In this document: in pieces, positions 1 to 64,000 of the stretch
Position numbering within the stretch: position 1 is the first letter of the stretch
Layout of the letters: every line of letters starts with the position of its first letter
IMG/VR virus record: IMGVR_UViG_3300025704_000003
Direction: 5' to 3' (one strand)
DNA length: 64,000 bases
Source: a virus
Translations under genes and position numbers: made by a program
The notes under the pieces: model-generated
Told to the model about the DNA's origin: nothing
Databases searched by the model: none
The model's input: the letters and a program-made list of their open reading frames with translations, nothing else

Positions 1-159
1 GATCCTAACTATGAGCCTAACTTTGAAGGTGTTGAAGATTCGCTCAAAGATCTAATTAATTATTCTTCGTTTGCTGTTGCCTATTCTCGTGGTAAAATTG
101 ACGGTCAAGACCCTAATCGCGATTTCTTAAATAGAGTAAAGAAAAATGACGAAGGATGA
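1..159 (+). CDS. partial CDS (3' end); nucleotide-modification-associated domain (Nmad1/DUF1599-like)
   Basis: Frame 1 reads ...EGVEDSLKDLINYSSFAVAYSRG...NDEG*; EDSLxDLxNY motif. Confidence 0.5.
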   Translation, partial: DPNYEPNFEGVEDSLKDLINYSSFAVAYSRGKIDGQDPNRDFLNRVKKNDEG

Positions 160-268
160 GCATATAAAAATTCTAGAAGAAAATGTTAGGCAGCTTCAAG
201 AACAATTGAATGCTGCTTACATTCGTATAGAAGAATTAAGAAATCCTAAAGAGAACTTTATTAAATGA
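146..268 (+). CDS. small hypothetical protein (40 aa)
   Basis: MTKDEHIKILEENVRQLQEQL...; stop overlaps the kdsA start (ATGA). Confidence 0.55.
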   Translation: MTKDEHIKILEENVRQLQEQLNAAYIRIEELRNPKENFIK

Positions 269-1047
269 TAAGAATAATTGCAGGACCGTGCCAGCACGAA
301 TCATTTGAACAGTCTTTAAAAATTGCTGAGCATTGCAATGAGATATGTAATAAGTATGGCATAGAGTATTATTTTAAAGCAAGTTTTGATAAGGCTAATC
401 GCACGTCTCTAAGTGGCGAGCGCGGTGTAGGAATTGATGCTGCTCTTCCGGATCTCTTAGCTTTAAAGGAAACTCTTGGTATAAAGATTTTAACAGATGT
501 TCACACCGAGGGACAAATAAGTAGATGCCGAAGTTTTGTAGATGTTTTACAGATTCCTGCATTTCTATGTCGACAAACAGATCTTATTTTAGCTGCTTGT
601 AACACTGATTGCATTGTTAATATTAAGAAAGGCCAGTTCCTAGCACCGTGGGATGTTAAAGGCATTCTTAGTAAAACAAAGGATGCTAAAGAAGTCTGGA
701 TCACCGAAAGAGGTACAAGTTTTGGATATAATACCTTGGTTGTTGATTTTACTGGCCTGCAGTACATGCTTGACAATTTTGATAATATTGTACTTGATGC
801 CACTCACTCAGTGCAAAAGCCAGGAGGACAAGGTGATAGTAGTGGGGGTAATAGGGATTATGTCCCAGGTCTTTGCAGGTCTGCTTCTGCTTTGGGTGTT
901 TCAAACTTCTTCATAGAAGTACATGAAGATCCAGACAATGCGCCAAGTGATGGACCTAATATGTTAAAATTAGAAGATTTTGATAAAGTAGTAGAGCAGA
1001 TAGTAGAGTTTAATTATGACGTCAACAGCAATACTTATTCCAGCTAG
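265..1047 (+). CDS. kdsA: KDO-8-phosphate synthase
   Basis: IAGPC, KASFDKANRTS, QIPAFLCRQTDL, NIKKGQF, ERG, DATHSVQ and SDGPN motifs. Confidence 0.95.
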   Translation: MIRIIAGPCQHESFEQSLKIAEHCNEICNKYGIEYYFKASFDKANRTSLSGERGVGIDAALPDLLALKETLGIKILTDVHTEGQISRCRSFVDVLQIPAFLCRQTDLILAACNTDCIVNIKKGQFLAPWDVKGILSKTKDAKEVWITERGTSFGYNTLVVDFTGLQYMLDNFDNIVLDATHSVQKPGGQGDSSGGNRDYVPGLCRSASALGVSNFFIEVHEDPDNAPSDGPNMLKLEDFDKVVEQIVEFNYDVNSNTYSS

Positions 1048-1699
1048 ATATAATTCTACAAGATTTCCTGGCAAACCGCTTGTAGATCTGGGCGGCGCGC
1101 CAATGATTCAACGTGTCTACGATAATTGCGTACAATCCGGCATCGACACTTATGTGTTGACAGATGATATGCGTATTTTTTCCTTATTTGGATCTAATAA
1201 TTGTTGGATAGATAAAACTGAATATTCTAATGGAACAGAGAGATGCGCAGGTGCTATAAAGTCTCGGTTCTTTAAGCAATATGATCAGTTCATTAACGTA
1301 CAAGGTGACATGCCAGATGTGACGCAAGAGATGATTGAAAAGACTATCTGGCATTTAAAAAATTATTCTGTTACTACTATGTGTGCTATGATGCCAGAAG
1401 AACAGCAGAATGATCCCAACACAGTTAAGTTAGTGAGAGCAGCTGATAAATGTTTGTGGTTTGGTAGAGGCATAACAGGATATGGAGATTGGCATTTAGG
1501 TATCTATGGATACAAGCGAAATGCCCTAGAAATGTATCCAGGTTTGACAGGCACCCGCGAAGAACGAATAGAAGGATTAGAACAATTACGTTGGCTAAAA
1601 AATGGCTGGGATATAGGTGTATTTCCATGCGAGTTTAATGGAATAGAAATTAACACAGCAGAAGATGCAAGGAAATGGAATGAAACTATACGATCTTGA
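1016..1699 (+). CDS. kdsB: CMP-KDO synthetase (3-deoxy-manno-octulosonate cytidylyltransferase)
   Basis: [32 protein letters not shown] and LEQLRWL motifs. Confidence 0.93.
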
Positions 1700-1901
1700 A
1701 CAGCCAATTATGGACTGTTGGCATATATGTAATGATCTTGAGACAGTGTTCAAACAGATCGGTGATGGTGAACGTGAGCCTACCCACGATGAGATGATGA
1801 ACGCCCTCATGGGGATTCAGCAACTTTATCAGTGGAAGTTTGAGCAATTATTTTTTATGTATGAACAGGTGATAAAATCACAGCGAGGAGAATTAGAATG
1901 A
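1680..1901 (+). CDS. hypothetical protein
   Basis: ORF coupled to both neighbours; start chosen at MKLYDLEQ. Confidence 0.7.
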
Positions 1902-2239
1902 TCGCAGGTAAGGTGTGGGGAAATACGGAACTCGTAGAAGCAAATGGTGCTTTGGAATTCCATCGCATTGAAATGAATAAAGGTGGAGTGTGTTCTAAGC
2001 ATCTTCATGAATTTAAGTGGAATGGATTCTATGTAGAGTCGGGTCGTATGCTTATTCGTGTATGGCAGAAAGACTACGACTTGGTTGATGAAACCATTCT
2101 CGAGCCTGGAATGTACACAAAGGTCAAGCCAGGTGTATATCATCAATTCGAATGTCTTGAAGATGGCGTAGCGTTTGAGTTGTACTGGGCTGAGTTTAAT
2201 CACAACGATATTAAACGAGAAACAGTAGGCCACGCGTGA
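1898..2239 (+). CDS. cupin-domain protein (sugar isomerase-like)
   Basis: [12 protein letters not shown] and PGVYHQF cupin metal motifs. Confidence 0.7.
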
Positions 2240-2658
2240 AAGTAGGATTTACAGCATCCACATTTGATTTACTTCACGCGGGACATGTTGCCATGTTACG
2301 TGAAGCAAAGTCTGTTTGTGACTATTTGATTTGTGGTTTACAAGTAGATCCAACGCTTGATAGACCAAAAAAGAATCAACCTGTTCAATCGATAGTAGAA
2401 AGACAGGCTCAGTTAGCAGCAATAAAATATGTTGATGAGGTAATTATTTATTGTACAGAATCTGATTTATGTGATATAATAAACATGTATCCAATTGATG
2501 TACGTATTCTTGGTGAAGAGTACAGAGATAAAGATTTTACTGGTAAGGATGAGTGTCGCAAACGTGGCATTCAACTTTATTTTAATAAGCGAGACCATAG
2601 GTTCTCGTCGTCTGATTTGAGAAAGAGAGTTCAATATGCAAATGACAGCAGTCCGTGA
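2236..2658 (+). CDS. glycerol-3-phosphate cytidylyltransferase-like (TagD family)
   Basis: FDLLHAGH (HxGH), YVDEV, SSSDLR. Confidence 0.85.
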   Translation: MKVGFTASTFDLLHAGHVAMLREAKSVCDYLICGLQVDPTLDRPKKNQPVQSIVERQAQLAAIKYVDEVIIYCTESDLCDIINMYPIDVRILGEEYRDKDFTGKDECRKRGIQLYFNKRDHRFSSSDLRKRVQYANDSSP

Positions 2659-3319
2659 CATTCGTCAGTATTTTATTGATGAACTAAAAGACGAAGCATA
2701 TACAATTGATAAGACCGGCGCTAAGACAATAGAAATGCTTGGCGCATCTTTTATTGCTGATGAGGCAGCTATCTTTGGAACAGTCAGCTATGATTATGTT
2801 CAAGAAGAATTAGAATGGTATGACAGCCAATCTACAAACATTAATGATATTCGCGAAGTACCTCCAAAAGCTTGGGAGTACGCTGCAAATAAACATGGTG
2901 AAATTAATTCTAATTATGGACATCTTATCTTTTCAGACAAATACTATAATCAATATGGTTGTGTGCTAGATGAATTGTTAGAAAGACCAGACGGCCGGCG
3001 CGCTTCTATGATCTACAATAGGCCGTCTATTTGGTTGGAGTTTAATGAAAATGGAAAATCGGATTTTATTTGTACTAACAGTGTCACTTACTATATTCGT
3101 GATAGCATTCTACATTCTGTAGTTCAGATGCGTTCTAATGATGTTGTCTTTGGATATAAGAATGATTACGCATGGCAACGTGAAGTAATGAGAAGATTAG
3201 TCAGAGATTATAACGGCTTAAGCCTTTATGATGACGGCGCTCAAATCGAAGAAGGTTCTATTACATGGCAAGTACAAAACCTGCACGTCTATGAAAAGCA
3301 CTTCCACCTTGTCAAGTAA
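2636..3319 (+). CDS. 42: dCMP hydroxymethylase (T4 gp42-like)
   Basis: DKTGAKTIEMLGASFIADE, ELEWY, GEINSNYG, DFICTN, MRSNDVVFGYKNDYAWQ and LHVY closely match T4 gp42, including the dCMP-specifying Asp. Confidence 0.88.
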   Translation: MQMTAVRDIRQYFIDELKDEAYTIDKTGAKTIEMLGASFIADEAAIFGTVSYDYVQEELEWYDSQSTNINDIREVPPKAWEYAANKHGEINSNYGHLIFSDKYYNQYGCVLDELLERPDGRRASMIYNRPSIWLEFNENGKSDFICTNSVTYYIRDSILHSVVQMRSNDVVFGYKNDYAWQREVMRRLVRDYNGLSLYDDGAQIEEGSITWQVQNLHVYEKHFHLVK

Positions 3320-3785
3320 GTGGGATCACCGCTATTTGGGATTAGCAAGAGAAGTCTCAAGTTGGTCTAAAGATCCGTCTACTCAGATCGGCGCAATCGC
3401 TGTTGGATCTAAAGGTCAAGTATTAGCTCAGGGTTATAACGGTTTTCCGCGTGGAATTTACGATGGCGATATCCGCTATAATGATAGAAAAACAAAATAT
3501 CAGTTTGTTGTGCACGCAGAACAGAATGTTATATACAATGCCACATATAACGGCGTATCATTAGATCAAGCAACTTTGTATGTGTGGGGTCTTCCTGTCT
3601 GCTCTGACTGCGCAAAAGGTATTATACAGGTAGGCATAACTCGTGTTGTAATGCCTGCTGCCGATTATCCTGATAAGTGGCTGGAATCCTTTGAGCGTAC
3701 AAGCGATATGTTTGGAGAAACTGGAGTTGAATATGAATTTATCGAATGTGATTACGAACCCTATAAGCAATATACCCAAGAATGA
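3291..3785 (+). CDS. cd: dCMP deaminase
   Basis: WSKDPSTQIGA, GYNGFPRG, HAEQN, PVCSDCAK; start uncertain (3291 ATG or 3309 TTG). Confidence 0.9.
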   Translation: MKSTSTLSSKWDHRYLGLAREVSSWSKDPSTQIGAIAVGSKGQVLAQGYNGFPRGIYDGDIRYNDRKTKYQFVVHAEQNVIYNATYNGVSLDQATLYVWGLPVCSDCAKGIIQVGITRVVMPAADYPDKWLESFERTSDMFGETGVEYEFIECDYEPYKQYTQE

Positions 3786-4698
3786 AAAGTCCCACGTGCA
3801 CGGGTGGACTCAACTGTGGCGAGATCAATTAAAAGCTTCTATTGACCACAAATGCACACCTCAAATTAAAAAAGCTGACGTAGTCTATATAGATCATGGG
3901 GCTAATTTTAGTGGTACTTTGAATTTGTTTGGTGGCGCTAACAAAGAAGTATATGACAGAATTAATCTTGTAATGTCATGCGATAACATTGTTTCGTTAG
4001 ATTGGGATATGCCTGATTATGGAGAGATGTTGAAGAAACGACTTGAAGCTCCTACAACATATAAAGGCATCACTCCTATGTGGTGTAATGCTGTCTCTAA
4101 ACGAATTAGAAGTATTACATCCCTCAAGCAGAAGGATCTAAAAACCGATGGCATTACCTTTGGAGATTCACACACAATCGCTTATAGCGGGGCTGGCGAT
4201 CGCGTGTACCGTACTGATGGTAAAACTTTATTTGGAACTATTCGAAAAGGTTTACGATCTGAAATATCGGAATCCATTGGAAAGCTTACATTATGTATGG
4301 GCTCAATTGATATTAGGCATCATGTTTTACGTCATGGCGATTTTTCTCTTAGATATACAATAAAAGAATATGTAAGACAAGGCAACGAATTATCTGACGA
4401 TGTATGGTTTACCGCTCCAGTGCCGGTAGAGTTTGAAGGTAGACGTATACCTAAATCAGGATTTTACAAAAAGACTCCATTCTTTGGTTCATGGAAAGAG
4501 CGGTGGGATCTTACAAACGAATTTATTGACGTGCTTAATGATGAGTCTAAAGGCAAAGTCATTATGCCACCAAAAGAATGGTATACAATGGATCCTGAAA
4601 AATACGCAAATACCTATATGGAACATGGTTCTAGTTTTCATATAGCCCCGCCATATTATAGACGCAACGATTGGGGAGTATCGCCTCTTGCCACATAA
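3733..4698 (+). CDS. putative DNA-base modifying enzyme: BGT-like N-terminal domain plus SGNH-like acyltransferase/hydrolase domain
   Basis: GGAG SD; N-terminal NLFGGAN resembles the T4 BGT NFFGGKPN loop; C-terminal FGDSH, GSIDIRHH and SFH. Confidence 0.45.
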   Translation: MNLSNVITNPISNIPKNEKSHVHGWTQLWRDQLKASIDHKCTPQIKKADVVYIDHGANFSGTLNLFGGANKEVYDRINLVMSCDNIVSLDWDMPDYGEMLKKRLEAPTTYKGITPMWCNAVSKRIRSITSLKQKDLKTDGITFGDSHTIAYSGAGDRVYRTDGKTLFGTIRKGLRSEISESIGKLTLCMGSIDIRHHVLRHGDFSLRYTIKEYVRQGNELSDDVWFTAPVPVEFEGRRIPKSGFYKKTPFFGSWKERWDLTNEFIDVLNDESKGKVIMPPKEWYTMDPEKYANTYMEHGSSFHIAPPYYRRNDWGVSPLAT

Positions 4699-5575
4699 TA
4701 ATCACGTTATTGATAAAATTAATAAAGATATTAATCCGTTTTACGGAGACCCGAAAGAGTACTATTTAGAATTAGCAGAAAACTGGGAGGATCCTTATGG
4801 AATCCCACATATTAGCCGGCATAACAATATTCGTGTTGTCCGTGATGATTTTTTGGTTGGCTCTAAAGTTCGTGGTGGCGATTGCCTCATCAGTAGCCTG
4901 GGCCCTCACATTGATACTATCGTTTACGTTCAACCTCGCACTGGCCTTGCTGGTGTTAGTATACTTGACGTGGCCAAGCGACACGAAAAAGACGTCATGC
5001 TTTTCATGCCCTCCTCAAAACGAATTAGCGATCACCAAGCCTGCTGCATCGAACGAGGGGCTCGTACTAGTTTTCATAGAATAGCAGCTATGCCTAATTT
5101 AAATCTAATTGCAAAGAAATGGGCCGATGAAAGAAAGAATGCTTTCTTTGTTCCGCTAGGTCTTAAGCATGAAATGGTAACGGCAGGCATTGTAAAGACA
5201 GCTTCTAAGATAAAAGAACCTGAAGAAGTATATACTGCCACGTCTACTGGGGTACTTACAAGAGCTTTACAAATCGCGTGGCCTAATGCCAAGTTTACTT
5301 CTGTTTGCGTGTCACGCAATATGAAGGCTGGTGAATTGGGTATTGCAGAGGCAGTATCAGAACCATTAGCGTTTACCGCGGCAGAGAAAAAAGATAATCT
5401 TCCACCATTCCCAACTATAGATACCTACGATGGTAAAGTATGGAAATATATTCCTAAAGATACAAATCGCGATATTCTATTTTGGAATGTAGGGCAGGAA
5501 CCAGTATTACAGAATCAAGCGTTACCAGATACAATAGATTCATATAGAGATTGGGAAAAGAATGTGGCTCAATGA
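4688..5575 (+). CDS. PLP-dependent enzyme (fold type II), similar to DNA-hypermodification PLP enzymes
   Basis: VVRDDFLVGSKVRG (Schiff-base Lys), STGVLTRAL, YDGKVW, LFWNVG. Confidence 0.75.
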   Translation: MPHNNHVIDKINKDINPFYGDPKEYYLELAENWEDPYGIPHISRHNNIRVVRDDFLVGSKVRGGDCLISSLGPHIDTIVYVQPRTGLAGVSILDVAKRHEKDVMLFMPSSKRISDHQACCIERGARTSFHRIAAMPNLNLIAKKWADERKNAFFVPLGLKHEMVTAGIVKTASKIKEPEEVYTATSTGVLTRALQIAWPNAKFTSVCVSRNMKAGELGIAEAVSEPLAFTAAEKKDNLPPFPTIDTYDGKVWKYIPKDTNRDILFWNVGQEPVLQNQALPDTIDSYRDWEKNVAQ

Positions 5576-6578
5576 AGAAGCAATTGATGTTCTTGTAAAT
5601 TATTATTATCCAAAAGCCGGTTGGTTACAAGATAATGTTAATTGGGGTGAATTGGACTATGAAGGTCCAGAAGCAAATAACATTATCAATGATCCTCTTA
5701 TGCAAAAGATTGATATCTACGATTGTAAAACGAGAAATGCTGCAGGCTTCTCAAACGTATTACAAGATCTAAGGTTCGGATCTAAAACTCCTAAGTGGAG
5801 ATGGCAGAAAGAAGATAGACGTAAGATTTCAGCATCAAACGATGATATTAACTGGACTATTGAAACCTGGCTATACACATTTCTTTGTCATCGCATAACT
5901 GGATCAGGGGCTTCATTTGAAAATGACCACGGTTATCGTAATAACATAATTCAACATTGGAGTAAACATAGAGACATTAAAGATATGGCAGAAGATTTAG
6001 CAGAGACTAAAGCTTCAGGCAAACCAATGTTTACGTCTATAGGCAATCAACCTCCGGCTCCAAAGAAAGGAGTTAGTAATGTTGACTTCATGGTAAATGA
6101 ATTGCCTGAAGTTATTAACAGGTTTACAGATTTTCTACTTTTGAAAAAAAGAGGACATAAAGAAATTGTAGATCATTTAAATGAGCATAATAAAAAAGCT
6201 GGTCATCGTAAATTTAATTTTCAGTATGCTGCCTTCTCTATGGATTGTTCTGACTATTTTCCAGAAAATGCTGACGTAGACTCTCATACATATTTAGGTA
6301 ATAACGCAGTAAGGTGCATGAAAAAATTATCAAGTGGGTGGAAGCCAGATAATTTTATGGACTTATTAAGAGAAAAAACTGGTGGTAAACCAAAAGATCT
6401 TGAAGATGTTATGTGTGACTTTGTTAGGTTCGGACAAAACTATGTACCACGTGGAAATGGAACGTTTGATCATATTCCTTCGACATTATCAAATGCATCT
6501 GGATGGGAATCCGGCTGGGAACAAAGACAAGGAATTCCGCCTATGAGGGGTGTACAACTAGATGAATTTATGGTATAA
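5562..6578 (+). CDS. aGPT-Pplase-like (amino acid/amine:DNA transferase family) protein
   Basis: KPMFTS, YLGNNAVRCM and DLEDVMCDFVRF resemble the aGPT-Pplase C-terminal ExxxCE/DF motif; adjacent to the PLP enzyme. Confidence 0.55.
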   Translation: MWLNEEAIDVLVNYYYPKAGWLQDNVNWGELDYEGPEANNIINDPLMQKIDIYDCKTRNAAGFSNVLQDLRFGSKTPKWRWQKEDRRKISASNDDINWTIETWLYTFLCHRITGSGASFENDHGYRNNIIQHWSKHRDIKDMAEDLAETKASGKPMFTSIGNQPPAPKKGVSNVDFMVNELPEVINRFTDFLLLKKRGHKEIVDHLNEHNKKAGHRKFNFQYAAFSMDCSDYFPENADVDSHTYLGNNAVRCMKKLSSGWKPDNFMDLLREKTGGKPKDLEDVMCDFVRFGQNYVPRGNGTFDHIPSTLSNASGWESGWEQRQGIPPMRGVQLDEFMV

Positions 6579-6584
6579 TAAACT

Positions 6585-7436
6585 ATGTTAAAAATTACAA
6601 TCATTGGCCACGGATTTGTTGGCAAGGCAATCGATTACGCATTTCAAGATGACGTAGAAAAACAAATTATCGATCCTAAATATGGGGTCGGTTTAGATGA
6701 TGTATCAATATCTGCTGATGTTACATTTATGTGTCTACCGACTCCAATGCACGAAAATGGACAGTGCGATACGTCTATCGTTGAACAACTTTTAAAGAAA
6801 GTTGCACAACGACGAAGCGGTCTAATAGTTGTTAAATCCACAATACCACCTGATAGAATAGAAAATTTATTCCGTGGTTCTGCTAAACATAGAATGGTTT
6901 ATAATCCAGAATTCTTGACAGAAAAGAATGCCAATGAAGATATTATAAATCCATTCGTACATATCTTTGGTGGCGAAAGCGAAGCTACTGAAAAGCTGGA
7001 AAGAATTTATAAAGAATACAGTATATGTAAACCATGTCCTTCATATCATATGGCAGCAACTGATGCTAGCTTTGTTAAATATGGAATCAATACTTTTCTA
7101 GCAACTAAACTAACATTCTTTAACGAATTTTATGATTCGATAAAAGAGTTCGGAGGTAATTATGGTCGTATCGCAAATGCAATTGGTACTGATCCAAGAA
7201 TTGGGCATGCCCATACTCGTGTCCCTGGCTTTGACGGCAAGCGTGGTTTTGGCGGTGCTTGTTTTCCAAAAGATGTTTCGGCGTTTATAAACTTTACTAC
7301 ACGTATGCCGTTGCTTGAATATGTCATGGATCGTAATAATAAGTATCGATCTGAATATGAAAAAGATGATAGAGAAAAAGAACAAAACATTCAGTATAAT
7401 ATGACTGGCGAAATAGCACATGTGAATGAACGATGA
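6585..7436 (+). CDS. ugd: UDP-glucose/GDP-mannose dehydrogenase family
   Basis: GHGFVG, CLPTP, KSTIPP, NPEFL, GFGGACFPKD. Confidence 0.9.
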   Translation: MLKITIIGHGFVGKAIDYAFQDDVEKQIIDPKYGVGLDDVSISADVTFMCLPTPMHENGQCDTSIVEQLLKKVAQRRSGLIVVKSTIPPDRIENLFRGSAKHRMVYNPEFLTEKNANEDIINPFVHIFGGESEATEKLERIYKEYSICKPCPSYHMAATDASFVKYGINTFLATKLTFFNEFYDSIKEFGGNYGRIANAIGTDPRIGHAHTRVPGFDGKRGFGGACFPKDVSAFINFTTRMPLLEYVMDRNNKYRSEYEKDDREKEQNIQYNMTGEIAHVNER

Positions 7437-8371
7437 AAGTATTCATAACAGGAATAACTGGCTTTATCGGGTTTCATCTGGCCCGTGAGCTTAAAGCTTT
7501 CGGGCATACTATTTTAGGTGTAGATAACTTTAACGCTTATTATGATAAAAACCTAAAAATGGATCGAGCAAAGATTTTAAATGATTCGGCTATACAAACG
7601 TATGCTGATGATATACGGCATTTTAATTACCTTCAAGATTATCTAGATGACGTAGATGTAATTGTTCACTTGGCTGCTTGGGCTGGAGTAAGAAACTCGC
7701 TGGACGATCCGTACACCTATATTGATAATAATATCAATGGAACACAACGAGTAATTGATCAGGCAGAAAAACTTAATATTCCTGTTGTCTATGCTTCTAG
7801 TTCTAGCGTCTATGCAGGACAAGAACCTCCATTTGTTGAGGATATGCAATTCAAGCATCATTTAAATCCTTATGCTTGGACTAAATATGCAAATGAATGC
7901 CAATTTAAAAGCAGTAAATTGCCTTCGTCAATTGGCTTTAGATTTTTTACAGTCTATGGACCTTATGGACGACCTGACATGGCTTTACATGGATTTACAA
8001 ACAATATCATCAAAGGTAGACCAATTGATGTTTATGGCTTTGGCGAAATGTCCCGCGATTTTACCTATGTACAAGACATCGTAAATGGTGTACAATTGTT
8101 AATAGATAAAGTGCTTAGAAGTAAGTCTCACGAAATCTATAACATTGGCAGCGGAAAATCAATTCCGCTTATGAAATTCGTAAATCTTATTGAAGAAAAT
8201 CTAGAACGTAAAGCAGACATTAATTATTGTGATATGCATAAAGCTGACATTCGTCACACATTAGCTGATATATCAGAGATCAAGAAACTGGGTTATAGAC
8301 CTATGACAAATATTGAAACTGGTATTGCTGAATTTGTATCATGGTACAAACAATATTATAACGTAAATTAG
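7433..8371 (+). CDS. NAD-dependent epimerase (UDP-glucuronate 4-epimerase-like)
   Basis: TGITGFIG, HLAAWAGVR, ASSSSVY, YAWTK, RFFTVYGPYGRPDMA. Confidence 0.9.
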   Translation: MKVFITGITGFIGFHLARELKAFGHTILGVDNFNAYYDKNLKMDRAKILNDSAIQTYADDIRHFNYLQDYLDDVDVIVHLAAWAGVRNSLDDPYTYIDNNINGTQRVIDQAEKLNIPVVYASSSSVYAGQEPPFVEDMQFKHHLNPYAWTKYANECQFKSSKLPSSIGFRFFTVYGPYGRPDMALHGFTNNIIKGRPIDVYGFGEMSRDFTYVQDIVNGVQLLIDKVLRSKSHEIYNIGSGKSIPLMKFVNLIEENLERKADINYCDMHKADIRHTLADISEIKKLGYRPMTNIETGIAEFVSWYKQYYNVN

Positions 8372-8382
8372 GAGACACACAT

Positions 8383-9429
8383 ATGTCAGTAATGGACAAA
8401 CTCAAAAAGAATTCTAAGTTAAAAAACACGGAGGTTCTTTCTGAGTCAAAATTCTTTAATGAAAAAGATATGACTCCGACAGATTCGCCAATGATTAACG
8501 TGGCGCTATCTGGATCTGTAGATGGAGGTTTGGCTTCTGGTCTTACAGTTCTTGCAGGTCCTTCAAAGCATTTTAAAACTTCTTTTGCTTTGATTATGGC
8601 AGCAGCATATTTGAAAAAGCATAAAGATGCTGTAATGTTGTTCTATGATTCAGAGTTTGGTTCACCTCAGGCATACTTTGAGCAATTTGAAGTTGATACA
8701 TCTCGTGTTCTTCATACACCAATTACAAACGTAGAAGAACTAAAATTCGATATGATTGGTCAATTAGAATCGTTAGACCGCGGTGATAAAGTAATTGTCG
8801 TCATTGATTCTATTGGCAACCTTGCTTCTAAAAAAGAAATGGAAGATGCACTAAACGAAAAGTCAGTTGCTGATATGTCAAGAGCAAAAGCTCTTAAAGG
8901 ATTGTTCCGTATGGCCACGCCATATCTTGCTATGAAAAACATTCCTATGTTAGCAGTTAATCATACGTACCAAGAAATCGGCTTGTTCCCTAAAGCTATT
9001 GTTTCTGGTGGCACAGGCATTTATTATTCTGCAGATAATATTTGGATCCTTGGTCGTCAGCAAGACAAAAAGGGTACAGAGATTCAAGGGTACCATTTTG
9101 TAATCAATGTAGAGAAATCACGCTATGTTAAAGAAAAATCTAAAATTCCTATTACTGTTTCTTGGGACGGTGGTGTCCGTAAGTATTCTGGTTTGCTCGA
9201 TTGCGCTCTTGCTGGTGGTTATGTTACTAAGCCTTCCAATGGCTGGTATGCTATGGTCGATCAAACTACTGGCGAAGTTGGACCAAAAGTTCGGCACGAT
9301 GCCACTCTCGATCAGTCCTTCTGGGACCCAATCTTTGCTGATACGGATTTTAAAGAGTTCTTGAAAAAGCAATACACGATCGGCCACAGAGAACAAGTAT
9401 CCATGGATGAAATCATTGAGGAAGCATAA
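8383..9429 (+). CDS. uvsX: UvsX RecA-like recombinase
   Basis: AGPSKHFKT, FYDSEFG, DSIGNLASKKE, SGGTG. Confidence 0.96.
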   Translation: MSVMDKLKKNSKLKNTEVLSESKFFNEKDMTPTDSPMINVALSGSVDGGLASGLTVLAGPSKHFKTSFALIMAAAYLKKHKDAVMLFYDSEFGSPQAYFEQFEVDTSRVLHTPITNVEELKFDMIGQLESLDRGDKVIVVIDSIGNLASKKEMEDALNEKSVADMSRAKALKGLFRMATPYLAMKNIPMLAVNHTYQEIGLFPKAIVSGGTGIYYSADNIWILGRQQDKKGTEIQGYHFVINVEKSRYVKEKSKIPITVSWDGGVRKYSGLLDCALAGGYVTKPSNGWYAMVDQTTGEVGPKVRHDATLDQSFWDPIFADTDFKEFLKKQYTIGHREQVSMDEIIEEA

Positions 9430-9734
9430 TGATTAATATCGACAAACTCTCAGAAGGGGTAGATTACGAATTAATTCCATCACCAGAAAACGATCAGTCT
9501 TGGTGGATCAGAGTTCTTACTGGTCCATACGTTGAAACAGTAATACAATTTGGCGCTATTACAATTAATGGGCCAGATGAAGCTATTCATTATAATTTTG
9601 AAATCATTGAAACGCCTGATGATACCTTAAATACTGACGACGAAAACTTTCAACAATATACCGGATTAGTACTGCACGACGTGATTGAAATGGCAATCTT
9701 AAAAGATGAATTGCTTATGGAAGACAAAAAATGA
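9429..9734 (+). CDS. hypothetical protein (T4 gp40 syntenic position)
   Basis: Acidic 101 aa ORF between uvsX and gene 41. Confidence 0.6.
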   Translation: MINIDKLSEGVDYELIPSPENDQSWWIRVLTGPYVETVIQFGAITINGPDEAIHYNFEIIETPDDTLNTDDENFQQYTGLVLHDVIEMAILKDELLMEDKK

Positions 9735-10150
9735 AAATACTAATAATGGGATTGCCAGGTTCTGGTAAAACACATCTAGCCAAGCGGCTACAGATCCATC
9801 TGAATTGTGCTTGGTACAATGCTGATAAAGTACGGGAAATGGCGAATGACTGGGACTTTAGTGATGCTGGTCGTAGGCGACAATCAGAGCGTATGAATAC
9901 GATTGCAACATTTGAAGGTACTAGAGGTCGTACTGTCATATGTGACTTTGTTTGTCCAACAGGTGCTACTCGTCAAGAGTTCAACGCCGATATCATAATT
10001 TGGATGAACACTATCGAAGCAGGCCGGTTTGATGATACCAACAAGATCTTCGAAGAGCCAACCGACTTTGATTATGTTATTGACGCATTTCAATCTGATG
10101 AGTGGATCCTAGATTTAGCTAACCGGATGAAGGAGACATACCATGTTTGA
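9731..10150 (+). CDS. adenylylsulfate kinase-like P-loop kinase
   Basis: MGLPGSGKT, NADKVR, WDFSDAGRRRQ, CDFVCP, FEEP. Confidence 0.75.
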   Translation: MKILIMGLPGSGKTHLAKRLQIHLNCAWYNADKVREMANDWDFSDAGRRRQSERMNTIATFEGTRGRTVICDFVCPTGATRQEFNADIIIWMNTIEAGRFDDTNKIFEEPTDFDYVIDAFQSDEWILDLANRMKETYHV

Positions 10151-10553
10151 TTGGAAAAAGCCGTCGGCGCAAATGTTAGGGCGATGGCAGCCTTGGCATA
10201 AAGGCCACACGGAATTATTTAAAAAAGCTTTGGGTCAAACCGGGCAAGTTGTTATTATGGTTCGTGATGTTGGCGGGATTGTTGGTGAAGATGCTGGCGG
10301 TGGAAGGACAGAAGCTCAAACTGATAATCCCTTTGGATTTGATTTTGTTTCTTCACAAATTGTTGAAGGATTGGCCCGTGAGGGGTTTACTATCAATAAA
10401 GAATATGTTATAATGGAGGTACCAAACATCGTAGACATTAGCTATGGTCGTGGCGTCGGATATACCTTCACGCAGCACGATCTTGGTAATGATATTCATA
10501 ATATTAGTGCTACAAAAATCCGTGCAAAAATGCGTGAAGAGGGAATGCTTTGA
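10143..10553 (+). CDS. HxGH nucleotidyltransferase (cytidylyltransferase/ATP-sulfurylase-like)
   Basis: GRWQPWHKGH, ISATKIR. Confidence 0.75.
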   Translation: MFDWKKPSAQMLGRWQPWHKGHTELFKKALGQTGQVVIMVRDVGGIVGEDAGGGRTEAQTDNPFGFDFVSSQIVEGLAREGFTINKEYVIMEVPNIVDISYGRGVGYTFTQHDLGNDIHNISATKIRAKMREEGML

Positions 10554-11914
10554 CGAACATTGAACAAACAATTTTGAGAAACCTTCTGGTGAATGATAAA
10601 TTCATGCGGAAGGTTTTACCTTTTATACATAATGAATATTTTGAAGGTGTCTATCGTCAGCTGTTTAAGGAAGTCGGCAAATACGTTTCTAAATATAATA
10701 AACTACCAACTCAGGAATCATTTAAGATTGAGTTAGATGATTCTGATAGCTTTAACGATGAACAATATCGGCATGCTGTTGAGATCCTACCAGAGATCTT
10801 TAAAGTCGAAGATATTGATTATGAATGGCTAATCGATAAAACCGAGAAGTGGTGTCAAGATAGAGCATTGCACAATGCAGTAATGGAATCTATCAGTATT
10901 ATTGACGGTAAACACCAAACGCTTTCAAAGAATGCGCTACCAGAGATCCTCTCTGATGCTCTGGCAGTTAACTTTGACGCGAATATCGGTCATGACTATA
11001 TTGAAAACTTCAATGATCGTTATGAGTTTTACCATAAAGAAGAAGAACGTATTGCCTTTGATCTCGACTACTTTAATAAGATTACTAAGGGCGGCTTGCC
11101 AAACAAGACATTGAATATTGCTTTGGCTGGCACCGGTGTCGGTAAGTCTTTGTTTATGTGCCACATGGGCGCTGCAGCATTGACTGACCAAAAAAATGTT
11201 TTGTATATTACTATGGAAATGGCAGAAGAACGTATCGCTGAACGCATTGATGCTAATCTTCTTAATATCCCTATTGATCAGCTAGACAAACTTTCGAAAG
11301 ATATGTTTTCACAAAAGGTATCTCAACTAGCAAAACAAACAACTGGCCGATTGATCGTAAAAGAATATCCAACGGGTTCAGCACACTCTGGGCACTTTAG
11401 GGCATTACTAAATGAGTTAAAACTTAAAAAGAAATTTGAACCAGATATTATCTTTATTGATTATTTAAATATCTGTTCGTCTTCACGTATGAAAGGTATG
11501 GGCGGTGCTATCAACTCTTACACTTATGTCAAAGCGATTGCAGAAGAACTTAGAGGCCTTGCAGTTGAATTTGACGTTCCGGTCGTATCTGCAACTCAGA
11601 CGACGCGTAGTGGTTACTCTAACTCAGATGTTGGGCTTGAAGATACGTCCGAGTCTTTTGGATTACCCGCAACGGCCGACCTTATGTTCGCACTTGTTTC
11701 AACCGAAGAACTTGAACAACAAGGACAACTGATGGTTAAGCAATTGAAGAATCGCTATAATGATCCAACATATAAGAAAAGGTTTATTCTAGGAATAGAT
11801 AGATCTAAGATGCGTCTATTTGACGTAGACGAAAATAACCAATCTCTAATGGATGATACTCCAGTATTTGATAAATCAGAAGCAAATAAAAGATTTGAGG
11901 ACTTTAAACTATGA
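10550..11914 (+). CDS. 41: replicative DNA helicase gp41
   Basis: AGTGVGKS, TMEMAEE, IDYLNI, SATQTTRSG, KQLKNRY. Confidence 0.96.
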   Translation: MTNIEQTILRNLLVNDKFMRKVLPFIHNEYFEGVYRQLFKEVGKYVSKYNKLPTQESFKIELDDSDSFNDEQYRHAVEILPEIFKVEDIDYEWLIDKTEKWCQDRALHNAVMESISIIDGKHQTLSKNALPEILSDALAVNFDANIGHDYIENFNDRYEFYHKEEERIAFDLDYFNKITKGGLPNKTLNIALAGTGVGKSLFMCHMGAAALTDQKNVLYITMEMAEERIAERIDANLLNIPIDQLDKLSKDMFSQKVSQLAKQTTGRLIVKEYPTGSAHSGHFRALLNELKLKKKFEPDIIFIDYLNICSSSRMKGMGGAINSYTYVKAIAEELRGLAVEFDVPVVSATQTTRSGYSNSDVGLEDTSESFGLPATADLMFALVSTEELEQQGQLMVKQLKNRYNDPTYKKRFILGIDRSKMRLFDVDENNQSLMDDTPVFDKSEANKRFEDFKL

Positions 11915-12591
11915 CCATGGAAGCTCGCCTAATTTCACACAGTCAGCCATCTTACCGTATTCATGGCGGAGAATTGGCAATAGGAGGTTTAGATAACATT
12001 GCGGATCTCATCGCGTTTGCCGCCCGTGTCTCCAATCCGTCGAATCAGCGGAACACAAAGACAACACAAAAACTCTTGGAGTACCTCGTCAAGCACAAGC
12101 ACTGGTCACCATTCGAAATGGCGTCAGCGTGCATCGAAGTCACCACGACAAGAGACATCGCCAGACAGTTACTCCGGCATCGTTCGTTTTCTTTTCAGGA
12201 GTTTAGTCAGCGCTATGCTGATGTACGTGATCTTGGTAATAATTTTGTAATCCGAGAGGCACGCCTACAAGATACTAAGAATCGTCAGAATAGTGTTGAG
12301 ACTGATGATGTACATCTTCAAAGAGCGTGGCATGCCCATCAGCAAAAAGTAATCGAAGCGGCGAAGCATGCTTATGACTGGGCTATTGAAGCAGGCATTG
12401 CCAAAGAGCAAGCCAGAGCTGTTCTGCCGGAAGGCAATACCGTTTCTAGATTGTATGTGAATGGTACTATTAGATCATGGATTCATTATATCGAACTTCG
12501 ATCTGCAAATGGAACACAGAAAGAACATATGGATTTGGCTATCGAAGTAGGTAAAGCTATTGAAAAAATATTTCCAATAAAGCTAAATTAA
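11911..12591 (+). CDS. thyX: flavin-dependent thymidylate synthase
   Basis: HWSPFE, RHRSFSFQEFSQRY, AKEQARAVLP, TQKEH. Confidence 0.95.
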   Translation: MTMEARLISHSQPSYRIHGGELAIGGLDNIADLIAFAARVSNPSNQRNTKTTQKLLEYLVKHKHWSPFEMASACIEVTTTRDIARQLLRHRSFSFQEFSQRYADVRDLGNNFVIREARLQDTKNRQNSVETDDVHLQRAWHAHQQKVIEAAKHAYDWAIEAGIAKEQARAVLPEGNTVSRLYVNGTIRSWIHYIELRSANGTQKEHMDLAIEVGKAIEKIFPIKLN

Positions 12592-12623
12592 CTGTGTACA
12601 TTGCTTTTAAAACATGTTAAGGT
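12587..12623 (+). promoter_or_regulatory. early promoter (TGTACA-N17-TAAGGT)
   Basis: Member of the repeated AATTAACTGTGTACA promoter family. Confidence 0.7.
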
Positions 12624-12654
12624 ATACTCATATATAAAAAAATGAGGCAGTACC

Positions 12655-13143
12655 ATGAAAAAGTTAATCGCATCAGTAATGATTAACACTATAGTTGCAA
12701 CAAGCGTTATGGCTATCGGAGTAGACGCGGCAGAAAAGGTAGAACAAGAAAAACAATTAGAATGCTTAGCGCTTAACGTTTATTATGAGACACATTCTCG
12801 TAGCTTAGCGGATGCAATGGCAGTCACTGATGTTGTTTTAAATCGTGTAGAAAGCACACGTTATCCAAACACACCATGCGATGTAGTTCATCAAGGATAT
12901 AAAAAAGGCAACCGTTATTGCCAATTTAGCTGGTATTGTGATGGCAAATCAGATACTCCACACGATGATGAAGCATGGGAAAAATCACGTAAGTTTGCTC
13001 GGGACATGTATATCCATGGTGAATTTCGTGGAATTACTGAAGGCGCAACACACTATCACGCTACTTATGCTAAACCATTCTGGTCAAAGAAACTTAACCG
13101 TATTGCTCGTATCGGAGCACACATATTTTACTGGGAAAAATAA
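12655..13143 (+). CDS. cell wall hydrolase (SleB/Hydrolase_2)
   Basis: CLALNVYYE, VVLNRV, CQFSWYCDG, GATHYHA, IGAHIFY; signal peptide. Confidence 0.9.
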   Translation: MKKLIASVMINTIVATSVMAIGVDAAEKVEQEKQLECLALNVYYETHSRSLADAMAVTDVVLNRVESTRYPNTPCDVVHQGYKKGNRYCQFSWYCDGKSDTPHDDEAWEKSRKFARDMYIHGEFRGITEGATHYHATYAKPFWSKKLNRIARIGAHIFYWEK

Positions 13144-13500
13144 ATGAAGGATTCAATCATGACGACAGACAACTTAACTATAACTCTAGGTGATACTACA
13201 TTTGATTTCCCAGAACTCGATCTAATTGATTATAAGTTCGGTGAAGATAAATATATGCAAGAGCTAAAAGAATATATTGACTCGACGTATAAAGGTCACT
13301 ACGCTACAAATAAGTTTCAATCGACTGAAGTTATTATTGCTAGAGGTCACGGTACTGGTTTCTGTATGGGTAATGTTGACAAGTACGCAAATCGTTATGG
13401 CAAAAAAGGTACTAGAGAGGATGCGCGCAAGGATCTTCTAAAAGTCATTCATTACGCGCTATTACAATTACATGTACACGATAGTCAAGAGGAAGAATAA
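13144..13500 (+). CDS. DUF3310-like protein (gp1.7-like nucleotide kinase family)
   Basis: HY, GFCMGNVDKYANRYGKKG, DLLKVIHY. Confidence 0.7.
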   Translation: MKDSIMTTDNLTITLGDTTFDFPELDLIDYKFGEDKYMQELKEYIDSTYKGHYATNKFQSTEVIIARGHGTGFCMGNVDKYANRYGKKGTREDARKDLLKVIHYALLQLHVHDSQEEE

Positions 13501-13615
13501 ATACACAGCTTATGGCGAAGACGGACGAGTGATAATTATATCACACAGCCCACGTATAGTCAGGGATTACGCCAAATACGTCATAAATAATCTTGTAAAC
13601 GTTGAAGCAACGTAG
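13472..13615 (+). CDS. small hypothetical protein (47 aa)
   Basis: MYTIVKRKNKYTAYGEDGRVIIISHSPRIV...; fills the gap before the tmRNA. Confidence 0.4.
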   Translation: MYTIVKRKNKYTAYGEDGRVIIISHSPRIVRDYAKYVINNLVNVEAT

Positions 13616-13850
13616 ACACATACTGGACCCGGGGGCGGTACCCGGCAGCTCCACCATAAGTACATAATGTGTATTTTTGATGGGGCTGAAATAGGATCGA
13701 CAGGTGTGAAAGTGACGTGGAGTTTACCGGCTGACTGCGAAATAGGTCAATCACTACAAATGCAAACAATAATTTTGCACCATCTGATTACGCACTAGCT
13801 GCATAATTAAGAGGGCGGCCACTGCCTAGTAACAGAAGTGTGGCGTTTTA
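13594..13850 (+). ncRNA. ssrA: two-piece (circularly permuted) tmRNA; tag peptide ANNNFAPSDYALAA*
   Basis: T-arm CCGGG-GGCGGTA-CCCGG and CAGCTCC-A-CCA (13646-13656) precede the 5' end GGGGCTGAAATAGGATCGAC (13682); G3-U70 Ala pair; tag ORF 13762-13806; outer ends approximate. Confidence 0.93.
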
Positions 13851-13868
13851 ACTTCTAAGGGGACAACT

Positions 13869-14099
13869 ATGGACATTCTAAACAAAGTAAAAACATGGGC
13901 TGCTGGACTAGCAGAAGTCGGTATTAGTATCGCCGCTCTCATGATTGTACTTGAAGTATTGGGCGTGGGAACACTTCCATTCATTCCTGCTGTAAGCGTT
14001 GTGGCTAATGTAAGTGCTATGATAGCCGCATTGGGATCACAAGGCCTTGTAGGTTTACTTGCTGTTTGGGTTCTATACGAAATCTGGAATCGAAAATAA
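13869..14099 (+). CDS. small membrane protein (2 TM)
   Basis: Hydrophobic 76 aa ORF with SD. Confidence 0.75.
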   Translation: MDILNKVKTWAAGLAEVGISIAALMIVLEVLGVGTLPFIPAVSVVANVSAMIAALGSQGLVGLLAVWVLYEIWNRK

Positions 14100-14123
14100 C
14101 TTTCTTATAAGGGAAATAAACTA

Positions 14124-14492
14124 ATGAAATTTGCTGCTATTACTGCTGCTGTGTTGCTGGCCTCAGCAACAACTATTCAAGCCGCTGAGCTTGGAGCCAC
14201 TGGTATCTCACTTGGTGCTACAACAACTGCTGAATATAATGTCGATGTTGAAAACATGACCGTTGAACTTACTCCAGAAATGGGTTATGGTCTTTACGGC
14301 ATGGACTTTACACTTTCAACTGATCTCATGATTTACAACGACGAGTTTGTATTCATGGATACAAATCCAACACTTGACTTTAAAGTCGGTTATGGTATCT
14401 TCGACAACGCAGAAGTATATGTTGAAACTGATTATGATTTAGAAAACGAAACTCGCGGCGATGTCGTAATTGGCGCTAGCTTTTCTTTCTAA
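14124..14492 (+). CDS. small outer-membrane beta-barrel (porin-like) protein
   Basis: Signal peptide, alternating beta-strand pattern, C-terminal GASFSF (BAM signal Phe). Confidence 0.65.
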   Translation: MKFAAITAAVLLASATTIQAAELGATGISLGATTTAEYNVDVENMTVELTPEMGYGLYGMDFTLSTDLMIYNDEFVFMDTNPTLDFKVGYGIFDNAEVYVETDYDLENETRGDVVIGASFSF

Positions 14493-14508
14493 TATATAGA
14501 AGAAGTAT

Positions 14509-14555
14509 CATCCACTATCGGATGCGCGTGGGGCCGAGGTTAGCCCCACACTTTA
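14509..14555 (+). terminator. tandem hairpins/terminator
   Basis: CATCC/GGATG and GTGGGGC/GCCCCAC stems followed by a T-rich tract. Confidence 0.5.
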
Positions 14556-14581
14556 TAATTTTTTGTAAATAAGGACTGATA

Positions 14582-15352
14582 ATGAAAAATGTTATTCTAG
14601 CCGCAGCCTTTTCCTTGGCTGCTCCTCTCGCAAATGCTACTACAATTGTTAATACCGGATCTGATTCGGGCGGGTTTAAAGCAGTACTAGATATGGTTGG
14701 TACTAAAATCGATCATAATTTTGTACAAGCTGGAAATCCAGTGGTAGCGTCTACCTACTTTGATGGTGGCGATGTGCTCACAATGTGGAGTACAGAATGG
14801 CCAGGTGATTCAGAAATGCCAACAGTGGCAATTGATGATTCAACCATCGTAGCTCTTCAAACATATGAAACAGTAATGTGCAGTCGTACATTCAACTCGG
14901 TTGATGATATGGCAGGTCAGACCGTAAAGGTCGCAACTTGGGGTGGCGTTGATGCTGTAACTAAATTTATTAATGAGTTAGGTGAAGCAAATAATGTAAA
15001 TTTTGAGATTGTTCCATATGAAGGTTCAGGCGGAACAACTCGTGGTTATCTTGCTAATGATGCAGATACTATTTTTACTATTCAAACACGACAAGAAAAA
15101 ATTGAAGCAGACGGAAATTGTTTTGCCTTTAGCGCAAATGGTGATCTAGACTTTGCATTTGTTGATATTATTCTTGCCGTTAATGCATCAGAGGCCGTTG
15201 TATGGCAAGCGCGCGCAGCCGTAGCCGAACTAATGTCAACTGATGAATGGTTGGCAGCATTTGAAGGAACTGAGACTTATGTCGTAAATGATGCAAATGC
15301 AAATATGATTGTTGATAAAGTTAAAGCTGCTGTAGCTCTCAATACTCAATAA
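14582..15352 (+). CDS. periplasmic solute-binding protein (TctC/Bug-like)
   Basis: Signal peptide; GSDSGG, IVPYEGSGG and ADTIF resemble the Bug VPYxGxG motif. Confidence 0.6.
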   Translation: MKNVILAAAFSLAAPLANATTIVNTGSDSGGFKAVLDMVGTKIDHNFVQAGNPVVASTYFDGGDVLTMWSTEWPGDSEMPTVAIDDSTIVALQTYETVMCSRTFNSVDDMAGQTVKVATWGGVDAVTKFINELGEANNVNFEIVPYEGSGGTTRGYLANDADTIFTIQTRQEKIEADGNCFAFSANGDLDFAFVDIILAVNASEAVVWQARAAVAELMSTDEWLAAFEGTETYVVNDANANMIVDKVKAAVALNTQ

Positions 15353-16500
15353 TATTCTATACAAGCTTGTAATTGATTATGGGAAGACCGATATGTTTCG
15401 TACATATCGGTTTTTTCTTTTCCAGATACGAATAATGAAAAATGAAAATCCTGACTTGATAAACAGTATTCTTCCGGTATTACAACACCATCATGCAAAT
15501 GAAAATTTGAAGCAACGCCCGCTCCTTCTACAGATTTATAATCGCCAACACTTTTTATGGTTCCGGCCTTTAACTTAGTTTCTTTCCACAAATGTCTTTT
15601 AAATTCTGGTAAAGGCATTTCTGCAAAGACATTAGGTAAAAATTCATTGTCACATAAATCGTCGTACATAACCATTCCTTGGCCGATACGTGGATTTAAA
15701 TCAATGAATTTAATCGTGTCATCAAAATAATAAAAGTCAGCAACCATTGATAGATTTTTTATTTTAAGTCCGTCTACTAATTTTTGATAGAAATAAGTCA
15801 CGGTATGTTTTATTTTTCCTGGAACTTCATTTGTGGGTATTCCTTCAAATGAGTAATTTCTTGGTTGCCAATGTGTCTCAGTCCTATTATTCACCATTAT
15901 GATGCCTTTACACCAATAGAGAGGCGTGACTCTTCCAGAAGAATTGACATAAGCATAAAGCGCGTATATCTCTGAGTTGTCTGGTAAATGTTCTTGAACC
16001 ATCAATTGATTTTGCGTGTTGTTAAAGTCTTTATCAATCCATGTATTAAAACTTACATGCTTTAACAATTCATCTTTATTTTTAAATGCAGTGTATGGAA
16101 AGTTATGATGCTGATCTTTTGTGCCAGATCCAACAACAGGTTTTACAAAAACAGGTTTATCTCCAAATGCGTTTAGATCTTCAGCATTTTCAGGCAATAC
16201 ACTTTTAGGTGTAATAGTAAACCCTAAAGATCTGGCGTATTCATCCATTTTAAATTTATTAGTAAGTATTTCAACTGACTCTTTTGTTAGGTTATTAATT
16301 CCTAATTGCTGTTCTAATTTGTATTGTAATGGCAGTAAGCTTTCTGACATTGTAAATATTCGATCATAGTTGCCTTCGATCTTTTCAAAATCATCTTCAT
16401 CAGTTATAATAGTTGACTTCTGCTGAAATTTAGCTAACGCTGTTTGAATAGCCTGGCACCGATAATACCCTCGTTTGTATCCTAATATTAAATTATTCAT
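15346..16500 (-). CDS. ATP-grasp domain protein
   Basis: LTNKFKM, VFVKPVVGSGT, MVQEHL, FIDLNPRIGQG. Confidence 0.8.
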   Translation of the reverse strand: MNNLILGYKRGYYRCQAIQTALAKFQQKSTIITDEDDFEKIEGNYDRIFTMSESLLPLQYKLEQQLGINNLTKESVEILTNKFKMDEYARSLGFTITPKSVLPENAEDLNAFGDKPVFVKPVVGSGTKDQHHNFPYTAFKNKDELLKHVSFNTWIDKDFNNTQNQLMVQEHLPDNSEIYALYAYVNSSGRVTPLYWCKGIIMVNNRTETHWQPRNYSFEGIPTNEVPGKIKHTVTYFYQKLVDGLKIKNLSMVADFYYFDDTIKFIDLNPRIGQGMVMYDDLCDNEFLPNVFAEMPLPEFKRHLWKETKLKAGTIKSVGDYKSVEGAGVASNFHLHDGVVIPEEYCLSSQDFHFSLFVSGKEKTDMYETYRSSHNQLQACIEYY

Positions 16501-17756
16501 GTGTATATCGCTATGACTCGTAATAGGTTGTTATAGAATAAATCAGTTAAAAAGAATCCATACAGAATTGGGAACGTTTCCCACTTTCTTATAAGAAATC
16601 CAATTCCAGTTGTGACTATCAGACATGTTATTATCCAAAATTTTATTGGGTATATGTATATGCTCATAACAGAGATGAATACAAAAATGCCAATAATAAA
16701 ATAGTGCTTATATCTTTTATATAGATCCGCAATATATCCTAGTTGATTAAAATACAACCATGATAAAACTAAGCATGCTACTAATACGATTGGAATATAA
16801 TACAATACGTCTTGTAGCATGTAAATGTTTTCTAAATCAAAAGTAAATCCACGAGTAACTACAAGATAATATATTAGTACTTCACTTCCAACAATCGGTA
16901 TTCCTAAAATAATAAGCGGAAGAAGAGAACTTAATGCTCCACTATTATTAGCAGCTTCTGCTGCAGCTATTTTATCTATGTCCTTCTTCATAAAATTAGC
17001 GCTTAGATAGCTGCCTAAAACATTTGTAATTCCAGGAACTAAGCCACACCAAAATCCTACAAAACTACCGGTGGCCGTAGCCTTCCAAGTGCTTAGATCA
17101 TACGCAAACTTTGTAATTTTATTTTTACCAGTAAAATCTTTCTCAGCAAACTTAAGTAACTCAGGGACAATATAGAGACCAATCATAATTGTGCTAAAAG
17201 GTATGCCAAGGGTTAGATATGTAAATCCAAATGTTCCCCATGTTTCTTTTGTCAGATTATCATATCCGATCTTGGCTAATATTCCACCAAGAATAAAAAG
17301 AACTATGGTTTTCCAATAAGCCTGCTTTGTCATTATTGTTAGGAATATAATAGCAATGCTGATAACAATTAATTGAATCGTAGAATTGTAAAATTTAAAT
17401 AACTGAAATATAAATGGAAGTGATATTAGAAATACCACGATTGCAAAAATAGATCCTATCGTACTCGATATTGCGTTACTACTTACCGCATAATGTCCTT
17501 TGCCTTCTAGAAACATTTTATGGCCGTATCTTGCAGTAGTTACAGCTCCTGCATCTCCTGGTATTCCATAAAGAATAGCAGTTACGCTGTTTGTATAGTT
17601 TGATGTAATAAGCAAAGCCACATAAAATATCATAATCCCAATTGGATCAAATGTGGCAAGTATGGGATAAAGTGTGGCAATTGCTAGGAAAGGACCAGCG
17701 CCTGGAATAATGCCAAAGACTGTTCCGGCAAGAATGCCGAATAGCGCATAAATCAA
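16497..17756 (-). CDS. tctA: tripartite tricarboxylate transporter permease TctA-like
   Basis: GIIPGAG, TAILYGIPGD, GLVPG, AAAEAANNSG, LPLIILGIP; many TM helices. Confidence 0.85.
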   Translation of the reverse strand: MIYALFGILAGTVFGIIPGAGPFLAIATLYPILATFDPIGIMIFYVALLITSNYTNSVTAILYGIPGDAGAVTTARYGHKMFLEGKGHYAVSSNAISSTIGSIFAIVVFLISLPFIFQLFKFYNSTIQLIVISIAIIFLTIMTKQAYWKTIVLFILGGILAKIGYDNLTKETWGTFGFTYLTLGIPFSTIMIGLYIVPELLKFAEKDFTGKNKITKFAYDLSTWKATATGSFVGFWCGLVPGITNVLGSYLSANFMKKDIDKIAAAEAANNSGALSSLLPLIILGIPIVGSEVLIYYLVVTRGFTFDLENIYMLQDVLYYIPIVLVACLVLSWLYFNQLGYIADLYKRYKHYFIIGIFVFISVMSIYIYPIKFWIITCLIVTTGIGFLIRKWETFPILYGFFLTDLFYNNLLRVIAIYT

Positions 17757-18409
17757 CTAACTAGTCCAGCGTCCTGCATATATAGAAAAAGATCCTTGTC
17801 AAACGCTAAACAAATCACTAAGATGATTACTCCATCTCGTGTTGAATGAACGCTGTGGCGCTTGTTAGCATTAAAATACCACATTGAACCAGGATTGCAC
17901 TTTACAATTTTATCGTCGTAAATCCATTTAAAATTATATTCATCACAATCGATAAACGCAGTTAGTCTTACTTCATCATATGATAAGTCTGATTTGTTTA
18001 TATCGTGATGATCTGGAAAAAAGCTACCACGGTCCATTCTAAGAAAGTGACAACGCGTTATCCACTGTTTCCATGGTTCGAGCACCTGCGAAAGATGTTC
18101 ACTTTCCGTCCACACACGGGTGGGAGTTGTAATGTCGTGGTTTGCTAATACTTCACCTGTTTGAAGTTCCCAGTCTTTTAAACTTGTGAGATCTGGAATG
18201 CCACTAAGTCCACCATCTAAACTAGTAACACTTAAGCCCCAGCGGTTGTTTGGTTTCTTAGGATTATATCGTACCCAATCATTTTCAAACGGCTTAAGCT
18301 CTTCTTTAATTCTGTTTGCGCTAAATCCGTGAAACTCCTGCCAGTCAGACATGCTCTGGAGTCTGTTCCAATAAATTACTTCTTCTAATCGTTCTTCGCT
18401 AATTGTCAT
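17753..18409 (-). CDS. 2OG-Fe(II) oxygenase (Asp/Asn beta-hydroxylase-like)
   Basis: FFPDHHD (HxD), GSMWYFNANKRHSV. Confidence 0.7.
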   Translation of the reverse strand: MTISEERLEEVIYWNRLQSMSDWQEFHGFSANRIKEELKPFENDWVRYNPKKPNNRWGLSVTSLDGGLSGIPDLTSLKDWELQTGEVLANHDITTPTRVWTESEHLSQVLEPWKQWITRCHFLRMDRGSFFPDHHDINKSDLSYDEVRLTAFIDCDEYNFKWIYDDKIVKCNPGSMWYFNANKRHSVHSTRDGVIILVICLAFDKDLFLYMQDAGLVS

Positions 18410-18622
18410 ACTTCACCAAATAATTGTTATCATCTTTTAATTTAACTCTAGTTCTATTTATCGCACAGTTAGGAGAGCCATTTATGGTTTTAGTATGTAT
18501 CTTCTTACAGAATATTTGACACATATTAGGAGCTTTTTCTATACCACTAATTAAATTCTCGCATAAAATTATAAACCTTTGCTTTTAAACAAAACTATTT
18601 TTTAAAAAACCGCATTTTTTTA

Positions 18623-18651
18623 TGTACATTACCTTTTAGATAGTGTATAGT
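18623..18651 (+). promoter_or_regulatory. early promoter (TGTACA-N17-TATAGT)
   Basis: Repeated promoter family with an A/T tract upstream. Confidence 0.75.
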
Positions 18652-18676
18652 GTATATATCAAATGAGGAGATAACC

Positions 18677-18892
18677 ATGTTATTATCAAACGGTGCAATG
18701 ATCAAGAATGACGTAATCGAAGCTTTTAACAAAGCTACTACGAATCCTGAGAATATTAATTCATCGGGTGGTATTAACTGGAACTTTGTTGACGCTGACC
18801 TAAACTTAGAACTTTCATTGTGGTACACTTCAGAATATCTGTATGAGTGCTTTGAAGTTCTAGTTGATAACTTTTTTGGAGAAACAGTATAA
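18677..18892 (+). CDS. hypothetical early protein
   Basis: GAGGAG SD, downstream of an early promoter. Confidence 0.75.
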   Translation: MLLSNGAMIKNDVIEAFNKATTNPENINSSGGINWNFVDADLNLELSLWYTSEYLYECFEVLVDNFFGETV

Positions 18893-19137
18893 TGACAAAT
18901 TTTGAAACGCAAAACACCGAATGGAACATGGTTGAGTCTGAGGCTGAACGTATTTATGCCGAGACTGCTCAAGGCGAGCAGTCAATCGCTGTTCAATCAG
19001 ATATGAAACAGTGGGCTTTGAAGGAAGGTCATTGGCCTCAAATGGATTATATTCATATGGTCGCCGCTCATGCTGACGCTCGTGGTTGGACTCAAGAAGG
19101 TTTTACAGGAATGGAAGTTTATGATGGAAGTTTATGA
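18892..19137 (+). CDS. hypothetical protein
   Basis: TAATG coupling, GGAG SD. Confidence 0.75.
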   Translation: MTNFETQNTEWNMVESEAERIYAETAQGEQSIAVQSDMKQWALKEGHWPQMDYIHMVAAHADARGWTQEGFTGMEVYDGSL

Positions 19138-19346
19138 TCCCTTTTGGGATTGGGTTACAGATTAAGAGGTTTAAAGAGTTAGTAGCATAACTCTTTTCCT
19201 CATACGTCCGTGTGGAGGGCAGGCCACCTGAAAGCACAATCTTTTATGAGATGTTAGTTTCAATCAAACTAGAGCGGCAATGTCAATAAGGCCGTGCGGA
19301 GAGATTGGATATACTAGCTTGGGCGTATGAGGTAAGGAGTTATATT

Positions 19347-19553
19347 ATGCGAACAGTACACTATGTAGGAATGGATGAAGCGACTTATCAACGAGCTCGT
19401 AGAGTCTGGGGTGGTCCAGCATACTATCACAGATGGATGGACGATCGTGTCTGGACTGAAGTTGGAGACAAAGACGTTGTTGTAGTTGGAGATCCAACTT
19501 ACAGACAATGGGTTTGGGATGCTTCAGCGGTTGATTCGAAGTGGACTGACTAG
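19347..19553 (+). CDS. hypothetical protein
   Basis: AAGGAG SD before ATG 19347. Confidence 0.75.
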   Translation: MRTVHYVGMDEATYQRARRVWGGPAYYHRWMDDRVWTEVGDKDVVVVGDPTYRQWVWDASAVDSKWTD

Positions 19554-19580
19554 GCGGGTTTAATCAAAGTGCCCGCCTAG
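19550..19580. terminator. hairpin between convergent genes
   Basis: CTAGGCGGG...CCCGCCTAG. Confidence 0.55.
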
Positions 19581-19814
19581 CACTGCTACACGTGAGACTT
19601 CTTCACTAAGCATTTCTATTTCTCTTAATTTGTAAGCTTGTTCAAATCCGGCTTCATATTCGCTTAAACACTGCGATTCGTTGTTCCATAATCTTTTGAA
19701 ATAACTTTCATAGTAACCTTCAACAACATCATCTGGTTCACTCTTAGGAATAAGATGTCCTTTAACCATCCAAAATAATCGATTGGCTTCTTTACGTTTC
19801 CATGGGCTGCACAT
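19560..19814 (-). CDS. hypothetical protein
   Basis: 84 aa ORF; TATAGATA late-like box upstream on the minus strand. Confidence 0.65.
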   Translation of the reverse strand: MCSPWKRKEANRLFWMVKGHLIPKSEPDDVVEGYYESYFKRLWNNESQCLSEYEAGFEQAYKLREIEMLSEEVSRVAVLGGHFD

Positions 19815-19896
19815 TTTGTCACACCTTTTGTTTAAGATGTAAATATCTATAAAATGTTAGTGCTAACAAAATGAAAAAAAAGTTTAAAAAACGCAA

Positions 19897-19933
19897 ATTA
19901 ACTGTGTACATATGATAAGTACTGTGCTATAAT
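19897..19933 (+). promoter_or_regulatory. early promoter (TGTACA-N17-TATAAT)
   Basis: AATTAACTGTGTACA...TGCTATAAT. Confidence 0.85.
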
Positions 19934-19964
19934 GGTCTTATCAAATGAATGAGAGGAATCGTTA

Positions 19965-20126
19965 ATGTTATATCTAAAAGACATCATGAAGCTGTTAAGC
20001 TGCGATATGGAAAAAGCAGAAAAAGTATTTGATAATATGGTGCTTGACTTTTCGCAGTCTACTACAAGACAGTTTAATGCTGAAGTAAAGATGGTTAATG
20101 AACTAATTGAACAAGGAGTTATATAA
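19965..20126 (+). CDS. small hypothetical protein (53 aa)
   Basis: GAGG SD; MLYLKDIMKLL...; TAATG coupling to the next gene. Confidence 0.65.
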   Translation: MLYLKDIMKLLSCDMEKAEKVFDNMVLDFSQSTTRQFNAEVKMVNELIEQGVI

Positions 20127-21076
20127 TGTCACATGAAGTAGAAACAATGGCTTACGCAGGTGAACTTCCATGGCACGGTCTTGGAACAGAAGTTAGCAAT
20201 GACTTGACACCATTACAAATGATGCAAAAAGCTGGAGTCGACTGGGAAGTTGAACAGCAAAAAATCGTTACCGAATCTGGTCTCGAAATCAATGACAAGG
20301 TTGCTCTTGTCCGTACATCAGATAATACTTTGCTTGACGTCACAGGTAAAGATTGGAAGCCAGTACAGAACGAAGAAGCATTTACTTTCTTCTCAGAGTT
20401 TGTTGCTGCTGGTGATATGGAAATGCACACAGCAGGATCTTTGAAAGAAGGTCGTAATGTGTGGGCTTTGGCAAAAGTCAAAGAGTCTTTTGATGTGTTT
20501 GGTGAAGACACTATCGAATCTTTCCTTCTCTTTTCAAATCCGCATCAGTACGGAAAAGCAGTAGACGTTCGGTTTACTCCAATTCGTGTTGTATGCAATA
20601 ACACATTGACTTTCTCTCTCCAGCAGGATGCAAAGCGTTCTGTCAAAGTTGGTCATCGTACAGCATTTGATGCTGATACTGTAAAAGAAACTCTTGGTAT
20701 TGCTTCTGAAAAGTTTGCTAAGTACAAAGAGATGGCTCAGTTCTTAGGTTCCCGTAAAATTACCGCAGAGTCTCTTATCCAATATTACAACGATGTGTTT
20801 CCAACTACATCTCGTAAAGAGGAAAAAACTCCGGTTGCAGTTTATGATGATTTGTCTAAAGCTGCAAAGATGTGTTACGATGCTCTTGAGGTTCAGCCAG
20901 GTGCTCAGTTCGCAGCTGGTACATGGTGGCAGGCATTCAACAGTGTGACTTACTACACTGATCACCTGCAAGGACGGAACTCAGAGAATCGTCTTCACAA
21001 TCAGTGGTTTGGTTACAATCAATCCAAAAAAGTAACTGCGGCAGAGAAAGCAGTGGCATACGCCACTGCTGCCTAA
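20126..21076 (+). CDS. DUF932/DUF945 family phage/plasmid protein
   Basis: PWHGLG, VQNEEAF, TAGSL, TPIRVVCNNT, GTWWQAFNSVT. Confidence 0.9.
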   Translation: MSHEVETMAYAGELPWHGLGTEVSNDLTPLQMMQKAGVDWEVEQQKIVTESGLEINDKVALVRTSDNTLLDVTGKDWKPVQNEEAFTFFSEFVAAGDMEMHTAGSLKEGRNVWALAKVKESFDVFGEDTIESFLLFSNPHQYGKAVDVRFTPIRVVCNNTLTFSLQQDAKRSVKVGHRTAFDADTVKETLGIASEKFAKYKEMAQFLGSRKITAESLIQYYNDVFPTTSRKEEKTPVAVYDDLSKAAKMCYDALEVQPGAQFAAGTWWQAFNSVTYYTDHLQGRNSENRLHNQWFGYNQSKKVTAAEKAVAYATAA

Positions 21077-21077
21077 A
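21037..21077 (+). repeat. 41-bp direct repeat A, copy 1 (3' end of the DUF932 gene)
   Basis: 39/41 identical to 22118-22158. Confidence 0.9.
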
Positions 21078-21127
21078 GTTAATTTTACATATATAGTTTC
21101 ATTGTAACAACTAGGAGAAAAATTACA

Positions 21128-22090
21128 ATGGAACTTGTAACTCTCTGGATGGCCGTCGGATTTTTATTCGCGGCTTATTCAGTTATTGCTAATGATTCTG
21201 TACAGACTCTCGGTACATGGATCGCATCAAACAATGAGAGAGTAAACTGGAAAGTAATGTGGGGATCAGCTTCGGCTGTCTTGCTTTACACCTTATGGTA
21301 CGGTTGGTATATGAATGGAGGCGACATTAGTTATGGTCGTTTAAATAAAATTCCATTCCAAGAAATCCAATGGTATCATGCAATGGCACCAGGTTTATTG
21401 CTAATCTTGACTCGAATAGGCGTACCAGTAAGCACGTCTTTTTTAGTTTTATCTGCATTTGCTTCTACATTTATTTTAGAAAAAATGCTTATGAAATCTA
21501 TGATGGGATATGCAGTCGCTGCAGTAGCGGCATATGCAATATGGATCGTAGTAAGTAAAATATTAGACGAAGCAAAACCTGTTAAAGAAGAACATAAACG
21601 ATATTGGCGAATCGGTCAATGGGTAACTACAGGATTTTTGTGGTTTACATGGCTTTCGCATGATGTAGCTAACATCGCAGTATTCTTACCACGACAAATA
21701 CCGGTCGATCTAATGATTGTCGTTAGTGCAGTCTTCGTACTTGGTCTTTGGTATATGTTCAGAGAAGGTGGTGGTAAAATCCAGCAGATCGTTCTCGAAA
21801 AACATAATACTCGTTATGTAAGATCTGCTACAATTATTGATGGTGTTTATTGGCTTATCTTATTCTTCTTTAAAGAGTTGAATGATATTCCAATGTCAAC
21901 GACATGGGTATTTGTTGGCTTATTGTGTGGACGTGAACTTGCTATGGCTACTGTAACTGGAAAAGAAAAATTCAAAGTGGTATTCCCACTTATTGGAAAA
22001 GACTTTCTGAAAATGATGGTTGGTCTTGCAGCATCAGTCGGTGTTGTATTAGCAATCCATTATGCCATAGTTCCTAACGGACTATACTAG
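21128..22090 (+). CDS. membrane transporter, PiT/PHO4-like (phosphate/sulfate permease-like)
   Basis: IANDSVQTLGT, PVSTS, SHDVAN and PMSTT duplicated PHO4-like motifs; about 9-10 TM. Confidence 0.6.
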   Translation: MELVTLWMAVGFLFAAYSVIANDSVQTLGTWIASNNERVNWKVMWGSASAVLLYTLWYGWYMNGGDISYGRLNKIPFQEIQWYHAMAPGLLLILTRIGVPVSTSFLVLSAFASTFILEKMLMKSMMGYAVAAVAAYAIWIVVSKILDEAKPVKEEHKRYWRIGQWVTTGFLWFTWLSHDVANIAVFLPRQIPVDLMIVVSAVFVLGLWYMFREGGGKIQQIVLEKHNTRYVRSATIIDGVYWLILFFFKELNDIPMSTTWVFVGLLCGRELAMATVTGKEKFKVVFPLIGKDFLKMMVGLAASVGVVLAIHYAIVPNGLY

Positions 22091-22122
22091 TAACATAAAT
22101 GATACACTCTAAATTAATGCGG
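22090..22122 (+). repeat. 33-bp direct repeat B, copy 1
   Basis: GTAACATAAATGATACACTCTAAATTAATGCGG. Confidence 0.92.
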
Positions 22123-22158
22123 CAGAGGCAGCAGTGGCATACGCCACTGCTGCCTAAA
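22118..22158 (+). repeat. 41-bp direct repeat A, copy 2 (perfect 13-bp hairpin)
   Basis: AGGCAGCAGTGGC-ATAC-GCCACTGCTGCCT. Confidence 0.9.
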
Positions 22159-22178
22159 CTTAAGTACAGGAATTTTAA

Positions 22179-23222
22179 TTGAAACCACTACGTAACTTAA
22201 ACTTTGCGCTATCTAATAGATGTAATGCAAAATGTGTTTGGTGCCCTACTTCACGGGGCACTAAACTTGCGTTTGATATGGATGCTGAACTTGTCTATAA
22301 AATTATAGATGAGGTCTCACATCCTGATTTTCCATATGAGATTAAAAATATTCATATGAGTGAGAATGGTGAGGGTCTTTATCATAAAAGTTATGTAGAC
22401 ATTCTCCGTTATATTAAAAAGAATTTGCCCAACACAGAAATTGATATGTTGAGCAACTTTGGCTTAATGTCTAAGAGAATGTCGCGTGTATTACTTGAAG
22501 AGAATCTACTGACCTCTATTCAAGTCAACGTAGATGGGCACAACGATAGAGCATATAGATCGGTAAAAGGGATTAGCTTCTCTTCTGTAATGAAGAATGT
22601 AAAAGAGTTCTTAGAGATCAAAAAAGAACTTGGCGTTGAAATGTTTTTTGGCATTAATGTTATGCCAGCATTTGAATATTCACTAGCTGTGTTTAACGCT
22701 TTTAATAAGAACCCTATCCAACACCCACCCGGCGAATCTGTTCCTTTTAGTTCCTTTGAACTAACACAACAATCTGTATTAGATTATTTGGGCCAAGATT
22801 TGTATGACGAATTGTTTACATTTAGACATAGCAAACCTGGGTTGTGGGCAGAGAGAGAACGATTTAAGACTGGTGAGTTTGCAATCGATGCTGATTTGAA
22901 GTGCCCCTTAATCAAGCGAGTTGAAGAGGAAATGTTTATTGCTCCAAACGGAGATTACTATGTTTGTTGCTTAGATGATAATAACGACAAGGTTCTTGGT
23001 AACCTTAAAGAGAGCACTGTGTTAGAAATCTGGAAGTCTCAAGATCGTATAAACTTTGTTAATAATTTAAAGATGCAAAGGTTCGATAAAATAGGATATC
23101 CATGCAACACTGTTGGTGCTTGTCAAACACTCGGTATAACCGATAATGCCTTACAACGAATGTCTGATACGTATAAAGACGGTGACGAAATAGTATTAGA
23201 GGAAACTTCCGTCGTAAAGTAA
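22179..23222 (+). CDS. radical SAM/SPASM domain protein
   Basis: CNAKCVWC; C-terminal CP...IAPNGDYYVCC...C...C. Confidence 0.9.
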   Translation: MKPLRNLNFALSNRCNAKCVWCPTSRGTKLAFDMDAELVYKIIDEVSHPDFPYEIKNIHMSENGEGLYHKSYVDILRYIKKNLPNTEIDMLSNFGLMSKRMSRVLLEENLLTSIQVNVDGHNDRAYRSVKGISFSSVMKNVKEFLEIKKELGVEMFFGINVMPAFEYSLAVFNAFNKNPIQHPPGESVPFSSFELTQQSVLDYLGQDLYDELFTFRHSKPGLWAERERFKTGEFAIDADLKCPLIKRVEEEMFIAPNGDYYVCCLDDNNDKVLGNLKESTVLEIWKSQDRINFVNNLKMQRFDKIGYPCNTVGACQTLGITDNALQRMSDTYKDGDEIVLEETSVVK

Positions 23223-23251
23223 CATAAATGATACACTCTAAATTAATGCGG
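23219..23251 (+). repeat. 33-bp direct repeat B, copy 2 (continues into hairpin to 23269)
   Basis: Identical to 22090-22122. Confidence 0.92.
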
Positions 23252-23270
23252 TTAACGCCGCATTAATTTA

Positions 23271-23299
23271 TGTACAAACGATTTAACATGTGGTAGAAA
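23271..23299 (+). promoter_or_regulatory. early promoter (TGTACA-N17-TAGAAA, TG extension)
   Basis: Repeated promoter family. Confidence 0.65.
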
Positions 23300-23327
23300 G
23301 GTTATATCAGTCAAAAAGGAGAAATAC

Positions 23328-23543
23328 ATGACTTATACACTTATTAACCCATCTAACTACAATCAACCACTATCTTTCAACACTATTCCCGAAATCATTA
23401 AATATATCAAATCACTTAAACTTCCATCTACTACCGATTTTCTAATCTTCCCTCCTCATAACCCTCAAACCACTATCTTTTTCAATCTAACACTTTCACA
23501 ACTTATTAAAACTTACAAAAACAATCCAAACGAATTATTGTAA
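23328..23543 (+). CDS. hypothetical early protein with an almost G-free coding strand
   Basis: AAGGAG SD and own promoter; only 5 G in 216 nt. Confidence 0.75.
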   Translation: MTYTLINPSNYNQPLSFNTIPEIIKYIKSLKLPSTTDFLIFPPHNPQTTIFFNLTLSQLIKTYKNNPNELL

Positions 23544-23572
23544 TATAAATGATACACTCTAAATTAATGCGG
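23540..23572 (+). repeat. 33-bp direct repeat B, copy 3 (one mismatch; hairpin plus T-tract)
   Basis: GTAATATAAATGATACACTCTAAATTAATGCGG. Confidence 0.92.
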
Positions 23573-23591
23573 CTTTAACCGCATTTTTTTA

Positions 23592-23620
23592 TGTACATCT
23601 CGTTAAAAGTATGGTAGTAT
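23592..23620 (+). promoter_or_regulatory. early promoter (TGTACA-N17-TAGTAT)
   Basis: Repeated promoter family. Confidence 0.75.
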
Positions 23621-23643
23621 GGTTACATGCTAAGGAGAATAGT

Positions 23644-23829
23644 ATGATTATAGTAAGAGACCTACACGATGCACTTGTAATGAAGAATAAGCTTGCAAGC
23701 GTACTTCGCCGCTCGAATACGTTTAACATGTCTAAGTCAGACATTCAAGTTGAACTCGATATGATTATCGAAGATCTCATAAAAAACATTGATCGTGAAG
23801 AGCGTAACCTCCAAGCGGAGGTATTATAA
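23644..23829 (+). CDS. hypothetical protein
   Basis: AAGGAG SD. Confidence 0.7.
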   Translation: MIIVRDLHDALVMKNKLASVLRRSNTFNMSKSDIQVELDMIIEDLIKNIDREERNLQAEVL

Positions 23830-24071
23830 TGTACACGACCCGGACATCTGATTCGTATATAGCAACTTTTAGTGATTGTCAAGATCCTCAAATTGCTGAT
23901 CTTAGATCCTTCGTATCTAAGTGTAACAGAATGCTGAAAGAGGACGGTAAGTACCAACGGTACTATCTCAAACTTCAAGCACGTGGTCATCGCCGCGGCG
24001 TTCGCCGGTACAACCAGTCATTACCTCTCAAGTATGCCGACAGAGTCGATGCGTACATTTATGAGAGATAG
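23829..24071 (+). CDS. hypothetical protein
   Basis: GGAGG SD, TAATG coupling. Confidence 0.75.
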   Translation: MYTTRTSDSYIATFSDCQDPQIADLRSFVSKCNRMLKEDGKYQRYYLKLQARGHRRGVRRYNQSLPLKYADRVDAYIYER

Positions 24072-24161
24072 GACTAAGGTTCTCGGGGACGCCCGTCGCG
24101 AGCTAGTGAGTGGACTCATGGTTAGTCATGGCACTCACTAGCACCCTTTTCTCCCTCAACT

Positions 24162-24186
24162 AAGCAGCTTCGGCTGCTTTCTTTTT
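24162..24186 (+). terminator. rho-independent terminator
   Basis: AAGCAGC-TTCG-GCTGCTT-TCTTTTT. Confidence 0.85.
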
Positions 24187-24187
24187 A

Positions 24188-24195
24188 TATAAATA
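24188..24195 (+). promoter_or_regulatory. T4-type late promoter
   Basis: TATAAATA 25 nt before ATG 24220. Confidence 0.85.
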
Positions 24196-24219
24196 GAGAT
24201 AAGTTTCTATGGAGAAGAT

Positions 24220-25590
24220 ATGGCTACGTTTGCTAAAATGGCTCGTGCAGAGTGGGATAAACCTGTGCGTGGATCTAATCAAGAAAGAGTTGAAGTCTTT
24301 ATTAATGCAATAAAGGCAGGAGATCCCGTAAGCGATATTAACGGAAAAGACGTATTTATTGCTAATACTAAGAAAAACATAGATGCTATAAAAAATTATG
24401 TTGCTGATCCTGATTCAGGTCCAACTGTTGCCTTTGACTTAAAAAATGGAAATACAATACTTTCTAATATGATTGGCAAATCTCCATTATTTGGTGGACA
24501 AGGTGCCGGTGGTGGAGCTACAGGAGACACAGCAAGGTTTGAATCATTACATTGTTTGTACATAGCAGCTATTCTAGGCGAGGGTATGAATAATGAGTTT
24601 TCACATTTCACATATAATACATTAGAAAAATATAAAGATAAAGTTTCAGTAAGTGAGTCATTCAAATCTTATGTTACTATTGATGGCGATTGGCATGCAT
24701 CTGCGTATCAAATAGCCCAAGCTTTAATTAAGAAAAAATATGTAACAAAAAATCATACTCTTCATAGGGGTGATTCTGTCATGGAAGCAATTTATAAAGC
24801 AAAAGATAGAGTAAGAAAATTAGAGGGTAAACCAAGCCTTAATAGCGACAAATGGAATCCAGGTGATATCTGGGCAGTAAAAAGAGGAATAGATCCTAAA
24901 GCTCTATTTGCAAAGGCTAAAACATTAGCTGAGCTAAATATATTAATATTAAAGCATTTTCAAAATAAGACTATAGTTGGCATTTCGCTTAAAAAGGTTG
25001 GAAAAAATAAAAGAGTAAAATTAGGTGATTATAATATTGAAGACGCAATATTAGACACTCATAAGTTTTCTAGATTCACGTTAGAAACAGCAGCAGGTAA
25101 AAGCATTTGGTCGTCTAAATACGGTTTTTTCATTTATGACAATAGTAAAAAGGCTGAAGTCAGATCTCCTAGTGTATTTGGTGCATTAAACTTTGAACTA
25201 AAAGGTACAGGTGCTAGAGCAGGTAGAACTGGTTATGGTCAATTAATGTATTCTTCTGCTATACATTTAAAAAAGATTTTACCAACAAACAAAGAGCTTA
25301 TAACACAAGCAAAATTATTAGTTAGTAATAAACCTCCCGAAAAATTAGTAACAGACTTCTTTAATCTTGTCAAAAAAATTCATCCTAAAACTGACAGATT
25401 ACAATTCGAGTCTGAAATGAAACAAAAAAATGCAGGCTTTGTTCATACATTACTTGCTGCAGCTCATATAGGTACAGCTATTATGAGTGCTAGTCAAACA
25501 CAAAGAAACGCATTCACATCTGAAGTAGTAAATGTTATGGCTGCGAAAACAAATGATTCGTCAGCATATGTAAAAGCGGAGCAAGCGTAA
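24220..25590 (+). CDS. hypothetical late protein, possible PD-(D/E)XK nuclease fold
   Basis: DKWNPGDIW...VGISLKK motif. Confidence 0.55.
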   Translation: MATFAKMARAEWDKPVRGSNQERVEVFINAIKAGDPVSDINGKDVFIANTKKNIDAIKNYVADPDSGPTVAFDLKNGNTILSNMIGKSPLFGGQGAGGGATGDTARFESLHCLYIAAILGEGMNNEFSHFTYNTLEKYKDKVSVSESFKSYVTIDGDWHASAYQIAQALIKKKYVTKNHTLHRGDSVMEAIYKAKDRVRKLEGKPSLNSDKWNPGDIWAVKRGIDPKALFAKAKTLAELNILILKHFQNKTIVGISLKKVGKNKRVKLGDYNIEDAILDTHKFSRFTLETAAGKSIWSSKYGFFIYDNSKKAEVRSPSVFGALNFELKGTGARAGRTGYGQLMYSSAIHLKKILPTNKELITQAKLLVSNKPPEKLVTDFFNLVKKIHPKTDRLQFESEMKQKNAGFVHTLLAAAHIGTAIMSASQTQRNAFTSEVVNVMAAKTNDSSAYVKAEQA

Positions 25591-26837
25591 TGGCAACGAA
25601 GATTAATATGGAAAGCTTTAAGTCGTATTTGTCTGAACAGAAGAACACTCACATGACTCATGTTGAGGATAAAGTAATTTATGGTGGCGTAAAAGGAACT
25701 CGCGAGGCAATTAATGCACTACGCGAACTTCGTAATATGTTGAAAGGTGATCATGCTGGTAATGTATCTGTTAAATGGGATGGCGCTCCTGCTATTTTTG
25801 CAGGCACTGATCCTAATGACGGACGTTTCTTTGTTGCAAAGAAAGGTATTTTTAACAAGAATCCCAAGGTCTATAAGACTCCTGCTGATGTTGACGCTGA
25901 TACAAGTGGTGATCTTGCTGACAAGCTCAAAGTCGCTTTGCGAGAGCTCCCTTCCTTGGGTATCAAGGGTATCGTGCAAGGTGACTTCTTATATGGACCT
26001 GGCGATTTAAAGAAAGAAAAGATTAATGGTGAGTCGTATATTACTTTCCATCCTAATACTATTGTTTATGCTGTCCCTAGTAATTCTGAAGCTGCGAGAG
26101 CCGTACGTTCCGCTCAAATCGGAATTGTCTGGCACACAACATATAAAGGTAACACCTTTGAAGGACTTAGAGCAAGTTACGGAGTAGATGTATCTAAGTT
26201 TAAGAAATCAAAAAAGGTATGGTCACAAGATGCCATGCTACGTGATTTGACTAATATGACTATGAGTAAAAAGGACACTAATGATGTTGACGAATATTTA
26301 TCGCAAGCTGGGAAAATATTTAACAAAATTTCAGGGACAACCCTACGGCAGCTCGAATCGCATAGTGAGTTACCGGGCCTCATTGAAACATTCGGAAACA
26401 AATACGTCAGACGCGGAGATGTTATTACAGATACAAGGCGACACGTATCCATGCTCATTAGGTGGATTAGATTACGATATGGAAAAGAAATTGCTAAGCG
26501 TAAAACCGAAAAAGGTAAAACAGCTCAACGAGATAAACTAACAACTATTTTAGATTTTTTTTCTGATGAAAACAAAAAAAGTTTACAACAAATGTTTGAG
26601 CTGCAAAAAGTTATTGTATTAGCGAAATTAAAACTTATAAATATATTAAATGGTTTAGCAAAGGTAAAAACCTTTGTAAAGACGCAGAATGGATACAAAG
26701 TAACCGGAGAAGAAGGTTACGTTGCAATTGATAAACTTGGTGGTGATGCTGTTAAGATTGTTGATCGAATGGAATTTTCGTACAACAACTTTAGCAAGGA
26801 TATATTAAAGGGATGGGATAAACCGGGAAGAAACTAA
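25590..26837 (+). CDS. DUF6267-like protein with a ligase-type KxDG motif; capsid-targeting-like N-terminus
   Basis: MESFKSYLSE; VKWDGAPA, QGDF, EGYV, KIVDRMEFS. Confidence 0.6.
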   Translation: MATKINMESFKSYLSEQKNTHMTHVEDKVIYGGVKGTREAINALRELRNMLKGDHAGNVSVKWDGAPAIFAGTDPNDGRFFVAKKGIFNKNPKVYKTPADVDADTSGDLADKLKVALRELPSLGIKGIVQGDFLYGPGDLKKEKINGESYITFHPNTIVYAVPSNSEAARAVRSAQIGIVWHTTYKGNTFEGLRASYGVDVSKFKKSKKVWSQDAMLRDLTNMTMSKKDTNDVDEYLSQAGKIFNKISGTTLRQLESHSELPGLIETFGNKYVRRGDVITDTRRHVSMLIRWIRLRYGKEIAKRKTEKGKTAQRDKLTTILDFFSDENKKSLQQMFELQKVIVLAKLKLINILNGLAKVKTFVKTQNGYKVTGEEGYVAIDKLGGDAVKIVDRMEFSYNNFSKDILKGWDKPGRN

Positions 26838-27271
26838 TGTATAGTTTTAAAGAACTAATGATTACGCCTATTGAAGATGGCGAAGACGAGTACCTAAAGT
26901 ATCGTGCGATGAAACGTCGCAAACACATGTACGAAGAAACAGCAGTAGAAGAAGAATCTACTGACGAGGCGTTATCTATGGCGTCTCGCCGTAAGCGTTC
27001 TCGTGACATGCGCAAAAATAAAAATAAATTAAAAATTGGCCGTGCTCGAATGAGTAAGCGTATTGCTAATCCTGAGCGCATTAAGAAACGTGCTCGGAAG
27101 CAAGCGATAGATACCATCTATAAGAAATTAACAAAAGGTATTCCTCGTAAAGATTTAACACCGGGCAAAAAGGCTGAACTCGAAAAGCGTATTCAGAAAA
27201 TGAAGCCTAGAGTAAATCGTATTACAAGGAAACTCCTTCCTCAGGTACGTAAGGCGGCACACGGTAAATGA
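26837..27271 (+). CDS. basic hypothetical protein (putative internal head protein)
   Basis: MYSFKELM; acidic N-terminus then a K/R-rich body. Confidence 0.65.
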   Translation: MYSFKELMITPIEDGEDEYLKYRAMKRRKHMYEETAVEEESTDEALSMASRRKRSRDMRKNKNKLKIGRARMSKRIANPERIKKRARKQAIDTIYKKLTKGIPRKDLTPGKKAELEKRIQKMKPRVNRITRKLLPQVRKAAHGK

Positions 27272-28398
27272 TTAATAGATTTAGTCAATACTTAGTTGAA
27301 GAAGAAAAGGTTGGTTATTTGGTGTTTGGCCGAATGAATCCTCCTACTATTGGACATGGTAAGTTATTAGACAAGCTCGCAGCGGTTGCTGGTCGAGCAC
27401 AATATCGTATCTATTTGTCACAATCTAATGATAAAAAAGACAATCCTCTTACTTATTCAGACAAAGTAAAGTTTGCTCGTAAGATGTTTACTAGGCATGC
27501 AAGATCTATTATTATCGATGCTAAGGTAACAACACCCTTTCATGCTTTGTCGGCTATGTATAATGCAGGATTTAAGAAAGTCATTTTAGTTGCCGGTTCA
27601 GATCGTGTACAAGAATATGATTTGCGCTTAAACAAATATAATGGTAAAAAGGGTGGTCATGGGTTCTATAACTTTGACGGTGGCGTTAAGGTTGTAAGTG
27701 CTGGGCAGAGAGATCCAGATGGTAAAGGTGCCGAAGGTGCATCTGGTACTAAGCAAAGAGGGTATGCTAAAGATAATGACTTTACAGGATTTGCCCAAGG
27801 TCTAACTAAAGCTATATCAAATCCTGATGCTCGTAAAATGTTTAATGCCGTTCGCAGCGGTATGGGTTTAAAAGAAGAATACGAATTTAAAAGACATGTT
27901 CAATTAGAATCTGTATCAGAAACTAGAGAAGCTTTTGTTAAAGGTGAACTCTTTGAGCTCGGTGAACATGTCATTATTAAAAGCACATCCGAAGTTGGTA
28001 AAATTACGGTCATTGGATCTAATTATGTAATTGTAGAAACCTCTGATAAGACTACAAGACAATGGCTGGATTCTGTTGAGAAGATTGTAGAAGAAGCAAA
28101 GTATGATTATGGAACTGATGCTTCAGTAAAGTATATGAAAAAGACTACACCTGGACAGAATGAGAGTACACCTCAAGATTCTGACATTAAGGATCGTGAA
28201 GGATCACAGCCTAAAGCGTATCATAAAGGCCTAAAGAAAGCTACAAAAGTTGCTAGAGACCGGCACTTTAAGAAACACGGGAAAAAAGCAGATAATGATG
28301 CTAGTGCTTATAAGCCAGCGCCTGGTGATGCAAAAGGAAAAACTAAAACATCTCAATGGACTAAAAAGTTTAAAAAGATGTACGGGGACAAAGAGTAA
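27268..28398 (+). CDS. cytidylyltransferase-like (HxGH) protein with a capsid-targeting-like N-terminus
   Basis: MINRFSQYLVEE; FGRMNPPTIGH, AGSDRV, SAGQRDPD. Confidence 0.8.
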   Translation: MINRFSQYLVEEEKVGYLVFGRMNPPTIGHGKLLDKLAAVAGRAQYRIYLSQSNDKKDNPLTYSDKVKFARKMFTRHARSIIIDAKVTTPFHALSAMYNAGFKKVILVAGSDRVQEYDLRLNKYNGKKGGHGFYNFDGGVKVVSAGQRDPDGKGAEGASGTKQRGYAKDNDFTGFAQGLTKAISNPDARKMFNAVRSGMGLKEEYEFKRHVQLESVSETREAFVKGELFELGEHVIIKSTSEVGKITVIGSNYVIVETSDKTTRQWLDSVEKIVEEAKYDYGTDASVKYMKKTTPGQNESTPQDSDIKDREGSQPKAYHKGLKKATKVARDRHFKKHGKKADNDASAYKPAPGDAKGKTKTSQWTKKFKKMYGDKE

Positions 28399-28748
28399 TG
28401 GAAAATTTAAAACTTCCAGTAGTATTAGTTGCAGCTATGATAGCTCAGATATCAGCTGGCGTGTGGTGGGTATCTCAGCAAGCTGCAACAATTTCTGATC
28501 TTGAAAGTACAGTAGCTGAAATGAGCTCAAAGATGGCTATTGAAGAGAATATAAATCTTCGTAGAGATGTTGAAGAGAATGCGGATGATCTCGAAGAGCT
28601 GTGGGAGGAAACCGTAATGCTATGGGAGATGGAAGCATCTTTTCAGCAAATACTACGGGATCAAATACAGCTCAAAGGAAGAATAGCTTTAATTGAAAAA
28701 GAACTTAAGTATGTAGACAGAGACCATATGGATATGATGGGCAAATGA
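28398..28748 (+). CDS. membrane-anchored coiled-coil protein
   Basis: N-terminal TM helix then heptads. Confidence 0.7.
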   Translation: MENLKLPVVLVAAMIAQISAGVWWVSQQAATISDLESTVAEMSSKMAIEENINLRRDVEENADDLEELWEETVMLWEMEASFQQILRDQIQLKGRIALIEKELKYVDRDHMDMMGK

Positions 28749-28918
28749 AAATAATTAAATTCAAAACATTTGCTGAAGATAAAGATACAGATAAAGCTGC
28801 AGATCTTGCAAAGATGAAAATCGATCGCGAGAAGAAAACTGACGCGGCGAAGCATGATCGTATGATGGATAGAGCAAGAATCCTAGATACAAAAAAGAAA
28901 AATAAGGCCACAAAATGA
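28745..28918 (+). CDS. small putative internal head protein (57 aa)
   Basis: MKIIKFKTFAE...; ATGA overlaps at both ends; not in the ORF track. Confidence 0.7.
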   Translation: MKIIKFKTFAEDKDTDKAADLAKMKIDREKKTDAAKHDRMMDRARILDTKKKNKATK

Positions 28919-29154
28919 TTAACTTTAAACACTATATTAGTGAAGATAAAGCAGGTACTTCGTTTGCAGATAAATCTAAAAAGTCTGGAATTTCTGTGGC
29001 TACGCTTCGTAAAGTATATAATCGCGGTGTTGCCGCATGGAAAACCGGTCATAGACCTGGCACCACGCCATCTCAGTGGGGACATGCAAGAGTCAATGCC
29101 TTTATTGTAAAAAAGAAAAAAGGTGGTCTCAACCACGATAAGGATCTAGCGTAA
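28915..29154 (+). CDS. DUF5824-like putative internal head protein
   Basis: MINFKHYISE; VYNRGVAAWKTGHRPG...QWGHARVN. Confidence 0.75.
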   Translation: MINFKHYISEDKAGTSFADKSKKSGISVATLRKVYNRGVAAWKTGHRPGTTPSQWGHARVNAFIVKKKKGGLNHDKDLA

Positions 29155-30344
29155 TGAAAAATTTTAAAGAGATCAGAGAAAACGTAAAGACCGCTGACAA
29201 AAAACCAGAGATCTATACAAAGCCTGATGGTAAAAAGGGCACACGTATGGTCCCGGTTGATAAAGAAGTTATCAAGCAAGAGAAAACTCTTGAATGGCTT
29301 AAGTCCGCATTGGCTAGAGAAGCTAAGGCTACTAAACCACGCCAAGATGATATGGAAGAGCAGGCCGAAGCTACTATGTATTGTAAAGATTGTGGTTGTG
29401 AAAAAGGTAATCCAGATCCTAACTGCACATGTCCAAATGATAATGCTCAGCTTAAAGCATCGCAATGTACGACTGAACAGTCTAAATGTAAGTCTCGTAA
29501 AGAAGATGTTAGCGAGCTAACAATTGCTGACGTTCAAAAGGCTACTGCGATGGCAAAGAAACGTCAAGAAAAAGAACGTAAAGCTGGAAAGAAAAGTGTA
29601 TCAACGGCTGATCTTGCAGCACGTATGCCTAAGAAAGAATCATTTGAGCCTCACATGATGTACGATCCTAAGACTGGAAAAGCTTATAAGGCCGAAAAGG
29701 AAGCCGATCATCTTCGCATGAAGAAGATGGGATATACTCATGACAAACCTACGAACGAAGCCCACGATCCTAAGCACGTCAAGCAGGCAGTCGGTATTGC
29801 ATCTGATCCCAGATACAAGGGCGGAAATATGACAGGCGCAACTAAGACGATTAATAAACTTTCAAAAGGTTTGTCAGATCATCCTCAAGTTAAAGCTGTA
29901 CTAAAACGTCAGAACGAGGGCCTTAAAACATTTGCCGAGATCTCAAAAGGTATGGCCGGCCGTTATATCAAAAAGGCGCAAGTAAGTACAGCAGATGCTG
30001 CAAAGAGTACTGAACGTGGATATGCTGACTCTCGCTCACCCGATCGTGATATTGCTAAAGCAGGAAGTAATCAAGCTAAAAGGGGTATTAAGACTTTTAT
30101 TAATCGCAATAAAGGTACGGCTACCGCTGTTGATAAACTGACTGGTAAAGCTAAAGTACCTGCAAAAGAAGAAACGGTTGATGAGATCTCCAATGCTAAG
30201 ATGGGTCAATACGTACGTAAAGCTGCTGACGATGCTGCAAGAAAAGGTTCAAAGGGTGATGTAGCCGGAGCTAGACAGAGAGTAAAAGGCGTGTCTAAAG
30301 CTATGGATAAAATGGACAAAAATAGACTGTATGGGAAACAATAA
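29154..30344 (+). CDS. modular K-rich putative internal head (poly)protein
   Basis: MKNFKEIRE; modules start after xxE sites; contains a Cys cluster. Confidence 0.7.
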   Translation: MKNFKEIRENVKTADKKPEIYTKPDGKKGTRMVPVDKEVIKQEKTLEWLKSALAREAKATKPRQDDMEEQAEATMYCKDCGCEKGNPDPNCTCPNDNAQLKASQCTTEQSKCKSRKEDVSELTIADVQKATAMAKKRQEKERKAGKKSVSTADLAARMPKKESFEPHMMYDPKTGKAYKAEKEADHLRMKKMGYTHDKPTNEAHDPKHVKQAVGIASDPRYKGGNMTGATKTINKLSKGLSDHPQVKAVLKRQNEGLKTFAEISKGMAGRYIKKAQVSTADAAKSTERGYADSRSPDRDIAKAGSNQAKRGIKTFINRNKGTATAVDKLTGKAKVPAKEETVDEISNAKMGQYVRKAADDAARKGSKGDVAGARQRVKGVSKAMDKMDKNRLYGKQ

Positions 30345-30785
30345 ATGAAAACCTTTTTTCAATTAAGTGAGTCTTTGCAAGAGGCAAAAGATAAACATAA
30401 TTTTACTTCTGCGCAACACAAGGCTGCAGCAGATTATCATCATAAAATGATGGGGGCTCACGAAAGTGCAGGCCACGAACATCGGATGGACGAAGATGAG
30501 CCGGTAAACCATCATACTAAAGCATATGATGCGCACTATGATGCACATAGTTTTCATAGAAATGCTGCAGCGCATAAAGCGGGAGATAAGGACCATGGGC
30601 CAGCCAATGTACAACATGCGCATAAGGCTTCCAAAAAAGCTAACAGAATATCTGCTAATCCAAAACGCACAGACGTTAAAGTATCAGATCATTACAACGG
30701 TGGCAAAAAATACGACATGACCAGCTATTTTCCAGCCAGAGGTAAACCAAAATCACATCCATATGGCGAAAAAATACCAGGTTAA
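30345..30785 (+). CDS. His-rich putative internal head protein
   Basis: MKTFFQLSESLQE; HxxAxxxH repeats. Confidence 0.7.
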   Translation: MKTFFQLSESLQEAKDKHNFTSAQHKAAADYHHKMMGAHESAGHEHRMDEDEPVNHHTKAYDAHYDAHSFHRNAAAHKAGDKDHGPANVQHAHKASKKANRISANPKRTDVKVSDHYNGGKKYDMTSYFPARGKPKSHPYGEKIPG

Positions 30786-30800
30786 TATTGGAAAATAAAA

Positions 30801-31127
30801 ATGGCCACCACGAGAGAACATCTTATGCAAATATGGGGATTAGAGCAGCACGCCGATACGCATGCTGCTTATTCAGAAGATTTAAAAAGTGAATGCGATA
30901 CTGCTGAAGATGAAGTAACAGAAAAAAAATCAGAGTCTTGGGAAGCAGGATATAAACGCAGAGTTGTGAAGACTACAAGTGCTGAACATAAGGCTGATGG
31001 TTACAATTGGAGAATCAAAGGGAAAGAACGTCCTGAGATTTCTATTAAATTATATAAGAGCAAGCCTGATCAGGCTGAGTTTAATAGGCAAATGAAACGA
31101 GTTGCGGGGCACGAGTTCGGTGGATAG
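30801..31127 (+). CDS. hypothetical protein
   Basis: ORF in the late cluster. Confidence 0.7.
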   Translation: MATTREHLMQIWGLEQHADTHAAYSEDLKSECDTAEDEVTEKKSESWEAGYKRRVVKTTSAEHKADGYNWRIKGKERPEISIKLYKSKPDQAEFNRQMKRVAGHEFGG

Positions 31128-31410
31128 GTTTAAAACATTCTTAGAAAAAGATTCTAAAGGTCATTTCCGTCCAACCGACAAAGGTGCCGGTATGACTCAA
31201 AAAGGAGTCGATGCTGAGAATAGAAGAACTGGTGGTAATTTAAAAACCGCTGTTACTACTAAGCCTAGTAAATTAAAAAAAGGATCTAAAGCAGCTAATA
31301 GACGGAAATCATATTGTGCTCGTAGTGCAGGACAAATGAAAAAGTTTCCAGCTGCCGCTAAAGATCCTGATAGCAGACTTCGTCAAGCAAGGCGTAGGTG
31401 GAATTGTTAA
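31120..31410 (+). CDS. DUF6321-like basic protein
   Basis: GTG start MDRFKTFLE; RRKSYCARS...SRLRQARRRWNC. Confidence 0.7.
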   Translation: MDRFKTFLEKDSKGHFRPTDKGAGMTQKGVDAENRRTGGNLKTAVTTKPSKLKKGSKAANRRKSYCARSAGQMKKFPAAAKDPDSRLRQARRRWNC

Positions 31411-31413
31411 ATT

Positions 31414-31722
31414 ATGAAACCTTCTCTAGAATTAACAACGGAATTAAATATGACTACTAATGCACGCCTAGATAGAATTGAGGAGAAGCTTGACGCTCTT
31501 ACCGAGGCAATGATTGCTTTGGCTCGAGCTGAAGAAAAAATTGCTGGTATTAAACAGGCACAAGATAGCGGGGTGGAACGTATGAACCACTTTAGCAAGA
31601 AGCTTGATAGTATAGAAGAACAAGTAAGAGATAATGCTCACACTGTTAGTATAATAAATAAATTATTCTGGGTAGCTGTAGTAGCTATCGCTGGATCAAT
31701 CGCAGCCCAAATGTGGATGTAA
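31414..31722 (+). CDS. coiled-coil protein with a C-terminal TM helix
   Basis: RLDRIEEKLD; hydrophobic C-terminus. Confidence 0.7.
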   Translation: MKPSLELTTELNMTTNARLDRIEEKLDALTEAMIALARAEEKIAGIKQAQDSGVERMNHFSKKLDSIEEQVRDNAHTVSIINKLFWVAVVAIAGSIAAQMWM

Positions 31723-31733
31723 AGGAAACTAAA

Positions 31734-32363
31734 ATGAAAACTCAAAACATTAAAGATATGGGCCTCGCGTTGCAACAGGTCCAGGAATCAGCAAAAGCTG
31801 CTTTAGCAAAGAAACTTGCTAAAGCATCAGCTTCATCTGAAAAGGGTAAAGCAGCAGTAACTCTGCCTAAAGCACCCTTTGATATTCCAAAGAAGGGTGC
31901 TAATGAAGCCCTCAAAGGTGATCAGCATAAGTTAGATCACGATAAAGATGGCGATATCGATGCAGCTGATTTTGCAAAGTTACGCAAAAAGAAAAAAGGC
32001 GAAAAGGCTGAAGTAAAACCGCGGCAAGAACCCGATGGTGAAAAAACTAAAGCAAACGATGCACCAATGGAAAAAACCGAATCTACTCGTTGGCCAATCT
32101 ATGCCCGCATTATGGAAAAGCAATCTCATACTGCAGGCGCTACAGCTCCTGAAGAAATGGATTCTAAGGATTCACCTTCTGCAAAGAAAATGAAAAAAGA
32201 TCATAAGCCTGAAGTAAATGATACTGAAGCTAAAGGCCACGTCGATGCAGCAGAAGCTGGCCGTAAAGGCCCTTCAGCAAAAGCTCGCCCTAATGATAAT
32301 ATGAAGGGCGATAAAAATATCGTTAATCCAGTAAAAGGAGCCGAAACTAATGGCAAAAATTAA
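31734..32363 (+). CDS. hypothetical protein with an EF-hand-like loop
   Basis: DHDKDGDIDAADF. Confidence 0.7.
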   Translation: MKTQNIKDMGLALQQVQESAKAALAKKLAKASASSEKGKAAVTLPKAPFDIPKKGANEALKGDQHKLDHDKDGDIDAADFAKLRKKKKGEKAEVKPRQEPDGEKTKANDAPMEKTESTRWPIYARIMEKQSHTAGATAPEEMDSKDSPSAKKMKKDHKPEVNDTEAKGHVDAAEAGRKGPSAKARPNDNMKGDKNIVNPVKGAETNGKN

Positions 32364-32703
32364 TCCACCCAGCTGGGCAAAGAACGCGGTTCCAACTCCA
32401 CAGGGTTGGCGAGACCCTCGGACGAACGAGCTGCTTAAGTCACAAAATTTTTCAGATGAACAGATTAACGATTACCTTGGCGTAACGAAAAAAAAATCTA
32501 AGTATAAAAAAGCTCCAGTTGCGGAAGCGGCTCCCGTCCCTAAACCTATTCAACTTAATGAAGCGCCAGCCAACAACAAAAGTTTAGATGATATGTCTAA
32601 GCTTGAGCTAGAAGCGTTAGGCCGGGAAAATGGCATTGAGCTTGATCGTAGAAAGGGTCAATCAGCTTTAGTAGAAGAATTAAAGGAAGTTATAAGTGAA
32701 TAA
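32350..32703 (+). CDS. hypothetical protein (C-terminal Rho-N/HeH-like motif)
   Basis: MSKLELEALGRENGIELDRRK. Confidence 0.65.
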   Translation: MAKINPPSWAKNAVPTPQGWRDPRTNELLKSQNFSDEQINDYLGVTKKKSKYKKAPVAEAAPVPKPIQLNEAPANNKSLDDMSKLELEALGRENGIELDRRKGQSALVEELKEVISE

Positions 32704-32732
32704 ATAGGTTTGAAACTTATTTAGGACATATA

Positions 32733-33098
32733 ATGGAATTTGATGAAGTAACCGAAAGCAATTTGCTTCTTTACGCCGCTAAGCATTATTATAATCCTCT
32801 GGGCGCAAGTTCAGAGGATTTTTATGAAGATTTAAAAAGAAGTAAATATGTAAAGAGATTGGTTAATCGCTATATCACTCACAATGAATTATCTGAACGA
32901 TTAATTTTAAACCATTTAATTATTATATTTAACATGTTTGGTATAGAAGCTGGTTTAAAAATATTAGAACTAAAATTAGACAATAGGCAATGGCCAGTCG
33001 TAAAACCGTTTTTAATATTTTTAAGATATATCGAGAATACAGAATATACAGAATATGGCATGGATAGTTATGTTGTTGAAGCATTAAGGAAAATATAA
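32733..33098 (+). CDS. conserved T4-like phage hypothetical protein
   Basis: YAAKHYYNP...EDLKR...ERLILNH; AATAAATA upstream. Confidence 0.8.
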   Translation: MEFDEVTESNLLLYAAKHYYNPLGASSEDFYEDLKRSKYVKRLVNRYITHNELSERLILNHLIIIFNMFGIEAGLKILELKLDNRQWPVVKPFLIFLRYIENTEYTEYGMDSYVVEALRKI

Positions 33099-33664
33099 TG
33101 GGTGTTATCAAAAGAGCAGCCGACCTAGTATACACATTTAGATTCCTCAAACTTCTTGTGACGTCGTTTGAAGATACCTCTGCATTTAAAATGGGTTTAA
33201 TCAATGATAAAGGTAAAAGAATAAAAAAGCCTTCTACTACAGAAGAAAAGAATGCTTATACGCCCTTTCATAGATTAGTTTTTAATATTAAAAAACTTAT
33301 TCCAGCAGGTAAACTAGGATCATATGCATCAGCTTTATATTTAATTAAAGAACACGGTCAACTAAGAGATGACTCTTTAGAAAAAATTGTAAAAGAACTT
33401 GGCTTAAGTACATTAGATTTTATGTTAGAAGATAATCAATGGTTTGTCTTAGAGGATAGGCAATTATCTCCTGGTGTTTATAGAATACGAAATGCTAAAA
33501 TGATTAACTCTACTTTTGAAGATATAGTTAAATCAAAAGATCAGGTTAGAATTAAAGAAGACGCGTATCCCATTGGTGATATATTCGGCATTGACATATA
33601 TGAAGGAATACACCTTAACACAAATCAAAAAATTTACGTATCATCAACGGAGCTAATTAAATGA
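33098..33664 (+). CDS. conserved T4-like phage hypothetical protein
   Basis: YTFRFLKLL...AYTPFHRLVFNIKK. Confidence 0.8.
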   Translation: MGVIKRAADLVYTFRFLKLLVTSFEDTSAFKMGLINDKGKRIKKPSTTEEKNAYTPFHRLVFNIKKLIPAGKLGSYASALYLIKEHGQLRDDSLEKIVKELGLSTLDFMLEDNQWFVLEDRQLSPGVYRIRNAKMINSTFEDIVKSKDQVRIKEDAYPIGDIFGIDIYEGIHLNTNQKIYVSSTELIK

Positions 33665-33969
33665 CAGATTGGGTTTGCGGCGTTTGTAATAACGAACCAT
33701 GTACATGCAAAAATATTTCTGAAGCTGGTCTATGGGCAAATATTTGGGCCAAACGTAGAGCTGGTAAAAAGATGCGTAAGAAGGGTGAAAAGGGTGCACC
33801 TACTCCTGATGCAATTAAAAAGGCACAAGAGGATATTGGAACTACAACTGGATCTGTTGTAGGCGCAGGAGATAATCCATCTGGAACAGTGGTTATAGAT
33901 AAGCGTAGACGTAAAGACAAATCGCCACGTGTTCTAAAACGGTTTAGAAAATATTTAGATCATGATTAG
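33661..33969 (+). CDS. hypothetical protein
   Basis: GLWANIWAKRRAGKKMRKKGEKGAP module. Confidence 0.7.
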   Translation: MTDWVCGVCNNEPCTCKNISEAGLWANIWAKRRAGKKMRKKGEKGAPTPDAIKKAQEDIGTTTGSVVGAGDNPSGTVVIDKRRRKDKSPRVLKRFRKYLDHD

Positions 33970-34387
33970 AATATATCTCTTTTGTTTTTTAGTCGCTACG
34001 TTTGGTGGAATTGGTTATACCGCATATTGGTATTATCAAAACTCAGAAGCTGAGAAAGCGCAATTAAGAGAAAATAATGTTTTGCTAAGGGGCGCAACCG
34101 CAACCTTAGAAAAAACGGTAACTGAATTGCAAGATGAAGCTGGCGAAAATGCTTTAATGATTGTTGAACTTCAGGAAGCATTGCAAAGGTCAGAAGCTGG
34201 ACTTGATAGGCTTAGAAAAAGATTTAGTCAAATTGATATAACAAGACAAGCTCTTGAAGATCCAGCGGATCTTGAGCGGAGGATTAATCGTGGCGTGGAC
34301 AGACTCATACAAAACATTTTATCTGATACCTCTCCTTCTACTACTAGCGAGCTGCGCGAAAGCGCCGGAGCAGATAGTAGTAACTGA
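33962..34387 (+). CDS. inner-membrane spanin (Rz/PseT.3-like)
   Basis: N-terminal TM plus periplasmic coiled coil; overlaps a lipoprotein gene. Confidence 0.75.
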   Translation: MIRIYLFCFLVATFGGIGYTAYWYYQNSEAEKAQLRENNVLLRGATATLEKTVTELQDEAGENALMIVELQEALQRSEAGLDRLRKRFSQIDITRQALEDPADLERRINRGVDRLIQNILSDTSPSTTSELRESAGADSSN

Positions 34388-34667
34388 GACAGAATTTATT
34401 TATCCAAATATTCCAGCACAGGCAGCACCGAAACCGGTTGATATGCCTGATGTTGAATGGTTTGTTGTGAATGAAGATAACTTAGAAGAAGCTATTGAAC
34501 GAATTAAAGAAGCCGGTGGTGTTGCCGCCTTCATGGCTATTACGCCAAAAGGCTATGAGAACCTATCATTAGGCATAGCTGACTTACGCAGATATATACT
34601 TCAACAAAAAGAAATTATCGCGTATTACGAAACACAAATCCAAGAAAAAACAAATAAAAATAAATAA
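34290..34667 (+). CDS. outer-membrane spanin lipoprotein (Rz1/PseT.2-like)
   Basis: GGAGG SD, GTG start, lipobox LLASC, Pro-rich segment. Confidence 0.75.
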   Translation: MAWTDSYKTFYLIPLLLLLASCAKAPEQIVVTETEFIYPNIPAQAAPKPVDMPDVEWFVVNEDNLEEAIERIKEAGGVAAFMAITPKGYENLSLGIADLRRYILQQKEIIAYYETQIQEKTNKNK

Positions 34668-34673
34668 ATATTT

Positions 34674-34719
34674 TTACAATATATTGCTATATTTAGTACA
34701 GATATAGCATATATTGCTA
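34674..34719. promoter_or_regulatory. putative NrdR boxes
   Basis: CAATATATTG (34677), CTATATTTAG (34687) and GCATATATTG (34707) just upstream of the RNR promoter. Confidence 0.55.
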
Positions 34720-34748
34720 TTTACAAAGACGTGGTTTTGATATATAAT
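34720..34748 (+). promoter_or_regulatory. sigma70-type promoter (TTTACA-N17-TATAAT)
   Basis: Consensus match upstream of the RNR gene. Confidence 0.75.
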
Positions 34749-34788
34749 ACCACAATAAGAGAAAATCATTTACATAAAGGAAATTGCA

Positions 34789-37005
34789 ATGGCAACAGCT
34801 TCTGTTGACACACGTAAACTTTTGTCCGAAACAAAGTTTTACGATAGTTACTCACGCTTTAACGACGAAAATGAAAGGTACGAAACATGGGAGGAAGCTG
34901 TAGATCGCGTGATCGAAATGCACGCAGATCAATACAAAGAAAATGATAACGGATTAAAGTCTTATTTAGAAGAAGCTAGACATGCCTATAAAGAACAAAG
35001 AGTATTAGGCGCACAACGTGCTCTCCAGTTTGGTGGAGATCAATTGCTAAAACATCAAATGAGAATGTATAACTGTACGTCTTCATATGCAGACCGAGCA
35101 GCATTTTTTGGTGAAATTTTTTATATTTTACTATGTGGTGCTGGTGCAGGATTTTCTGTACAAGAACACCATGTCGCTAGACTTCCAAAGATTACGGCAC
35201 GAAGCAAGCCTGCAAAGACTCATGTTGTTACAGATGATATCGAAGGATGGGCAACCGCGGTTGATATTCTTATGTCATCTTACTTTACTAATGGCGGCAA
35301 ATATCCAGATTATGCTGGTCGCAGAGTTTATTTTGATTTGTCAAACATCCGGCCAAAAGGATCTAAGATCTCTGGTGGATTTAAAGCACCTGGTCCCGAT
35401 GGTCTACGTCGTGCACTTGACAAGATTGAGCATCTATTGCAAGACATTGTAATTGATACAAAGGAATCAATTGCGCTGCGTCCAATTAATGTCTATGATA
35501 TTTGTATGCATACCGCTGATGCCGTACTATCAGGCGGTGTTCGCCGTTCAGCAACTATTTGCCTATTCTCACCTAACGACGAAGAAATGATGTCAGCTAA
35601 AACTGGCAATTGGTTTGTTAATAATCCACAACGTGGTCGATCAAATAACTCTGCCGTTATTGTTCGAGATAAAACTACGCCTGAACAGTTTAGTAATATT
35701 ATGACTAATGTGAAAGAATTTGGTGAACCAGGATTTGTATTTGTAGAGTCAACCGAACATACAACTAATCCTTGTGTTGAAATCGGGATGTTCCCACAAA
35801 TTGATGGGCAATCTGGATGGCAGGGATGTAATCTAACAGAGATTAACGGTGGTAAATGCGTAACTAAAGAAGATTTCTTTCTTGCATGCCGCGCTGGTGC
35901 GATCTTAGGCACACTCCAGGCAGGATATACTGACTTTAAATTCTTACCAGACACGACTAAAGACATTTTTGATCGTGAAGCTTTACTTGGCGTATCAATC
36001 ACTGGCTGGATGAATAATCCTGATATTCTATTTGATGCAGACATACTTGAAGAAGGAGCAAGCATTGTCAAACAAGTCAACAGAGAAGTTGCTGAAGTTA
36101 TTGGAATCAACGCAGCGGCTCGAACAACTTGTGTCAAGCCAAGCGGCAATGCTTCGGTTCTATTGCAAACTGCTAGCGGTATTCACGCTGAGCATTCTAA
36201 TATGTACATTCGTAATGTTCAAATGAATAAAGAATCTGAGGTAACTCAGGCTATACAAAAACAAAATCCACATATGGTTGAAGAATCAGTTTGGTCTTCA
36301 GGCGGAACAGACGTAGTCGTGTCATTTCCAATTCTTCCAAAAGAAGGATCTATGCTAAAAGACGATTTGATTGGCGTAGACCATCTTGAAAAAGTCAAGC
36401 TAGCTCAAGAGCATTGGGTTAATGCAGGCACAAACGAAGAACTATGTGCTGACAAAGGCATTCGTCACAACGTATCAAATACTATTATCGTAAAAGATTG
36501 GGATGAAGTAGAAAACTACGTATTTAAAAATCGTCGTAGCTTTGCTGGTATTTCATTCTTATCTGCAATGGGTGACAAAGACTTTAACCAGGCGCCAAAT
36601 ACCGGAGTTATCGATGCAAATACTATGGTTGATAAATACGGAACAGCTGCCATCTTTGCAAGTGGTTTAGTTGTTGATGCGCTTAATGCGTTTGATAATC
36701 TTTGGACTGCATGTTCTACTGCCCAAGGTATGGGTGAAGATCTATCAGTCGAGTCTACTCAGACAGCATTGAAGAAAGATTGGATTCGTCGCTTTAATAA
36801 CTTTGCTAATAACTATCTTGATGGCAATCTAAAAGAAACTGAGTATTGTTTGAAGGATTCGTATTTACTACATAAGTGGAATAAAATTAATGCGAACTTC
36901 AAAGATATGAATTGGGAACAAGACCTGACCGAAAAGAAGTATACTGACGTTGATACGTTAGGTGCCGCGGCTTGTGCAGGTGGAGCATGCGAGATTGACT
37001 TTTAA
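34789..37005 (+). CDS. nrdJ: ribonucleotide reductase, class II (monomeric NrdJ/RTPR-like)
   Basis: YNC, GGVRRSA, TNPCVEI, GCNLTEIN, TCVKPSGNAS, C-terminal CAGGACE; no nrdB adjacent. Confidence 0.85.
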   Translation: MATASVDTRKLLSETKFYDSYSRFNDENERYETWEEAVDRVIEMHADQYKENDNGLKSYLEEARHAYKEQRVLGAQRALQFGGDQLLKHQMRMYNCTSSYADRAAFFGEIFYILLCGAGAGFSVQEHHVARLPKITARSKPAKTHVVTDDIEGWATAVDILMSSYFTNGGKYPDYAGRRVYFDLSNIRPKGSKISGGFKAPGPDGLRRALDKIEHLLQDIVIDTKESIALRPINVYDICMHTADAVLSGGVRRSATICLFSPNDEEMMSAKTGNWFVNNPQRGRSNNSAVIVRDKTTPEQFSNIMTNVKEFGEPGFVFVESTEHTTNPCVEIGMFPQIDGQSGWQGCNLTEINGGKCVTKEDFFLACRAGAILGTLQAGYTDFKFLPDTTKDIFDREALLGVSITGWMNNPDILFDADILEEGASIVKQVNREVAEVIGINAAARTTCVKPSGNASVLLQTASGIHAEHSNMYIRNVQMNKESEVTQAIQKQNPHMVEESVWSSGGTDVVVSFPILPKEGSMLKDDLIGVDHLEKVKLAQEHWVNAGTNEELCADKGIRHNVSNTIIVKDWDEVENYVFKNRRSFAGISFLSAMGDKDFNQAPNTGVIDANTMVDKYGTAAIFASGLVVDALNAFDNLWTACSTAQGMGEDLSVESTQTALKKDWIRRFNNFANNYLDGNLKETEYCLKDSYLLHKWNKINANFKDMNWEQDLTEKKYTDVDTLGAAACAGGACEIDF

Positions 37006-37151
37006 TGGCAAATGAAAAAAGCTTTATAGTTGAATGCAATTACTGTGACGTTGAATCAGAAATATATTCCGAAACGCATATGACAGTTGAATATTGTCCA
37101 TTTTGTGGTGAAGAGAATAATGCGATAGAATTAGATTCAGATGAGTACTGA
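37005..37151 (+). CDS. small Zn-ribbon protein (48 aa)
   Basis: CNYC...CPFCG; TAATG-coupled to the RNR. Confidence 0.75.
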   Translation: MANEKSFIVECNYCDVESEIYSETHMTVEYCPFCGEENNAIELDSDEY

Positions 37152-37401
37152 GATTAATTCAGTAGCTACTAATATACAAAGCGCCATGATGCTTCAAGGT
37201 GTTAGTAGGAATATGCAAATGAATACTCCTAACGAACGACAATCATTAAAAGGCGTAAGTAAAAATATGCCTTTTAATTATGAATCAAGTAAGCATGCTC
37301 AACAAGATTATAAATCTGAAGTTTATTACAATTATAATCGAAAAGGTGAAAGAGTAATGATTCAACAAATTGGAAATAAAGTTGACATAAAAATAGTATA
37401 G
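37141..37401 (+). CDS. hypothetical protein
   Basis: ORF; start uncertain. Confidence 0.55.
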   Translation: MSTEINSVATNIQSAMMLQGVSRNMQMNTPNERQSLKGVSKNMPFNYESSKHAQQDYKSEVYYNYNRKGERVMIQQIGNKVDIKIV

Positions 37402-37409
37402 ATACCCTT

Positions 37410-37805
37410 ATGTGGGTTTATGAAAATAAAGACTTTGATCAAACCCCTGATGAATTTCAGGGGTTTGTTTATATGGTGACCGAGTTAGATACCGGTAAAA
37501 AATACATTGGCAAGAAGTTTTTCTGGAAGCCGAAAATATTGCCTGTGACTAAGACACGCAAACGTAGAGTCCGCACACGAGTCGAATCTGATTGGCGAGA
37601 CTATTACGGTTCGAGTAAAGAAGTTCAAGCTTTAGTTGAATCAAAAGGCAAAGATAATTACAAAAGAGAAATCTTAAGACTTTGCAAGTCAAAAGGTGAG
37701 TGCTCTTACTACGAAGCAAAACTCCAATTTCAATACGATGTATTACTATCCGATGAATTTTATAACGAATTCATTGGCTGCAAAATACATTCAAAGCATA
37801 TATAA
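37410..37805 (+). CDS. GIY-YIG-like endonuclease
   Basis: GFVY...KKYIGKK, YYGSS, FYNEFI. Confidence 0.75.
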   Translation: MWVYENKDFDQTPDEFQGFVYMVTELDTGKKYIGKKFFWKPKILPVTKTRKRRVRTRVESDWRDYYGSSKEVQALVESKGKDNYKREILRLCKSKGECSYYEAKLQFQYDVLLSDEFYNEFIGCKIHSKHI

Positions 37806-37819
37806 TATATGAGGATAAT

Positions 37820-38236
37820 ATGGTAAGACCAGTATATGAAGTGGTTCGTCGTACTAAAAATCGACGTAACAAAGAAGACAAAGTCAAAGAGTTACAAGAA
37901 AACGAATCTTGGGCTTTGAAAGATATTTTACGCGGCTCGTATGATAGTACCGTTACATTTAGCTTTCCTGGAGGCGATCCGCCTTTTACTCCCAATCAAG
38001 AACACAATGCACCATCAAACCTTCTCAAGGAACACAAGAGATTTGTCTATTTTGTTTCTGGAGGTCCAGGTGATGAAATGCCACCATACAAACGTGAAAG
38101 AATTCTATTTGAGATCTTAGAAGGCATTCATCCAGATGACGCTAAGCTTGTTGTATCAATGATTAATAAAAAGAAATTAGAAGGCATTTCGAGGCCTGTA
38201 ATCGAGGAAGCGTTTCCTGGATTATTGCGAGACTAG
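37820..38236 (+). CDS. conserved T4-like hypothetical protein (DUF6433-like)
   Basis: RERILFEILEGIHPDDA, EAFPGL. Confidence 0.75.
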   Translation: MVRPVYEVVRRTKNRRNKEDKVKELQENESWALKDILRGSYDSTVTFSFPGGDPPFTPNQEHNAPSNLLKEHKRFVYFVSGGPGDEMPPYKRERILFEILEGIHPDDAKLVVSMINKKKLEGISRPVIEEAFPGLLRD

Positions 38237-38282
38237 ATTATGATTATGTGACTTTCTTTTACTTTAAAGGAGACATTTATAC

Positions 38283-38435
38283 ATGTCAGAAATTCAACTG
38301 AACCGTCTTAGAAAAGATTCGCTTGAACTAAAAGAATATGCTCAAAAACTTGAGCGCAAAGGTAAGATCTCACTAATGCAAAAAATTCTACTCAAACGAA
38401 AATATCTAGACAATCGTATAAAAGAAGCTTCATAG
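38283..38435 (+). CDS. small hypothetical protein (50 aa)
   Basis: AAGGAG SD; MSEIQLNRLRKD... Confidence 0.7.
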   Translation: MSEIQLNRLRKDSLELKEYAQKLERKGKISLMQKILLKRKYLDNRIKEAS

Positions 38436-38447
38436 TAAAAATAGGAG

Positions 38448-38476
38448 TGTACTTCCCCCATATAGTGTGGTATAAT
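38448..38476 (+). promoter_or_regulatory. early promoter (TGTACT-N17-TATAAT)
   Basis: Repeated promoter family. Confidence 0.75.
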
Positions 38477-38509
38477 AAAGTATCAATACTTAATGGGGGA
38501 TAGTATACT

Positions 38510-39070
38510 GTGAATATATTCGTCTTAGACAAAAATCCAATAGTTGCTGCTCAACTGCAATGCGATAAGCACGTCGTAAAAATGATTGTTGAGTCGGCGC
38601 AAATGCTTTCAACGGCCCATCGTATGTTAGATGGCCAAGAATATAAAGCTCCGTCTAAATCAGGTAAACGTATGGTTAAAAAGTGGAAACTTAAAAACCA
38701 TGATGATGTTATTTATAGTGCTGTACATATGGGTCATCCTTGTACTGTATGGACTATGGAATCAAATGCTAATTACGAATGGCATTACAAACATTTTATT
38801 GCCTTGTGTGACGAATACACTTTTCGATATGGTAAGACTCATGGCACAGATACTAAGCTTAGAGAAATTCTTAAGAAACCTCCTTCTCATATACCTTGGA
38901 CAAATCTATGCACGCCGTTTAAACTTGCAATGCAGCACGAACCTCAGTGTATGCATGAGAATGATCCTGTAAGATCTTATCAGGAATACTATCAAACTAA
39001 ACAGGATCGTTTTAAAATGATATGGACTAAGCGTGACATTCCGGAGTGGTTTAATGTTTACGCAGCCTGA
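38510..39070 (+). CDS. pyrimidine-dimer DNA glycosylase/endonuclease V-like
   Basis: MNIFVLD, DKHVVKMIVESAQMLSTAH, HPCTVW, EYTFRYGKTH. Confidence 0.8.
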   Translation: MNIFVLDKNPIVAAQLQCDKHVVKMIVESAQMLSTAHRMLDGQEYKAPSKSGKRMVKKWKLKNHDDVIYSAVHMGHPCTVWTMESNANYEWHYKHFIALCDEYTFRYGKTHGTDTKLREILKKPPSHIPWTNLCTPFKLAMQHEPQCMHENDPVRSYQEYYQTKQDRFKMIWTKRDIPEWFNVYAA

Positions 39071-39374
39071 ATATAAAGTTATTGATGAACTTAAATTTGG
39101 TGACCCAGACATACCAGGTACATGGCTAAGACTTGAGGAAAGTGAAAGCGGAAAAAGAGTCATTAGGCACTGGTCATCTATGTCTAAACAATGGAATGTC
39201 ATGTATAGATACAATGTACAAGAAAATTGGGAAATGTGGAAAAGGCATGAAACAGAAACATCTTTACCGGCTAAAGAACGCACAAACAAAAGAAGTGTAC
39301 GTAAAGCAGCTGACGCGTCAAGAACTAGTAGAGTACCTCGAAAAAAATCCAAACGTAAGCCTATATCGGAGTAG
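39054..39374 (+). CDS. hypothetical protein
   Basis: GGAG SD before ATG 39054. Confidence 0.6.
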   Translation: MFTQPEYKVIDELKFGDPDIPGTWLRLEESESGKRVIRHWSSMSKQWNVMYRYNVQENWEMWKRHETETSLPAKERTNKRSVRKAADASRTSRVPRKKSKRKPISE

Positions 39375-39378
39375 TTAA

Positions 39379-39615
39379 TTGCCAATCTATACAGTTAGAA
39401 GAGACAGCGCCGATGCTGAAAGGTCGTGGGAAGTCTCGTGCTCGTGGAAAGAACTCCAGGACATGTTAGAAGAATATAAGCTAATTCAAGTTTTGTCTGC
39501 TCCTAGAATTGTTGAGTCTACCGGAGGCGTCTTATCTAAAACACCTGACAGTTGGAAAGAACATTTAGGTCGTGTTAAAAAAGGTGCTGGTGTAGGAAAT
39601 ACTATAAAAACATGA
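39379..39615 (+). CDS. conserved T4-like hypothetical protein (FmdB-like, upstream of phoH)
   Basis: MPIYT...WKEHLGRVK. Confidence 0.65.
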   Translation: MPIYTVRRDSADAERSWEVSCSWKELQDMLEEYKLIQVLSAPRIVESTGGVLSKTPDSWKEHLGRVKKGAGVGNTIKT

Positions 39616-40307
39616 AAAGAAATAAGCAACCAAATAATTCTATGACAGTACGTTTAGATGATCTATTAGAGTATGAACCATTAACTGAAACACAAAAGGT
39701 TGCGTTTGATTCTTGGGATGACGATAATAATATGGTATTGGCTGGATCAGCTGGTACCGGTAAAACATTTGTAGGAATGTACCTTGGTTTAGAAGCAGTT
39801 CTAGATCCTAATACTCTACAAGATAGACTAATTATCATAAGATCTATGGTTCCAACGAGAGATATGGGATACTTGCCTGGCACTAAGGCAGAAAAAGAAG
39901 AAGCATACATTGCTCCATATAAAGCTATTGCCTGCGATTTATTTGGTGATAAGGGATCTTGGAGTAAAGCGATATCTTCAGGTAAAATTCAATTTGAATC
40001 TACTTCCTTTATCAGAGGTGTAACTGTAGATAATGCTGTGATATTAGTAGACGAGATGCAGAATCTAAACTTCCATGAGCTAGACTCTGTTATAACACGT
40101 GTCGGTAGAGATTCGCGTATTATATTTAGTGGTGATCATCTACAAACTGATTTTAAATATGAAGATGATAAAACAGGAATATATAAATTTCTAACAATCG
40201 TAGAACAACTAAAAAACTTTGATATAATTAATTTTGGATGGCAGGATATTGTGCGATCTGATTTTGTAAGAGACTATATTATGACAAAAGAAATGCTCAA
40301 CCTATAG
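39612..40307 (+). CDS. phoH: PhoH family ATPase
   Basis: GSAGTGKT, MGYLPG, FIRG, DEMQN, GDHLQTD, IVRS. Confidence 0.93.
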   Translation: MKRNKQPNNSMTVRLDDLLEYEPLTETQKVAFDSWDDDNNMVLAGSAGTGKTFVGMYLGLEAVLDPNTLQDRLIIIRSMVPTRDMGYLPGTKAEKEEAYIAPYKAIACDLFGDKGSWSKAISSGKIQFESTSFIRGVTVDNAVILVDEMQNLNFHELDSVITRVGRDSRIIFSGDHLQTDFKYEDDKTGIYKFLTIVEQLKNFDIINFGWQDIVRSDFVRDYIMTKEMLNL

Positions 40308-40316
40308 GAGGATTAT

Positions 40317-40784
40317 ATGGCATTTAATCTATCAAACCGATCAAAAGGTAAACTCGAAGGAGTTCATCCTGATATGGTAGCCGTAGTCGAACGTGCAATT
40401 GAATTAACTAAAGTCGATTTCGGTGTTACATACGGTGTACGTACTGTAGAAGAACAAGAGAAGCTGGTTGCTGCCGGCAGATCTCAAACAATGAAATCAA
40501 AACATCTTGTACAAGATACTGGTTATTCACATGCTGTCGATGTTGTAGCATATGATGGATCTGATGTTGTATGGGAACTAAATGTCTATGATGATATTTG
40601 TGATGCATTTAAAGAAGCAGCGATTGAAGTCGGTGTGGCAATTAAATGGGGAGCAGCATGGTCTGAGGGTGACATTCGTACGTACGAAGGAACAGCCGAA
40701 GATGCTATGAATAACTATATTGATCTACGTCGATCGCAAGGCCGCCGGCCGTTTATTGATGGACCTCATTTTGAATTAATGTAA
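40317..40784 (+). CDS. endolysin, peptidase M15 (L-Ala-D-Glu peptidase)
   Basis: GVRT, SKH, HAVD, WGAAW, DGPHFEL. Confidence 0.9.
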   Translation: MAFNLSNRSKGKLEGVHPDMVAVVERAIELTKVDFGVTYGVRTVEEQEKLVAAGRSQTMKSKHLVQDTGYSHAVDVVAYDGSDVVWELNVYDDICDAFKEAAIEVGVAIKWGAAWSEGDIRTYEGTAEDAMNNYIDLRRSQGRRPFIDGPHFELM

Positions 40785-40821
40785 ATTAACTGTGTACAAA
40801 CCCAGTTATATGTGTTAGAAT
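40784..40821 (+). promoter_or_regulatory. early promoter (TGTACA-N17-TAGAAT)
   Basis: Repeated promoter family. Confidence 0.8.
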
Positions 40822-40827
40822 GTTATT

Positions 40828-41508
40828 ATGAATTATATACATGAAAAAATTGACTTAGGCTATGAAACTCTCACACGAGAAGATGGCAAGCAGCGCAGAT
40901 ATGTCACTCCTAACGGCGTGGCATATCCTAGCGTTACAACTGTAACCTCTATTCTAAACGAAGACAAGATCGCTGCATGGCGAGCTCGTGTTGGTGAAGA
41001 AGAAGCTAACAAGATCGGTAGTAAAGCTGCTACTCGTGGTACTGCGGTACACAATCTTGTAGAGAAATATCTACAAAACGATCCAGATTATGCTGAAGGT
41101 GTGATGCCACACGTCATGCAAAGTCTAACTAACATGAAACCTATTCTTGAAAAGCGGATGAATGTAATCTATGATCAAGAAGTTCCGCTCTATAGCGATC
41201 ATCTTAAACTAGCCGGTACGTGTGACTGTGCTTGTAAGTTTGATGGTGTAAATAGCATCGTTGATTTTAAGACTTCTCGCTTTCCTAAGAAGAAAAAGAT
41301 GCTTGACCATTACTTTATTCAAGCATGCGCCTATTCAATTATGTGGGAAGAACGTACTGGTATGGCAATGCCTAATCTAGTGATTCTCATGGATGTTGAT
41401 AATGGTCGAGCTCTTACATATAAAGAGCATCGTGACAATTGGATTGAACGATTGCACGAAACCATAGATTTATTCTATACAAGGCAAAAGCAAATGGTAC
41501 TGTCTTAA
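40828..41508 (+). CDS. PD-(D/E)XK exonuclease (RecB/Cas4-like)
   Basis: YPSVTT, RGTAVH, AGTCD, VDFKTS, QACAY. Confidence 0.85.
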   Translation: MNYIHEKIDLGYETLTREDGKQRRYVTPNGVAYPSVTTVTSILNEDKIAAWRARVGEEEANKIGSKAATRGTAVHNLVEKYLQNDPDYAEGVMPHVMQSLTNMKPILEKRMNVIYDQEVPLYSDHLKLAGTCDCACKFDGVNSIVDFKTSRFPKKKKMLDHYFIQACAYSIMWEERTGMAMPNLVILMDVDNGRALTYKEHRDNWIERLHETIDLFYTRQKQMVLS

Positions 41509-41528
41509 ATTATTTTTCCAAAAACCGC

Positions 41529-41566
41529 AATTAACTGTGTACATCTCCTTAAAAGTATGGTATAAC
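41529..41566 (+). promoter_or_regulatory. early promoter (TGTACA-N17-TATAAC)
   Basis: Repeated promoter family. Confidence 0.75.
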
Positions 41567-41607
41567 TATATCATGATAAGGATGATATTTGTTATGAAAG
41601 GAAAAAA

Positions 41608-42210
41608 ATGAATAATCTAAATAATCTAAATAAAGTAATCTTAACTGACTGCGATGGCGTTCTCATGAATTGGGAATATGCCATGAACGTCTGGATGCAA
41701 TCTCAAGGATATAAAATCGTTGAAGATGGTCAAGAACATTATGATATGGGAGATCGATATAATCTCGATCCAGAACTTAAAAGTCGGTTAGTTCGACAAT
41801 TCAACGAATCCGCTGCTATGGGTTTCTTACCACCTCTTCGTGATGCTATGTATTATGTAGATCTTCTACACCGTAAACATGGTTATACTTTTCATATGAT
41901 TACATCTCTCTCAAAAGACGAGCATGCTCAAAAGCTTCGTATTCAAAATACTAAAAAGCTTTTTGGCGATACTGCCTTTACTAAATTTATCTTTGAAGAC
42001 ACCGGTGCTGATAAAGACGATGTGTTAGAACCATATCGTGATACTGGACTTATGTGGATTGAAGATAAACTTGAAAATGCTGAGCTCGGTAACGATCTTG
42101 GTCTTGAGTCTATTATTGTTGAACATGCACACAATATGCATAATACTACATTCCCAACGTTTGCAAAATGGAAAGATATTTATGAATATATCACTGGCGA
42201 GTCTGCTTAA
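41608..42210 (+). CDS. HAD 5'(3')-nucleotidase-like (T4 gp30.2-like)
   Basis: TDCDGVL, ITS, WIEDK. Confidence 0.8.
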   Translation: MNNLNNLNKVILTDCDGVLMNWEYAMNVWMQSQGYKIVEDGQEHYDMGDRYNLDPELKSRLVRQFNESAAMGFLPPLRDAMYYVDLLHRKHGYTFHMITSLSKDEHAQKLRIQNTKKLFGDTAFTKFIFEDTGADKDDVLEPYRDTGLMWIEDKLENAELGNDLGLESIIVEHAHNMHNTTFPTFAKWKDIYEYITGESA

Positions 42211-42430
42211 CTTGCGTACAGAATACGAAGAAATTATTCGCCGATATAGGATTCCAGATGAGTATAAGAATAGTAGTATAGATAGTCTAGTATGGTTCCA
42301 AGAGAACGGTAAAGGATCTAATCGTCTGCGAACTAAATATGAACGTGCAAATGAAATTGCAAATATTATTTTGAAAGAGTCTAGTTATGAAAAGAGTAAT
42401 CTATCAAGTCTACGTAGGAAAACGCTCTAG
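42182..42430 (+). CDS. hypothetical protein
   Basis: ORF from MNISLASLL; start uncertain. Confidence 0.5.
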   Translation: MNISLASLLNLRTEYEEIIRRYRIPDEYKNSSIDSLVWFQENGKGSNRLRTKYERANEIANIILKESSYEKSNLSSLRRKTL

Positions 42431-43184
42431 GCTTTACGATCACTGTATTGAATCTGTAAAACAATATTGTAAAGAACACAATATTGAACACGTGGTTCAG
42501 AAACAACCTATTCTTCGAATTAAGCCGGACGTATTTGCTACTAATCGTAGTAAAGAGTCGTATGAAAAACATGGTGGTTTCCTTCCAATATTTGAGAAGG
42601 AAAACGCCTTTACGTATTTGAAGACCAATGATCAAGTTGCTATTATCGATGCTGATATTTGGATTCGTCCAGGAGCTCCTAATATTTTTGATAAGGTACC
42701 AGAAGAGTATGATTTTGGTGGAGTACTAGAACGTGACATGCCAGTCACCTCGCAGTATTTACGTAAGATTGCTAACTACTCTCGTATGCAATATGGTATG
42801 ACGCCAATTAATCAACTATTTGATTGGAAACATCCTAGCGGAGCTGGAGCAGACTTTTATAATATGGGCATGATGGTTCTAAATAAAGGTTTTCAAAAAT
42901 ACCTTAAAGGCCAAACACCTCAACAGTTTTTAATGCGGCCTGAGTTCAAAGCCTTTATCGATGGAATGGGTAATTGGAAATGGTCGACCGATCAAACCCT
43001 TCTCAATGTCTTTGTAAAAGAAAGCGGGATGAACGTAAAGAACCTGACATTCCATTGGAATGGTTTATTTACTGGAATTGATGCAGGCCGTGTTAAAGAA
43101 TGTAATTTCGTACACTTCTTTCTAAAAGATAAGCTTCCTAATCGTGGCGAAAACGTAGAGGAGCTTATGACATATGTTGATTGA
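42387..43184 (+). CDS. GT-A glycosyltransferase (nucleotide-diphospho-sugar transferase)
   Basis: IIDADIW, YNMG, DQTLLN, FVHF. Confidence 0.8.
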   Translation: MKRVIYQVYVGKRSRLYDHCIESVKQYCKEHNIEHVVQKQPILRIKPDVFATNRSKESYEKHGGFLPIFEKENAFTYLKTNDQVAIIDADIWIRPGAPNIFDKVPEEYDFGGVLERDMPVTSQYLRKIANYSRMQYGMTPINQLFDWKHPSGAGADFYNMGMMVLNKGFQKYLKGQTPQQFLMRPEFKAFIDGMGNWKWSTDQTLLNVFVKESGMNVKNLTFHWNGLFTGIDAGRVKECNFVHFFLKDKLPNRGENVEELMTYVD

Positions 43185-43863
43185 TAAAAAGATTTTTGTG
43201 CACATTCCAAAAAATGCTGGAATGACAATTCGCCATAGTCCATTCTTAAAAGATAAGATTATGGTTAATGGAGCACAAACACACAAAAGCCGAGAATATA
43301 CTCAAGAGCTTTTAGACACTATGGCCATGACAGGAGATCATCATGGAATTGAGCATGCACGCTGGCGAGACCTTAATCCAACATACACAAGCAGATTTGG
43401 TGCTTTTGCTGTTGTTAGGAACCCTTGGGATCGTGTCGTTAGTCGTTACTTTTTCGCGAAAAAAGTTATCGAAGTTGAAAAGAAAAGTCCAGCATCATAT
43501 GCAGACGTTTCTAGCTTTGATGCCTTTTTAGAGGAACGTCACAATTGGGGTAACCATCCGTTTATGTGGCATCGCGCCGTGCGTGGATGGTATCCTGCAG
43601 TAGATCATGTAACAGATGAACAAGGTAATCTTAAATGCGATATGATCCGCTTTGAAAATTTAAATGAAGATCTTATATCATACTTCAATATTCCTACAAT
43701 GTCTCGCGCAAGAAATGTTACAGCCTTAAATAAAGGTACATACATGGATATGTACACTGATAAGACTAAACAAATCATTGCTGACTGGTATGCAAAAGAT
43801 ATCGATATGTGGGGATTCGACTTTGATACAGGAGCAACAAAAAATGTTTGGGCGCTAAGATGA
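43174..43863 (+). CDS. sulfotransferase (Sulfotransfer_2 family)
   Basis: FVHIPKNAGMTI, VRNPWDRVVS, RFENL. Confidence 0.85.
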   Translation: MLIDKKIFVHIPKNAGMTIRHSPFLKDKIMVNGAQTHKSREYTQELLDTMAMTGDHHGIEHARWRDLNPTYTSRFGAFAVVRNPWDRVVSRYFFAKKVIEVEKKSPASYADVSSFDAFLEERHNWGNHPFMWHRAVRGWYPAVDHVTDEQGNLKCDMIRFENLNEDLISYFNIPTMSRARNVTALNKGTYMDMYTDKTKQIIADWYAKDIDMWGFDFDTGATKNVWALR

Positions 43864-44429
43864 TTCGTCTAGAAGCCCCAGTTAAAACGTTTACCGACCT
43901 AGAACATTTTTACAATGCACTTGTAGAACGTCAAACAGAGGCTCATGGCGATGAGTACGTTGCTCATCATAATATAATTAGAGACAAAGCAAAAGACTGT
44001 AAGTCGTATCGTGAGTTAGGTGTTATGCAAGGAGCGACGGCTGCAGCGGCAGCCTTAGCCGGTTATGAATATTTAGAACTTATCGATACGCATCCTAAAC
44101 CATTTATGGAATATGAATCTTTATTTAAAAAATACAATTATAAGTTAATTGTAGACAGTTCAACAAATTTGATTATCGAAGACCGGCCGTTTGTTGATTT
44201 TCTTTTAATAGATTCAAATCACAAGCCAGCTCATTTGCGTAAAGAATTAGAAATACATCCCCAAAAAGTAAACAAATATATATTATTTCACGACACATTT
44301 GCTGTCAAAAAATTACAAGATGTTATAGATGAGTTTGTGAAAAAAAATTATACTGATTGGGCATTAGTAGAATATTATCAGGAAAATGTTGGATATACAT
44401 TAATTAAAAGGATTGGCAATGCTAGGTAA
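43860..44429 (+). CDS. class I SAM methyltransferase (Methyltransf_24-like)
   Basis: ELGVMQG, LLIDSNH, ILFHDT. Confidence 0.75.
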   Translation: MIRLEAPVKTFTDLEHFYNALVERQTEAHGDEYVAHHNIIRDKAKDCKSYRELGVMQGATAAAAALAGYEYLELIDTHPKPFMEYESLFKKYNYKLIVDSSTNLIIEDRPFVDFLLIDSNHKPAHLRKELEIHPQKVNKYILFHDTFAVKKLQDVIDEFVKKNYTDWALVEYYQENVGYTLIKRIGNAR

Positions 44430-45039
44430 ATTATTTGACGCTTATGGCTGTGACAAAACTAGAAAACACAAGTATGACAGAGTTTACGAACCTGTCTTAG
44501 AAAAATATAAAGATGAAGAAATTAACATTTTAGAAATAGGAGTATTTAACGGACATAGCACTGAAGCATTTCATGAGTTTTTGCCAAAAGCAAACTTGTA
44601 TGGAATTGATATCTTCGTACGTACTCGGGCTGAAGATCTACCTTGCTATCAAAAAGATCGTACTGATTATCTTAAAGCCAGCAGCATTGAGCCATCAGTA
44701 AGTCGACAGCTTATCGAAAAGTTTGGCAATATTAAGTTTGATGTAATTATCGATGATGGTTTGCATACGCCTAAAGCTAATATGTTGACGTTCCGTTATC
44801 TTTCTAAGTTTCTAAAAGAAGATGGTCATTTCTTTATCGAAGATGTATTTCCACTTGAGTCTATGACTATGAAAGAATTAGAGCATCCATGGTTACGTCG
44901 TCATCCTGATCGCTATAACGCTTTAGATAATAATATGTTTCTAAAAGAAATAGAAGAGTCTGGCATGACTATTACTAGACACGATAACCGTAAGTTAACC
45001 GGTCAACCTGATAGCTATATTATCGAGTTAGTAAAATGA
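44419..45039 (+). CDS. class I SAM methyltransferase (sugar O-methyltransferase-like)
   Basis: DK...HKY, LEIGV, GID, IIDDGLH, FIED. Confidence 0.8.
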   Translation: MLGKLFDAYGCDKTRKHKYDRVYEPVLEKYKDEEINILEIGVFNGHSTEAFHEFLPKANLYGIDIFVRTRAEDLPCYQKDRTDYLKASSIEPSVSRQLIEKFGNIKFDVIIDDGLHTPKANMLTFRYLSKFLKEDGHFFIEDVFPLESMTMKELEHPWLRRHPDRYNALDNNMFLKEIEESGMTITRHDNRKLTGQPDSYIIELVK

Positions 45040-45737
45040 AAGCATATGCAATTACATTAGGAGGACACACCGTGTCTGAAGCTGCGACCGCTGAGTTGAT
45101 TCGCTCGTCGCACCTCGTCGGAAACGATTTTGTAATTGTACCGTTTAAAGCGGTAAGAGCAGAAAATGCTGATACTTGCTTTAGCGAAGCAAATCTTAAA
45201 TGGTCATATCCATGGCATCAGCCTAAAATTGATATGGTTTCTGGATGCACTTTATCTCCGTATCGCACAGCTGATCCTAGAAAGCGTATAGCTTGTTTTT
45301 TAAGTCATTACAAACTATGGGAAGAGTGTGTAAAACTGCAAGAAAATATTTTAGTTTTAGAACACGATGCAGTGTTTACAAGTAAGTTAGACTATGATAT
45401 AATGGACAACAATAACTATGGCGTAATCGGTATTAATGATCCACGTGGTGCAACAAGAAAGGCTATGATATATCATAACATGATACAAGAAAGCAAATAT
45501 CATATTCAGCCAGTTCCTCGAATTGATACGGCTTTAATCCCTCAAGGTTTGGCCGGAAACTCTGCATATATAATTAAACCATGGGCAGCAAAAGAAGTTA
45601 TTGAGACTGTAAAGAGAATCGGAGCATGGCCTAACGATGCCTTGCTTTGTTATCAAAACTTTAAAATGAACTTTCTAGGTGTCACTAAGAAATATTATAC
45701 AAAGGTGCAGGGTACTCCCTCGACAACTACTTTATGA
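45036..45737 (+). CDS. glycosyltransferase family 25
   Basis: ACFLSHYKLW, LEHDA, AYII. Confidence 0.8.
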   Translation: MKAYAITLGGHTVSEAATAELIRSSHLVGNDFVIVPFKAVRAENADTCFSEANLKWSYPWHQPKIDMVSGCTLSPYRTADPRKRIACFLSHYKLWEECVKLQENILVLEHDAVFTSKLDYDIMDNNNYGVIGINDPRGATRKAMIYHNMIQESKYHIQPVPRIDTALIPQGLAGNSAYIIKPWAAKEVIETVKRIGAWPNDALLCYQNFKMNFLGVTKKYYTKVQGTPSTTTL

Positions 45738-46378
45738 AACACTATGTGATTACCATATTTGATAATGAAAAGTCTCAGTCTGTGGCTGAACGATGCATTA
45801 AATCTGGACGATCAATTGGCAAGCTTGAGATCGAAAAGTTTAAAGCTACTACTCCAAACGACGACCTCTATAAAATTATTAAATCTGAAAAGATTAATAT
45901 AGTCGAAATGAATGAGGTTTATTCTAGAACTTCAAATTGCATTGCTGCGTTTATTTCTCATTACAGACTATGGAAACATTCGGTAGAAACTAATCAGGAA
46001 ATCACAATCTTTGAACATGATGCGGTATGTGTCAATACTATTCCTACTTTAATTAATTATAAAGGTGCCGTATCTTTAGGAATGCCTTCATACGGAAAGT
46101 ACCACACGCCAAATAGCTTGGGTGTTAATAGTCTTACTTCTAAGCCTTATTTTCCTGGCGCTCACGCGTATCGGGTAAAGCCAGCAGCAGCACAATTGTT
46201 TATTGATCAGGCTCGTATGGAAGCTAGACCTACTGATGTGTTCTTGAATAGAAATACCTTTCCATTCTTAGAAGAATATTTCCCATGGCCAGTTGAAGCT
46301 AAAGACAGTTTTACTACTATTCAAAGTGAACGCGGATGTACAGCAAAACATAATAAGGTAGAAATTATAGATGTTTAA
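45734..46378 (+). CDS. glycosyltransferase family 25
   Basis: FISHYRLW, FEHDA, GAHAY. Confidence 0.8.
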   Translation: MKHYVITIFDNEKSQSVAERCIKSGRSIGKLEIEKFKATTPNDDLYKIIKSEKINIVEMNEVYSRTSNCIAAFISHYRLWKHSVETNQEITIFEHDAVCVNTIPTLINYKGAVSLGMPSYGKYHTPNSLGVNSLTSKPYFPGAHAYRVKPAAAQLFIDQARMEARPTDVFLNRNTFPFLEEYFPWPVEAKDSFTTIQSERGCTAKHNKVEIIDV

Positions 46379-47027
46379 TACGGATCTTACACGAGCCTTC
46401 ATGACAGGTAGTGATACCAACACTGAATGGATGCTGCCATGGATGCTTGATAACTATCAAAAACATAATACTATTCCTATTACGGTAGTAGATTTTGGTA
46501 TGTCAGACAAGATGCTAAACCATCTTGAGACTAGAGTGCATTCAATTGGAAGACTTGAAACACCACGCAATGTACCGACATGGCTTTATAAACCAGGAGC
46601 AATGCTTAACTCTCCGTATAGAGAGACGTGCTGGCTAGATACTGATTGCGAAGTGCTAGGAGATATTTCAGGAATATTTGATAATCTATTACCTGAAAAA
46701 TTACATATGGTTGTAGACAAGCCTTGGACAAAGCGTGGTAATTCTGAAATGTATAATTCAGGTGTAGTAGCGTTTAAAGGTAAACCACAGATTCTAAAAG
46801 CTTGGGCTCAACAATGTTATGACAGACCTAGCCGCGGCGATCAAGAAACGCTACATGAAATGTTAGATCCTTTGCAAAAGGCTGTTAATATTGTAGATCT
46901 ATCGCATTCATATAATGTTTTACGTCTTGATCATATTGACAAAACCGCTCCAAAGAAAATTTTAATTAATCATTGGACTGGCAATAAAGGCAAAGAAAAA
47001 ATTCGGAGTATGATGAATAATGTCTAA
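46371..47027 (+). CDS. GT-A glycosyltransferase (GT8-like)
   Basis: WLDTD, NSGV, GDQE, HWTG. Confidence 0.75.
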   Translation: MFNTDLTRAFMTGSDTNTEWMLPWMLDNYQKHNTIPITVVDFGMSDKMLNHLETRVHSIGRLETPRNVPTWLYKPGAMLNSPYRETCWLDTDCEVLGDISGIFDNLLPEKLHMVVDKPWTKRGNSEMYNSGVVAFKGKPQILKAWAQQCYDRPSRGDQETLHEMLDPLQKAVNIVDLSHSYNVLRLDHIDKTAPKKILINHWTGNKGKEKIRSMMNNV

Positions 47028-47631
47028 AGTAGCACATATTATTGGAAATGGAGATAGCTTTCGGTTTTATAAGCCGGCTAAAGGTATCATTATGACGTGT
47101 AATCTTCCACCTATGGAAGTTAGCAACGTATATGCTACAGCTATCGTTGATTTTAAAATGTGTCGAGCTATGGATGAAGGTAGTGTAGACTTGCGTGCAT
47201 ATGATTGGGTTATGGGTGCACGTCCTAAAAAATATATGGAAATGAAACCAAACTTTTATATGAGGTTTGCTCGACATATTAAAGAGTTTTATACAGAGCT
47301 ACCACCATATGTTGCTAACTATACAGATTTTAATTGTGGTCACATGTGTACGCACTACGTTTCTAACAAACTAAACTGTGATGAAGTCCATATGTACGGC
47401 TTCGATTCTATCTTTGACTTCAATCTTATTAGTACTACAGACTTTGTGCTTAATTCAAATCGTGATGCATTTAATACGCATAGATTAGCTCAAAACTGGA
47501 GGCCTATTTGGGAAGGTTTGTTTAGACAATTTCCTAATACTCAGTTTGTTGTCTATCATAAGCACGGCGCTGCTAAAGTAAATCTTCCAAAAAATGTTGA
47601 AGTTCGTACTGGTGCTATTAATAAAAAATGA
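47020..47631 (+). CDS. GT29/MptE-like Rossmann-fold protein
   Basis: IIGNGDS, TCN, NCGH, MYGFD. Confidence 0.55.
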   Translation: MSKVAHIIGNGDSFRFYKPAKGIIMTCNLPPMEVSNVYATAIVDFKMCRAMDEGSVDLRAYDWVMGARPKKYMEMKPNFYMRFARHIKEFYTELPPYVANYTDFNCGHMCTHYVSNKLNCDEVHMYGFDSIFDFNLISTTDFVLNSNRDAFNTHRLAQNWRPIWEGLFRQFPNTQFVVYHKHGAAKVNLPKNVEVRTGAINKK

Positions 47632-47669
47632 ATTTAACTGTGTACATTTGATTTGTTTTATGTTAGAGT
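47632..47669 (+). promoter_or_regulatory. early promoter (TGTACA-N17-TAGAGT)
   Basis: Repeated promoter family. Confidence 0.7.
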
Positions 47670-47675
47670 GCTTGT

Positions 47676-48092
47676 ATGATTATTGAATTTACTGGACATG
47701 TGAAAAAAGCAATTCGTGAGGAATCCGAATTAGCTATATGGTTTGCTAAAGAGCAGCTCATGCCACGTTATAGAAAAATAGATATCACTGTAAAATTTGT
47801 GAAAAACCTTAGGGAAAAAGAAGGAATTCACGGTGATGTTTTAGACGAGGATGACAGAGAGTATACGATGCGTATTGACAGCAGTCAAGCTCGTAAAGAA
47901 ATTATCGCCACTATATTACACGAGATGGTTCATGTGTACCAATATGCTACTCGTAAGATGACGCAACCATGTGGCGATCGTATAATCTATGAGAAAAAAG
48001 CATATCCATGGAATATGGAATATGAACAAAAACCATGGGAAATAGAAGCCCATGCATTAGAGCGCGTTTTATATGACAATTTTTATAAATAA
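47676..48092 (+). CDS. Zn metallopeptidase (SprT-like)
   Basis: HEMVH, PWEIEA. Confidence 0.8.
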   Translation: MIIEFTGHVKKAIREESELAIWFAKEQLMPRYRKIDITVKFVKNLREKEGIHGDVLDEDDREYTMRIDSSQARKEIIATILHEMVHVYQYATRKMTQPCGDRIIYEKKAYPWNMEYEQKPWEIEAHALERVLYDNFYK

Positions 48093-48122
48093 CCGTATGT
48101 TTAACAACAACGGGATTCATAT

Positions 48123-48314
48123 ATGGACGACGAAAGCGAGCGGTTTATGCTGCAGCTAGATGATCCGTGCGACCATATTACAGATACTACAGGATGGACA
48201 AGATATGAACACACAAAAGAACGATCCGGAACCGGAAAGATACTACGAGTGGATGCTGTGGAAGATGCGGCAAGTGGAAGCTTTATCGGACTCGGACAAA
48301 AAAATTCTAAGTGA
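48123..48314 (+). CDS. hypothetical protein
   Basis: ORF after TATAAATA (48084-48091). Confidence 0.5.
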   Translation: MDDESERFMLQLDDPCDHITDTTGWTRYEHTKERSGTGKILRVDAVEDAASGSFIGLGQKNSK

Positions 48315-48387
48315 TTGATCTGTAACAAAACTATTTTCGCAAAAAACTAAATTAACTGTGTACATTCCCTTTTAGATATGTTATAAA
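48308..48387 (+). promoter_or_regulatory. early promoter (TGTACA-N17-TATAAA) with an upstream IHF-like site
   Basis: TAAGTGATTGAT...AACAAAACTATTTT...AATTAACTGTGTACA; near-repeat of 55828-55907. Confidence 0.75.
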
Positions 48388-48410
48388 GGATATATCAAGA
48401 GGAGATGAAC

Positions 48411-48665
48411 ATGTCTATACAGAAACTTATCGATCAAACATACTCATATATGCAGACTGCTTCTAAAGATCTACGTGGTCTTTATGAAGATGATATGTCC
48501 GATTTTGAATCAGTACAGCGTTTGATTAATTCAGATGATATTGATGGTGCTGTAGCAAAGATTGATGATATGGATACCACGCCACGTGAGCAGATCGTAT
48601 TGGCTATTGCCGATGAGTACGGTAATGGATACGTAGAAACTGTAATTGGTTATGAGGTAGCATAA
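48411..48665 (+). CDS. hypothetical early protein
   Basis: GAGGAG SD. Confidence 0.75.
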   Translation: MSIQKLIDQTYSYMQTASKDLRGLYEDDMSDFESVQRLINSDDIDGAVAKIDDMDTTPREQIVLAIADEYGNGYVETVIGYEVA

Positions 48666-49066
48666 TGTCATTTACTTATTCAGACGATTGTTTCTCAGAT
48701 CTCCATAAAGATGTTTATGGTTTTCGTCCTCGTGGTACTGCCATGGATAACTGGGACATGATGGGTCCTACTCGTAAACAAGCTTATTGGGATGAGCTTT
48801 GTGCAGAGCTAGAAGCTAACACTATCTTTGAGAAGCAGCAAGCAGAAAATGCTGTTGCTAAATTTGAAGCTCGTGTCAAAGATGTTATCGAGCTAGGCGC
48901 TGGCAATCGTACTAACGCTCTTCTCTGGATGACTAGTTCAGAAAAGTTCTTCCATTCTCAAAGCGTAGAGCATTTTGTTTGGGAGCAAGGCATCTTGTTT
49001 ACCGACTATGGTAGGCAGCTAGTCAAAGACCTTTGTGAAATTGTAGAATATGAGGAATATGTATAA
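48665..49066 (+). CDS. hypothetical protein
   Basis: SDLHKDVYGFRPR motif; TAATG coupling. Confidence 0.8.
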   Translation: MSFTYSDDCFSDLHKDVYGFRPRGTAMDNWDMMGPTRKQAYWDELCAELEANTIFEKQQAENAVAKFEARVKDVIELGAGNRTNALLWMTSSEKFFHSQSVEHFVWEQGILFTDYGRQLVKDLCEIVEYEEYV

Positions 49067-49209
49067 TGTGGTATGTAGAAGTTATTGAAAGCTGGACTAA
49101 TCAAGAAGTTCAGATTTGGGAATGCCTAACAAGGCAGCAGTCTCGTGAAATCCATAGACAGTTTTCACAAAGCGGTGCAGCTATGGTACGATCAGGTATT
49201 ATGCAATGA
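49066..49209 (+). CDS. small hypothetical protein (47 aa)
   Basis: Coupled on both sides (TAATG, ATGA). Confidence 0.65.
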   Translation: MWYVEVIESWTNQEVQIWECLTRQQSREIHRQFSQSGAAMVRSGIMQ

Positions 49210-49556
49210 GTATGCATATGATTCGTGGTGTTCAAGTTCACGGCAGTAAGCGCCGTAAGTCAAAAAACAAATCAAAGTCTCTGTTAAAGGCAGAGGCTGA
49301 CATGGAAAAGTTCTATGCAAAGATGGGTATAGATAAAGACAAGAAGTCAGATTACCGGTATAAATTACCAGATTACGATACTGGACCTCGTATGACTTCT
49401 GATAAAATATGTAGCCACGGGCCCGCTATAGATCGCAAAGAATATAACGGAGAGCGGCAGCTCATAGGAATTGCTACTATGCATAAATCTAATATGGTTC
49501 CAATCTTTGCAGACCGCAAAGAGGATGCCAAAGATATCGCTAGTATGCGCCGGTGA
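49206..49556 (+). CDS. conserved T4-like hypothetical protein
   Basis: GIATMHKSNMVPIF...AKDIASMRR. Confidence 0.8.
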   Translation: MSMHMIRGVQVHGSKRRKSKNKSKSLLKAEADMEKFYAKMGIDKDKKSDYRYKLPDYDTGPRMTSDKICSHGPAIDRKEYNGERQLIGIATMHKSNMVPIFADRKEDAKDIASMRR

Positions 49557-49590
49557 GATTGATAAAAATAAACAAGAAGATAATTGAATT

Positions 49591-49667
49591 CTCTACGTAG
49601 CTCAACTGGATAGAGCAGCCGACTTCTAATCGGCAGGTTGAGGGTTCGAGTCCTTCCGTGGAGGCCA
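49591..49667 (+). tRNA. tRNA-Arg (UCU)
   Basis: Acceptor CTCTACG/CGTGGAG-G-CCA; anticodon arm GCCGA-CTTCTAA-TCGGC; GTTCGAG T-loop. Confidence 0.95.
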
Positions 49668-49671
49668 AAAT

Positions 49672-49860
49672 ATGTGGACGTTAGTACTAATAGTAATTAT
49701 TAACGGTAAAGTCGGAGCAAGTCAAGTTGGAACATACGATAACATGATGGATTGCTTTCGAGATAGAGAATCATTAGCCATAACGGCTGGTGGAAAAGAT
49801 GGGTATTATCCCTTGGATATGCAGGGGATATGCGTTAAAAGAAATCAGATAGGAACATAA
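49672..49860 (+). CDS. small hypothetical protein
   Basis: Hydrophobic N-terminus, two Cys. Confidence 0.65.
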   Translation: MWTLVLIVIINGKVGASQVGTYDNMMDCFRDRESLAITAGGKDGYYPLDMQGICVKRNQIGT

Positions 49861-49949
49861 GATGATTAATTATATTAAAAGACTACATTGGAAATGCATC
49901 GTCGGTACGGTTGCTCTTCTTGTTATTGGATTCTTGCTAGGACACATTT

Positions 49950-50042
49950 ATGCCTTGGCCTAGAAAGAATCGACCAAGTACTGGCCGCCGCAAAATCGGA
50001 TCAAGTAAACGTAAAGCTCGTAGACAAAGGAAGAAGAAATGA
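49950..50042 (+). CDS. tiny, highly basic peptide (30 aa)
   Basis: MPWPRKNRPSTGRRKIGSSKRKARRQRKKK*; ATGA-coupled to the next gene. Confidence 0.55.
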   Translation: MPWPRKNRPSTGRRKIGSSKRKARRQRKKK

Positions 50043-50542
50043 AATATTTAGCTACCGCCGCAATTATTGCAATGACTACAACATCAGCTATGGCAGAAAC
50101 TGTCAGAGCTACTATTACTCGTGTTGAGCCTAATTATGGATATCGACAGGTTAATGCACCAGTACAACAGTGCCAAAATGTTGAAGTGCCAATTTATGGT
50201 TCTGTGCAAGGCGGCGGTGCTACAGGTGGTGACGTACTAGGAGGTATGATCCTAGGCGCGCTGCTTGGTAAAGGCGCTAGCGGTAACAGCGATGGCGCTC
50301 AAGTAGGAGCTGTACTGGGTGGTATTATTGCTGCAGACAAAGGGCAAAAGTCTAGACAGGTTGTAACAGGTTATAAAGTAGAACGTCAATGCCATACAAC
50401 TATCAACACAGAGACCGAACGTTTTGTCAAAAACAATAAAATTTGGTTTACATGGAATGGTATTGAAGGTACAGCATACACATATAATAACTATCGTACA
50501 GGTCAGCGCATTCCAGTACAAGTAACTTTGCAGGCAAACTAA
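50039..50542 (+). CDS. glycine-zipper (YcfJ-like) secreted protein
   Basis: Signal peptide; GGMILGALLG...GAVLGG. Confidence 0.8.
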   Translation: MKYLATAAIIAMTTTSAMAETVRATITRVEPNYGYRQVNAPVQQCQNVEVPIYGSVQGGGATGGDVLGGMILGALLGKGASGNSDGAQVGAVLGGIIAADKGQKSRQVVTGYKVERQCHTTINTETERFVKNNKIWFTWNGIEGTAYTYNNYRTGQRIPVQVTLQAN

Positions 50543-50781
50543 TGGCAGATATTTTTGATTTTGGCTTTACTGCCGTAGACGAAGAAGAATTAGAGGCCGT
50601 ACAGAAAGTTTCTGTTGCGGCCGAATCTGCTGAAGATAGACTGCATAGTTTATATAATGCAATTATACCTTTGCTCAATAATTTAAAACAGAATCCTGAA
50701 AAGGATTATATCTTGTGGCCAAACAGGTTGGAAAAAGTAGAGCAGTTTGAAAGTCATTTGCTATCCATTTATAAAGGATAG
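50542..50781 (+). CDS. conserved hypothetical protein
   Basis: FDFGFTAVDE, NPEKDYILWPNR. Confidence 0.8.
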   Translation: MADIFDFGFTAVDEEELEAVQKVSVAAESAEDRLHSLYNAIIPLLNNLKQNPEKDYILWPNRLEKVEQFESHLLSIYKG

Positions 50782-50784
50782 CAC

Positions 50785-51003
50785 ATGAATACTTTATTTA
50801 CTGCACTTCTGCTTATATGCAATATGGAAAATGGAGTTCCTGTTTGCAAAGGCGTGGCAAATCCTGGTCTTTACCCTACTTTAGAGATATGCTTACAGAG
50901 CGTAGCCGAAGGAATTAAAACCTTTGAGTCTAATGGTTTTAAGGTTGCAGCCTATCAGTGCTACGAATGGGGTACAGGCAAGCATATTAAGGATCTACTC
51001 TGA
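50785..51003 (+). CDS. hypothetical protein
   Basis: ORF with four Cys. Confidence 0.65.
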   Translation: MNTLFTALLLICNMENGVPVCKGVANPGLYPTLEICLQSVAEGIKTFESNGFKVAAYQCYEWGTGKHIKDLL

Positions 51004-51195
51004 ACTCTTCATTGTTTCAGGTATGCAATATGCCCTAATGACCGGAGATCCTGTGTAGGTAAAATTTAGTTCTCTTGCCATATATGTACAGTCTGATAGT
51101 TTAGAGAAATAAACTCTATCGGCTATTTCTTCACCTCTACTTACTATCAGTAGTACAAAATATATCGCACCAAATTCAACCACCAGTTCACCCAA
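50995..51195 (-). CDS. hypothetical protein
   Basis: Last gene of a minus-strand operon. Confidence 0.55.
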   Translation of the reverse strand: MGELVVEFGAIYFVLLIVSRGEEIADRVYFSKLSDCTYMARELNFTYTGSPVIRAYCIPETMKSSE

Positions 51196-51396
51196 TTATG
51201 TTTTACCACCTACGTAACCGGCAACCAATCCAATGATGCCAGTGATGCTCATCTGTAACAACTCTACTATGTTACCGTCTAATTCACCACCGTGTTCATT
51301 TGCTGCAGCAAACTCATCTATTACAATTAACCCGAGCAATGCCATTAAACCGCACGCCATGACAAGGACAATAAGTCCTTTAATATTACTAATCAT
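51196..51396 (-). CDS. small membrane protein (2 TM)
   Basis: Hydrophobic; GAGG SD. Confidence 0.7.
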   Translation of the reverse strand: MISNIKGLIVLVMACGLMALLGLIVIDEFAAANEHGGELDGNIVELLQMSITGIIGLVAGYVGGKT

Positions 51397-51714
51397 TTAA
51401 AATTCCTCTACTACAAACTCGCCCCAGGCTTGGCCAAATATCCATATTAAAACTAATATATACGCAGATGCAACTAATAGTGCAGGCACAACAAGTAGCT
51501 GTATCCAACGCGGTTTATTCTTTACCCAACGAATTATTTTTTTAATTTTATTTTTTAATCCATCTAATACATAAGTGCCTATTGTCCAACGTATCATTCT
51601 CATTACTATTAGAATAGGCGAAGTGATTACATCAAAGAGCACCAGGAAAAGATCTACTGCAGCATCGACGATATTGTCAAGGCTAAATACTTTCTTGAGT
51701 TTATTCTTATCCAT
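51397..51714 (-). CDS. membrane protein
   Basis: Hydrophobic C-terminus. Confidence 0.7.
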   Translation of the reverse strand: MDKNKLKKVFSLDNIVDAAVDLFLVLFDVITSPILIVMRMIRWTIGTYVLDGLKNKIKKIIRWVKNKPRWIQLLVVPALLVASAYILVLIWIFGQAWGEFVVEEF

Positions 51715-51727
51715 TTTTTACCCGTTC

Positions 51728-52009
51728 TTAAACACCAAAGCTCTCTCCGCATCCACAACTTGCTGTTGCATTAGGATTGACCACCTTTAAGAAGGATCCT
51801 CCTAACTCTTCAACATAATCAATTGTACATCCGAAGATAAACATTTCAGCCATTGGGTCTAACCATAGGTTTTCTACTGTAGCAGCTGCATCAGTCACAC
51901 CCCATTCATATTGAAAGCCTGCGCATCCCCCGCCTTTTACAGCAAGAGATACGTTTGGCTTACCAACCTTTTTCAAATATTCTTTGGCAGGTTCAGTTAC
52001 TTTTATCAC
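51728..52009 (-). CDS. iscA: Fe-S cluster assembly A-type carrier (IscA/HesB)
   Basis: KGGGCAGFQY, NPNATASCGCGESF. Confidence 0.9.
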   Translation of the reverse strand: MIKVTEPAKEYLKKVGKPNVSLAVKGGGCAGFQYEWGVTDAAATVENLWLDPMAEMFIFGCTIDYVEELGGSFLKVVNPNATASCGCGESFGV

Positions 52010-52401
52010 CTATTATCTACTACCGTTTTCTTTTGCGTAGCTGTTACACTATTCTTTTTAGATGCAGCTATAGCTTCCTTGCCATAGAAGGCTGCAACAA
52101 TTGCTGCGACTGATACAAAGTAAACCGCTGCCATATCACCAAGGATTTCACCAGCTTGTACTAGTCCTAACCATATTGCAAGTACTACAGAGAAAGGATA
52201 TAGCAGCATTCCAAATAATGCAAACCATGCCATGTTTCTCTGTGCGTCTTGTTTCTTGTCTTCATTTTCCATATCAGAACGCATGTCCTGAAGCTCAATC
52301 ATTCTCTGTTCCATTGCAATCTCTTCATCAGTTATAACGCCATCACCATCACGATCCAAATGATTCCATTGGGAATCAGTATCTAGTTGTTTACCGGCCA
52401 T
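52006..52401 (-). CDS. EF-hand-like loop plus 2-TM membrane protein (holin-like architecture)
   Basis: DRDGDGVITDEE; QRNMAW; two TM helices. Confidence 0.65.
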   Translation of the reverse strand: MAGKQLDTDSQWNHLDRDGDGVITDEEIAMEQRMIELQDMRSDMENEDKKQDAQRNMAWFALFGMLLYPFSVVLAIWLGLVQAGEILGDMAAVYFVSVAAIVAAFYGKEAIAASKKNSVTATQKKTVVDNR

Positions 52402-52403
52402 TT

Positions 52404-52586
52404 TTACCTCTTTAAATTTTTCTTTTGTGGACATTTTGAATCTGGGTAGTACCAAAACTTTTTATCATAGTATCGATTGGGTTTAGTTACATTCTCTCTA
52501 TATGTACATACTTGCACAAACGTGTTTGCGCCGTTAATCCAAAAATGCGTATACGTCACGGCTACTAATATAAACTCTACCACCAT
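52404..52586 (-). CDS. hypothetical protein
   Basis: ORF within the operon. Confidence 0.55.
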   Translation of the reverse strand: MVVEFILVAVTYTHFWINGANTFVQVCTYRENVTKPNRYYDKKFWYYPDSKCPQKKNLKR

Positions 52587-53059
52587 CCTTTAGCTAATCC
52601 AGTTAACCAAACCATCCCACTAATTATCGCGATCGCCAGTAATCCTAAGAATATACCAGCTACCCATTCAATGATTAACTGCTTTCGTTCTTCTTTTTTA
52701 TATACGGCCTCTCTACGCTCCTTACGCATCTGGGCTTCAATCCGTACAATCTCGTCCCAGGCCGATGGACCATAAAATAGCGAAATATGAGACCGTAATT
52801 CCTCACGCATTTCCTTTGCCTTCTGTTTGTGTCCCCAGACTTCCAATGCATTTTGTTCAACTTGACTTGCACCAAATATCTTTTTAAACATCGGCGGGTT
52901 TTCTGCCTTACCGTGAGCAAAATCTAAGTCAGACATTGCGCCAGCCCACTGCGATAGTGTGCCTGCCATGTCAGATATATCTTTCCCCACAGCCATCATT
53001 TTCTTAAGGCCATTGTATGCAGCTGTAGCCCCAGCTATAGCCGTTACTGGATCGATCAT
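52577..53059 (-). CDS. hypothetical protein with a C-terminal TM helix
   Basis: MIDPVTAIAGA; GGAGG SD. Confidence 0.75.
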   Translation of the reverse strand: MIDPVTAIAGATAAYNGLKKMMAVGKDISDMAGTLSQWAGAMSDLDFAHGKAENPPMFKKIFGASQVEQNALEVWGHKQKAKEMREELRSHISLFYGPSAWDEIVRIEAQMRKERREAVYKKEERKQLIIEWVAGIFLGLLAIAIISGMVWLTGLAKGWW

Positions 53060-53088
53060 CTCGAGCCGTCCTCCATTGTTCCTGAAGC

Positions 53089-53100
53089 TATTTATAAATA
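53089..53100. promoter_or_regulatory. bidirectional overlapping T4 late promoters
   Basis: Palindrome TATTTATAAATA gives TATAAATA on both strands between divergent genes. Confidence 0.8.
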
Positions 53101-53125
53101 AAGAGTAATTTAGAGGAGATTTGTT

Positions 53126-54037
53126 ATGCAAAAACCTGTACTAGTAGCCGGAGGATGCTCGTTTACTGATCCAAATAACTGGCAATATTTTTCAAAAAGC
53201 CATGGAGTTAATGAAATCAAGGCTTGGCCACAAGTTTTAGCTGATATTATTAAAGATAAGCACGGAATAGATTATAAAGTAATTAATACTGGCCGCGGCG
53301 GAGCTAGTTTAAGTAAATCAATTGACCGAATACAAAGAGCTGTATTTTCAGAAGAGCGTAATATAAAGCCACATCCAGAAAATTTAATAGTACTAGGATT
53401 GACAGATTGGTGGCGAGAATACTCTACATACACTGAAATTAATTTTAACCCTGCTGTATATTATATGTACCAACTAAAAGACAGTATAGAAAAGGGAGAA
53501 CATCCCTTAGTTTCGCTTCCTCGCCATATATCAAATAATCCTGAAGACCAAGAGCGCGCATTGCGAGACTGTGAACGAATGGGTATAGAAAATTTTGCGC
53601 GTGACTGGTTACCGAATTATTATGTTTGGGGCGAGTATAGAAAAAGAAGAATTCATTATGCGTTTCAACAGATATATAATGTTATAACTATGGCAAAAGC
53701 TCTTGGATATAAAGTTTTAATTTATCAACTTTTATATCCGCTCCCTCCACACGAACATTATTTAGAAAGATTTGGTCTTGAAAACCCGCTTAAGCAAAGT
53801 ATGGATGCATGGCTAATCGATCATATGCATGAAGTCTTTTTGTATGATGTTTTAAAAAAAGAAGAATCTATAATAGGATTTCCTTTTGTTAAAGTTTTAG
53901 GTGGATATAATTACGAGGCCTCTATCAATTATCAAAATGAAAAATATTGTATTGCTCCGAACGATGGTCATCCAAACCAACTTGGACACGAACTTATAGC
54001 GAAAGAATTTTATAATGCTTGGAAAAATACAGAGTAA
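53126..54037 (+). CDS. SGNH-hydrolase-like protein
   Basis: AGGCSFT, NTGRGG, DGHPNQLGH. Confidence 0.7.
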   Translation: MQKPVLVAGGCSFTDPNNWQYFSKSHGVNEIKAWPQVLADIIKDKHGIDYKVINTGRGGASLSKSIDRIQRAVFSEERNIKPHPENLIVLGLTDWWREYSTYTEINFNPAVYYMYQLKDSIEKGEHPLVSLPRHISNNPEDQERALRDCERMGIENFARDWLPNYYVWGEYRKRRIHYAFQQIYNVITMAKALGYKVLIYQLLYPLPPHEHYLERFGLENPLKQSMDAWLIDHMHEVFLYDVLKKEESIIGFPFVKVLGGYNYEASINYQNEKYCIAPNDGHPNQLGHELIAKEFYNAWKNTE

Positions 54038-54127
54038 ATTTATTAGATTATATTATAAAATAAAATATAAATTTAGTAAAAAGAAACCTCATATAAATCG
54101 TCTTTATATTTACGAAGAGGATGATTA

Positions 54128-54913
54128 ATGGGACTATTCTCTGACCTTAAAGGTATTACGGTATGGTTAGATATTTCTACATTCTGTAACGCGGCGTGTC
54201 CTCAATGTCACAGGACCGATCCAAACGGATTAGATAAAATGGATTGGTTACCACTAAAGAAGTGGGATCTCGAAGAATTTGTAAATGCATTTCCTGCTGG
54301 TTCAATGGATAGAATTGGCAAATTTTGGCTATGCGGAACGTGGGGTGATCCGCTTATGAGTAAAGATCTACTAGAAATGTGTAAACATATTATAGATCAC
54401 TCTAATGCAACAATTCATATTAACACTAATGGCGGATTAAGATCTCCAAGCTGGTGGGAAAAACTAGGTAGTTATTGCGGTGATAGATTACTAATCTATT
54501 TTGATATTGATGGCATTAATAATGAAATGCATGCCAAATATCGTCGAGGCGTTGAACTAGACAAAGTATTGGAAAACATGGAAGCGATTTCTAATACTCC
54601 AGCCAATGTAAAAGCTTTTATTATTTTGTTTAAGCACAACGAAAATTACACCTACGACATGATGAATCTAGCTAAAATGTATGGCGCTAATGAATGTTAT
54701 GTAATTAAATCAGACAGATTTTTAGTTAACAATAAATTTAGATTTGTAAATGAAGATGGAGAAGAAGAGTTTTTAGAAGAAATGACTAGAAAAGATTTAT
54801 CAAGACATATTATGAATAGTGAGTGGGTTGACCGAGCAGAAGAATTTGTTCAGTCCAGACAGACTAAAGATAAAAATCAAATGAAAGACTTAGATAATGC
54901 CTACATCAGATAA
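54128..54913 (+). CDS. radical SAM protein
   Basis: CNAACPQC, GTWGDP, NTNG. Confidence 0.9.
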   Translation: MGLFSDLKGITVWLDISTFCNAACPQCHRTDPNGLDKMDWLPLKKWDLEEFVNAFPAGSMDRIGKFWLCGTWGDPLMSKDLLEMCKHIIDHSNATIHINTNGGLRSPSWWEKLGSYCGDRLLIYFDIDGINNEMHAKYRRGVELDKVLENMEAISNTPANVKAFIILFKHNENYTYDMMNLAKMYGANECYVIKSDRFLVNNKFRFVNEDGEEEFLEEMTRKDLSRHIMNSEWVDRAEEFVQSRQTKDKNQMKDLDNAYIR

Positions 54914-55229
54914 GCCGTGTATCGAATGTATGTGGCAAAAGGATAACACTATATTAATTAATCCTGACGGTCAAGTATATCCATGCTGCTACTTAGGAAA
55001 TATACATTACACGGCACTTGCTACTAATCATAAGAGTGGACTAACTTTCTCTAAGTATGAAGTATTAGCGAAATATCATGCTCAAAGAGAAAAGTTTAAT
55101 ATTAATACTAATAATATAGATGACATTTTAGAATCCGAATGGTTTAACGAAACTTTGCCTGAATCATGGGAAAGTTATGATACAACTCCTGGACCATGTT
55201 TACAGTGGTGCAATAATGCTGAGAAATAA
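54897..55229 (+). CDS. stand-alone SPASM domain protein
   Basis: IEC...INPDGQVYPCC...PCLQWC. Confidence 0.75.
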   Translation: MPTSDKPCIECMWQKDNTILINPDGQVYPCCYLGNIHYTALATNHKSGLTFSKYEVLAKYHAQREKFNINTNNIDDILESEWFNETLPESWESYDTTPGPCLQWCNNAEK

Positions 55230-55830
55230 AGGCAAGCCATTTATAATATGGGCATCAGCTAGAACAGCAAGTCTCGGTTTATATTATGATTATAAAGTCA
55301 AGAATAATCAGGTCGGGCACGAGACTAAGGGGCATCTACCTCTTGAAAAGGATGATAGCGAGCTAACATATCTTTTTGATAACAACTACTCTTTTTGTTA
55401 TCATTTATCAGGATATGATCATATTGGCTCATCAATAGAAAAAGCTATACAACATTTGAGTCAGCAGCAGGACTACCATCATATAATTTTATATCGAGAA
55501 GATGCAGTTGCCAGATATAAATCTACATTGCTTGCTTTAGCTACAGGTGCTTGGCATGCTCAAGATAGATTTATTATAAATGATGCAAAGTGGGATGAGC
55601 ATAAAGATAGAGATTGGGTTACACTAGAAAAGGAAATACAAAAACATTATTTCCATATAAAAGAGTGGCTTGATAACACAAATCAAGAATATGACGTTGT
55701 CGAATTTAATGAAGCTATAAAATACATATCTTCTTATACAGGTAATAATAACCATAAATTCCATAAAGCAATACCAGAAAATCCGAAACTTGAAAAAGAA
55801 TTAGAAAAATTAAATTTAACTATTTTATAA
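55216..55830 (+). CDS. sulfotransferase-like protein
   Basis: IIWASARTAS PAPS-binding-like loop; ILYRED...YKS. Confidence 0.55.
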   Translation: MLRNKGKPFIIWASARTASLGLYYDYKVKNNQVGHETKGHLPLEKDDSELTYLFDNNYSFCYHLSGYDHIGSSIEKAIQHLSQQQDYHHIILYREDAVARYKSTLLALATGAWHAQDRFIINDAKWDEHKDRDWVTLEKEIQKHYFHIKEWLDNTNQEYDVVEFNEAIKYISSYTGNNNHKFHKAIPENPKLEKELEKLNLTIL

Positions 55831-55907
55831 GTGATTGATTCTCAACAAAACTATTTTTGCAAAAAGCGAAATTAACTGTGTACAAACGCTTTTGAATAGT
55901 GTAGGAT
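55828..55907 (+). promoter_or_regulatory. early promoter (TGTACA-N17-TAGGAT) with an IHF-like site
   Basis: TAAGTGATTGATT matches YAANNNNTTGATW. Confidence 0.75.
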
Positions 55908-55932
55908 GGTTACATCAAATGAGGAGATAGTC

Positions 55933-56310
55933 ATGAAATTCGCAGTATACCAAATCCAACTCACAGCAGCTCAGCGCAAAACAGTTAACGAGTCTGGTGA
56001 CTTCGACTCAGTACCAGCTTTTGCAGCTAAGACTAAAATGTCTATGGATTTCTCAGGCAATAAAATCGGTGGTCTGGCTTCTGATGCTTTTGATGCTGGT
56101 TACTACACTCACGTTGCTAACATCACAGCCGAAGATTACAACGATTGTTTCGAGGTTGGTAACATCGGTCCTGACGAAAACATTGAGCGTTTAGGTCTTA
56201 TGTCTTCACTTTCAGTTGGTGATGTTATTGTCGCTGAAGATGGTACAGTAGCGGTTATCGCTCCAATTGGCTTCGTAGCTTTCTCTCACAATCCAAAGAT
56301 AGCAGCATAA
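55933..56310 (+). CDS. hypothetical early protein
   Basis: GAGGAG SD; SLSVGDVI motif (YodL-like). Confidence 0.75.
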   Translation: MKFAVYQIQLTAAQRKTVNESGDFDSVPAFAAKTKMSMDFSGNKIGGLASDAFDAGYYTHVANITAEDYNDCFEVGNIGPDENIERLGLMSSLSVGDVIVAEDGTVAVIAPIGFVAFSHNPKIAA

Positions 56311-56588
56311 TGGAAGGCGTAAATCAGGAAATACGTAATAGGATTCGTCTTTCGGTAGCAGCATACGCTTACGAATATAAAGACGATCCTGTTATGTCTG
56401 ATGCTTCTTTTGATGAATTGTCTAGACAAATTGATATTACGGTTAAGACTGGTAATCGTAAACTAGACAATTTTTTTAAAAAGCATTTTGAGCCTGACAC
56501 TGGTATGTGGATCCGCAAGCATCCTGAGCGTAACAAGTTGGATCACATCTATAGAAATTATTATGGAGGGGAAGCATATGGATCTTAA
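56310..56588 (+). CDS. stand-alone NAD-dependent DNA ligase domain Ia-like protein
   Basis: AYAYEYKDDPVMSDASFDEL. Confidence 0.65.
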   Translation: MEGVNQEIRNRIRLSVAAYAYEYKDDPVMSDASFDELSRQIDITVKTGNRKLDNFFKKHFEPDTGMWIRKHPERNKLDHIYRNYYGGEAYGS

Positions 56589-56889
56589 ATTTACAACGTG
56601 CGGTGACTATATGAAAGGAAAAGAAGATGAAAAAGAATGGTTTGAATTTGGAGGAGTCACATACGATGTTACCTTCGGACAATCTGACACGGTTAGGCAT
56701 GGCGGTCCTTTTGACCGCGGAAGCGCTGATTCGTACTATGGTCGTACTGTTGATCCCCATTATTGGCCTAGTGGCACTTATAAAGCACTTCGGGTAGAAT
56801 CCATAGATATGACTAAAGATGAAATCCAAGAATATTATGCTGGCTACGAGTACAATGAAGTGTCTGGAGATAAGAAGGATTGGGGATGA
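56578..56889 (+). CDS. hypothetical protein
   Basis: HGGPFDRGSADSYYGR...EYYAGY. Confidence 0.75.
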   Translation: MDLKFTTCGDYMKGKEDEKEWFEFGGVTYDVTFGQSDTVRHGGPFDRGSADSYYGRTVDPHYWPSGTYKALRVESIDMTKDEIQEYYAGYEYNEVSGDKKDWG

Positions 56890-57026
56890 TTAAGGTCAAC
56901 GGTAAAATCTTTAATTGTGTATTAGATGCTATTGAGTATCGCGATATCCTTGATGCTCACTATATAAAGGTAGTGTGGACTTATCTGAGTAAAGAAAGAG
57001 CAACAAATGATTACCGTCGAGTTTGA
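56886..57026 (+). CDS. small hypothetical protein (46 aa)
   Basis: ATGA-coupled ORF. Confidence 0.5.
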   Translation: MIKVNGKIFNCVLDAIEYRDILDAHYIKVVWTYLSKERATNDYRRV

Positions 57027-57234
57027 TATGGATGAAACGCTTATCACTGTCTTAGACGATACCGGAGAGTTGGAGGATGTGTCAGTCTTTATGTTTGAAG
57101 ACTATATACACATTCGGCAATGGAATGAGAAGATGCAAAAGTTTGATGTAATTACTATGAAACCTGAAATGTATTTGAAGCTAATGCGAGCATGGAGATT
57201 GCCTGAAGGTTCTTACGTGATGAATTATGAGTAG
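57007..57234 (+). CDS. hypothetical protein
   Basis: ORF. Confidence 0.7.
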   Translation: MITVEFDMDETLITVLDDTGELEDVSVFMFEDYIHIRQWNEKMQKFDVITMKPEMYLKLMRAWRLPEGSYVMNYE

Positions 57235-57235
57235 G

Positions 57236-57281
57236 TGTGACAACTTGTCACATGTACATTACTGTGTTTTTAGTGTAGTAT
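57236..57281 (+). promoter_or_regulatory. early promoter (TGTACA-N17-TAGTAT) preceded by palindrome TGTGACAACTTGTCACA
   Basis: Seen directly in the sequence. Confidence 0.7.
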
Positions 57282-57292
57282 GATTTTATAAC

Positions 57293-57577
57293 ATGGAGAA
57301 TAATATGACTGATCAACAAAAAGCAGACCGTCTTGCACTTATCGCTAAAATCGCACATAAACAAAAAGTCGAAAAAGCAACAAAGGTACGGATGGCTAAA
57401 GTAAAGGCCAGCTCTAAAACTCTCACAAAACGTGTACCTAAAAAAGCTCGTTCGTTCATGGACATTCCTAAAGAAGGAAACAATGTTTACGCGTGGACTG
57501 ATGCATCAAAATATGCAAAAGAATATTATGGAGAAACCTTGTATGAAACAACCAGATACGACAACGAATGGGATTAA
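57293..57577 (+). CDS. hypothetical protein
   Basis: ORF after an early promoter. Confidence 0.7.
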   Translation: MENNMTDQQKADRLALIAKIAHKQKVEKATKVRMAKVKASSKTLTKRVPKKARSFMDIPKEGNNVYAWTDASKYAKEYYGETLYETTRYDNEWD

Positions 57578-57587
57578 TGGAATTGAA

Positions 57588-57896
57588 ATGGAATTGATGC
57601 TGAACCCTATTAAGGCTCAGCTTGATGACATGGATAAGAAGATCAATACTCTATGCGAAGTAACGTTAGCTTGGAATGAAAGCATTGATAACATTAACAG
57701 GCATCTGACCGAAAGCATGGAAGTAATTAAACAGGAAATAGGAATTTCCAGCTGGGTTGATGATAGCAGTGCACTCATCGATATCAATAAATTTATTTTG
57801 AAAAGTTCTTATGAAAAGGACGAAAAGGATGAGAAGGTAATTAGACTCAAACCTGAATTATTTAATGGAGGCGAAAGCAATGATGATGGAAATTGA
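57588..57896 (+). CDS. hypothetical protein
   Basis: ORF; start uncertain. Confidence 0.55.
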   Translation: MELMLNPIKAQLDDMDKKINTLCEVTLAWNESIDNINRHLTESMEVIKQEIGISSWVDDSSALIDINKFILKSSYEKDEKDEKVIRLKPELFNGGESNDDGN

Positions 57897-57909
57897 ATTG
57901 GAGAAAATT

Positions 57910-58143
57910 GTGAACCGTAATGAAATGATTGAAGAGTTGCTTAAACGCAACTGCAAAGTCATTTTTCAAAAAGTTGATGGAACGGAACGTACTATGATTT
58001 GTACGTTACAAGAATCAGCTATTGGAACTGACAAAGCACAGCGTGATGTAAAGTCTCGCAACGAAAATGTAATAGCAGTTTGGGATGTAGAAAATAAAGG
58101 ATGGCGGTCATTTAAAACCGATTCAGTAATTTCTTTTTCTTAA
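57910..58143 (+). CDS. SH3-like/WYL_2-type small protein
   Basis: FQKVDGTERTMICTL, VWDVENKGWRSF. Confidence 0.7.
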   Translation: MNRNEMIEELLKRNCKVIFQKVDGTERTMICTLQESAIGTDKAQRDVKSRNENVIAVWDVENKGWRSFKTDSVISFS

Positions 58144-58166
58144 TAAATAAATAAAAAGGAGATTAC

Positions 58167-58370
58167 ATGTATATTTCACTCGAAGTGTTTTTTGCAATTG
58201 TTACGTGCGCAGTTTCGTATTTTACATATGTATTAGGTAAACGAGACAATGAAACACATCGACAAGAAATTGTTGATGCTACTATAGATTATCTTATTAA
58301 TGAAAATATGGTCAGATGGGAACGCAGATCCGACGGCGAAATAGAATTATTTGCGCTCGACGAAAAATAA
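58167..58370 (+). CDS. small membrane protein
   Basis: AAGGAG SD, N-terminal TM. Confidence 0.7.
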   Translation: MYISLEVFFAIVTCAVSYFTYVLGKRDNETHRQEIVDATIDYLINENMVRWERRSDGEIELFALDEK

Positions 58371-58373
58371 GTG

Positions 58374-58402
58374 TGTACATCCGATTAAAACTGTGTTAGA
58401 AT
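58374..58402 (+). promoter_or_regulatory. early promoter (TGTACA-N17-TAGAAT)
   Basis: Repeated promoter family. Confidence 0.75.
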
Positions 58403-58423
58403 AGTGTTATTGATGAGGAATAT

Positions 58424-58909
58424 ATGATGAACAAACCTGTGAAAATTCGTAAGAAGCGTAAGCCAATGTCAGCCGAACAACGTGAAGCAGCTGCTGAACG
58501 TCTTAAGCTAGCCCGCGAAAAGCGTATGAAGAATAATCCTCCCACCTATAAAAACATTCATGAAAGTGTTTTAGCTATTCCAGACGATCAGCCTATGTCT
58601 CTAAAGAGCGTACGGCATTGGATTAAAACACAAAAGGATCTTATGTCATCAGAGCGTAAAGCTATGAAGATGGATCCTCAAAATAAAACTGGAGCATATA
58701 GTCGATATCATAATTGTCAAGCATACATCCGTAATCTAGAACGTTATTTACGTGATGGCACCTATATAGACGGGTTTTACGGTGAGTACGGTAAGTCTCT
58801 TATGAAATGGAAATGTGTAGTTCCTTCGTATGATAAAGAGGGTAATATTAAACGTACTCATGGTGTCTATTATGAAGACCTAGGTATGACTTGGAGTGAC
58901 TATGATTGA
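58424..58909 (+). CDS. conserved hypothetical protein upstream of gene 33
   Basis: ERLKLAREKR; YLRDG. Confidence 0.75.
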   Translation: MMNKPVKIRKKRKPMSAEQREAAAERLKLAREKRMKNNPPTYKNIHESVLAIPDDQPMSLKSVRHWIKTQKDLMSSERKAMKMDPQNKTGAYSRYHNCQAYIRNLERYLRDGTYIDGFYGEYGKSLMKWKCVVPSYDKEGNIKRTHGVYYEDLGMTWSDYD

Positions 58910-59132
58910 ATCAAAATTCTTAACTAAATCGAAATTCAGTGTTCTTATTGAGAACGCTGTCATCAAGCAGAAAATGTCATACATGGACGCTGTTCTCGAC
59001 GTCTGTGATAAAAATAACATTGATCCTGAGGATGTAAAGAAATTTATATCCACCCCGATTCGAGACAAAATTGAAGCCGAAGCAATGCGGCTTAACTATC
59101 TTCCGAAAGGAAATACACTACTTTTTGAATAG
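58902..59132 (+). CDS. 33: late transcription coactivator gp33
   Basis: FSVLIE, SYMDAVL, KIEAEAMRLNYL. Confidence 0.88.
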   Translation: MIESKFLTKSKFSVLIENAVIKQKMSYMDAVLDVCDKNNIDPEDVKKFISTPIRDKIEAEAMRLNYLPKGNTLLFE

Positions 59133-59141
59133 GAGAGTACT

Positions 59142-59291
59142 ATGACACAAACTCGTGACGAACGTATGGCAAAATCAGAGGCAGCTCGTGATAAACGTAA
59201 GATGCTTAAAAAAACCTTACTGTCGAAAACTGAAAGGTTTTATACGAGAATGAGAAAACTCCGACGAAAGAAGTCGAAACAAAATTTATAA
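59142..59291 (+). CDS. small basic protein (49 aa)
   Basis: AGGAG SD; K/R-rich. Confidence 0.6.
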   Translation: MTQTRDERMAKSEAARDKRKMLKKTLLSKTERFYTRMRKLRRKKSKQNL

Positions 59292-59363
59292 ATACGGTGT
59301 ACAACAACGTAAGAATGTTGTATAATAATACAGTTAATACTACAGCAATACAAGGAAAAATAA
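59287..59363 (+). promoter_or_regulatory. gene 32 control region: late promoter, early promoter and an A-rich AATAC-repeat leader
   Basis: TATAAATA 59287; TGTACA 59298-N17-TATAAT 59321; three AATAC repeats. Confidence 0.75.
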
Positions 59364-60269
59364 ATGTCTTTTGCAAATCTAAAGCGTAACAAGGATAATA
59401 TCTCTAAACTCATTAAAGCTGCTGAAGCAACCGGTGGTGGTGGCGAGAAGAAATCCTATGCAGACGAACGTCTGTGGAAACCTACAGTAGATCAAGCGGG
59501 TAATGGTTACGCCATTCTGCGATTCCTTCCTGCTCGTGAAGGTGCAGAACTGCCTTGGGCACGGTACTGGGACCATGGTTTTAAAGGACCAACAGGTCAA
59601 TGGTACATTGAAAAGTCTCTCACATCTATCGGCCAACCAGATCCAGTAGGCGAATTGAATTCTCGTCTATGGAATACTGGTATTGAAGAAGATAAAGAAG
59701 CTGCTCGTCGACAAAAACGTCGGTTGCATTACGTAACTAATGTCTATGTTGTATCTGATCCATCTAATCCTGAGCGTGAAGGCCAAGTCTTCTTGTATCA
59801 GTTTGGTAAGAAAATCCATGACAAAATTATGGATATGATGCAGCCTGAATTTGCTGATGAAGATGCAGTAAATCCATTTGATATGTGGGAAGGTGCAGAC
59901 TTTAAACTTAAGATTCGTAATGTCGAAGGTTATCGTAACTATGACAAATCTGAGTTTGCTCGTCCAGCTCCACTCTTGGGTGGCGATGATGCGGCGCTAG
60001 AAGCTGTCTATGATAAGATGTATGATCTATCCGAATGGTCAGATCCTTCAAGTTATAAGACATACGATGAACTTAAAACTAAACTGAGTTCCATCCTCGG
60101 TGAGGTTGCTGGTATGGGTGCGATGACTATGTCGCAAAACACTCAGATGAATGAACCTGAGTCTGCTCCATCACCGCAACGCATCGAACCGGTGGCGGCA
60201 GAGAATATCAAAGTCGAAGACGATGATGACACTCTAAGCTATTTTGCAAAATTAGCTGAAGCCGACTAA
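59364..60269 (+). CDS. 32: single-stranded DNA-binding protein gp32
   Basis: GNGYAILRFLP, HGFKGPTGQWYIE, FGKKI, NYDKSEF, acidic tail. Confidence 0.95.
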   Translation: MSFANLKRNKDNISKLIKAAEATGGGGEKKSYADERLWKPTVDQAGNGYAILRFLPAREGAELPWARYWDHGFKGPTGQWYIEKSLTSIGQPDPVGELNSRLWNTGIEEDKEAARRQKRRLHYVTNVYVVSDPSNPEREGQVFLYQFGKKIHDKIMDMMQPEFADEDAVNPFDMWEGADFKLKIRNVEGYRNYDKSEFARPAPLLGGDDAALEAVYDKMYDLSEWSDPSSYKTYDELKTKLSSILGEVAGMGAMTMSQNTQMNEPESAPSPQRIEPVAAENIKVEDDDDTLSYFAKLAEAD

Positions 60270-60363
60270 AAATCCTAAAGAGGAAGTGGCCCTCTACTTT
60301 AGGTCGGTAAAAGCACTGGTACCGGATAACCCAGTCGGTTGATGCATACGTGAAATGCATATA

Positions 60364-60396
60364 GAAAGGGAGGCACCTAGGAAGGCCTCCCTTTTG
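60364..60396. terminator. bidirectional rho-independent terminator
   Basis: AAAGGGAGGC...GCCTCCCTTTT between convergent genes. Confidence 0.8.
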
Positions 60397-60398
60397 AT

Positions 60399-62357
60399 TT
60401 ATTGAACAAGCGCAAACCCGTCATTATTATTACCGGTTGCAACTGCAGTAGTAGTGGAGCTATTACTGTTATCAGTGTTGCTATTATCGATATTATTAAT
60501 AACTACCTGCTGAAAGTTTTTGCCCAGTTCGCTTGCTATAGCTTGTACAGCCTGAAGAGCCGCTGCCGTTTCAGAATCTCTTGTGCTAACGCGTTCTGCT
60601 GTAGAAGAATTATTAGCATTAATTCTAGATCGAGCTACGGCCCGTGATGAGTCGTCTCCTAGACCCACAGAAAATGTTGGCATTACTTCAAACGGAAATC
60701 TGTCTTTTATAAAGTCTGGAATAAGGCTTGATGTTGGTTTAGGTATTGTTATTCCAGGGAAGCTGAATTGCAATGATTCAGATAATATAATATATAATTC
60801 ATCACCAAGGTTATTAATAAAATTAAACACTTTATCAAAAGCATTTTTAAATCCATTAGTGATTCGTGTTACCTGGTAATTAAATTCAGCTGCGACTAGA
60901 TCTCTCATTAGTCCAAAGTTATCGCCGACAAACCTTACTACGTTTTTGATTCCATTCCATACTGGATCAACCATGTCAGTAAAACTAAATCCTCTTAAGA
61001 TTTCTGCAGCGTTTTCCATACCAAACTTTTCAAGCAACCAGGCAGGTATCGTTATAAAGAGCAAGTCAAACGCTTCGGTAATACCTTTAACTACCCCAAG
61101 AAGACCTCCTTCAATACCTGCTATTAACTTCTCTCCGAAGGTAGCGCCTTCTTCTTCGCTAGTAAATCCGTCATAAAACCCTGTAACAAAATCTATAACG
61201 CTTATCAATATTTGCGTAAAGGGTCTCAATACGGTTTTCAATACAAGCTCTATAGGCTTAAGTAAAGGTTTTAAAAATCCATAAGCTTTATCAAGGAAAT
61301 CAGTAACTTTACCAAATGCACCAGCGAACTTCTCGGCAATACTAACACCGTCTTCTCCTACGCCAAATGATATTTTTGGAAACTTAGGTAATTCAAGATC
61401 AATTTTACTTACATAGTCACCGACGGCACTTAAAAATCCTATCTTAGGAATTTCTGGGACCTTAAGATCTATTTTACTTATTTTGTCACCAGCCTGATTT
61501 AAAAAACTTATTGCTGGTACTGACAATTTAAATTTAATATTATCAATAAATTTACCAGCGTCATCGATAAAATTGATTGCTGGCAACTTAATTTTAAAAT
61601 CGATAAAGTTAGTTATTGCTTTACCAGCATCATCGACAAAATTAATTACTGGTAGCTTGATCTTATAGTCAATAAAATCTGCTATCTTTGTTCCAGCAGC
61701 GTCAACAAAATTGATTACTGGTAGCTTGATCTTGTAATCTATAAAGTCACTAATCTTTGTTCCAGCTGCATCAACAAAATTGATTACTGGTAGCCTAATT
61801 TTAAAATCAATAAATTCACCAATGGCCTCACCAGCAGAGGTAATAAATCTAGGAATAGGAATTTGCGGCAATTTTATTTTACCCCAGCTCCCATCTTCAA
61901 ATGTTATTTTAGGTAATTTAGGCAGCTTAAACTCTGTTATAGATTTTAGCGAGGTTCCAAGTGCGGTAAGAGACGCTTTTGCATTTTTAACTAGTCTAGG
62001 AAGATCTAAAGCTTTAAGAGCAGCATCAAAGCCGGTAAGCGATGCTAAAGATGCAATGCCCAATGGGCTAGTTAACAGTCTTAGTGCACCATATAAAGAA
62101 GCAAGATCTCCTAAACCAATAGAGCCAGTAGTTTTTTCAAGAGCCTTACTAATACCAGCTCCGGTAGTACCACCGGTTTTACTACTGCCTTCTATCTTAT
62201 CTTCTAGGCTATCTCCACCAAAAAATTTTCTTACAAGTACGCCAGTTAAATCATCGACCGATTTAGTCGTTTCCGTTTGAGCGTCAATAAGGTCATCGGT
62301 CTGCTTCATTTCTGAACGCATAACGTGTATAAGATCGTTTAGTGTTGTATCAGCCAT
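60399..62357 (-). CDS. putative tail tape measure / gp29-like protein
   Basis: Lies downstream of gp26/51; amphipathic helical segments; 23-aa tandem repeats. Confidence 0.6.
   Translation of the reverse strand: MADTTLNDLIHVMRSEMKQTDDLIDAQTETTKSVDDLTGVLVRKFFGGDSLEDKIEGSSKTGGTTGAGISKALEKTTGSIGLGDLASLYGALRLLTSPLGIASLASLTGFDAALKALDLPRLVKNAKASLTALGTSLKSITEFKLPKLPKITFEDGSWGKIKLPQIPIPRFITSAGEAIGEFIDFKIRLPVINFVDAAGTKISDFIDYKIKLPVINFVDAAGTKIADFIDYKIKLPVINFVDDAGKAITNFIDFKIKLPAINFIDDAGKFIDNIKFKLSVPAISFLNQAGDKISKIDLKVPEIPKIGFLSAVGDYVSKIDLELPKFPKISFGVGEDGVSIAEKFAGAFGKVTDFLDKAYGFLKPLLKPIELVLKTVLRPFTQILISVIDFVTGFYDGFTSEEEGATFGEKLIAGIEGGLLGVVKGITEAFDLLFITIPAWLLEKFGMENAAEILRGFSFTDMVDPVWNGIKNVVRFVGDNFGLMRDLVAAEFNYQVTRITNGFKNAFDKVFNFINNLGDELYIILSESLQFSFPGITIPKPTSSLIPDFIKDRFPFEVMPTFSVGLGDDSSRAVARSRINANNSSTAERVSTRDSETAAALQAVQAIASELGKNFQQVVINNIDNSNTDNSNSSTTTAVATGNNNDGFALVQ
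61380..61870 (-). repeat. 69-nt (23-aa) tandem repeat, about 4 well-conserved plus degenerate copies
   Basis: FIDxKIKLPVINFVDAAGTKIxD; TTGATTACTG at 61711 and 61780. Confidence 0.85.
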
Positions 62358-62549
62358 TTATTTGCTCAAACTCTTGTCTCTTGCTCTCTCATTTTCTTCT
62401 TTAATATGTTCAATAAGCAGTGTTAAATAAATTTCCCTCTCCCAGGGTACCATGTTTTCTATTTCAGATAACGAATAATGGTGATGTTGCATCAAAGCAA
62501 AATTCGTTTTAAAATATCCAACTAATGATTCATGAGAAAGGCATATTAC
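62358..62549 (-). CDS. 51: gp51-like baseplate/tail assembly protein; probably a -1 frameshift extension of gp26
   Basis: VICLSHESLVGYFKTNFALMQHHHYSLSEIENMVPWEREIY...; first ATG (62492) has no SD. Confidence 0.75.
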   Translation of the reverse strand, partial: VICLSHESLVGYFKTNFALMQHHHYSLSEIENMVPWEREIYLTLLIEHIKEENERARDKSLSK

Positions 62550-63247
62550 AAAAAATCGTTCATACCCTGGAGCGTCATATGATTTTCATGTCCGCATGAT
62601 TTACACTTATAATCTAGCTCGTGCTTTAGGGTTGGCATTGCCTCAACAAATTCGCGAATCTTTGAAAACTGATCTCCACTTAGTGATTCGATAAACTCCA
62701 TAATCTCTTCTTCAGATTCATCTCTAAAATCAATTCTTTCTTGTGGAGTCTCAACTGCTTCAATGCAACGAGAAACCATTTTAAATGTCATTTCTGTTTG
62801 CGATTCAAATTGTCCAAGATCTAAAAGATCGTTATATCTAGGCCAACGCAACGATAGCGTAAGCTCATCAGTAATAGCCACCTTTGACTCTATTTCTGGC
62901 ACTTCAATTTGAATAGCTTCGATAGGAATAATAGCGTCATTTGATGTTTCGCATTCACTACATTTTAAACCTACCTTTGTAGTTTCACCTACTGACTTAG
63001 CTCGAATACGTGTAAACAAGTATTCTACATCAAACGTTGTAAGTTTGTTTTTGTCAATAGTATCCTGTACGCACGATTCAATGGTGTCAACAACGGCATT
63101 CATTGCTTGACCTTGATCCTGAGATTCCATCGCAAGCATAAGAACCTTTTCTTCTTTTACAAGGTACGGTCTAAATCTTACTGCTTGTTTCGTTGAGGGT
63201 ATTACTACGTCATACTTTGGTACATTATTAATTTTTGGTAAAGCCAT
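62546..63247 (-). CDS. 26: baseplate hub assembly protein gp26
   Basis: MALPKI, FRPYLVKEEKVL, DVEYLFTRIRAKSVGE, two CxxC. Confidence 0.9.
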   Translation of the reverse strand: MALPKINNVPKYDVVIPSTKQAVRFRPYLVKEEKVLMLAMESQDQGQAMNAVVDTIESCVQDTIDKNKLTTFDVEYLFTRIRAKSVGETTKVGLKCSECETSNDAIIPIEAIQIEVPEIESKVAITDELTLSLRWPRYNDLLDLGQFESQTEMTFKMVSRCIEAVETPQERIDFRDESEEEIMEFIESLSGDQFSKIREFVEAMPTLKHELDYKCKSCGHENHMTLQGMNDFL

Positions 63248-63834
63248 TATACAGATCTCCAGTCTTTATATGATAATTGCACATTCAATTCAACCATTCC
63301 ATTTTGTTCGTTATTAAACTGTATAGCGTTCATGGTTGTAGGAAACGCCTTGTCTAATACGCATGTGTACACAGATTTTGCACTCGTAAATAAATCAATA
63401 TCTATGTCTACGTTCAGCTGCCCGATATTAAAATTAATATCAATCGGAAGATCAAGAGCAGCGCCTTTTTCTAATTGTTCTATTCTCACTTCAAAACCAT
63501 ATTCGTCAGGATAATTCAAATCTTTAGTATCAAAGTTTATAATAAGACTTTGCCAATATTCAAAATACTCTTTGACCGCATAATCATTTGTAACATGAAA
63601 CGTCAATGTCACATCATCCTGAGCATACATATATGCTTGCTTAACTTGTTTCATACCAACGATACGTTCATTCGTAAGTATCTGGCGACCTGGAAGCTGC
63701 ACGTCTTTACACAATAAATTTAATTGACGAGTACTGACGATACCAGGTAAAGCAGGAAGATATACTCTAAATAAATTAGGGGAAGCAATGCCACGGCTAA
63801 TTGCACCTTTAAGTTCATCTACAGAAAATGACAT
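63247..63834 (-). CDS. tail tube initiator/baseplate protein (gp54-like)
   Basis: Start MSFSVDELK (63834); LPGRQI, FEYWQ, AFPT, VQLSYKDW. Confidence 0.75.
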   Translation of the reverse strand: MSFSVDELKGAISRGIASPNLFRVYLPALPGIVSTRQLNLLCKDVQLPGRQILTNERIVGMKQVKQAYMYAQDDVTLTFHVTNDYAVKEYFEYWQSLIINFDTKDLNYPDEYGFEVRIEQLEKGAALDLPIDINFNIGQLNVDIDIDLFTSAKSVYTCVLDKAFPTTMNAIQFNNEQNGMVELNVQLSYKDWRSV

Positions 63835-64000
63835 TAGATAGCAGCCCTTGAATCTTTGTATACAGTAGATTTGCCAGACTTTTGAAAATCTGCGGTTGGT
63901 AGAAACGTAGCGATCTCCCACTCAGGCGGAGGTACGTATGCAAACCTACTTCTTACATTTGAATTAAGATAGTGTTTAAAGCATGGCTTAAAATATTTTA
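63834..64000 (-). CDS. 2: DNA end protector gp2 (partial, 3' end)
   Basis: KPCFKHYLNSNVRSRFAYVPPPEWEIATFLPTADFQK...VYKDSRAAI*. Confidence 0.85.
   Translation of the reverse strand, partial: KYFKPCFKHYLNSNVRSRFAYVPPPEWEIATFLPTADFQKSGKSTVYKDSRAAI

Follow-up and report, generated by a model that had tools for sequence, protein, structure and literature searches.

A candidate kinase-less pathway for hypermodification of 5-hydroxymethylcytosine in the beta-glucosyltransferase slot of a marine T4-like phage

An uncultured, marine, T4-like phage carries a five-gene core unit (2636-6578) that probably constitutes a kinase-less pathway for the hypermodification of 5-hydroxymethylcytosine (5hmC), with a chemistry that we infer below. 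The unit encodes a gp42 homologue, a dCMP deaminase, a two-domain SGNH protein, a PLP enzyme and an amino acid:DNA transferase (AADT)-like protein. It sits between the DNA polymerase gene and uvsX, in the slot that beta-glucosyltransferase occupies in T4. The T4 order on NC_000866 is 43-imm-42-b-gt-segA-uvsX-40-41, in agreement with the first-pass annotation, which had placed beta-gt between gene 42 and uvsX. Every gene listed in that annotation was found at its coordinates on the + strand of the window, the whole stretch of 64,000 nucleotides that was analysed. The cassette and its surroundings comprise:

265-1047, +, kdsA, accessory (8/45 loci)
1016-1699, +, kdsB, accessory (4/45 loci)
between kdsB and the cupin gene, +, small ORF
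1898-2239, +, WbuC-like cupin, accessory (12/45 loci)
2236-2658, +, RfaE-domain-II/TagD-like nucleotidyltransferase, accessory (17/45 loci)
2452-2480, +, exact copy of the phage promoter motif TGTACA-N17-TATAAT, about 155 nt ahead of the gp42 start
2636-3319, +, dCMP hydroxymethylase (T4 gp42 homologue), predicted maker of 5-hm-dCMP
3228-3785, +, dCMP deaminase (longest ORF; Pfam E 3.7e-17, phrog_174 E 1e-40)
3733-4698, +, two-domain protein, 321 aa (phrog_13881; AF2 model, pLDDT 87)
4688-5575, +, fold-type II PLP enzyme of the M6 gp52 (DNA-adduct decarboxylase) family (phrog_7093 E 6e-34)
5562-6578, +, HhH-glycosylase-fold, amino acid:DNA transferase-like protein, 338 aa (AF2 model, pLDDT 88.5)
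6551-6579, +, second exact TGTACA-N17-TATAAT copy, directly ahead of the UGDH-like gene
6585-7436, +, short nucleotide-sugar dehydrogenase-like (UGDH-like) protein, 283 aa, accessory (20/61 loci)
7433-8371, +, extended SDR sugar-nucleotide epimerase/dehydratase, accessory (15/61 loci)
8383-9429, +, uvsX recombinase, conserved right flank of the slot
11911-12591, +, thyX, flavin-dependent thymidylate synthase (Thy1 E 9e-44), independent dTMP source

If one mismatch at most is allowed, the window contains 14 copies of the promoter motif against 0.93 expected, and none of 100 shuffles reached 14. The copy at 6551 marks the end of the core unit, which the motif brackets.

The product of 2636-3319 matches T4 dCMP hydroxymethylase (PDB 1b49) over residues 5-226 with an E value of 1.7e-71. 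It has FICTN at the position of T4 Cys148 and VVFGYKNDYAWQ at that of Asp179, thus keeping both the catalytic Cys and the dCMP-specifying Asp, the latter as had been claimed for this gp42-like enzyme. The gp42 proteins of cultured T-even-like and Aeromonas T4-like phages are 46-55% identical to it, and the catalytic Cys and the N-D pair are retained in all 60 gp42 homologues adjoining the cassette. Even a distant thymidylate synthase (TS) homologue, 29% identical, in locus L020 has the Cys and the N-D pair. For the TS homologue of RB69, the product was recently shown to be 5-hydroxy-dCMP (PMC13326640). MilA matches the protein at E 3e-5, against E 1.7e-71 for T4 gp42. Judged by its sequence, the protein is a genuine enzyme of the T4 type with specificity for cytosine and, being so close to T4 gp42, very likely a hydroxymethylase.

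The transferase-like protein (5562-6578) had been described as aGPT-Pplase-like. Among solved structures, its AF2 model matched best to 8z2m (PaMx11 gp46/PUGT; Z 9.4, rmsd 3.7, 203 residues), tied with the archaeal 8-oxoguanine glycosylase AGOG in second place at Z 9.0, and Z values of such size in helical proteins may reflect merely a common arrangement. The 16 matches after PUGT all belong to the HhH-glycosylase fold class. The structural neighbours in the Atlas include a viral cluster named amino acid:DNA transferase (TM 0.66) and another with PF18723 and PF18724. The model thus supports an HhH/AADT fold, whereas by sequence the protein falls outside the Pfam aGPT-Pplase/ADDT families. Sequence searches against Pfam, PHROG, NCBIfam and the PDB gave no match, with Pfam empty up to E 10; PF18724 was touched by only one of 55 relatives, at E 0.001; and hhalign of the family against an alignment of 11 clade-2 AADTs gave a probability below 3%. 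The motif E281-D-x-x-C285-D is intact in 80/80 loci, and over 55 relatives of 23-46% identity the conservation of E281, C285 and D286 is 90% or higher. E281-x3-C285 is the putative counterpart of E243-x3-C247 in PUGT, a pair that 11/11 clade-2 AADTs have unchanged; the structural alignment ends (model 296, chain 258) 11 residues past C285 and C247. C247 is the proposed C6 nucleophile of PUGT (PMC11472151). The AADT link is drawn from the modelled fold, the conserved E-x3-C motif and the gene context.

The 338-aa protein could instead be a DNA glycosylase-type repair or anti-defence enzyme, with the SGNH and PLP proteins serving other ends than base modification and the DNA containing plain 5hmC. 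AGOG, the DUF2419 queuine salvage enzyme, AlkA and Nth glycosylases match nearly as well as PUGT, and the protein lacks sequence membership in AADT families. We consider this reading unlikely. The protein shows near-perfect linkage to gp42 and to the M6 gp52-family PLP enzyme, occurs fused with the SGNH protein, has a conserved E-x3-C motif resembling the AADT catalytic pair, and lies in a cassette in the T4 b-gt slot. Moreover, type IV restriction targets 5hmC DNA that is left unprotected, and it would therefore be unusual for an hmC phage to lack any further modification gene.

The linkage was assessed in the 45 IMG/VR loci that extend far enough upstream, and the downstream sugar genes were counted over 61 loci. 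The transferase-like gene is accompanied by gp42 in 45/45, by the PLP gene in 43/45 and by the SGNH gene in 42/45 loci. The SGNH, PLP and transferase-like genes are therefore a conserved set that nearly always travels with gp42. The set recurs in more distant contexts: L020 has an SGNH-transferase fusion, PALP, the TS homologue and MazG, and another contig carries deaminase, dUTPase_2, a fusion, a 293-aa gene and a TS homologue. Such fusions, with the SGNH protein N-terminal and the transferase-like protein C-terminal, were found in seven metagenomic proteins of 639-790 aa.

M6 gp52 is a biochemically proven DNA-adduct decarboxylase (PMC8989533). It falls into phrog_7093 (E 2e-159), the PHROG that it has in common with the product of 4688-5575, and hhalign of the two proteins gave a probability of 79% (E 1.6e-5, 207 columns) with SK(V/I)RG aligned. 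K60 of the PLP protein is invariant. Pfam PALP matched weakly, below the Pfam threshold (E 0.073). These results corroborate the proposed PLP enzyme and assign it to the family of M6 gp52.

The 321-aa protein consists of an alpha/beta domain of unknown type (1-135) and an SGNH esterase/acyltransferase domain (136-316). The top 50 structural matches of its AF2 model are all SGNH folds (Z 11.8 to 8.6; 12.5 to 10.3 in a second search). GDSH, GSID and H303 are invariant, with GDSH present in 61/61 loci; the usual Asp of the triad is not evident in this protein. ATG 3733 is favoured over TTG 3691 as the start because homologues have 316-330 aa. By hhalign, T4 beta-gt shows no similarity to the SGNH-protein family.

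A 5-HMUDK-like or other 5-hmU-type DNA kinase was not found in the window, as the first-pass annotation had noted. The P-loop ORF at 9731-10150 was rejected as such a kinase; it belongs to phrog_10255, versus phrog_800 for M6 gp54.

With a dCMP deaminase beside gp42, some 5-hm-dUMP may be made; the true start of the deaminase may lie further downstream, since the version in the relative L004 has 157 aa. The target could accordingly be thymine, with gp42-derived 5-hm-dCMP deaminated to 5-hm-dUMP and 5hmU DNA offered to the transferase-like and PLP enzymes. The deaminase gene directly follows gp42 here and lies near the cassette in 36/45 loci, and some dCMP deaminases take 5-substituted dCMP. 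Furthermore, 5hmU derivatives are the substrates of all characterised AADT and PLP enzymes (PMC8989533). However, the deaminase is common in T4-likes for dTMP supply and is missing near the cassette in 9/45 loci, and the predicted separate thyX was recovered. Phages known to hypermodify T rely on 5-HMUDK and on a hydroxymethylase specific for dUMP (Asn), neither of which was found here. The transferase-like family cannot be aligned by sequence to thymine-type AADTs, which fits a different substrate. A thymine target is thus improbable.

The UDP-Glc dehydrogenase and the epimerase had been proposed as pathway members, which would allow a sugar acid (glucuronate, galacturonate or Kdo) to decorate the hmC adduct through the UGDH-like, epimerase and kdsA/kdsB genes. 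Around the cassette, the genes for sugar nucleotides lie close together in the same direction, with ends overlapping or near-abutting, and the arrangement is repeated in the closest relatives (e.g. L022 to L025, L027, L064, L077). Phage-made nucleotide sugars serve DNA glycosylation in RB69 and DLP3 (PMC13326640). Nevertheless, these genes are sporadic (UGDH 20/61, SDR 15/61, kdsA 8/45 and kdsB 4/45 loci), and in many loci uvsX begins 29-208 nt past the transferase-like gene. The downstream pair has its own promoter motif at 6551, and Phage C48C1, the nearest cultured relative, has epimerase and UGDH beside uvsX without an SGNH or transferase-like gene. No glycosyltransferase was found in the cassette; the only two seen, GT25 genes at 45036-46378, belong to an LPS-type cluster that also encodes a methyltransferase and a sulfotransferase. 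Of the domains of nucleotide-sugar dehydrogenases, the UGDH-like protein has the N-terminal and the central one and lacks the C-terminal UDP-binding domain. The "uronate epimerase" is indeed an extended SDR epimerase/dehydratase, while uronate is one of several equal readings of its substrate, the HldD heptose epimerase model scoring slightly ahead of TviC. Since the two genes are not supported as pathway members, uronic acid decoration is unsupported, and we regard sugar-acid decoration as very unlikely. These two genes, kdsA/kdsB and the genes for the cupin and the nucleotidyltransferase are lineage-specific neighbours, which most likely function in cell-envelope glycan (LPS-core-type) metabolism and stand outside the pathway.

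In the preferred pathway, the gp42 product 5-hm-dCMP would enter DNA as 5hmC, with dCTP perhaps excluded by a MazG/PRA-PH-type pyrophosphohydrolase, a candidate that close relatives encode immediately upstream. Once the DNA has been replicated, the AADT-like protein would flip out 5hmC and C285 would attack C6, as in PaMx11 gp46; an amine or an amino acid, acting as nucleophile, would then displace the leaving group on the 5-methylene. Because no DNA kinase is present, that group is probably something other than phosphate. Activation would most likely come from the SGNH protein, for example by esterifying the hydroxymethyl via an acyl-serine enzyme; alternatively, this protein may perform a tailoring acyl transfer. 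What is proposed here for the SGNH protein, its acyl donor and the nucleophile is conjecture. The PLP enzyme would trim the attached amino acid, probably by decarboxylation, like M6 gp52 and ViI gp226. The resulting base would be a hitherto undescribed 5-substituted cytosine of amino-acid origin, and it would shield DNA from nucleases. Such a decoration is probable because the phage has a T4-type hydroxymethylase for cytosine and, in the place of the T4 sugar-adding enzyme, three relatives of the enzymes by which other phages attach amino acids to thymine. A literature search found no paper on such a cytosine pathway.

The thymidine hypermodification toolkit of M6, PaMx11, ViI, PhiW-14 and SP10 comprises a dUMP hydroxymethylase, the 5-HMUDK kinase, an AADT/aGPT-Pplase and a PLP decarboxylase (PMC8989533, PMC11472151). 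As in those systems, a TS-family enzyme is predicted to make a C5-hydroxymethyl pyrimidine at the nucleotide level, the genes are clustered, the PLP enzyme falls into the M6 gp52 PHROG, and an HhH-fold protein of base-flipping type has PaMx11 gp46 as its best solved match and a conserved Glu-x3-Cys. In contrast, the base here would be cytosine, from a gp42-type enzyme with Asp rather than a dUMP hydroxymethylase; the SGNH protein, which in some cases is joined to the transferase-like protein, fills the place of the P-loop 5-HMUDK in the gene set; and the transferase-like family is invisible to the Pfam ADDT/aGPT-Pplase models and to hhalign. W146 and K150 of PUGT, which bind glycine, have no evident counterpart in it.

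The Aeromonas T4-like phages 44RR2.8t, 31, 25, B614 and AhMtk13a encode a 795-aa hypothetical protein (phrog_17781) whose first 334 residues belong to the SGNH-protein family (phrog_13881; 27-31% identity). Its last 460 residues do not resemble the transferase-like family. B614 and AhMtk13a are also among the gp42 matches. The gene lies elsewhere in the Aeromonas phage genome, adjoining a sugar transporter, and tblastn with the PLP protein of the window found no Aeromonas phage.

The T4 glucosyl-hmC system consists of gp42, the gp56 dCTPase, the gp1 kinase, alpha-gt and beta-gt. Our phage resembles T4 in its close gp42 homologue, the gene 43-uvsX slot and the dCMP deaminase. It differs in having neither alpha-gt nor beta-gt, in the candidate dCTPase of its relatives, which is of MazG/PRA-PH rather than gp56 type, and in carrying thyX where T4 has td. 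The arabinosyl-5-hydroxycytosine system of RB69 and DLP3 (PMC13326640) likewise has a dCMP-acting TS-family enzyme feeding a post-replicative cytosine decoration in a T4-like phage. Their TS homologues resemble MilA and make 5-hydroxy-dCMP, whereas the enzyme here is T4 gp42-like; glycosyltransferases and UDP-arabinose act there, and AADT-like and PLP enzymes would take their place here.

The first 12.6 kb of the window form a single dense plus-strand gene array, in which all genes listed by the first-pass annotation were confirmed. The array reads in this order:

plus strand, kdsA
plus strand, kdsB
plus strand, 78-aa ORF
plus strand, WbuC-like cupin
plus strand, RfaE-domain-II/TagD-like nucleotidyltransferase
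2636-3319, plus strand, gp42 homologue
plus strand, dCMP deaminase
3733-4698, plus strand, 321-aa protein (SGNH protein)
4688-5575, plus strand, 295-aa protein (PLP enzyme)
5562-6578, plus strand, 338-aa protein (transferase-like)
6585-7436, plus strand, short nucleotide-sugar dehydrogenase-like protein
plus strand, extended SDR epimerase/dehydratase
plus strand, uvsX
plus strand, 101-aa ORF
9731-10150, plus strand, P-loop kinase
10143-10553, plus strand, HxGH nucleotidyltransferase-like protein
plus strand, gp41 helicase
plus strand, thyX

The phage is T4-like and uncultured. Phage C48C1 (Kyanoviridae) is the record closest to it, the two UvsX proteins being 76.5% identical. Among 50,697 phage records, near-identical DNA to 2636-8371 was not found, tblastn with the 338-aa protein gave no match, and no cultured phage carried the full cassette (2636-6578). 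A relative, Acidovorax phage ACP17, has 7-deazaguanine (queuosine-type) synthesis genes at 10160-15853, between uvsX and the gp41 helicase gene, and for this reason T4-like phages seem to have a hotspot of DNA-modification genes around uvsX. Elsewhere in the window lie genes for a TctA-family transporter (16497-17756, minus strand) and for two radical SAM enzymes, the first of the radical SAM/SPASM type (22179-23222, plus strand) and the second at 54128-54913 (plus strand).

The cassette genes travel together. At least 589 matching stretches exist in IMG/VR, and the SGNH, PLP and transferase-like families draw many of their members from Tara and other marine metagenomes. Co-occurrence was scored around homologues of the transferase-like gene in 80 IMG/VR loci; left-side counts use the 45 loci having more than 4.5 kb of upstream DNA, and right-side counts use the 61 with enough downstream DNA. 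Of the 45, all have gp42 near the transferase-like gene, 43 have the PLP gene, 42 have the SGNH gene and 36 have the deaminase gene. The gene order differs among loci (gp42-SGNH-PLP-transferase or gp42-transferase-PLP-SGNH) and the set is constant. A profile search of 1.84 billion representatives returned seven fusion proteins of 639-790 aa, in which the N-terminal half is the SGNH protein and the C-terminal half is transferase-like. On the distant contig L020, the fusion gene is followed by PALP, a thymidylate synthase (TS) homologue with the Cys and N-D, and MazG. Another distant contig carries a deaminase, dUTPase_2, the fusion, a 293-aa gene, a 178-aa gene and a TS homologue, and contig L019 carries the fusion and PALP. 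With no more than 1 mismatch allowed, the motif TGTACA-N17-TATAAT occurs 14 times in the window where 0.93 would be expected, and 13 of the 14 copies are on the plus strand. The copies are:

2452-2480, exact copy before gp42
6551-6579, exact copy at the end of the transferase-like gene
19905-19933, further copy
59298-59326, further copy
10 additional near-copies

The two exact copies at 2452-2480 and 6551-6579 bracket precisely the conserved unit. The motif often has TG ahead of the -10 box and is probably an early or middle promoter of the phage. A general sigma-70 scan gave 44 sites, compared with 44.7 in shuffles; the enrichment is specific to TGTACA-N17-TATAAT. Because of the fusions, the distant contigs that repeat the set, the co-occurrence and the promoter motif, we regard the cassette genes as one system.

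The enzyme encoded at 2636-3319 matches the T4 dCMP hydroxymethylase structure (PDB 1b49) over its whole length (E 1.7e-71, residues 5-226 against 7-225). FICTN aligns with FMCTN, which contains the catalytic Cys148 of T4, and KNDYAWQ aligns with RNDYAWQ, which contains the dCMP-specifying Asp179, bearing out the earlier reading of a gp42-like enzyme that keeps this Asp. Both residues are kept in 60 of 60 gp42 homologues adjoining the cassette. Ordinary thymidylate synthases and MilA match 2636-3319 at about E 1e-9 to 1e-5 only. Since the enzyme is close to T4 gp42 and matches MilA only at E 3e-5, its product is expected, on sequence similarity, to be 5-hm-dCMP rather than 5-hydroxy-dCMP or 5-methyl-dCMP. 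The distinction matters because the RB69 TS homologue, long regarded as gp42, makes 5-hydroxy-dCMP (PMC13326640). The RB69 TS homologue resembles MilA, whereas the enzyme in the window resembles T4 gp42. The separate thyX reported earlier is also present, giving an independent source of dTMP. The frequent deaminase gene leaves room for a route in which the hydroxymethylcytosine nucleotide is converted to 5hmU; we judge such a route unlikely. We favour 5hmC as the base on which the cassette would act.

The PLP enzyme noted earlier at 4688-5575 was assigned to phrog_7093 (E 6.3e-34), a family that it shares with M6 gp52, the archetype of phrog_7093 (E 2e-159). M6 gp52 is a proven PLP-dependent decarboxylase in 5-NedU synthesis (PMC8989533). 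In hhalign, the PLP protein and M6 gp52 aligned over 207 columns (probability 79%, E 1.6e-5), including the SK(V/I)RG lysine motif and the C-terminal PFP...YD.K.WK...FWN.G block. K60 of the PLP protein is invariant and aligns with SKIRG of M6 gp52 (S-K-x-R-G motif). By analogy with ACC-deaminase-like enzymes, K60 is the candidate PLP-binding Lys. The Pfam PALP match is below threshold (E 0.073, 12.8 bits, gathering cut-off 35), and precomputed PF00291 matches are present in 10 among the 120 listed relatives. By the phrog_7093 and hhalign matches, the protein belongs in sequence to the M6 gp52 family of PLP-dependent DNA-adduct decarboxylases (fold-type II, PALP). In cultured phages, its closest matches (30% identity) come from Erythrobacter and Microcystis phages and fall in genes whose annotation reads DNA modification methylase or DNA methyltransferase; the one in Erythrobacter phage vB_EliS_R6L, gp1, is a large gene crossing the record start. 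These methylase-annotated matches would be another link between the PLP family and DNA modification.

Neither Pfam (at E up to 10) nor PHROGs, NCBIfam or the PDB sequences gave a match to the protein encoded at 5562-6578. AlphaFold modelled it with confidence (pLDDT 88.5, pTM 0.87). In an exhaustive structural comparison against 48,161 chains, the first match was PaMx11 gp46 (PUGT, PDB 8z2m; Z 9.4, rmsd 3.7 Å, 203 residues), an amino acid:DNA transferase (AADT) that makes N-alpha-glycinylthymidine. It was followed by archaeal 8-oxoguanine glycosylases (AGOG, Z 9.0-8.4), the DUF2419 queuine salvage enzyme and other HhH glycosylases. The fold match to PUGT comes from the exhaustive aligner and not from Foldseek, in which the 338-aa model gave only weak rows against the PDB (AGOG, E 0.35-0.44). 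In a shape search of the Atlas, the matches included a viral cluster under the name 'amino acid:DNA transferase' (TM 0.66), and another cluster with PF18723 and PF18724. The predicted fold is thus helical and two-lobed, of the HhH-glycosylase-like kind seen in PaMx11 gp46. The motif E281-D-V-M-C285-D (E281-D-x-x-C285-D) is kept in 80 of 80 loci and is at least 90% conserved across 55 relatives of 23-46% identity. PUGT has a similar stretch, E243-T-x-x-C247, with E243 and C247 invariant in 11 of 11 aligned clade-2 AADTs; C247 has been proposed to attack C6 as the nucleophile, and the metal at O4 is bound by E243 (PMC11472151). E281/C285 and E243/C247 stand at equal distances from where the structural alignment ends, and they may be counterparts.

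PF18724 (ADDT) was matched by 1 of the 55 relatives (E 0.00099). With hhalign, global mode included, the transferase-like family showed no significant alignment either to the single sequence of PaMx11 gp46 or to an 11-member clade-2 AADT alignment (probability <3% for the latter). Because sequence methods fail to connect the two families, the protein is AADT-like and not an AADT family member. It had been described earlier as aGPT-Pplase-like, a group that Iyer et al. reportedly defined in 2013; the HhH/AADT fold stands (8z2m, Z 9.4), and membership in the sequence family is not borne out by Pfam or hhalign. As PUGT (Z 9.4) and AGOG (Z 9.0) are tied as matches of the model, a glycosylase-type function, in a phage whose DNA would carry plain 5hmC, has to be weighed against the motif resembling that of PUGT and the linkage to a putative adduct decarboxylase. 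We think it improbable, and an AADT-like transferase is the reading that we retain.

The model of the protein encoded at 3733-4698 has two domains (pLDDT 87). For residues 136-316, SGNH proteins fill both exhaustive-search lists (best Z 11.8 in the exhaustive search and 12.5 in a second look), and the Foldseek probability is 1.00. G144-D145-S146-H147 (block I nucleophile), GSID and H303 (block V) are invariant, and 61 of 61 loci retain GDSH. The stretch up to the His reads SSFH, with no evident Asp at its usual place three residues ahead of the His. By fold, Gly-Asp-Ser and block V His, the modelled domain fits the SGNH/GDSL hydrolase-acyltransferase superfamily and is probably an esterase/acyltransferase. 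The N-terminal part, residues 1-135, is a small alpha/beta domain that has a Gly-rich loop, and an Atlas feature search gave no usable match for it. The SGNH-protein family showed nothing in hhalign against T4 beta-gt (probability 1%), which lends no support to a beta-gt-like reading of residues 1-135, and searches of the SGNH, PLP and transferase-like proteins against PDB sequences, as single sequences and as profiles, gave nothing useful. A complex prediction for the SGNH and transferase-like proteins (score 0.11, mark 0.32) speaks neither for nor against binding. In Aeromonas phage 44RR2.8t.2, the gene at 6007-8394 encodes a 795-aa hypothetical protein whose first 334 residues belong to the SGNH-protein family; hhalign of the transferase-like family against this protein gave no alignment. 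The 795-aa protein is one of Aeromonas T4-like phages, and its gene adjoins a predicted sodium/galactose transporter gene. The cultured phages 44RR2.8t and B614 encode both gp42 and an SGNH-family fusion protein. The gp42 matches and the SGNH-family matches each include B614 and AhMtk13a, and these Aeromonas phages are a possible cultured entry point.

The first-pass annotation had seen no hm-base DNA kinase in the window, and this holds. The P-loop kinase ORF (9731-10150) and the HxGH nucleotidyltransferase-like ORF (10143-10553) are the first and second halves of phrog_10255 (230 positions), which form one protein in other phages. We considered 9731-10553 as the absent kinase and rejected it, because phrog_10255 is unrelated to phrog_800, the family of M6 gp54 and the 5-hmU DNA kinases, and occurs in only 13 of 61 loci. 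BLASTP of the P-loop ORF against PaMx11 gp49 matched only the P-loop. A NadR-like or PAPS-like role is possible for the pair. The search for a kinase and a dCTPase beyond the window was made in the close relatives L004 and L077. Against a 151.7-kb relative (83% complete), M6 gp54 and phrog_800 gave P-loop matches only, over 31 positions. In relatives, a PRA-PH/MazG-type pyrophosphohydrolase gene follows the DNA polymerase gene, just upstream of the point where the window starts, and distant cassettes have MazG or dUTPase_2. These proteins are candidates for excluding dCTP.

The sugar-nucleotide genes had also been counted as part of the pathway, possibly adding a uronic acid, and this part of the claim found no support. 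Of 61 loci, 20 have the UGDH-like gene and 15 the SDR gene, and in many loci uvsX starts only 29-208 nt past the cassette. Phage C48C1 has an epimerase and UGDH beside uvsX and no homologue of the SGNH or transferase-like genes. The 283-aa protein of 6585-7436, previously called a UDP-Glc dehydrogenase, has the N-terminal NAD-binding and central domains and the GGACFPKD catalytic-Cys motif, and lacks the C-terminal UDP-binding domain; its TIGR03026 score of 143 bits is below the curated cut-off of 190. The 'uronate epimerase' is an SDR, and its uronate specificity is not upheld, as it scores equally for ADP-heptose 6-epimerase. On the other side of the cassette, 8 of the 45 loci have kdsA, 4 have kdsB, 12 the cupin gene and 17 the nucleotidyltransferase gene. 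A further cluster lies at 43-46 kb:

43174-43863, sulfotransferase-like gene
44413-45039, class I methyltransferase
45036-45737, GT25 LPS-type glycosyltransferase
45734-46378, GT25 LPS-type glycosyltransferase

Together with kdsA and kdsB, this cluster suggests envelope-glycan auxiliary metabolism, and the sugar-nucleotide genes with the 43-46 kb cluster would be better explained by auxiliary metabolism of LPS-core/envelope glycans than by DNA decoration. That the window's own lineage adds a sugar acid to the base, using the UGDH-like and SDR genes next to the cassette, therefore appears very improbable.

The analysis shows the identity of gp42, the PLP enzyme family, the folds and the gene linkage only; from these we infer how the steps are ordered, which donor and nucleophile take part and what product results. 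After incorporation into DNA, 5hmC would be activated without a kinase, most simply as an ester formed by the SGNH protein. The AADT-like cysteine enzyme would then perform a substitution on the activated 5hmC, and the PLP enzyme would trim the adduct. We tentatively propose, with low confidence, that abundant marine T4-like phages replace glucosylation of 5hmC in this kinase-independent manner: the SGNH acyl-enzyme esterifies the hydroxymethyl group into a leaving group, HhH-fold transferases of a new, cysteine-dependent family put an amino acid on the cytosine 5-methylene, and the PLP enzyme decarboxylates it, yielding a new aminoalkyl-type hypermodified cytosine through a new DNA-base activation. 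If such a cytosine version with another activation step is true, it would add a new natural DNA base and two more enzyme families acting on DNA bases, one an SGNH type that works on DNA and the other a divergent group of transferases. It would also explain sugar-free protection of hydroxymethylcytosine DNA in a large group of ocean phages, and the enzymes would be candidate tools for 5hmC labelling. Full-text literature searches found no paper describing AADT/PLP-type modification of cytosine, and in the thymidine-pathway paper cytosine appears in the reference list only. To our knowledge, all characterised amino-acid-type DNA hypermodifications are on thymine and start with a DNA kinase.

Follow-up and report, generated by a model that had tools for sequence, protein, structure and literature searches.

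A phage protein that joins a glucosyltransferase-like half to an SGNH-fold half probably initiates a new chemical modification of hydroxymethylcytosine

To our knowledge, the hydroxymethyl-pyrimidines of phage DNA undergo post-replicative chemistry of two sorts: they receive a glycosyl group, or they are phosphorylated and then substituted. The acceptor domain of the T4 beta-glucosyltransferase (BGT) holds the DNA together with the flipped 5-hydroxymethylcytosine (hmC), and its UDP-glucose Rossmann domain contains three invariant residues (R191, R269 and E272) and a nearly invariant one (R195). The T4 genes follow each other in the order 42, b-gt, segA, uvsX, 40, 41. In phage M6, a PF18723 protein is the partner of a P-loop kinase (gp54/gp55). 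M6 gp55 is dispensable in vitro and group transfer does not require it, no catalytic role is proven for PF18723, and PLP enzymes of the M6 gp52 family have DNA-tethered amino acids as substrates (PMC8989533). Pplase2, which bears an E-T-x-x-C motif, removes the leaving group from C5-CH2 (PMC13458397). Phages 44RR, 31 and 25 of Aeromonas possess genes 42 and 56 and are without a glucosyltransferase (PMC2993671).

The window analyzed here is a stretch of 64,000 nucleotides of the virus record IMGVR_UViG_3300025704_000003. Between its gp42 ortholog and uvsX, downstream of gp42 and thus in the slot of b-gt in T4, lies the gene for a protein of 321 amino acids (Table 1). The open reading frame covers positions 3691 to 4698 of the plus strand, and its likely start is the ATG at 3733, which has GGAG just 5' of it, because homologs keep the N-terminus M..VITNP. 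Scans of the 321-aa protein against Pfam, even at an E-value of 10, and NCBIfam gave no match, nor did a PDB sequence search with the single protein or with the family profile. The AF2 model has a pLDDT of 95.7 and a pTM of 0.92. The family comprises 385 clusters at 50% identity and is found on at least 594 viral contigs. In an alignment of 92 sequences, which are 27-68% identical to the 321-aa protein used as query, G144, S146, H147, D193, R195, R237, R257 and H303 are invariant, and conservation is 98% or higher at H21, N64, D145, H197 and E297. All motifs quoted in an earlier note on this DNA were located, namely VVYIDHGANFSGTLNLFGGAN at residues 50-70, SLDWDMP at residues 88-94, GDSH, GSIDIRHH and, as the late histidine, H303. 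Judged from sequence profiles and the predicted model, the protein is an undescribed chimera, from a marine T4-like phage, of a BGT-type DNA-binding half and an esterase/acyltransferase-type half.

Table 1. Features of the window around the gene for the 321-aa protein.
Feature	Position	Strand	Evidence or remark
Accessory genes: KdsA, KdsB, cupin, cytidylyl/adenylyltransferase	265..2658	+	NCBIfam KdsA E 7e-103, KdsB E 2e-52
gp42 ortholog, dCMP hydroxymethylase	2636..3319	+	PDB 1b49 (T4 dCMP hydroxymethylase), E 1.7e-71; SND and NDYAWQ kept
dCMP deaminase	3228..3785	+	Pfam PF00383, E 3.7e-17; phrog_174
Gene for the 321-aa protein (phrog_13881)	3733..4698	+	PHROG 13881, E 2e-97; ORF and start call
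N-terminal domain, aa 1-131, homolog of T4 BGT acceptor/DNA domain	3733..4125	+	hhalign and VIA structural search
NLFGG loop, aa 64-68	3922..3936	+	Aligns with BGT-invariant N70-F-F-G73-G74 (NFFGG)
Asp90	4000..4002	+	Opposite BGT Asp100 in hhalign alignment
C-terminal SGNH-fold domain, aa 132-321	4126..4695	+	VIA wide, Foldseek, ESM Atlas
GDSH, aa 144-147, SGNH block I, putative nucleophile Ser146	4162..4173	+	G, S and H invariant, 92/92
GSIDIRHH, aa 190-197, block-III-like loop with Arg/His cluster	4300..4323	+	92-sequence alignment
E297...H303, putative block V acid and His	4621..4641	+	H303 92/92, E297 91/92; predicted loop before last helix
Fold-type-II PLP enzyme, homolog of phage M6 gp52 decarboxylase	4688..5575	+	hhalign; phrog_7093
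Pplase1/PF18723-like partner, 338 aa, invariant E281-D282-x-x-C285	5562..6578	+	hhalign to C-terminal halves of fusions
Accessory sugar-nucleotide genes: UDP-glucose dehydrogenase-like, SDR epimerase	6585..8371	+	Pfam and NCBIfam
Synteny landmarks: uvsX (8383-9429), gp41 helicase (10550-11914)	8383..11914	+	Pfam and PHROG

The ThyA homolog of the window was also considered as a 5-hydroxycytosine synthase, an enzyme with a D169N signature (PMC13326640). This was ruled out, as S-N-D is kept and the match to T4 gp42 has an E-value of 1.7e-71.

The earlier note had likened the N-terminal half to the N-domain of T4 BGT, and profile comparison bore this out. Aligned by hhalign with the T4 BGT family, the profile of the 321-aa family gave a probability of 95.1% (E 3.1e-8, 101 columns), when control comparisons with unrelated alpha/beta profiles gave a P of 0.26-0.37. 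The alignment places residues 1-105 of the protein on residues 1-118 of BGT and ends at residue 105; it brings the NLFGG loop onto NFFGG and D90 onto Asp100. Of the 92 sequences, 90 keep N64 of the loop and 87 keep its G68. Position 90 is acidic in just 67/92 family members (73%), so that D90 is not universal. Structural comparison of the N-domain with 48,161 chains (VIA wide) returned T4 BGT as the top match (1c3j_A residues 4-135, Z 5.0, rmsd 3.3, 96 residues aligned), a score which is weak alone since TIR and flavodoxin-like folds tie with it; the T4 alpha-glucosyltransferase AGT (1y6f) came sixth with a Z of 4.4. Foldseek with the N-domain alone gave nothing significant, its GT-B matches being weak with E-values of 0.1 or higher; BLASTP of the protein against T4 BGT was not significant; and the Pfam model PF09198 found T4 at E 1e-99 and had no match in 44RR or in two relatives (G001 and G003). 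Taken together, profile and model comparisons indicate remote homology between the N-domains of the 321-aa protein and T4 BGT, and the kinship to GT-B folds asked about in the earlier note was thus found. The protein as a GT-B-type glycosyltransferase was ruled out, as it has no GT-B donor domain: the hhalign alignment stops at residue 105 and the C-domain is of the SGNH type.

The best match of the C-terminal half (residues 132-316) in the VIA wide search was the SGNH/GDSL protein 3p94_A (Z 11.3, rmsd 3.5, 163 residues aligned), and SGNH/GDSL proteins (Z 9-11.3), the O-acetyltransferases PatB and OatA among them, make up most of the 50 matches listed, among which there is no GT-B structure. 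The best Foldseek match was 3mil_B (E 5.9e-4), and a neighbour cluster in the ESM Atlas is named SGNH (score 0.94). Pfam GDSL models did not match the 321-aa protein. In the AF2 model, GDSH directly follows strand 1 (residues 140-144), and hhalign pairs it, weakly (P 0.04), with the GDSL of E. coli TesA, an SGNH enzyme annotated as taking acyl-CoA. In GSIDIRHH, D193 and R195 are invariant, H197 is kept in 91/92 sequences and H196 in 83/92. The block III loop reads G190-[S/N]-I-D193, and the position of the oxyanion-hole Asn (192) is occupied by Ile or Val in 90/92 sequences; the putative block V has the spacing E-x5-H, as against the canonical D-x-x-H. On the predicted model, the C-domain has the five-stranded alpha/beta/alpha SGNH fold and is not a GT-B donor domain. 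The suggestion that an SGNH half stands in place of the UDP-glucose-binding domain was upheld by the fold match.

The linkage of the family to other genes was counted in 45 loci with at least 3 kb of flank on each side. A Pplase-like gene was present in 45/45 of them, gp42 in 41/45 and the PLP gene in 34/45. The tight association with base-modification genes that the earlier note had proposed to look for was thereby observed, and it persists among homologs of 27-40% identity as well as outside the T4 context (locus L092). In phages 44RR, 31 and 25 of Aeromonas, the 321-aa-family protein and the Pplase-like partner are fused in one protein. Another fusion (P0214) combines an FkbM methyltransferase, PF18723 (43 bits) and a 321-aa-family protein; a related-locus search seeded with P0214 found no loci. 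When compared by hhalign with the C-terminal halves of the natural fusions, the partner gave a probability of 100% (E 4e-56). Its equivalents in distant loci match PF18723 at 37-45 bits, and its ESM Atlas neighbours carry PF18723. Direct hhalign comparisons of the partner with M6 gp51 (AADT), M6 gp55 (PF18723) and the single protein P0214 gave no link, and Pfam scans of its close relatives gave no PF18723 match. Kinship between the partner and PF18723 would thus be transitive, running through the fusions, the distant-locus genes and the ESM Atlas lead. A tblastn search of the 99 loci found no homolog of M6 Pplase2/AADT (PF18724 family). The PLP enzyme was aligned with M6 gp52 over 217 columns (hhalign probability 96.9%, E 1.8e-10) and also has weak PALP and cysteine synthase matches. 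The obligate pairing or fusion with a Pplase1-like protein suggests that the 321-aa protein takes the first, activating step of a hypermodification pathway.

The module is flanked in the window by genes for KdsA, KdsB, a UDP-glucose dehydrogenase-like protein and an epimerase, and in 44RR a Na+/solute symporter gene adjoins the 321-aa-family gene. Both arrangements would suit an enzyme that does not work on DNA and acts instead on the hm-dCMP nucleotide, a sugar nucleotide or the host envelope. We give very little credence to such a role, since the N-domain has its homolog in a domain that accepts DNA, and the family is fused with a DNA-hypermodification domain. Moreover, genes of this kind are infrequent (KdsA, KdsB, cupin and cytidylyl/adenylyltransferase in 4-19/80 related loci, the UDP-glucose dehydrogenase-like and SDR epimerase genes in just 13-15/80), as against the near-universal gp42 and Pplase-like gene. 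On the same low frequency (4-19/80 loci), the genes for Kdo and UDP-sugars were ruled out from the core of the module.

The 321-aa protein is probably the first enzyme in a new chemical modification of the hmC of phage DNA. We propose that, on DNA, it forms an ester at the hydroxymethyl group of hmC and that the Pplase-like partner then swaps the ester for an amine or an amino acid, a scheme drawn partly from analogy to which we assign slightly less than an even chance. By homology, hmC DNA would be made with the phage gp42 ortholog. The 321-aa protein would have an N-domain descended from the BGT acceptor domain and, in place of the UDP-glucose domain, an SGNH domain whose putative Ser146/His303(/Glu297) centre is surrounded by invariant Arg and His. 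It would bind hmC in DNA and esterify the 5-CH2OH, most likely with an acyl thioester as donor and an acyl-Ser146 as intermediate. The ester would be a leaving group, like the phosphate made by 5-HMUDK in thymidine hypermodification, and the paired Pplase1-like protein with its E-D-x-x-C motif would, by analogy, eliminate it and add an amine or amino acid. Where present, the M6-gp52-like PLP enzyme may then decarboxylate the appended amino acid, as its homology suggests. The outcome would be a hypermodified cytosine of a non-sugar type, shielding the phage DNA from host nucleases. That DNA O-acylation is the activation chemistry, with the BGT-derived domain aiming an SGNH acyl-enzyme at 5-hmC along a kinase-independent route, is held with a shade more caution. 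The missing oxyanion Asn and the non-canonical acid-His spacing argue against the esterification reading, and the Arg/His-rich site would suit phosphoryl chemistry as well.

The same fold and motif evidence would fit a terminal O-acyl or O-aminoacyl transferase whose product on hmC is a permanent ester, such as one of acetate or of an amino acid attached by its side-chain carboxyl, which the PLP enzyme would tailor and for which the Pplase-like protein would be a DNA- or base-binding helper. The SGNH O-acetyltransferases among the structural matches are in agreement with this possibility, as are the observations in M6 that the PF18723 protein gp55 is unneeded for group transfer and that the PLP family works on DNA-tethered amino acids (PMC8989533). 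We nevertheless consider a terminal transferase unlikely, given that the invariant E-D-x-x-C of the partner resembles the catalytic motif of Pplase2 (PMC13458397) and argues for a catalytic partner. An ester through the alpha-carboxyl would leave the decarboxylase without a carboxylate, and on chemical reasoning benzylic-type esters would be labile in virion DNA.

The search for the P-loop kinase 5-HMUDK (PF18748), in which the positive control worked, found none in 44RR, whose genome is complete, or in a relative that is 83% complete. An APS-kinase-like gene in the window (9731-10150) was ruled out as the missing kinase, being present in 6/80 loci and not kept with the module. The 321-aa protein occupies the place of the P-loop kinase beside PF18723 in fusions and gene pairs, and its conserved R195, H196/H197, R200, R237 and R257, together with the lost oxyanion Asn, would suit an anionic transition state. 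It could accordingly be imagined as a phosphoryl or other non-acyl transferase, a non-P-loop analog of 5-hmdU DNA kinase with an Arg/His site and possibly a phospho-Ser or phospho-His. This appears distinctly improbable: no P-loop or other nucleotide-binding motif and no Pfam kinase match were found in the protein, its fold is SGNH, and its strong structural matches are all acyl hydrolases or transferases. We know of no SGNH-fold kinase.

As most SGNH proteins are hydrolases, the protein might also be an esterase or de-acylase that strips an ester group from a later intermediate or a mis-modified base, in trimming or proofreading, or that frees the carrier from a tethered donor; a de-acylase was also among the suggestions of the earlier note. 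No ester-installing enzyme is conserved in the module, which speaks against this role. In the Aeromonas phages the module consists of the fusion of the 321-aa-family protein with its partner alone, and the family protein must therefore supply the forward step. We regard a de-acylase as very unlikely.

If the esterification reading is true, a third entry step would have been created when an SGNH domain replaced the donor domain of a DNA glucosyltransferase, and many marine T4-like phages would have a route to non-sugar hypermodified cytosines that needs no kinase. It would be a candidate answer to a question open since 2010, namely how gene-42-positive, glucosyltransferase-negative T4 relatives such as 44RR, 31 and 25 finish their DNA, and in these cultured Aeromonas phages the idea is directly testable. 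New cytosine adducts would be predicted, with a bearing on escape from restriction and CRISPR, on marine virome sequencing and on enzymes for site-specific 5hmC labelling. Our literature search found no paper joining SGNH with 5-HMUDK or with hmC hypermodification.

The comparison with known systems can be drawn at four points. With T4 BGT (PF09198, PDB 1c3j), the 321-aa protein shares the Rossmann-like acceptor domain, the NxFGG loop and the slot between gene 42 and uvsX, one of its Asp residues aligns with Asp100, and both enzymes would be expected to act on hmC in DNA; it differs in having an SGNH domain where BGT has its UDP-glucose-binding C-domain, and the Pfam BGT model misses it and its relatives. 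With SGNH/GDSL hydrolases and O-acetyltransferases (TesA, PatB, OatA, sialate O-acetylesterases), it has in common the fold, GDS after strand 1 and the invariant late His, and among these enzymes there are precedents for the passing of an acyl group from Ser to a polymer's hydroxyl groups. Unlike them, it is fused to a DNA-binding domain, lacks the Asn of block III, has the E-x5-H acid-His spacing and additional invariant Arg and His, and has no Pfam GDSL match. Obligate pairing or fusion with a PF18723-type protein in a hydroxymethyl-pyrimidine cassette is a trait that the protein has in common with 5-HMUDK (PF18748), and both are placed at the first post-replicative step, as a proposal in the case of the 321-aa protein; 5-HMUDK has a P-loop fold and uses the hmU base, whereas the 321-aa protein has an SGNH fold and would use hmC. 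Finally, the module follows the logic of the thymidine cassettes of M6, ViI, PaMx11 and SH-Ab 15599 (kinase, Pplase/AADT, PLP decarboxylase), with which it shares two homologous parts, a protein of the Pplase superfamily and the PLP enzyme (E 1.8e-10 to M6 gp52), but it would work on gp42-type hmC, without a kinase and with a first enzyme of a new type, and no PF18724-family homolog was found in the 99 loci.

The window comes from a marine myovirus, T4-like and uncultured, with about 38% G+C, and encodes uvsX, a gp41-type helicase and thyX. For the 321-aa protein under study, hereafter the target, the likeliest start is ATG 3733, in agreement with the N-terminus M..VITNP common to its homologs. 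No match was obtained in Pfam or NCBIfam even at E 10, or by sequence in the PDB; the target belongs to PHROG 13881 (E 2e-97), a family of 385 clusters at 50% identity with relatives encoded by at least 594 viral contigs. Among 92 diverse members, G144, S146, H147, D193, R195, R237, R257 and H303 never change, and H21, N64, D145, H197 and E297 are conserved at ≥98%. The motifs quoted in the earlier note are all present: NLFGG (aa 64-68), SLDWDMP (88-94), GDSH (144-147), GSIDIRHH (190-197) and a late His, H303. The target gene overlaps the dCMP deaminase gene at its start and the PLP-like ORF at its stop, and the three genes look translationally coupled.

Coordinates of the features discussed, in the window unless a related locus is named
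Location	Strand	Feature	Remark
265-2658		KdsA (E 7e-103), KdsB (E 2e-52), WbuC-like cupin and HldE-domain-II/TagD-like nucleotidyltransferase genes	lead directly into gene 42
2636-3319		gp42 ortholog (ThyA homolog)	upstream of the target
3691-4698	+	target ORF	GGAG ahead of ATG
3733-3785		target start and dCMP deaminase gene end	53-nt overlap
4688-5575	+	PLP-like gene
5562-6578	+	partner gene	338 aa
6585-8371		short (283 aa) UDP-glucose dehydrogenase-like gene and SDR epimerase/dehydratase gene	from hypermodification module to uvsX
9731-10553		APS-kinase-like P-loop protein and small HxGH-type nucleotidyltransferase	two halves of phrog_10255
11911-12591		thyX
L092 7974-13580		target, partner, PLP enzyme, MazG-type pyrophosphatase, kinase-like protein, Asp-type (dCMP-type) ThyA homolog, dCMP deaminase	in a row
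L094 1593-6545; L097 3155-4429; L103 5204-10234		target/PF18723 pair and myo-inositol-1-phosphate synthase-like gene	synthase-like gene accompanies the pair
L001 (Aeromonas phage 44RR2.8t) 4414-8394		Na+/solute symporter gene, then directly target-partner fusion gene	ORF234c, ORF233c

The proposed likeness of the N-terminal half to the N-domain of T4 DNA beta-glucosyltransferase (BGT) was borne out by sequence profiles. Comparison of the target family with a 27-member BGT family gave a probability of 95.1% (E 3.1e-8, 101 columns; target 1-105 aligned with BGT 1-118), and unrelated alpha/beta control profiles gave P 0.26-0.37. NLFGG pairs with N70-F-F-G73-G74, invariant in BGTs, and D90, at a position acidic in 73% of target members, with BGT Asp100, the proposed general base. 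The N-terminal domain modelled by itself (aa 6-131, 48 locus-derived sequences, pLDDT 92) gave nothing significant with Foldseek. In an exhaustive VIA search of 48,161 chains it retrieved BGT first (1c3j_A residues 4-135, Z 5.0, rmsd 3.3, 96 aligned) and T4 alpha-glucosyltransferase sixth (Z 4.4), these Z values being weak and tied by TIR and flavodoxin-like folds. Since the profile homology stops at residue 105, the target is, as judged from the profiles, remotely homologous to BGT in the acceptor domain and in no other part. A BGT proper was ruled out by this lack of alignment beyond residue 105 and by the Pfam BGT model, which detects T4 and found none in the target-carrying phages searched.

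An AlphaFold2 model built on a 92-sequence alignment (pLDDT 95.7, pTM 0.92) placed an SGNH/GDSL-like domain at residues ~132-316, closest to 3p94_A (Z 11.3, rmsd 3.5, 163 aligned); SGNH/GDSL proteins are the majority of the 50 structural matches listed, and Foldseek concurs. GDSH occupies the place of SGNH block I, right behind the first strand of the domain, and can be aligned, weakly, with the GDSL motif of TesA from E. coli. In contrast with canonical SGNH proteins, the block III Asn position holds Ile or Val, and the late acid-His pair reads E297-x5-H303 instead of D-x-x-H. The SGNH half announced in the earlier note stands as to fold and block I, with Ser146 and the late His as a putative catalytic pair; block III and the acid-His spacing are not canonical. 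The matches listed include acetyl-xylan and sialate esterases together with the peptidoglycan O-acetyltransferases PatB and OatA. An esterase step by the target is very improbable, and a phosphoryl-type transfer by its Arg/His-rich site distinctly so.

Genomic context was compared in 99 loci (80 IMG/VR and 19 MAG contigs; target identity 27-92%), neighbours being counted in the 45 loci with at least 3 kb on each side. The expected link to base-modification genes was seen: a relative of the partner occurred in 45/45, a gp42 homolog in 41/45 and a PLP-like gene in 34/45. The ThyA homolog of the window matches T4 dCMP hydroxymethylase 1b49 (E 1.7e-71), retains S-N-D and NDYAWQ, and is therefore an hmC enzyme; these same features rule out the 5-hydroxycytosine type, defined by D169N (PMC13326640). 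The order gp42, dCMP deaminase, target, PLP-like gene, partner, two sugar-nucleotide genes, uvsX, gp41 agrees with the T4 order 42, b-gt, segA, uvsX, 40, 41. It is likely that the target acts on hmC in DNA as part of a hypermodification pathway, and a role away from DNA is extremely improbable.

Other neighbours vary. The Kdo and UDP-sugar genes are regarded as accessory because they occur in only 4-19/80 IMG/VR loci, and a Kdo transferase was not observed close to the Kdo genes; the sugar-nucleotide genes before uvsX may provide a sugar-acid nucleophile or have an unrelated host-takeover role. The phrog_10255 pair lies between uvsX and gp41 in only 6/80 loci. As thyX coexists with the gp42 hydroxymethylase and dCMP deaminase, dTMP and hmC are supplied by separate routes. 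The compact L092 cassette, in a non-T4 context, has an SNF2 helicase nearby.

Some proteins of 720-795 aa, such as ORF233c of 44RR2.8t, have the target as their N-terminal half and a homolog of the partner as their C-terminal half (hhalign probability 100%, E 4e-56); the symporter gene before the ORF233c fusion could encode an importer of the group attached to DNA. In the distant branch L094, L097 and L103, the gene directly upstream of the target matches both PF18723 (37-45 bits, threshold 25) and, by tblastn, the fusion C-terminal half. L094 and L103 carry a C5 cytosine DNA methylase-like gene just downstream of the target, where the PLP enzyme is not found; the gene content of this branch suggests a different final adduct. 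A 981-aa protein (P0214) fuses an FkbM methyltransferase, PF18723 (43 bits) and the target; another (P0123) has a Tudor-like domain ahead of it (PF21743, E 2e-5, below threshold). Direct comparisons of the window's partner with PF18723 detected no link, so that the connection is transitive; an ESM Atlas lead backs it. PF18723 includes gp55 of phage M6, once named aGPT-Pplase1 and encoded next to the P-loop 5-hmdU DNA kinase gp54 (PMC9476957). The partner's invariant E281-D282-x-x-C285 resembles the metal-binding, catalytic E222-T223-x-x-C226 of Pplase2 (PMC13458397). The PLP-like protein is homologous to M6 gp52 (probability 96.9%, E 1.8e-10), a decarboxylase whose substrates are base-tethered amino acids in DNA (PMC8989533).

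Homologs of the P-loop kinase, AADT and radical SAM enzyme of M6, and of T4 BGT, were in none of the related loci examined. The PF18748 kinase was also absent from the complete 44RR genome and from a 151.7-kb, 83%-complete relative of the window's phage, by a search positive in M6. The cultured carriers of target fusions are the Aeromonas-infecting phages 44RR, 31 and 25, in which Petrov et al. reported genes 42 and 56, found no glucosyltransferase and left the fate of hmC open (PMC2993671); our search recovered the gp42 homolog of 44RR (E 1.6e-60).

Taken together, homology indicates that the target carries an hmC-DNA-type acceptor domain and an SGNH-type catalytic domain, is obligately paired or fused with a putative Pplase-superfamily protein, and is frequently paired with a homolog of a hypermodification PLP decarboxylase. 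The target would take the kinase's stead at the first post-replicative step and esterify the hydroxymethyl group of hmC, most simply via an acyl-Ser146 intermediate; the partner would then eliminate the ester and add an amine or amino acid, which the PLP enzyme would trim. We propose this complete sequence of esterification, substitution and trimming tentatively, as a reading that falls somewhat short of probable; that the target puts on a lasting O-acyl mark is unlikely. In the literature searched, no paper links the hypermodification of hmC or hmU to an SGNH domain; a pathway of this type has been described there, the proposed first enzyme and its architecture have not.

Follow-up and report, generated by a model that had tools for sequence, protein, structure and literature searches.

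Selection on the nucleic acid keeps a small gene of a marine T4-like phage almost free of guanine

T4-like phage genomes have plastic regions whose small early ORFs are reportedly carried on PeSL (promoter-early stem-loop) cassettes, in which stem-loop and early-promoter modules are repeated and the genes are shuffled by recombination. This concept deals with the movement of genes and not with the absence of one nucleotide from them, and we know of no PeSL gene that has been described as free of one base. The avoidance of sequence features is known at the level of short motifs. Restriction sites are avoided in phage genomes and can be removed through synonymous choices, and messages without ACA escape MazF. 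As a further point of comparison, Ugi inhibits uracil-DNA glycosylase.

Several host DNA glycosylases that attack modified phage DNA have been published. Brig1 excises glucosylated 5-hydroxymethylcytosine (glucosyl-hmC; PMC11078745), Brig3 excises hmC (PMC13160076) and Dag1/Dag2 excise 7-deazaguanines (bioRxiv 10.1101/2025.10.29.685425). These sources describe such defences as an impediment to transcription and/or replication (PMC11078745, PMC13160076, bioRxiv 10.1101/2025.10.29.685425), and the authors who described Brig1 count impeded transcription among its expected effects (PMC11078745). At the level of RNA, stretches of more than 150 nt with an excess of C over G were nearly always terminated by Rho in a B. 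subtilis reporter assay, and the purine bias of coding strands avoids Rho (Dierksheide et al., 2026, PMC13323073). The nearest concepts, i.e., PeSL cassettes, motif avoidance and the strand bias related to Rho, cover one aspect each of the gene described here, and full-text literature searches returned no description of G-less or guanine-free phage genes.

The gene is located on the plus strand at 23328..23543 of the window, which is the whole 64-kb stretch of virus DNA that was analysed, and encodes a protein of 71 aa. It was defined as a G-depleted protein-coding gene by its composition, homologues, dN/dS, an AlphaFold2 model and a contig from an RNA library. A recount of the 216 nt gave A81 T70 C60 G5, with the five G at 23330, 23391, 23436, 23532 and 23540, identical to the count and the positions in the preliminary description. 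The codons that contain them are the start ATG, GAA (E22), GAT (D37), GAA (E69) and TTG (L71). Sliding stretches of 216 nt across the whole 64 kb contain 44.3 G on average (sd 7.9), and only in the ORF does the count of any base drop to 15 or fewer, so that the strand-specific sliding count proposed earlier yielded a single low in 64 kb. Among the 105 ORFs of at least 50 aa in the window the G fraction of this ORF is 0.023, compared with a mean of 0.216 (sd 0.035), in line with the earlier estimate that its neighbours are about one-fifth G, and with a next-lowest value of 0.150. None of the other genes shows an intermediate state of G depletion. The C fraction of 0.278 is the highest of all 105 ORFs, and at two-fold NNY codons C is used in 45-55% of the cases vs 25-27% elsewhere. 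Gly, Ala, Val, Arg, Trp and Cys are all absent from the product, as had been noticed before, and Asn, Thr, Pro, Leu and Ile, which can be encoded without G, are abundant.

Given the protein and the codon usage of the window, 8.7 synonymously avoidable G are expected in the gene and one is seen (P(<=1)=6e-4; P(0)=5e-5). This sole avoidable G opens, at 23540, an 89-nt repeat which begins with GTAA at three successive stop codons, and was therefore counted to the flank and not to the gene. Residues that need a G in their codon account for 3 of 70, vs 43% in the genes of the window (P=2e-13). In the alignment of the homologues pairwise dS reaches 1.5, with synonymous sites saturated, and dN/dS ranges from 0.06 to 0.33. 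Of the 96 columns that vary, 29 fall on the first, 17 on the second and 50 on the third codon position, and in only 7 of the 96 does a G ever appear. Amino acid replacements among the homologues keep to G-free codons; none from Lys to Arg, Ile to Val or Ser to Ala occurs, and the residues that do bring in a G are Asp and Glu, plus, confined to the most divergent clade, a Val and an additional Met. As G is still excluded at saturated synonymous sites while dN/dS is low, the ORF encodes a real protein and the selection against G acts at the level of the nucleic acid. Thus purifying selection preserves the ORF as a protein, and selection on the nucleic acid, which the preliminary description had supposed, keeps its coding strand almost G-free at synonymous and non-synonymous sites in all homologues. 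G is left only at unavoidable places, i.e., in the start codon, the Shine-Dalgarno site, a few codons for Asp and Glu, and the cassette at the flanks.

Instead of selection on the nucleic acid, one could invoke an unusual amino acid composition or a bias in mutation confined to this locus, and the abundance of Asn, Thr, Pro, Leu and Ile with their G-independent codons would fit the former. However, synonymous sites shun G significantly in this one sequence and likewise in all homologues, and the protein itself is clearly under purifying selection. A mutational origin is unlikely because the depletion stops sharply at the borders of the ORF and because C, the base which deamination removes, is enriched instead of lost. 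In sum this explanation is hardly credible.

In a word-indexed search of 5.8 billion proteins five relatives with 69-97% identity were found, and a scan of IMG/VR added 14 more loci with the gene. Overall this gives about 14 distinct homologues, which are 66-97% identical. All of them come from marine samples or metagenomes, including TARA, and their loci are T4-like contigs with gp32, UvsX and baseplate genes. Every copy (210-216 nt) contains 2-5 G, which answers positively the earlier proposal to look for G-poverty in homologues, and the gene is the only base-depleted spot in each locus. The same holds for a relative of 151.7 kb (G001, 83% complete), in which the gene is again the sole base-poor region, with 3 G per 216 nt vs 43.3 +/- 7.3 and a next-lowest stretch of 17. 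At least four different neighbourhoods occur among the homologue loci; no neighbour gene is conserved across all clades and therefore the gene has no operon partner. In the most divergent clade further genes follow directly after it. The DNA of the region gave no near or distant match in 50,697 phage records, and tblastn of the 71-aa protein gave the same result; as far as these records tell, no cultured relative carries the gene. Across 80 marine loci with gp42 homologues (1.09 Mb), none of the four bases drops to 4 or fewer per 150 nt anywhere else.

The gene is bracketed on both sides by copies of an 89-nt PeSL-like cassette consisting of a stem-loop and an early promoter-like motif (TGTACA-N14-TGGTAG(A/T)A(A/T)). 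Three copies of this module start at 22090, 23219 and 23540, are 63-100% alike and each open with GTAA. The upstream copy (23219..23307, plus strand), found by repeat search and sequence, begins where the preceding gene, which encodes a radical-SAM protein, has its stop codon, and forms a hairpin at about 23245-23264. It contains a conserved motif that resembles an early promoter of the sigma-70 type (23271..23299, plus strand), with TGTACA as -35-like element, a gap of 14 nt and the extended -10-like TGGTAGAAA. All aligned homologues share the promoter-like motif, and neither TGTACA nor AAAGGT varies among them. In its relaxed form the motif occurs 7 times in the window vs 0.17 expected, and in its strict form 3 times vs 0.04 expected. 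The Shine-Dalgarno site AAGGAG (23316..23321, plus strand) is placed 6 nt before the ATG, where GGA(G/A) is conserved in the homologues, and carries 3 of the about 4 G in the 5' leader. The downstream copy (23540..23628, plus strand), recognised by repeat search, hairpin and promoter motif, provides a terminator-like hairpin of the intrinsic type at 23566-23585 that is followed by a T-run (element 23566-23592), as well as the putative promoter of the next small gene (TGTACA 23592-23597, TGGTAG 23612-23617). The early promoter, the AAGGAG site and the downstream hairpin that had been reported for the gene are thus all present, the promoter by its likeness to the consensus.

Like the small early ORFs of PeSL cassettes, the gene is found in varied neighbourhoods among the relatives and between repeated stem-loop/promoter modules. 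In one further locus (L012) an additional HMMER match (P0006) corresponds to the N-terminal half of the gene, which is still G-poor and is truncated exactly where the stem-loop/promoter module has recombined in. Read from sequence, these features show what should be a real, translated and monocistronic early accessory gene on a mobile promoter-gene-hairpin cassette of the PeSL type in a marine T4-like phage. In addition, a contig of 153 nt from one marine metatranscriptome is 100% identical and spans 23332-23482 inside the ORF; this records presence in an RNA library, whereas transcription, its level and its ends are beyond its reach. Promoter and 5' leader together have about 12 G in 57 nt, which is ordinary and no fewer than in the neighbouring copy of the cassette.

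For the product AlphaFold2, run on six input sequences, predicted a beta-beta-alpha-beta-beta-alpha domain (pLDDT 85.4, pTM 0.74). Pfam and PHROGs gave no match, an HMMER profile search of 1.8 billion representative proteins returned only the protein's own family, and a feature search of the ESM Atlas revealed no wider family. Two long repetitive HMMER matches were set aside as low-complexity. Structure searches found nothing beyond chance, with best Foldseek E-values of 0.16 (PDB) and 0.025 (BFVD) and, in a search independent of Foldseek, a best VIA Z-score of 4.4. According to the model the product is a folded 71-aa protein, with a fold for which these searches gave no known match.

The preliminary description had placed the gene in a cytosine-modifying phage, and this is borne out by an ORF at 2636..3319 (plus strand) which encodes a dCMP hydroxymethylase of the T4 gp42 type (E=1.7e-71 to PDB 1B49). 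It is 52-55% identical to gp42 of T-even phages and keeps both the catalytic Cys (motif FICTN) and the Asp that specifies cytosine (NDYAWQ; deposited D179N mutants read NNYAWQ at this position). Close to it are genes for a dCMP deaminase, ThyX, KdsA- and KdsB-like enzymes, a UDP-sugar dehydrogenase and an epimerase, and further along genes for glycosyltransferases. The relatives G001 and G005 also have gp42. A search that does detect FolE, with which the deazaguanine pathway begins, in two deazaguanine phages gave no FolE in the 83%-complete G001. The Pfam TGT model has no match in the relatives either, but since this model also misses DpdA3 in phage CP220, its negative result says little and was given low weight. 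From its gene content the phage is predicted to make DNA with hmC, which probably bears a sugar. The phage also encodes its own tmRNA, which is permuted and of the alphaproteobacterial type and suggests that the host is probably an alphaproteobacterium. With C replaced by hmC and a coding strand that is free of G, the template strand of the gene would be almost free of the modified base.

The reading that we rank first, although tentatively, is that the gene has a template strand immune to base-excision defences which remove modified bases. Glycosylases directed against hmC would remove single bases from either strand, with abasic sites or nicks as the result. Here the damage would be confined to the non-template strand, so that the template of RNA polymerase would stay intact, and closely opposed lesions, and with them double-strand breaks, would be impossible. 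As proposed here, the polymerase would not be blocked and this one protein could still be produced from DNA under attack. On this view the protein would act as a first-response factor and might, like Ugi, inhibit the enzyme behind the attack. With Ugi-type inhibitors it would share, in this proposed role, that it is a small early protein of a phage with non-canonical DNA acting before host base excision. In contrast, it has no similarity in sequence or fold to Ugi or other glycosylase inhibitors, and it is not acidic, unlike the inhibitors that mimic DNA, which counts against the reading. In its favour are the exclusion of G, which is unique in the window and in the 152-kb relative and is found in all homologues at the synonymous and the amino acid level, the gp42 with its catalytic Cys and Asp together with the absence of FolE from G001, as far as gene content indicates the modified base, and the fact that glycosylase defences specific for a single base have been published. 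A weakness is that the transcription unit is only about 6-fold less exposed and not immune, because promoter and leader retain ordinary G.

The avoidance of modified C in the template had originally been suggested for a different reason, namely that the unmodified host RNA polymerase passes bulky modified C in the template slowly or not at all and that a pioneer factor needs a template without C. The hmC of the phage and its many genes for sugar nucleotides and glycosyltransferases would agree with this, and the group on C may be unusually large. However, the DNA of T4, with glucosyl-hmC, is read by the host polymerase, and T4 has no G-poor gene, which weakens the idea. Modifications at C5 leave the pairing face of the base untouched. 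In addition, neighbouring early genes with the same type of promoter have ordinary G, and template C is present in the leader itself. A literal block of the polymerase is therefore very improbable, and what stands of the original suggestion is its form as avoidance of base excision, the reading ranked first.

Published genomes of other phages with substituted DNA were compared, i.e., T4, CP220, phi3ST:2, SPO1, phiVC8 and vB_FspM_immuto_2-6A. No base-poor gene is present in T4 (glucosyl-hmC), where no 216-nt stretch has fewer than 15 G or 19 C, in Campylobacter phage CP220 (G fully replaced by dADG), in Cellulophaga phage phi3ST:2 (a member of the phiST group used as stand-in for phiST, with the modification inferred), in SPO1 (hmU) or in phiVC8 (Z, 2-aminoadenine). 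With five such phages lacking it, the base-poor gene is no general companion of modified DNA, and this also speaks against a template strand protected from excision. In vB_FspM_immuto_2-6A, in which G is fully substituted (PMC10516641), there is exactly one base-poor gene, immuto26A_128, on the plus strand, with 5 C in 357 nt and 0 C in its best 150-nt stretch, compared with 15% C in the genome. As its coding strand is C-poor, hardly any modified G is present in its template strand. This mirror case resembles the gene described here in that a single small base-poor gene occurs in an aquatic myovirus of about 160 kb with DNA that is fully substituted, or predicted to be so in the phage described here, and in that the template strand is short of the substituted base. 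It differs in being C-poor and not G-poor, in encoding an unrelated, strongly acidic protein of 118 aa and in belonging to a phage with a Flavobacterium host.

The mirror case supports protection of the template strand from excision, as in both positive genomes (2/2) the missing base matches the modified base. This match is suggestive only, because it would arise by luck in 1 of 4 cases and because a difference in host lineage between the two positive cases checked acts as a confounder. A generalisation to a class of defence-proof first-response genes that are free of one base, with products that inhibit base-excision defences, is conceivable but doubtful. If such a class is real, G-free coding strands should occur in hmC phages and C-free ones in 7-deazaguanine phages, and one or few early genes would escape double-strand breaks and could still be transcribed when glycosylases of the Brig or Dag type shred all else in the genome.

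Because a message without G is the same as a template without C, a cause at the level of DNA and one at the level of RNA are inseparable by sequence. Any explanation needs a cost for each G in the message or for each C in the template that applies to this early gene only, and the cost must suffice to purge the synonymous sites as well as six amino acids. On the side of RNA, the message might escape a G-directed endoribonuclease or an RNA-modifying toxin of host or phage, with candidates such as RNase T1/barnase-like, MqsR-like or RelE-like enzymes, and the protein may be an antidote. All the evidence for selection fits such a target equally well. The remaining G of the transcript are mostly at sites that should be shielded, either in the Shine-Dalgarno site bound by the ribosome, in the start codon or in the paired stem of the terminator, and the tmRNA of the phage rescues ribosomes on broken messages. 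The ACA-less messages that escape MazF are a precedent in kind. In these, as here, the recognised element is absent beyond chance, with synonymous sites included, and as in the avoidance of restriction sites a feature recognised by the enemy is purged by synonymous choice while the protein stays functional. Unlike in both precedents, a whole nucleotide and not a motif of 3-6 nt is gone, at the cost of six amino acids. However, Pfam scans of the ORFs in the window identified no G-specific RNase or toxin, the GAA and GAU codons that remain are exposed in unstructured RNA, and that the missing base is the complement of the modified base is left unpredicted. We regard an RNA target as rather unlikely. 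A CmdT-like attack on GA dinucleotides was rejected, since the G that are retained are precisely in GA.

The hazard could also lie in the nucleotide pool, if the gene has to be transcribed under scarcity of GTP or in the presence of chain-terminating GTP analogues such as ddhGTP made by viperin. Prokaryotic viperins are reported to produce ddhCTP, ddhGTP and ddhUTP with single-nucleotide specificity, which would suit the loss of one base. About 9 G instead of about 50 are needed up to the stop codon, the gene is short, early and adjoins its promoter, and synonymous selection against each G is what would be expected if the hazard is paid at each incorporation. Yet T4-like phages use the host RNA polymerase, which an analogue made by the host must largely spare, translation consumes far more GTP than the transcript saves, and the leader still needs G. 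Moreover, no viperin or GTP-depleting system was identified, and the link to the modified base would be a coincidence. This makes an origin in the GTP pool quite improbable.

A further possibility is that bulk properties of the RNA are selected, giving either an unfoldable message covered by ribosomes or a Rho-sensitive sensor or decoy of the translation status. The values are indeed extreme: the RNA of the ORF has a minimum free energy of -1.9 kcal/mol vs -45.6 +/- 8.7 for 198 other stretches of 216 nt, YC dinucleotides number 35 vs 16.5 +/- 5.7, and the C/G ratio reaches 28 in windows of 78 nt. The enrichment of C at NNY codons agrees with this, and the ORF represents the extreme of the published signature of Rho targets (PMC13323073). 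Like rut sites, its RNA is longer than 150 nt, rich in C (27.8%) with 2.3% G, and unstructured. In addition, the likely host class, the alphaproteobacteria, has Rho, and in the most divergent clade there are genes immediately downstream. In contrast to rut sites, the stretch is not ribosome-free RNA but a translated ORF with a strong Shine-Dalgarno site under purifying selection, and it is followed by its own intrinsic terminator, so that Rho has nothing to regulate here. The depletion of G goes far beyond the needs of Rho binding; a handful of G would be tolerable, yet nearly every avoidable G has been purged over dS>1. Six amino acids are also a steep price for less RNA structure, and no other gene is at an intermediate state. 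Selection on bulk RNA properties is thus unlikely. In the fold of minimum free energy the Shine-Dalgarno site pairs with the conserved CCUCCU of the Phe-Pro-Pro-His codons, but as this pairing comprises 5 bp across a loop of 130 nt and is lost in the most divergent homologue, it was rejected.

Whichever of these causes applies, a natural gene is held by selection to a three-letter alphabet at a price for each G in the message or each C in the template. A price per single base is a new kind of constraint on the sequence of a gene. It costs the protein six amino acids, and a folded protein can evidently be built from the remaining 14. If the reading as a defence against base excision is true, such genes flag the modified base of a phage from sequence alone and point to counter-defence proteins, which may form a new family of glycosylase inhibitors. 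With a cause in the RNA or the nucleotide pool, the gene would be the trace of an immune mechanism directed at G in marine bacteria that are abundant.

The G that remain in the gene are not placed at random with respect to their neighbours. All three internal G of the ORF are in the CGA context that had been noticed in the preliminary description, and statistically the residual G follow mostly after C, far less after T and never after A. This placement in CpG even makes use of rare codons, e.g., CCC, TCC and ACC. The preference points to a dependence on sequence context, and is a further observation in support of a template strand that is protected from base excision.

The few guanines that are left in the G-free gene family favour a CpG context. 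When the base 5' of each residual G was recorded for the gene in the window (positions 23391, 23436 and 23532) and for its homologues, C was found in 27 of 46 cases, T in 15 and G in 4, and A did not occur at all (0/46). The C before the residual G is obtained via the rare codons CCC, TCC and ACC, and in two lineages a T-to-C change immediately 5' accompanies a newly arisen G codon.

The phage carries a set of modification and sugar genes in two regions of the window, 265-9429 and 42387-47631. Its products include a dCMP hydroxymethylase of the T4 type, a dCMP deaminase, enzymes resembling KdsA (DAHP_synth_1) and KdsB (CTP_transf_3), an epimerase and a UDP-sugar dehydrogenase, as well as two GT25 glycosyltransferases, one sulfotransferase-like protein, one methyltransferase and three unknown proteins, each about 300 aa long. 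These genes may encode a hitherto undescribed hypermodification of 5-hydroxymethylcytosine with a sugar acid.

A C-poor mirror case is found in the published phage vB_FspM_immuto_2-6A (MW353175), in whose DNA G is fully substituted by fdPreQ1 (PMC10516641). Its gene immuto26A_128 (68330-68686, + strand) contains only 5 C in 357 nt, encodes a strongly acidic protein of 118 aa and is the sole base-poor stretch of the 160-kb genome.

In the window, an 89-nt PeSL-like stem-loop/promoter module is present in three copies (22090-22178, 23219-23307 and 23540-23628), all of which start with GTAA at a stop codon. In L012 (177-208 and 385-416), a related metagenome contig, recombination at a module of this kind has cut off the G-free gene.

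The gene immediately 5' of the G-free gene encodes a radical SAM/SPASM protein. A second radical-SAM protein is also encoded in the window, as are a TctA tricarboxylate transporter subunit and a PHO4-like protein. These radical-SAM and transporter-like genes lie at 15346-18409 (- strand), 21128-23222 and 54128-54913 (+ strand). The contigs X6 and X9, obtained from RNA libraries of two independent studies, span only the next small early gene after the G-free gene, from its ATG at 23644 to about 23845 (+ strand). In 7 of 12 loci (L001, 10702-10992; L010, 2151-2426; and five more), a protein of about 96 aa is encoded 3' of the G-free gene. It occurs across the two most divergent clades and is absent at this position in the window. 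It may be a marker of the ancestral neighbourhood.

The phage also encodes a permuted tmRNA of the alphaproteobacterial type (13550-13847, + strand; Rfam RF01849, 106 bits; RF04321, 126 bits) whose tag is read by ARAGORN as ANNNFAPSDYALAA. This tmRNA hints at an alphaproteobacterium as host and at an importance of broken messages in infection.
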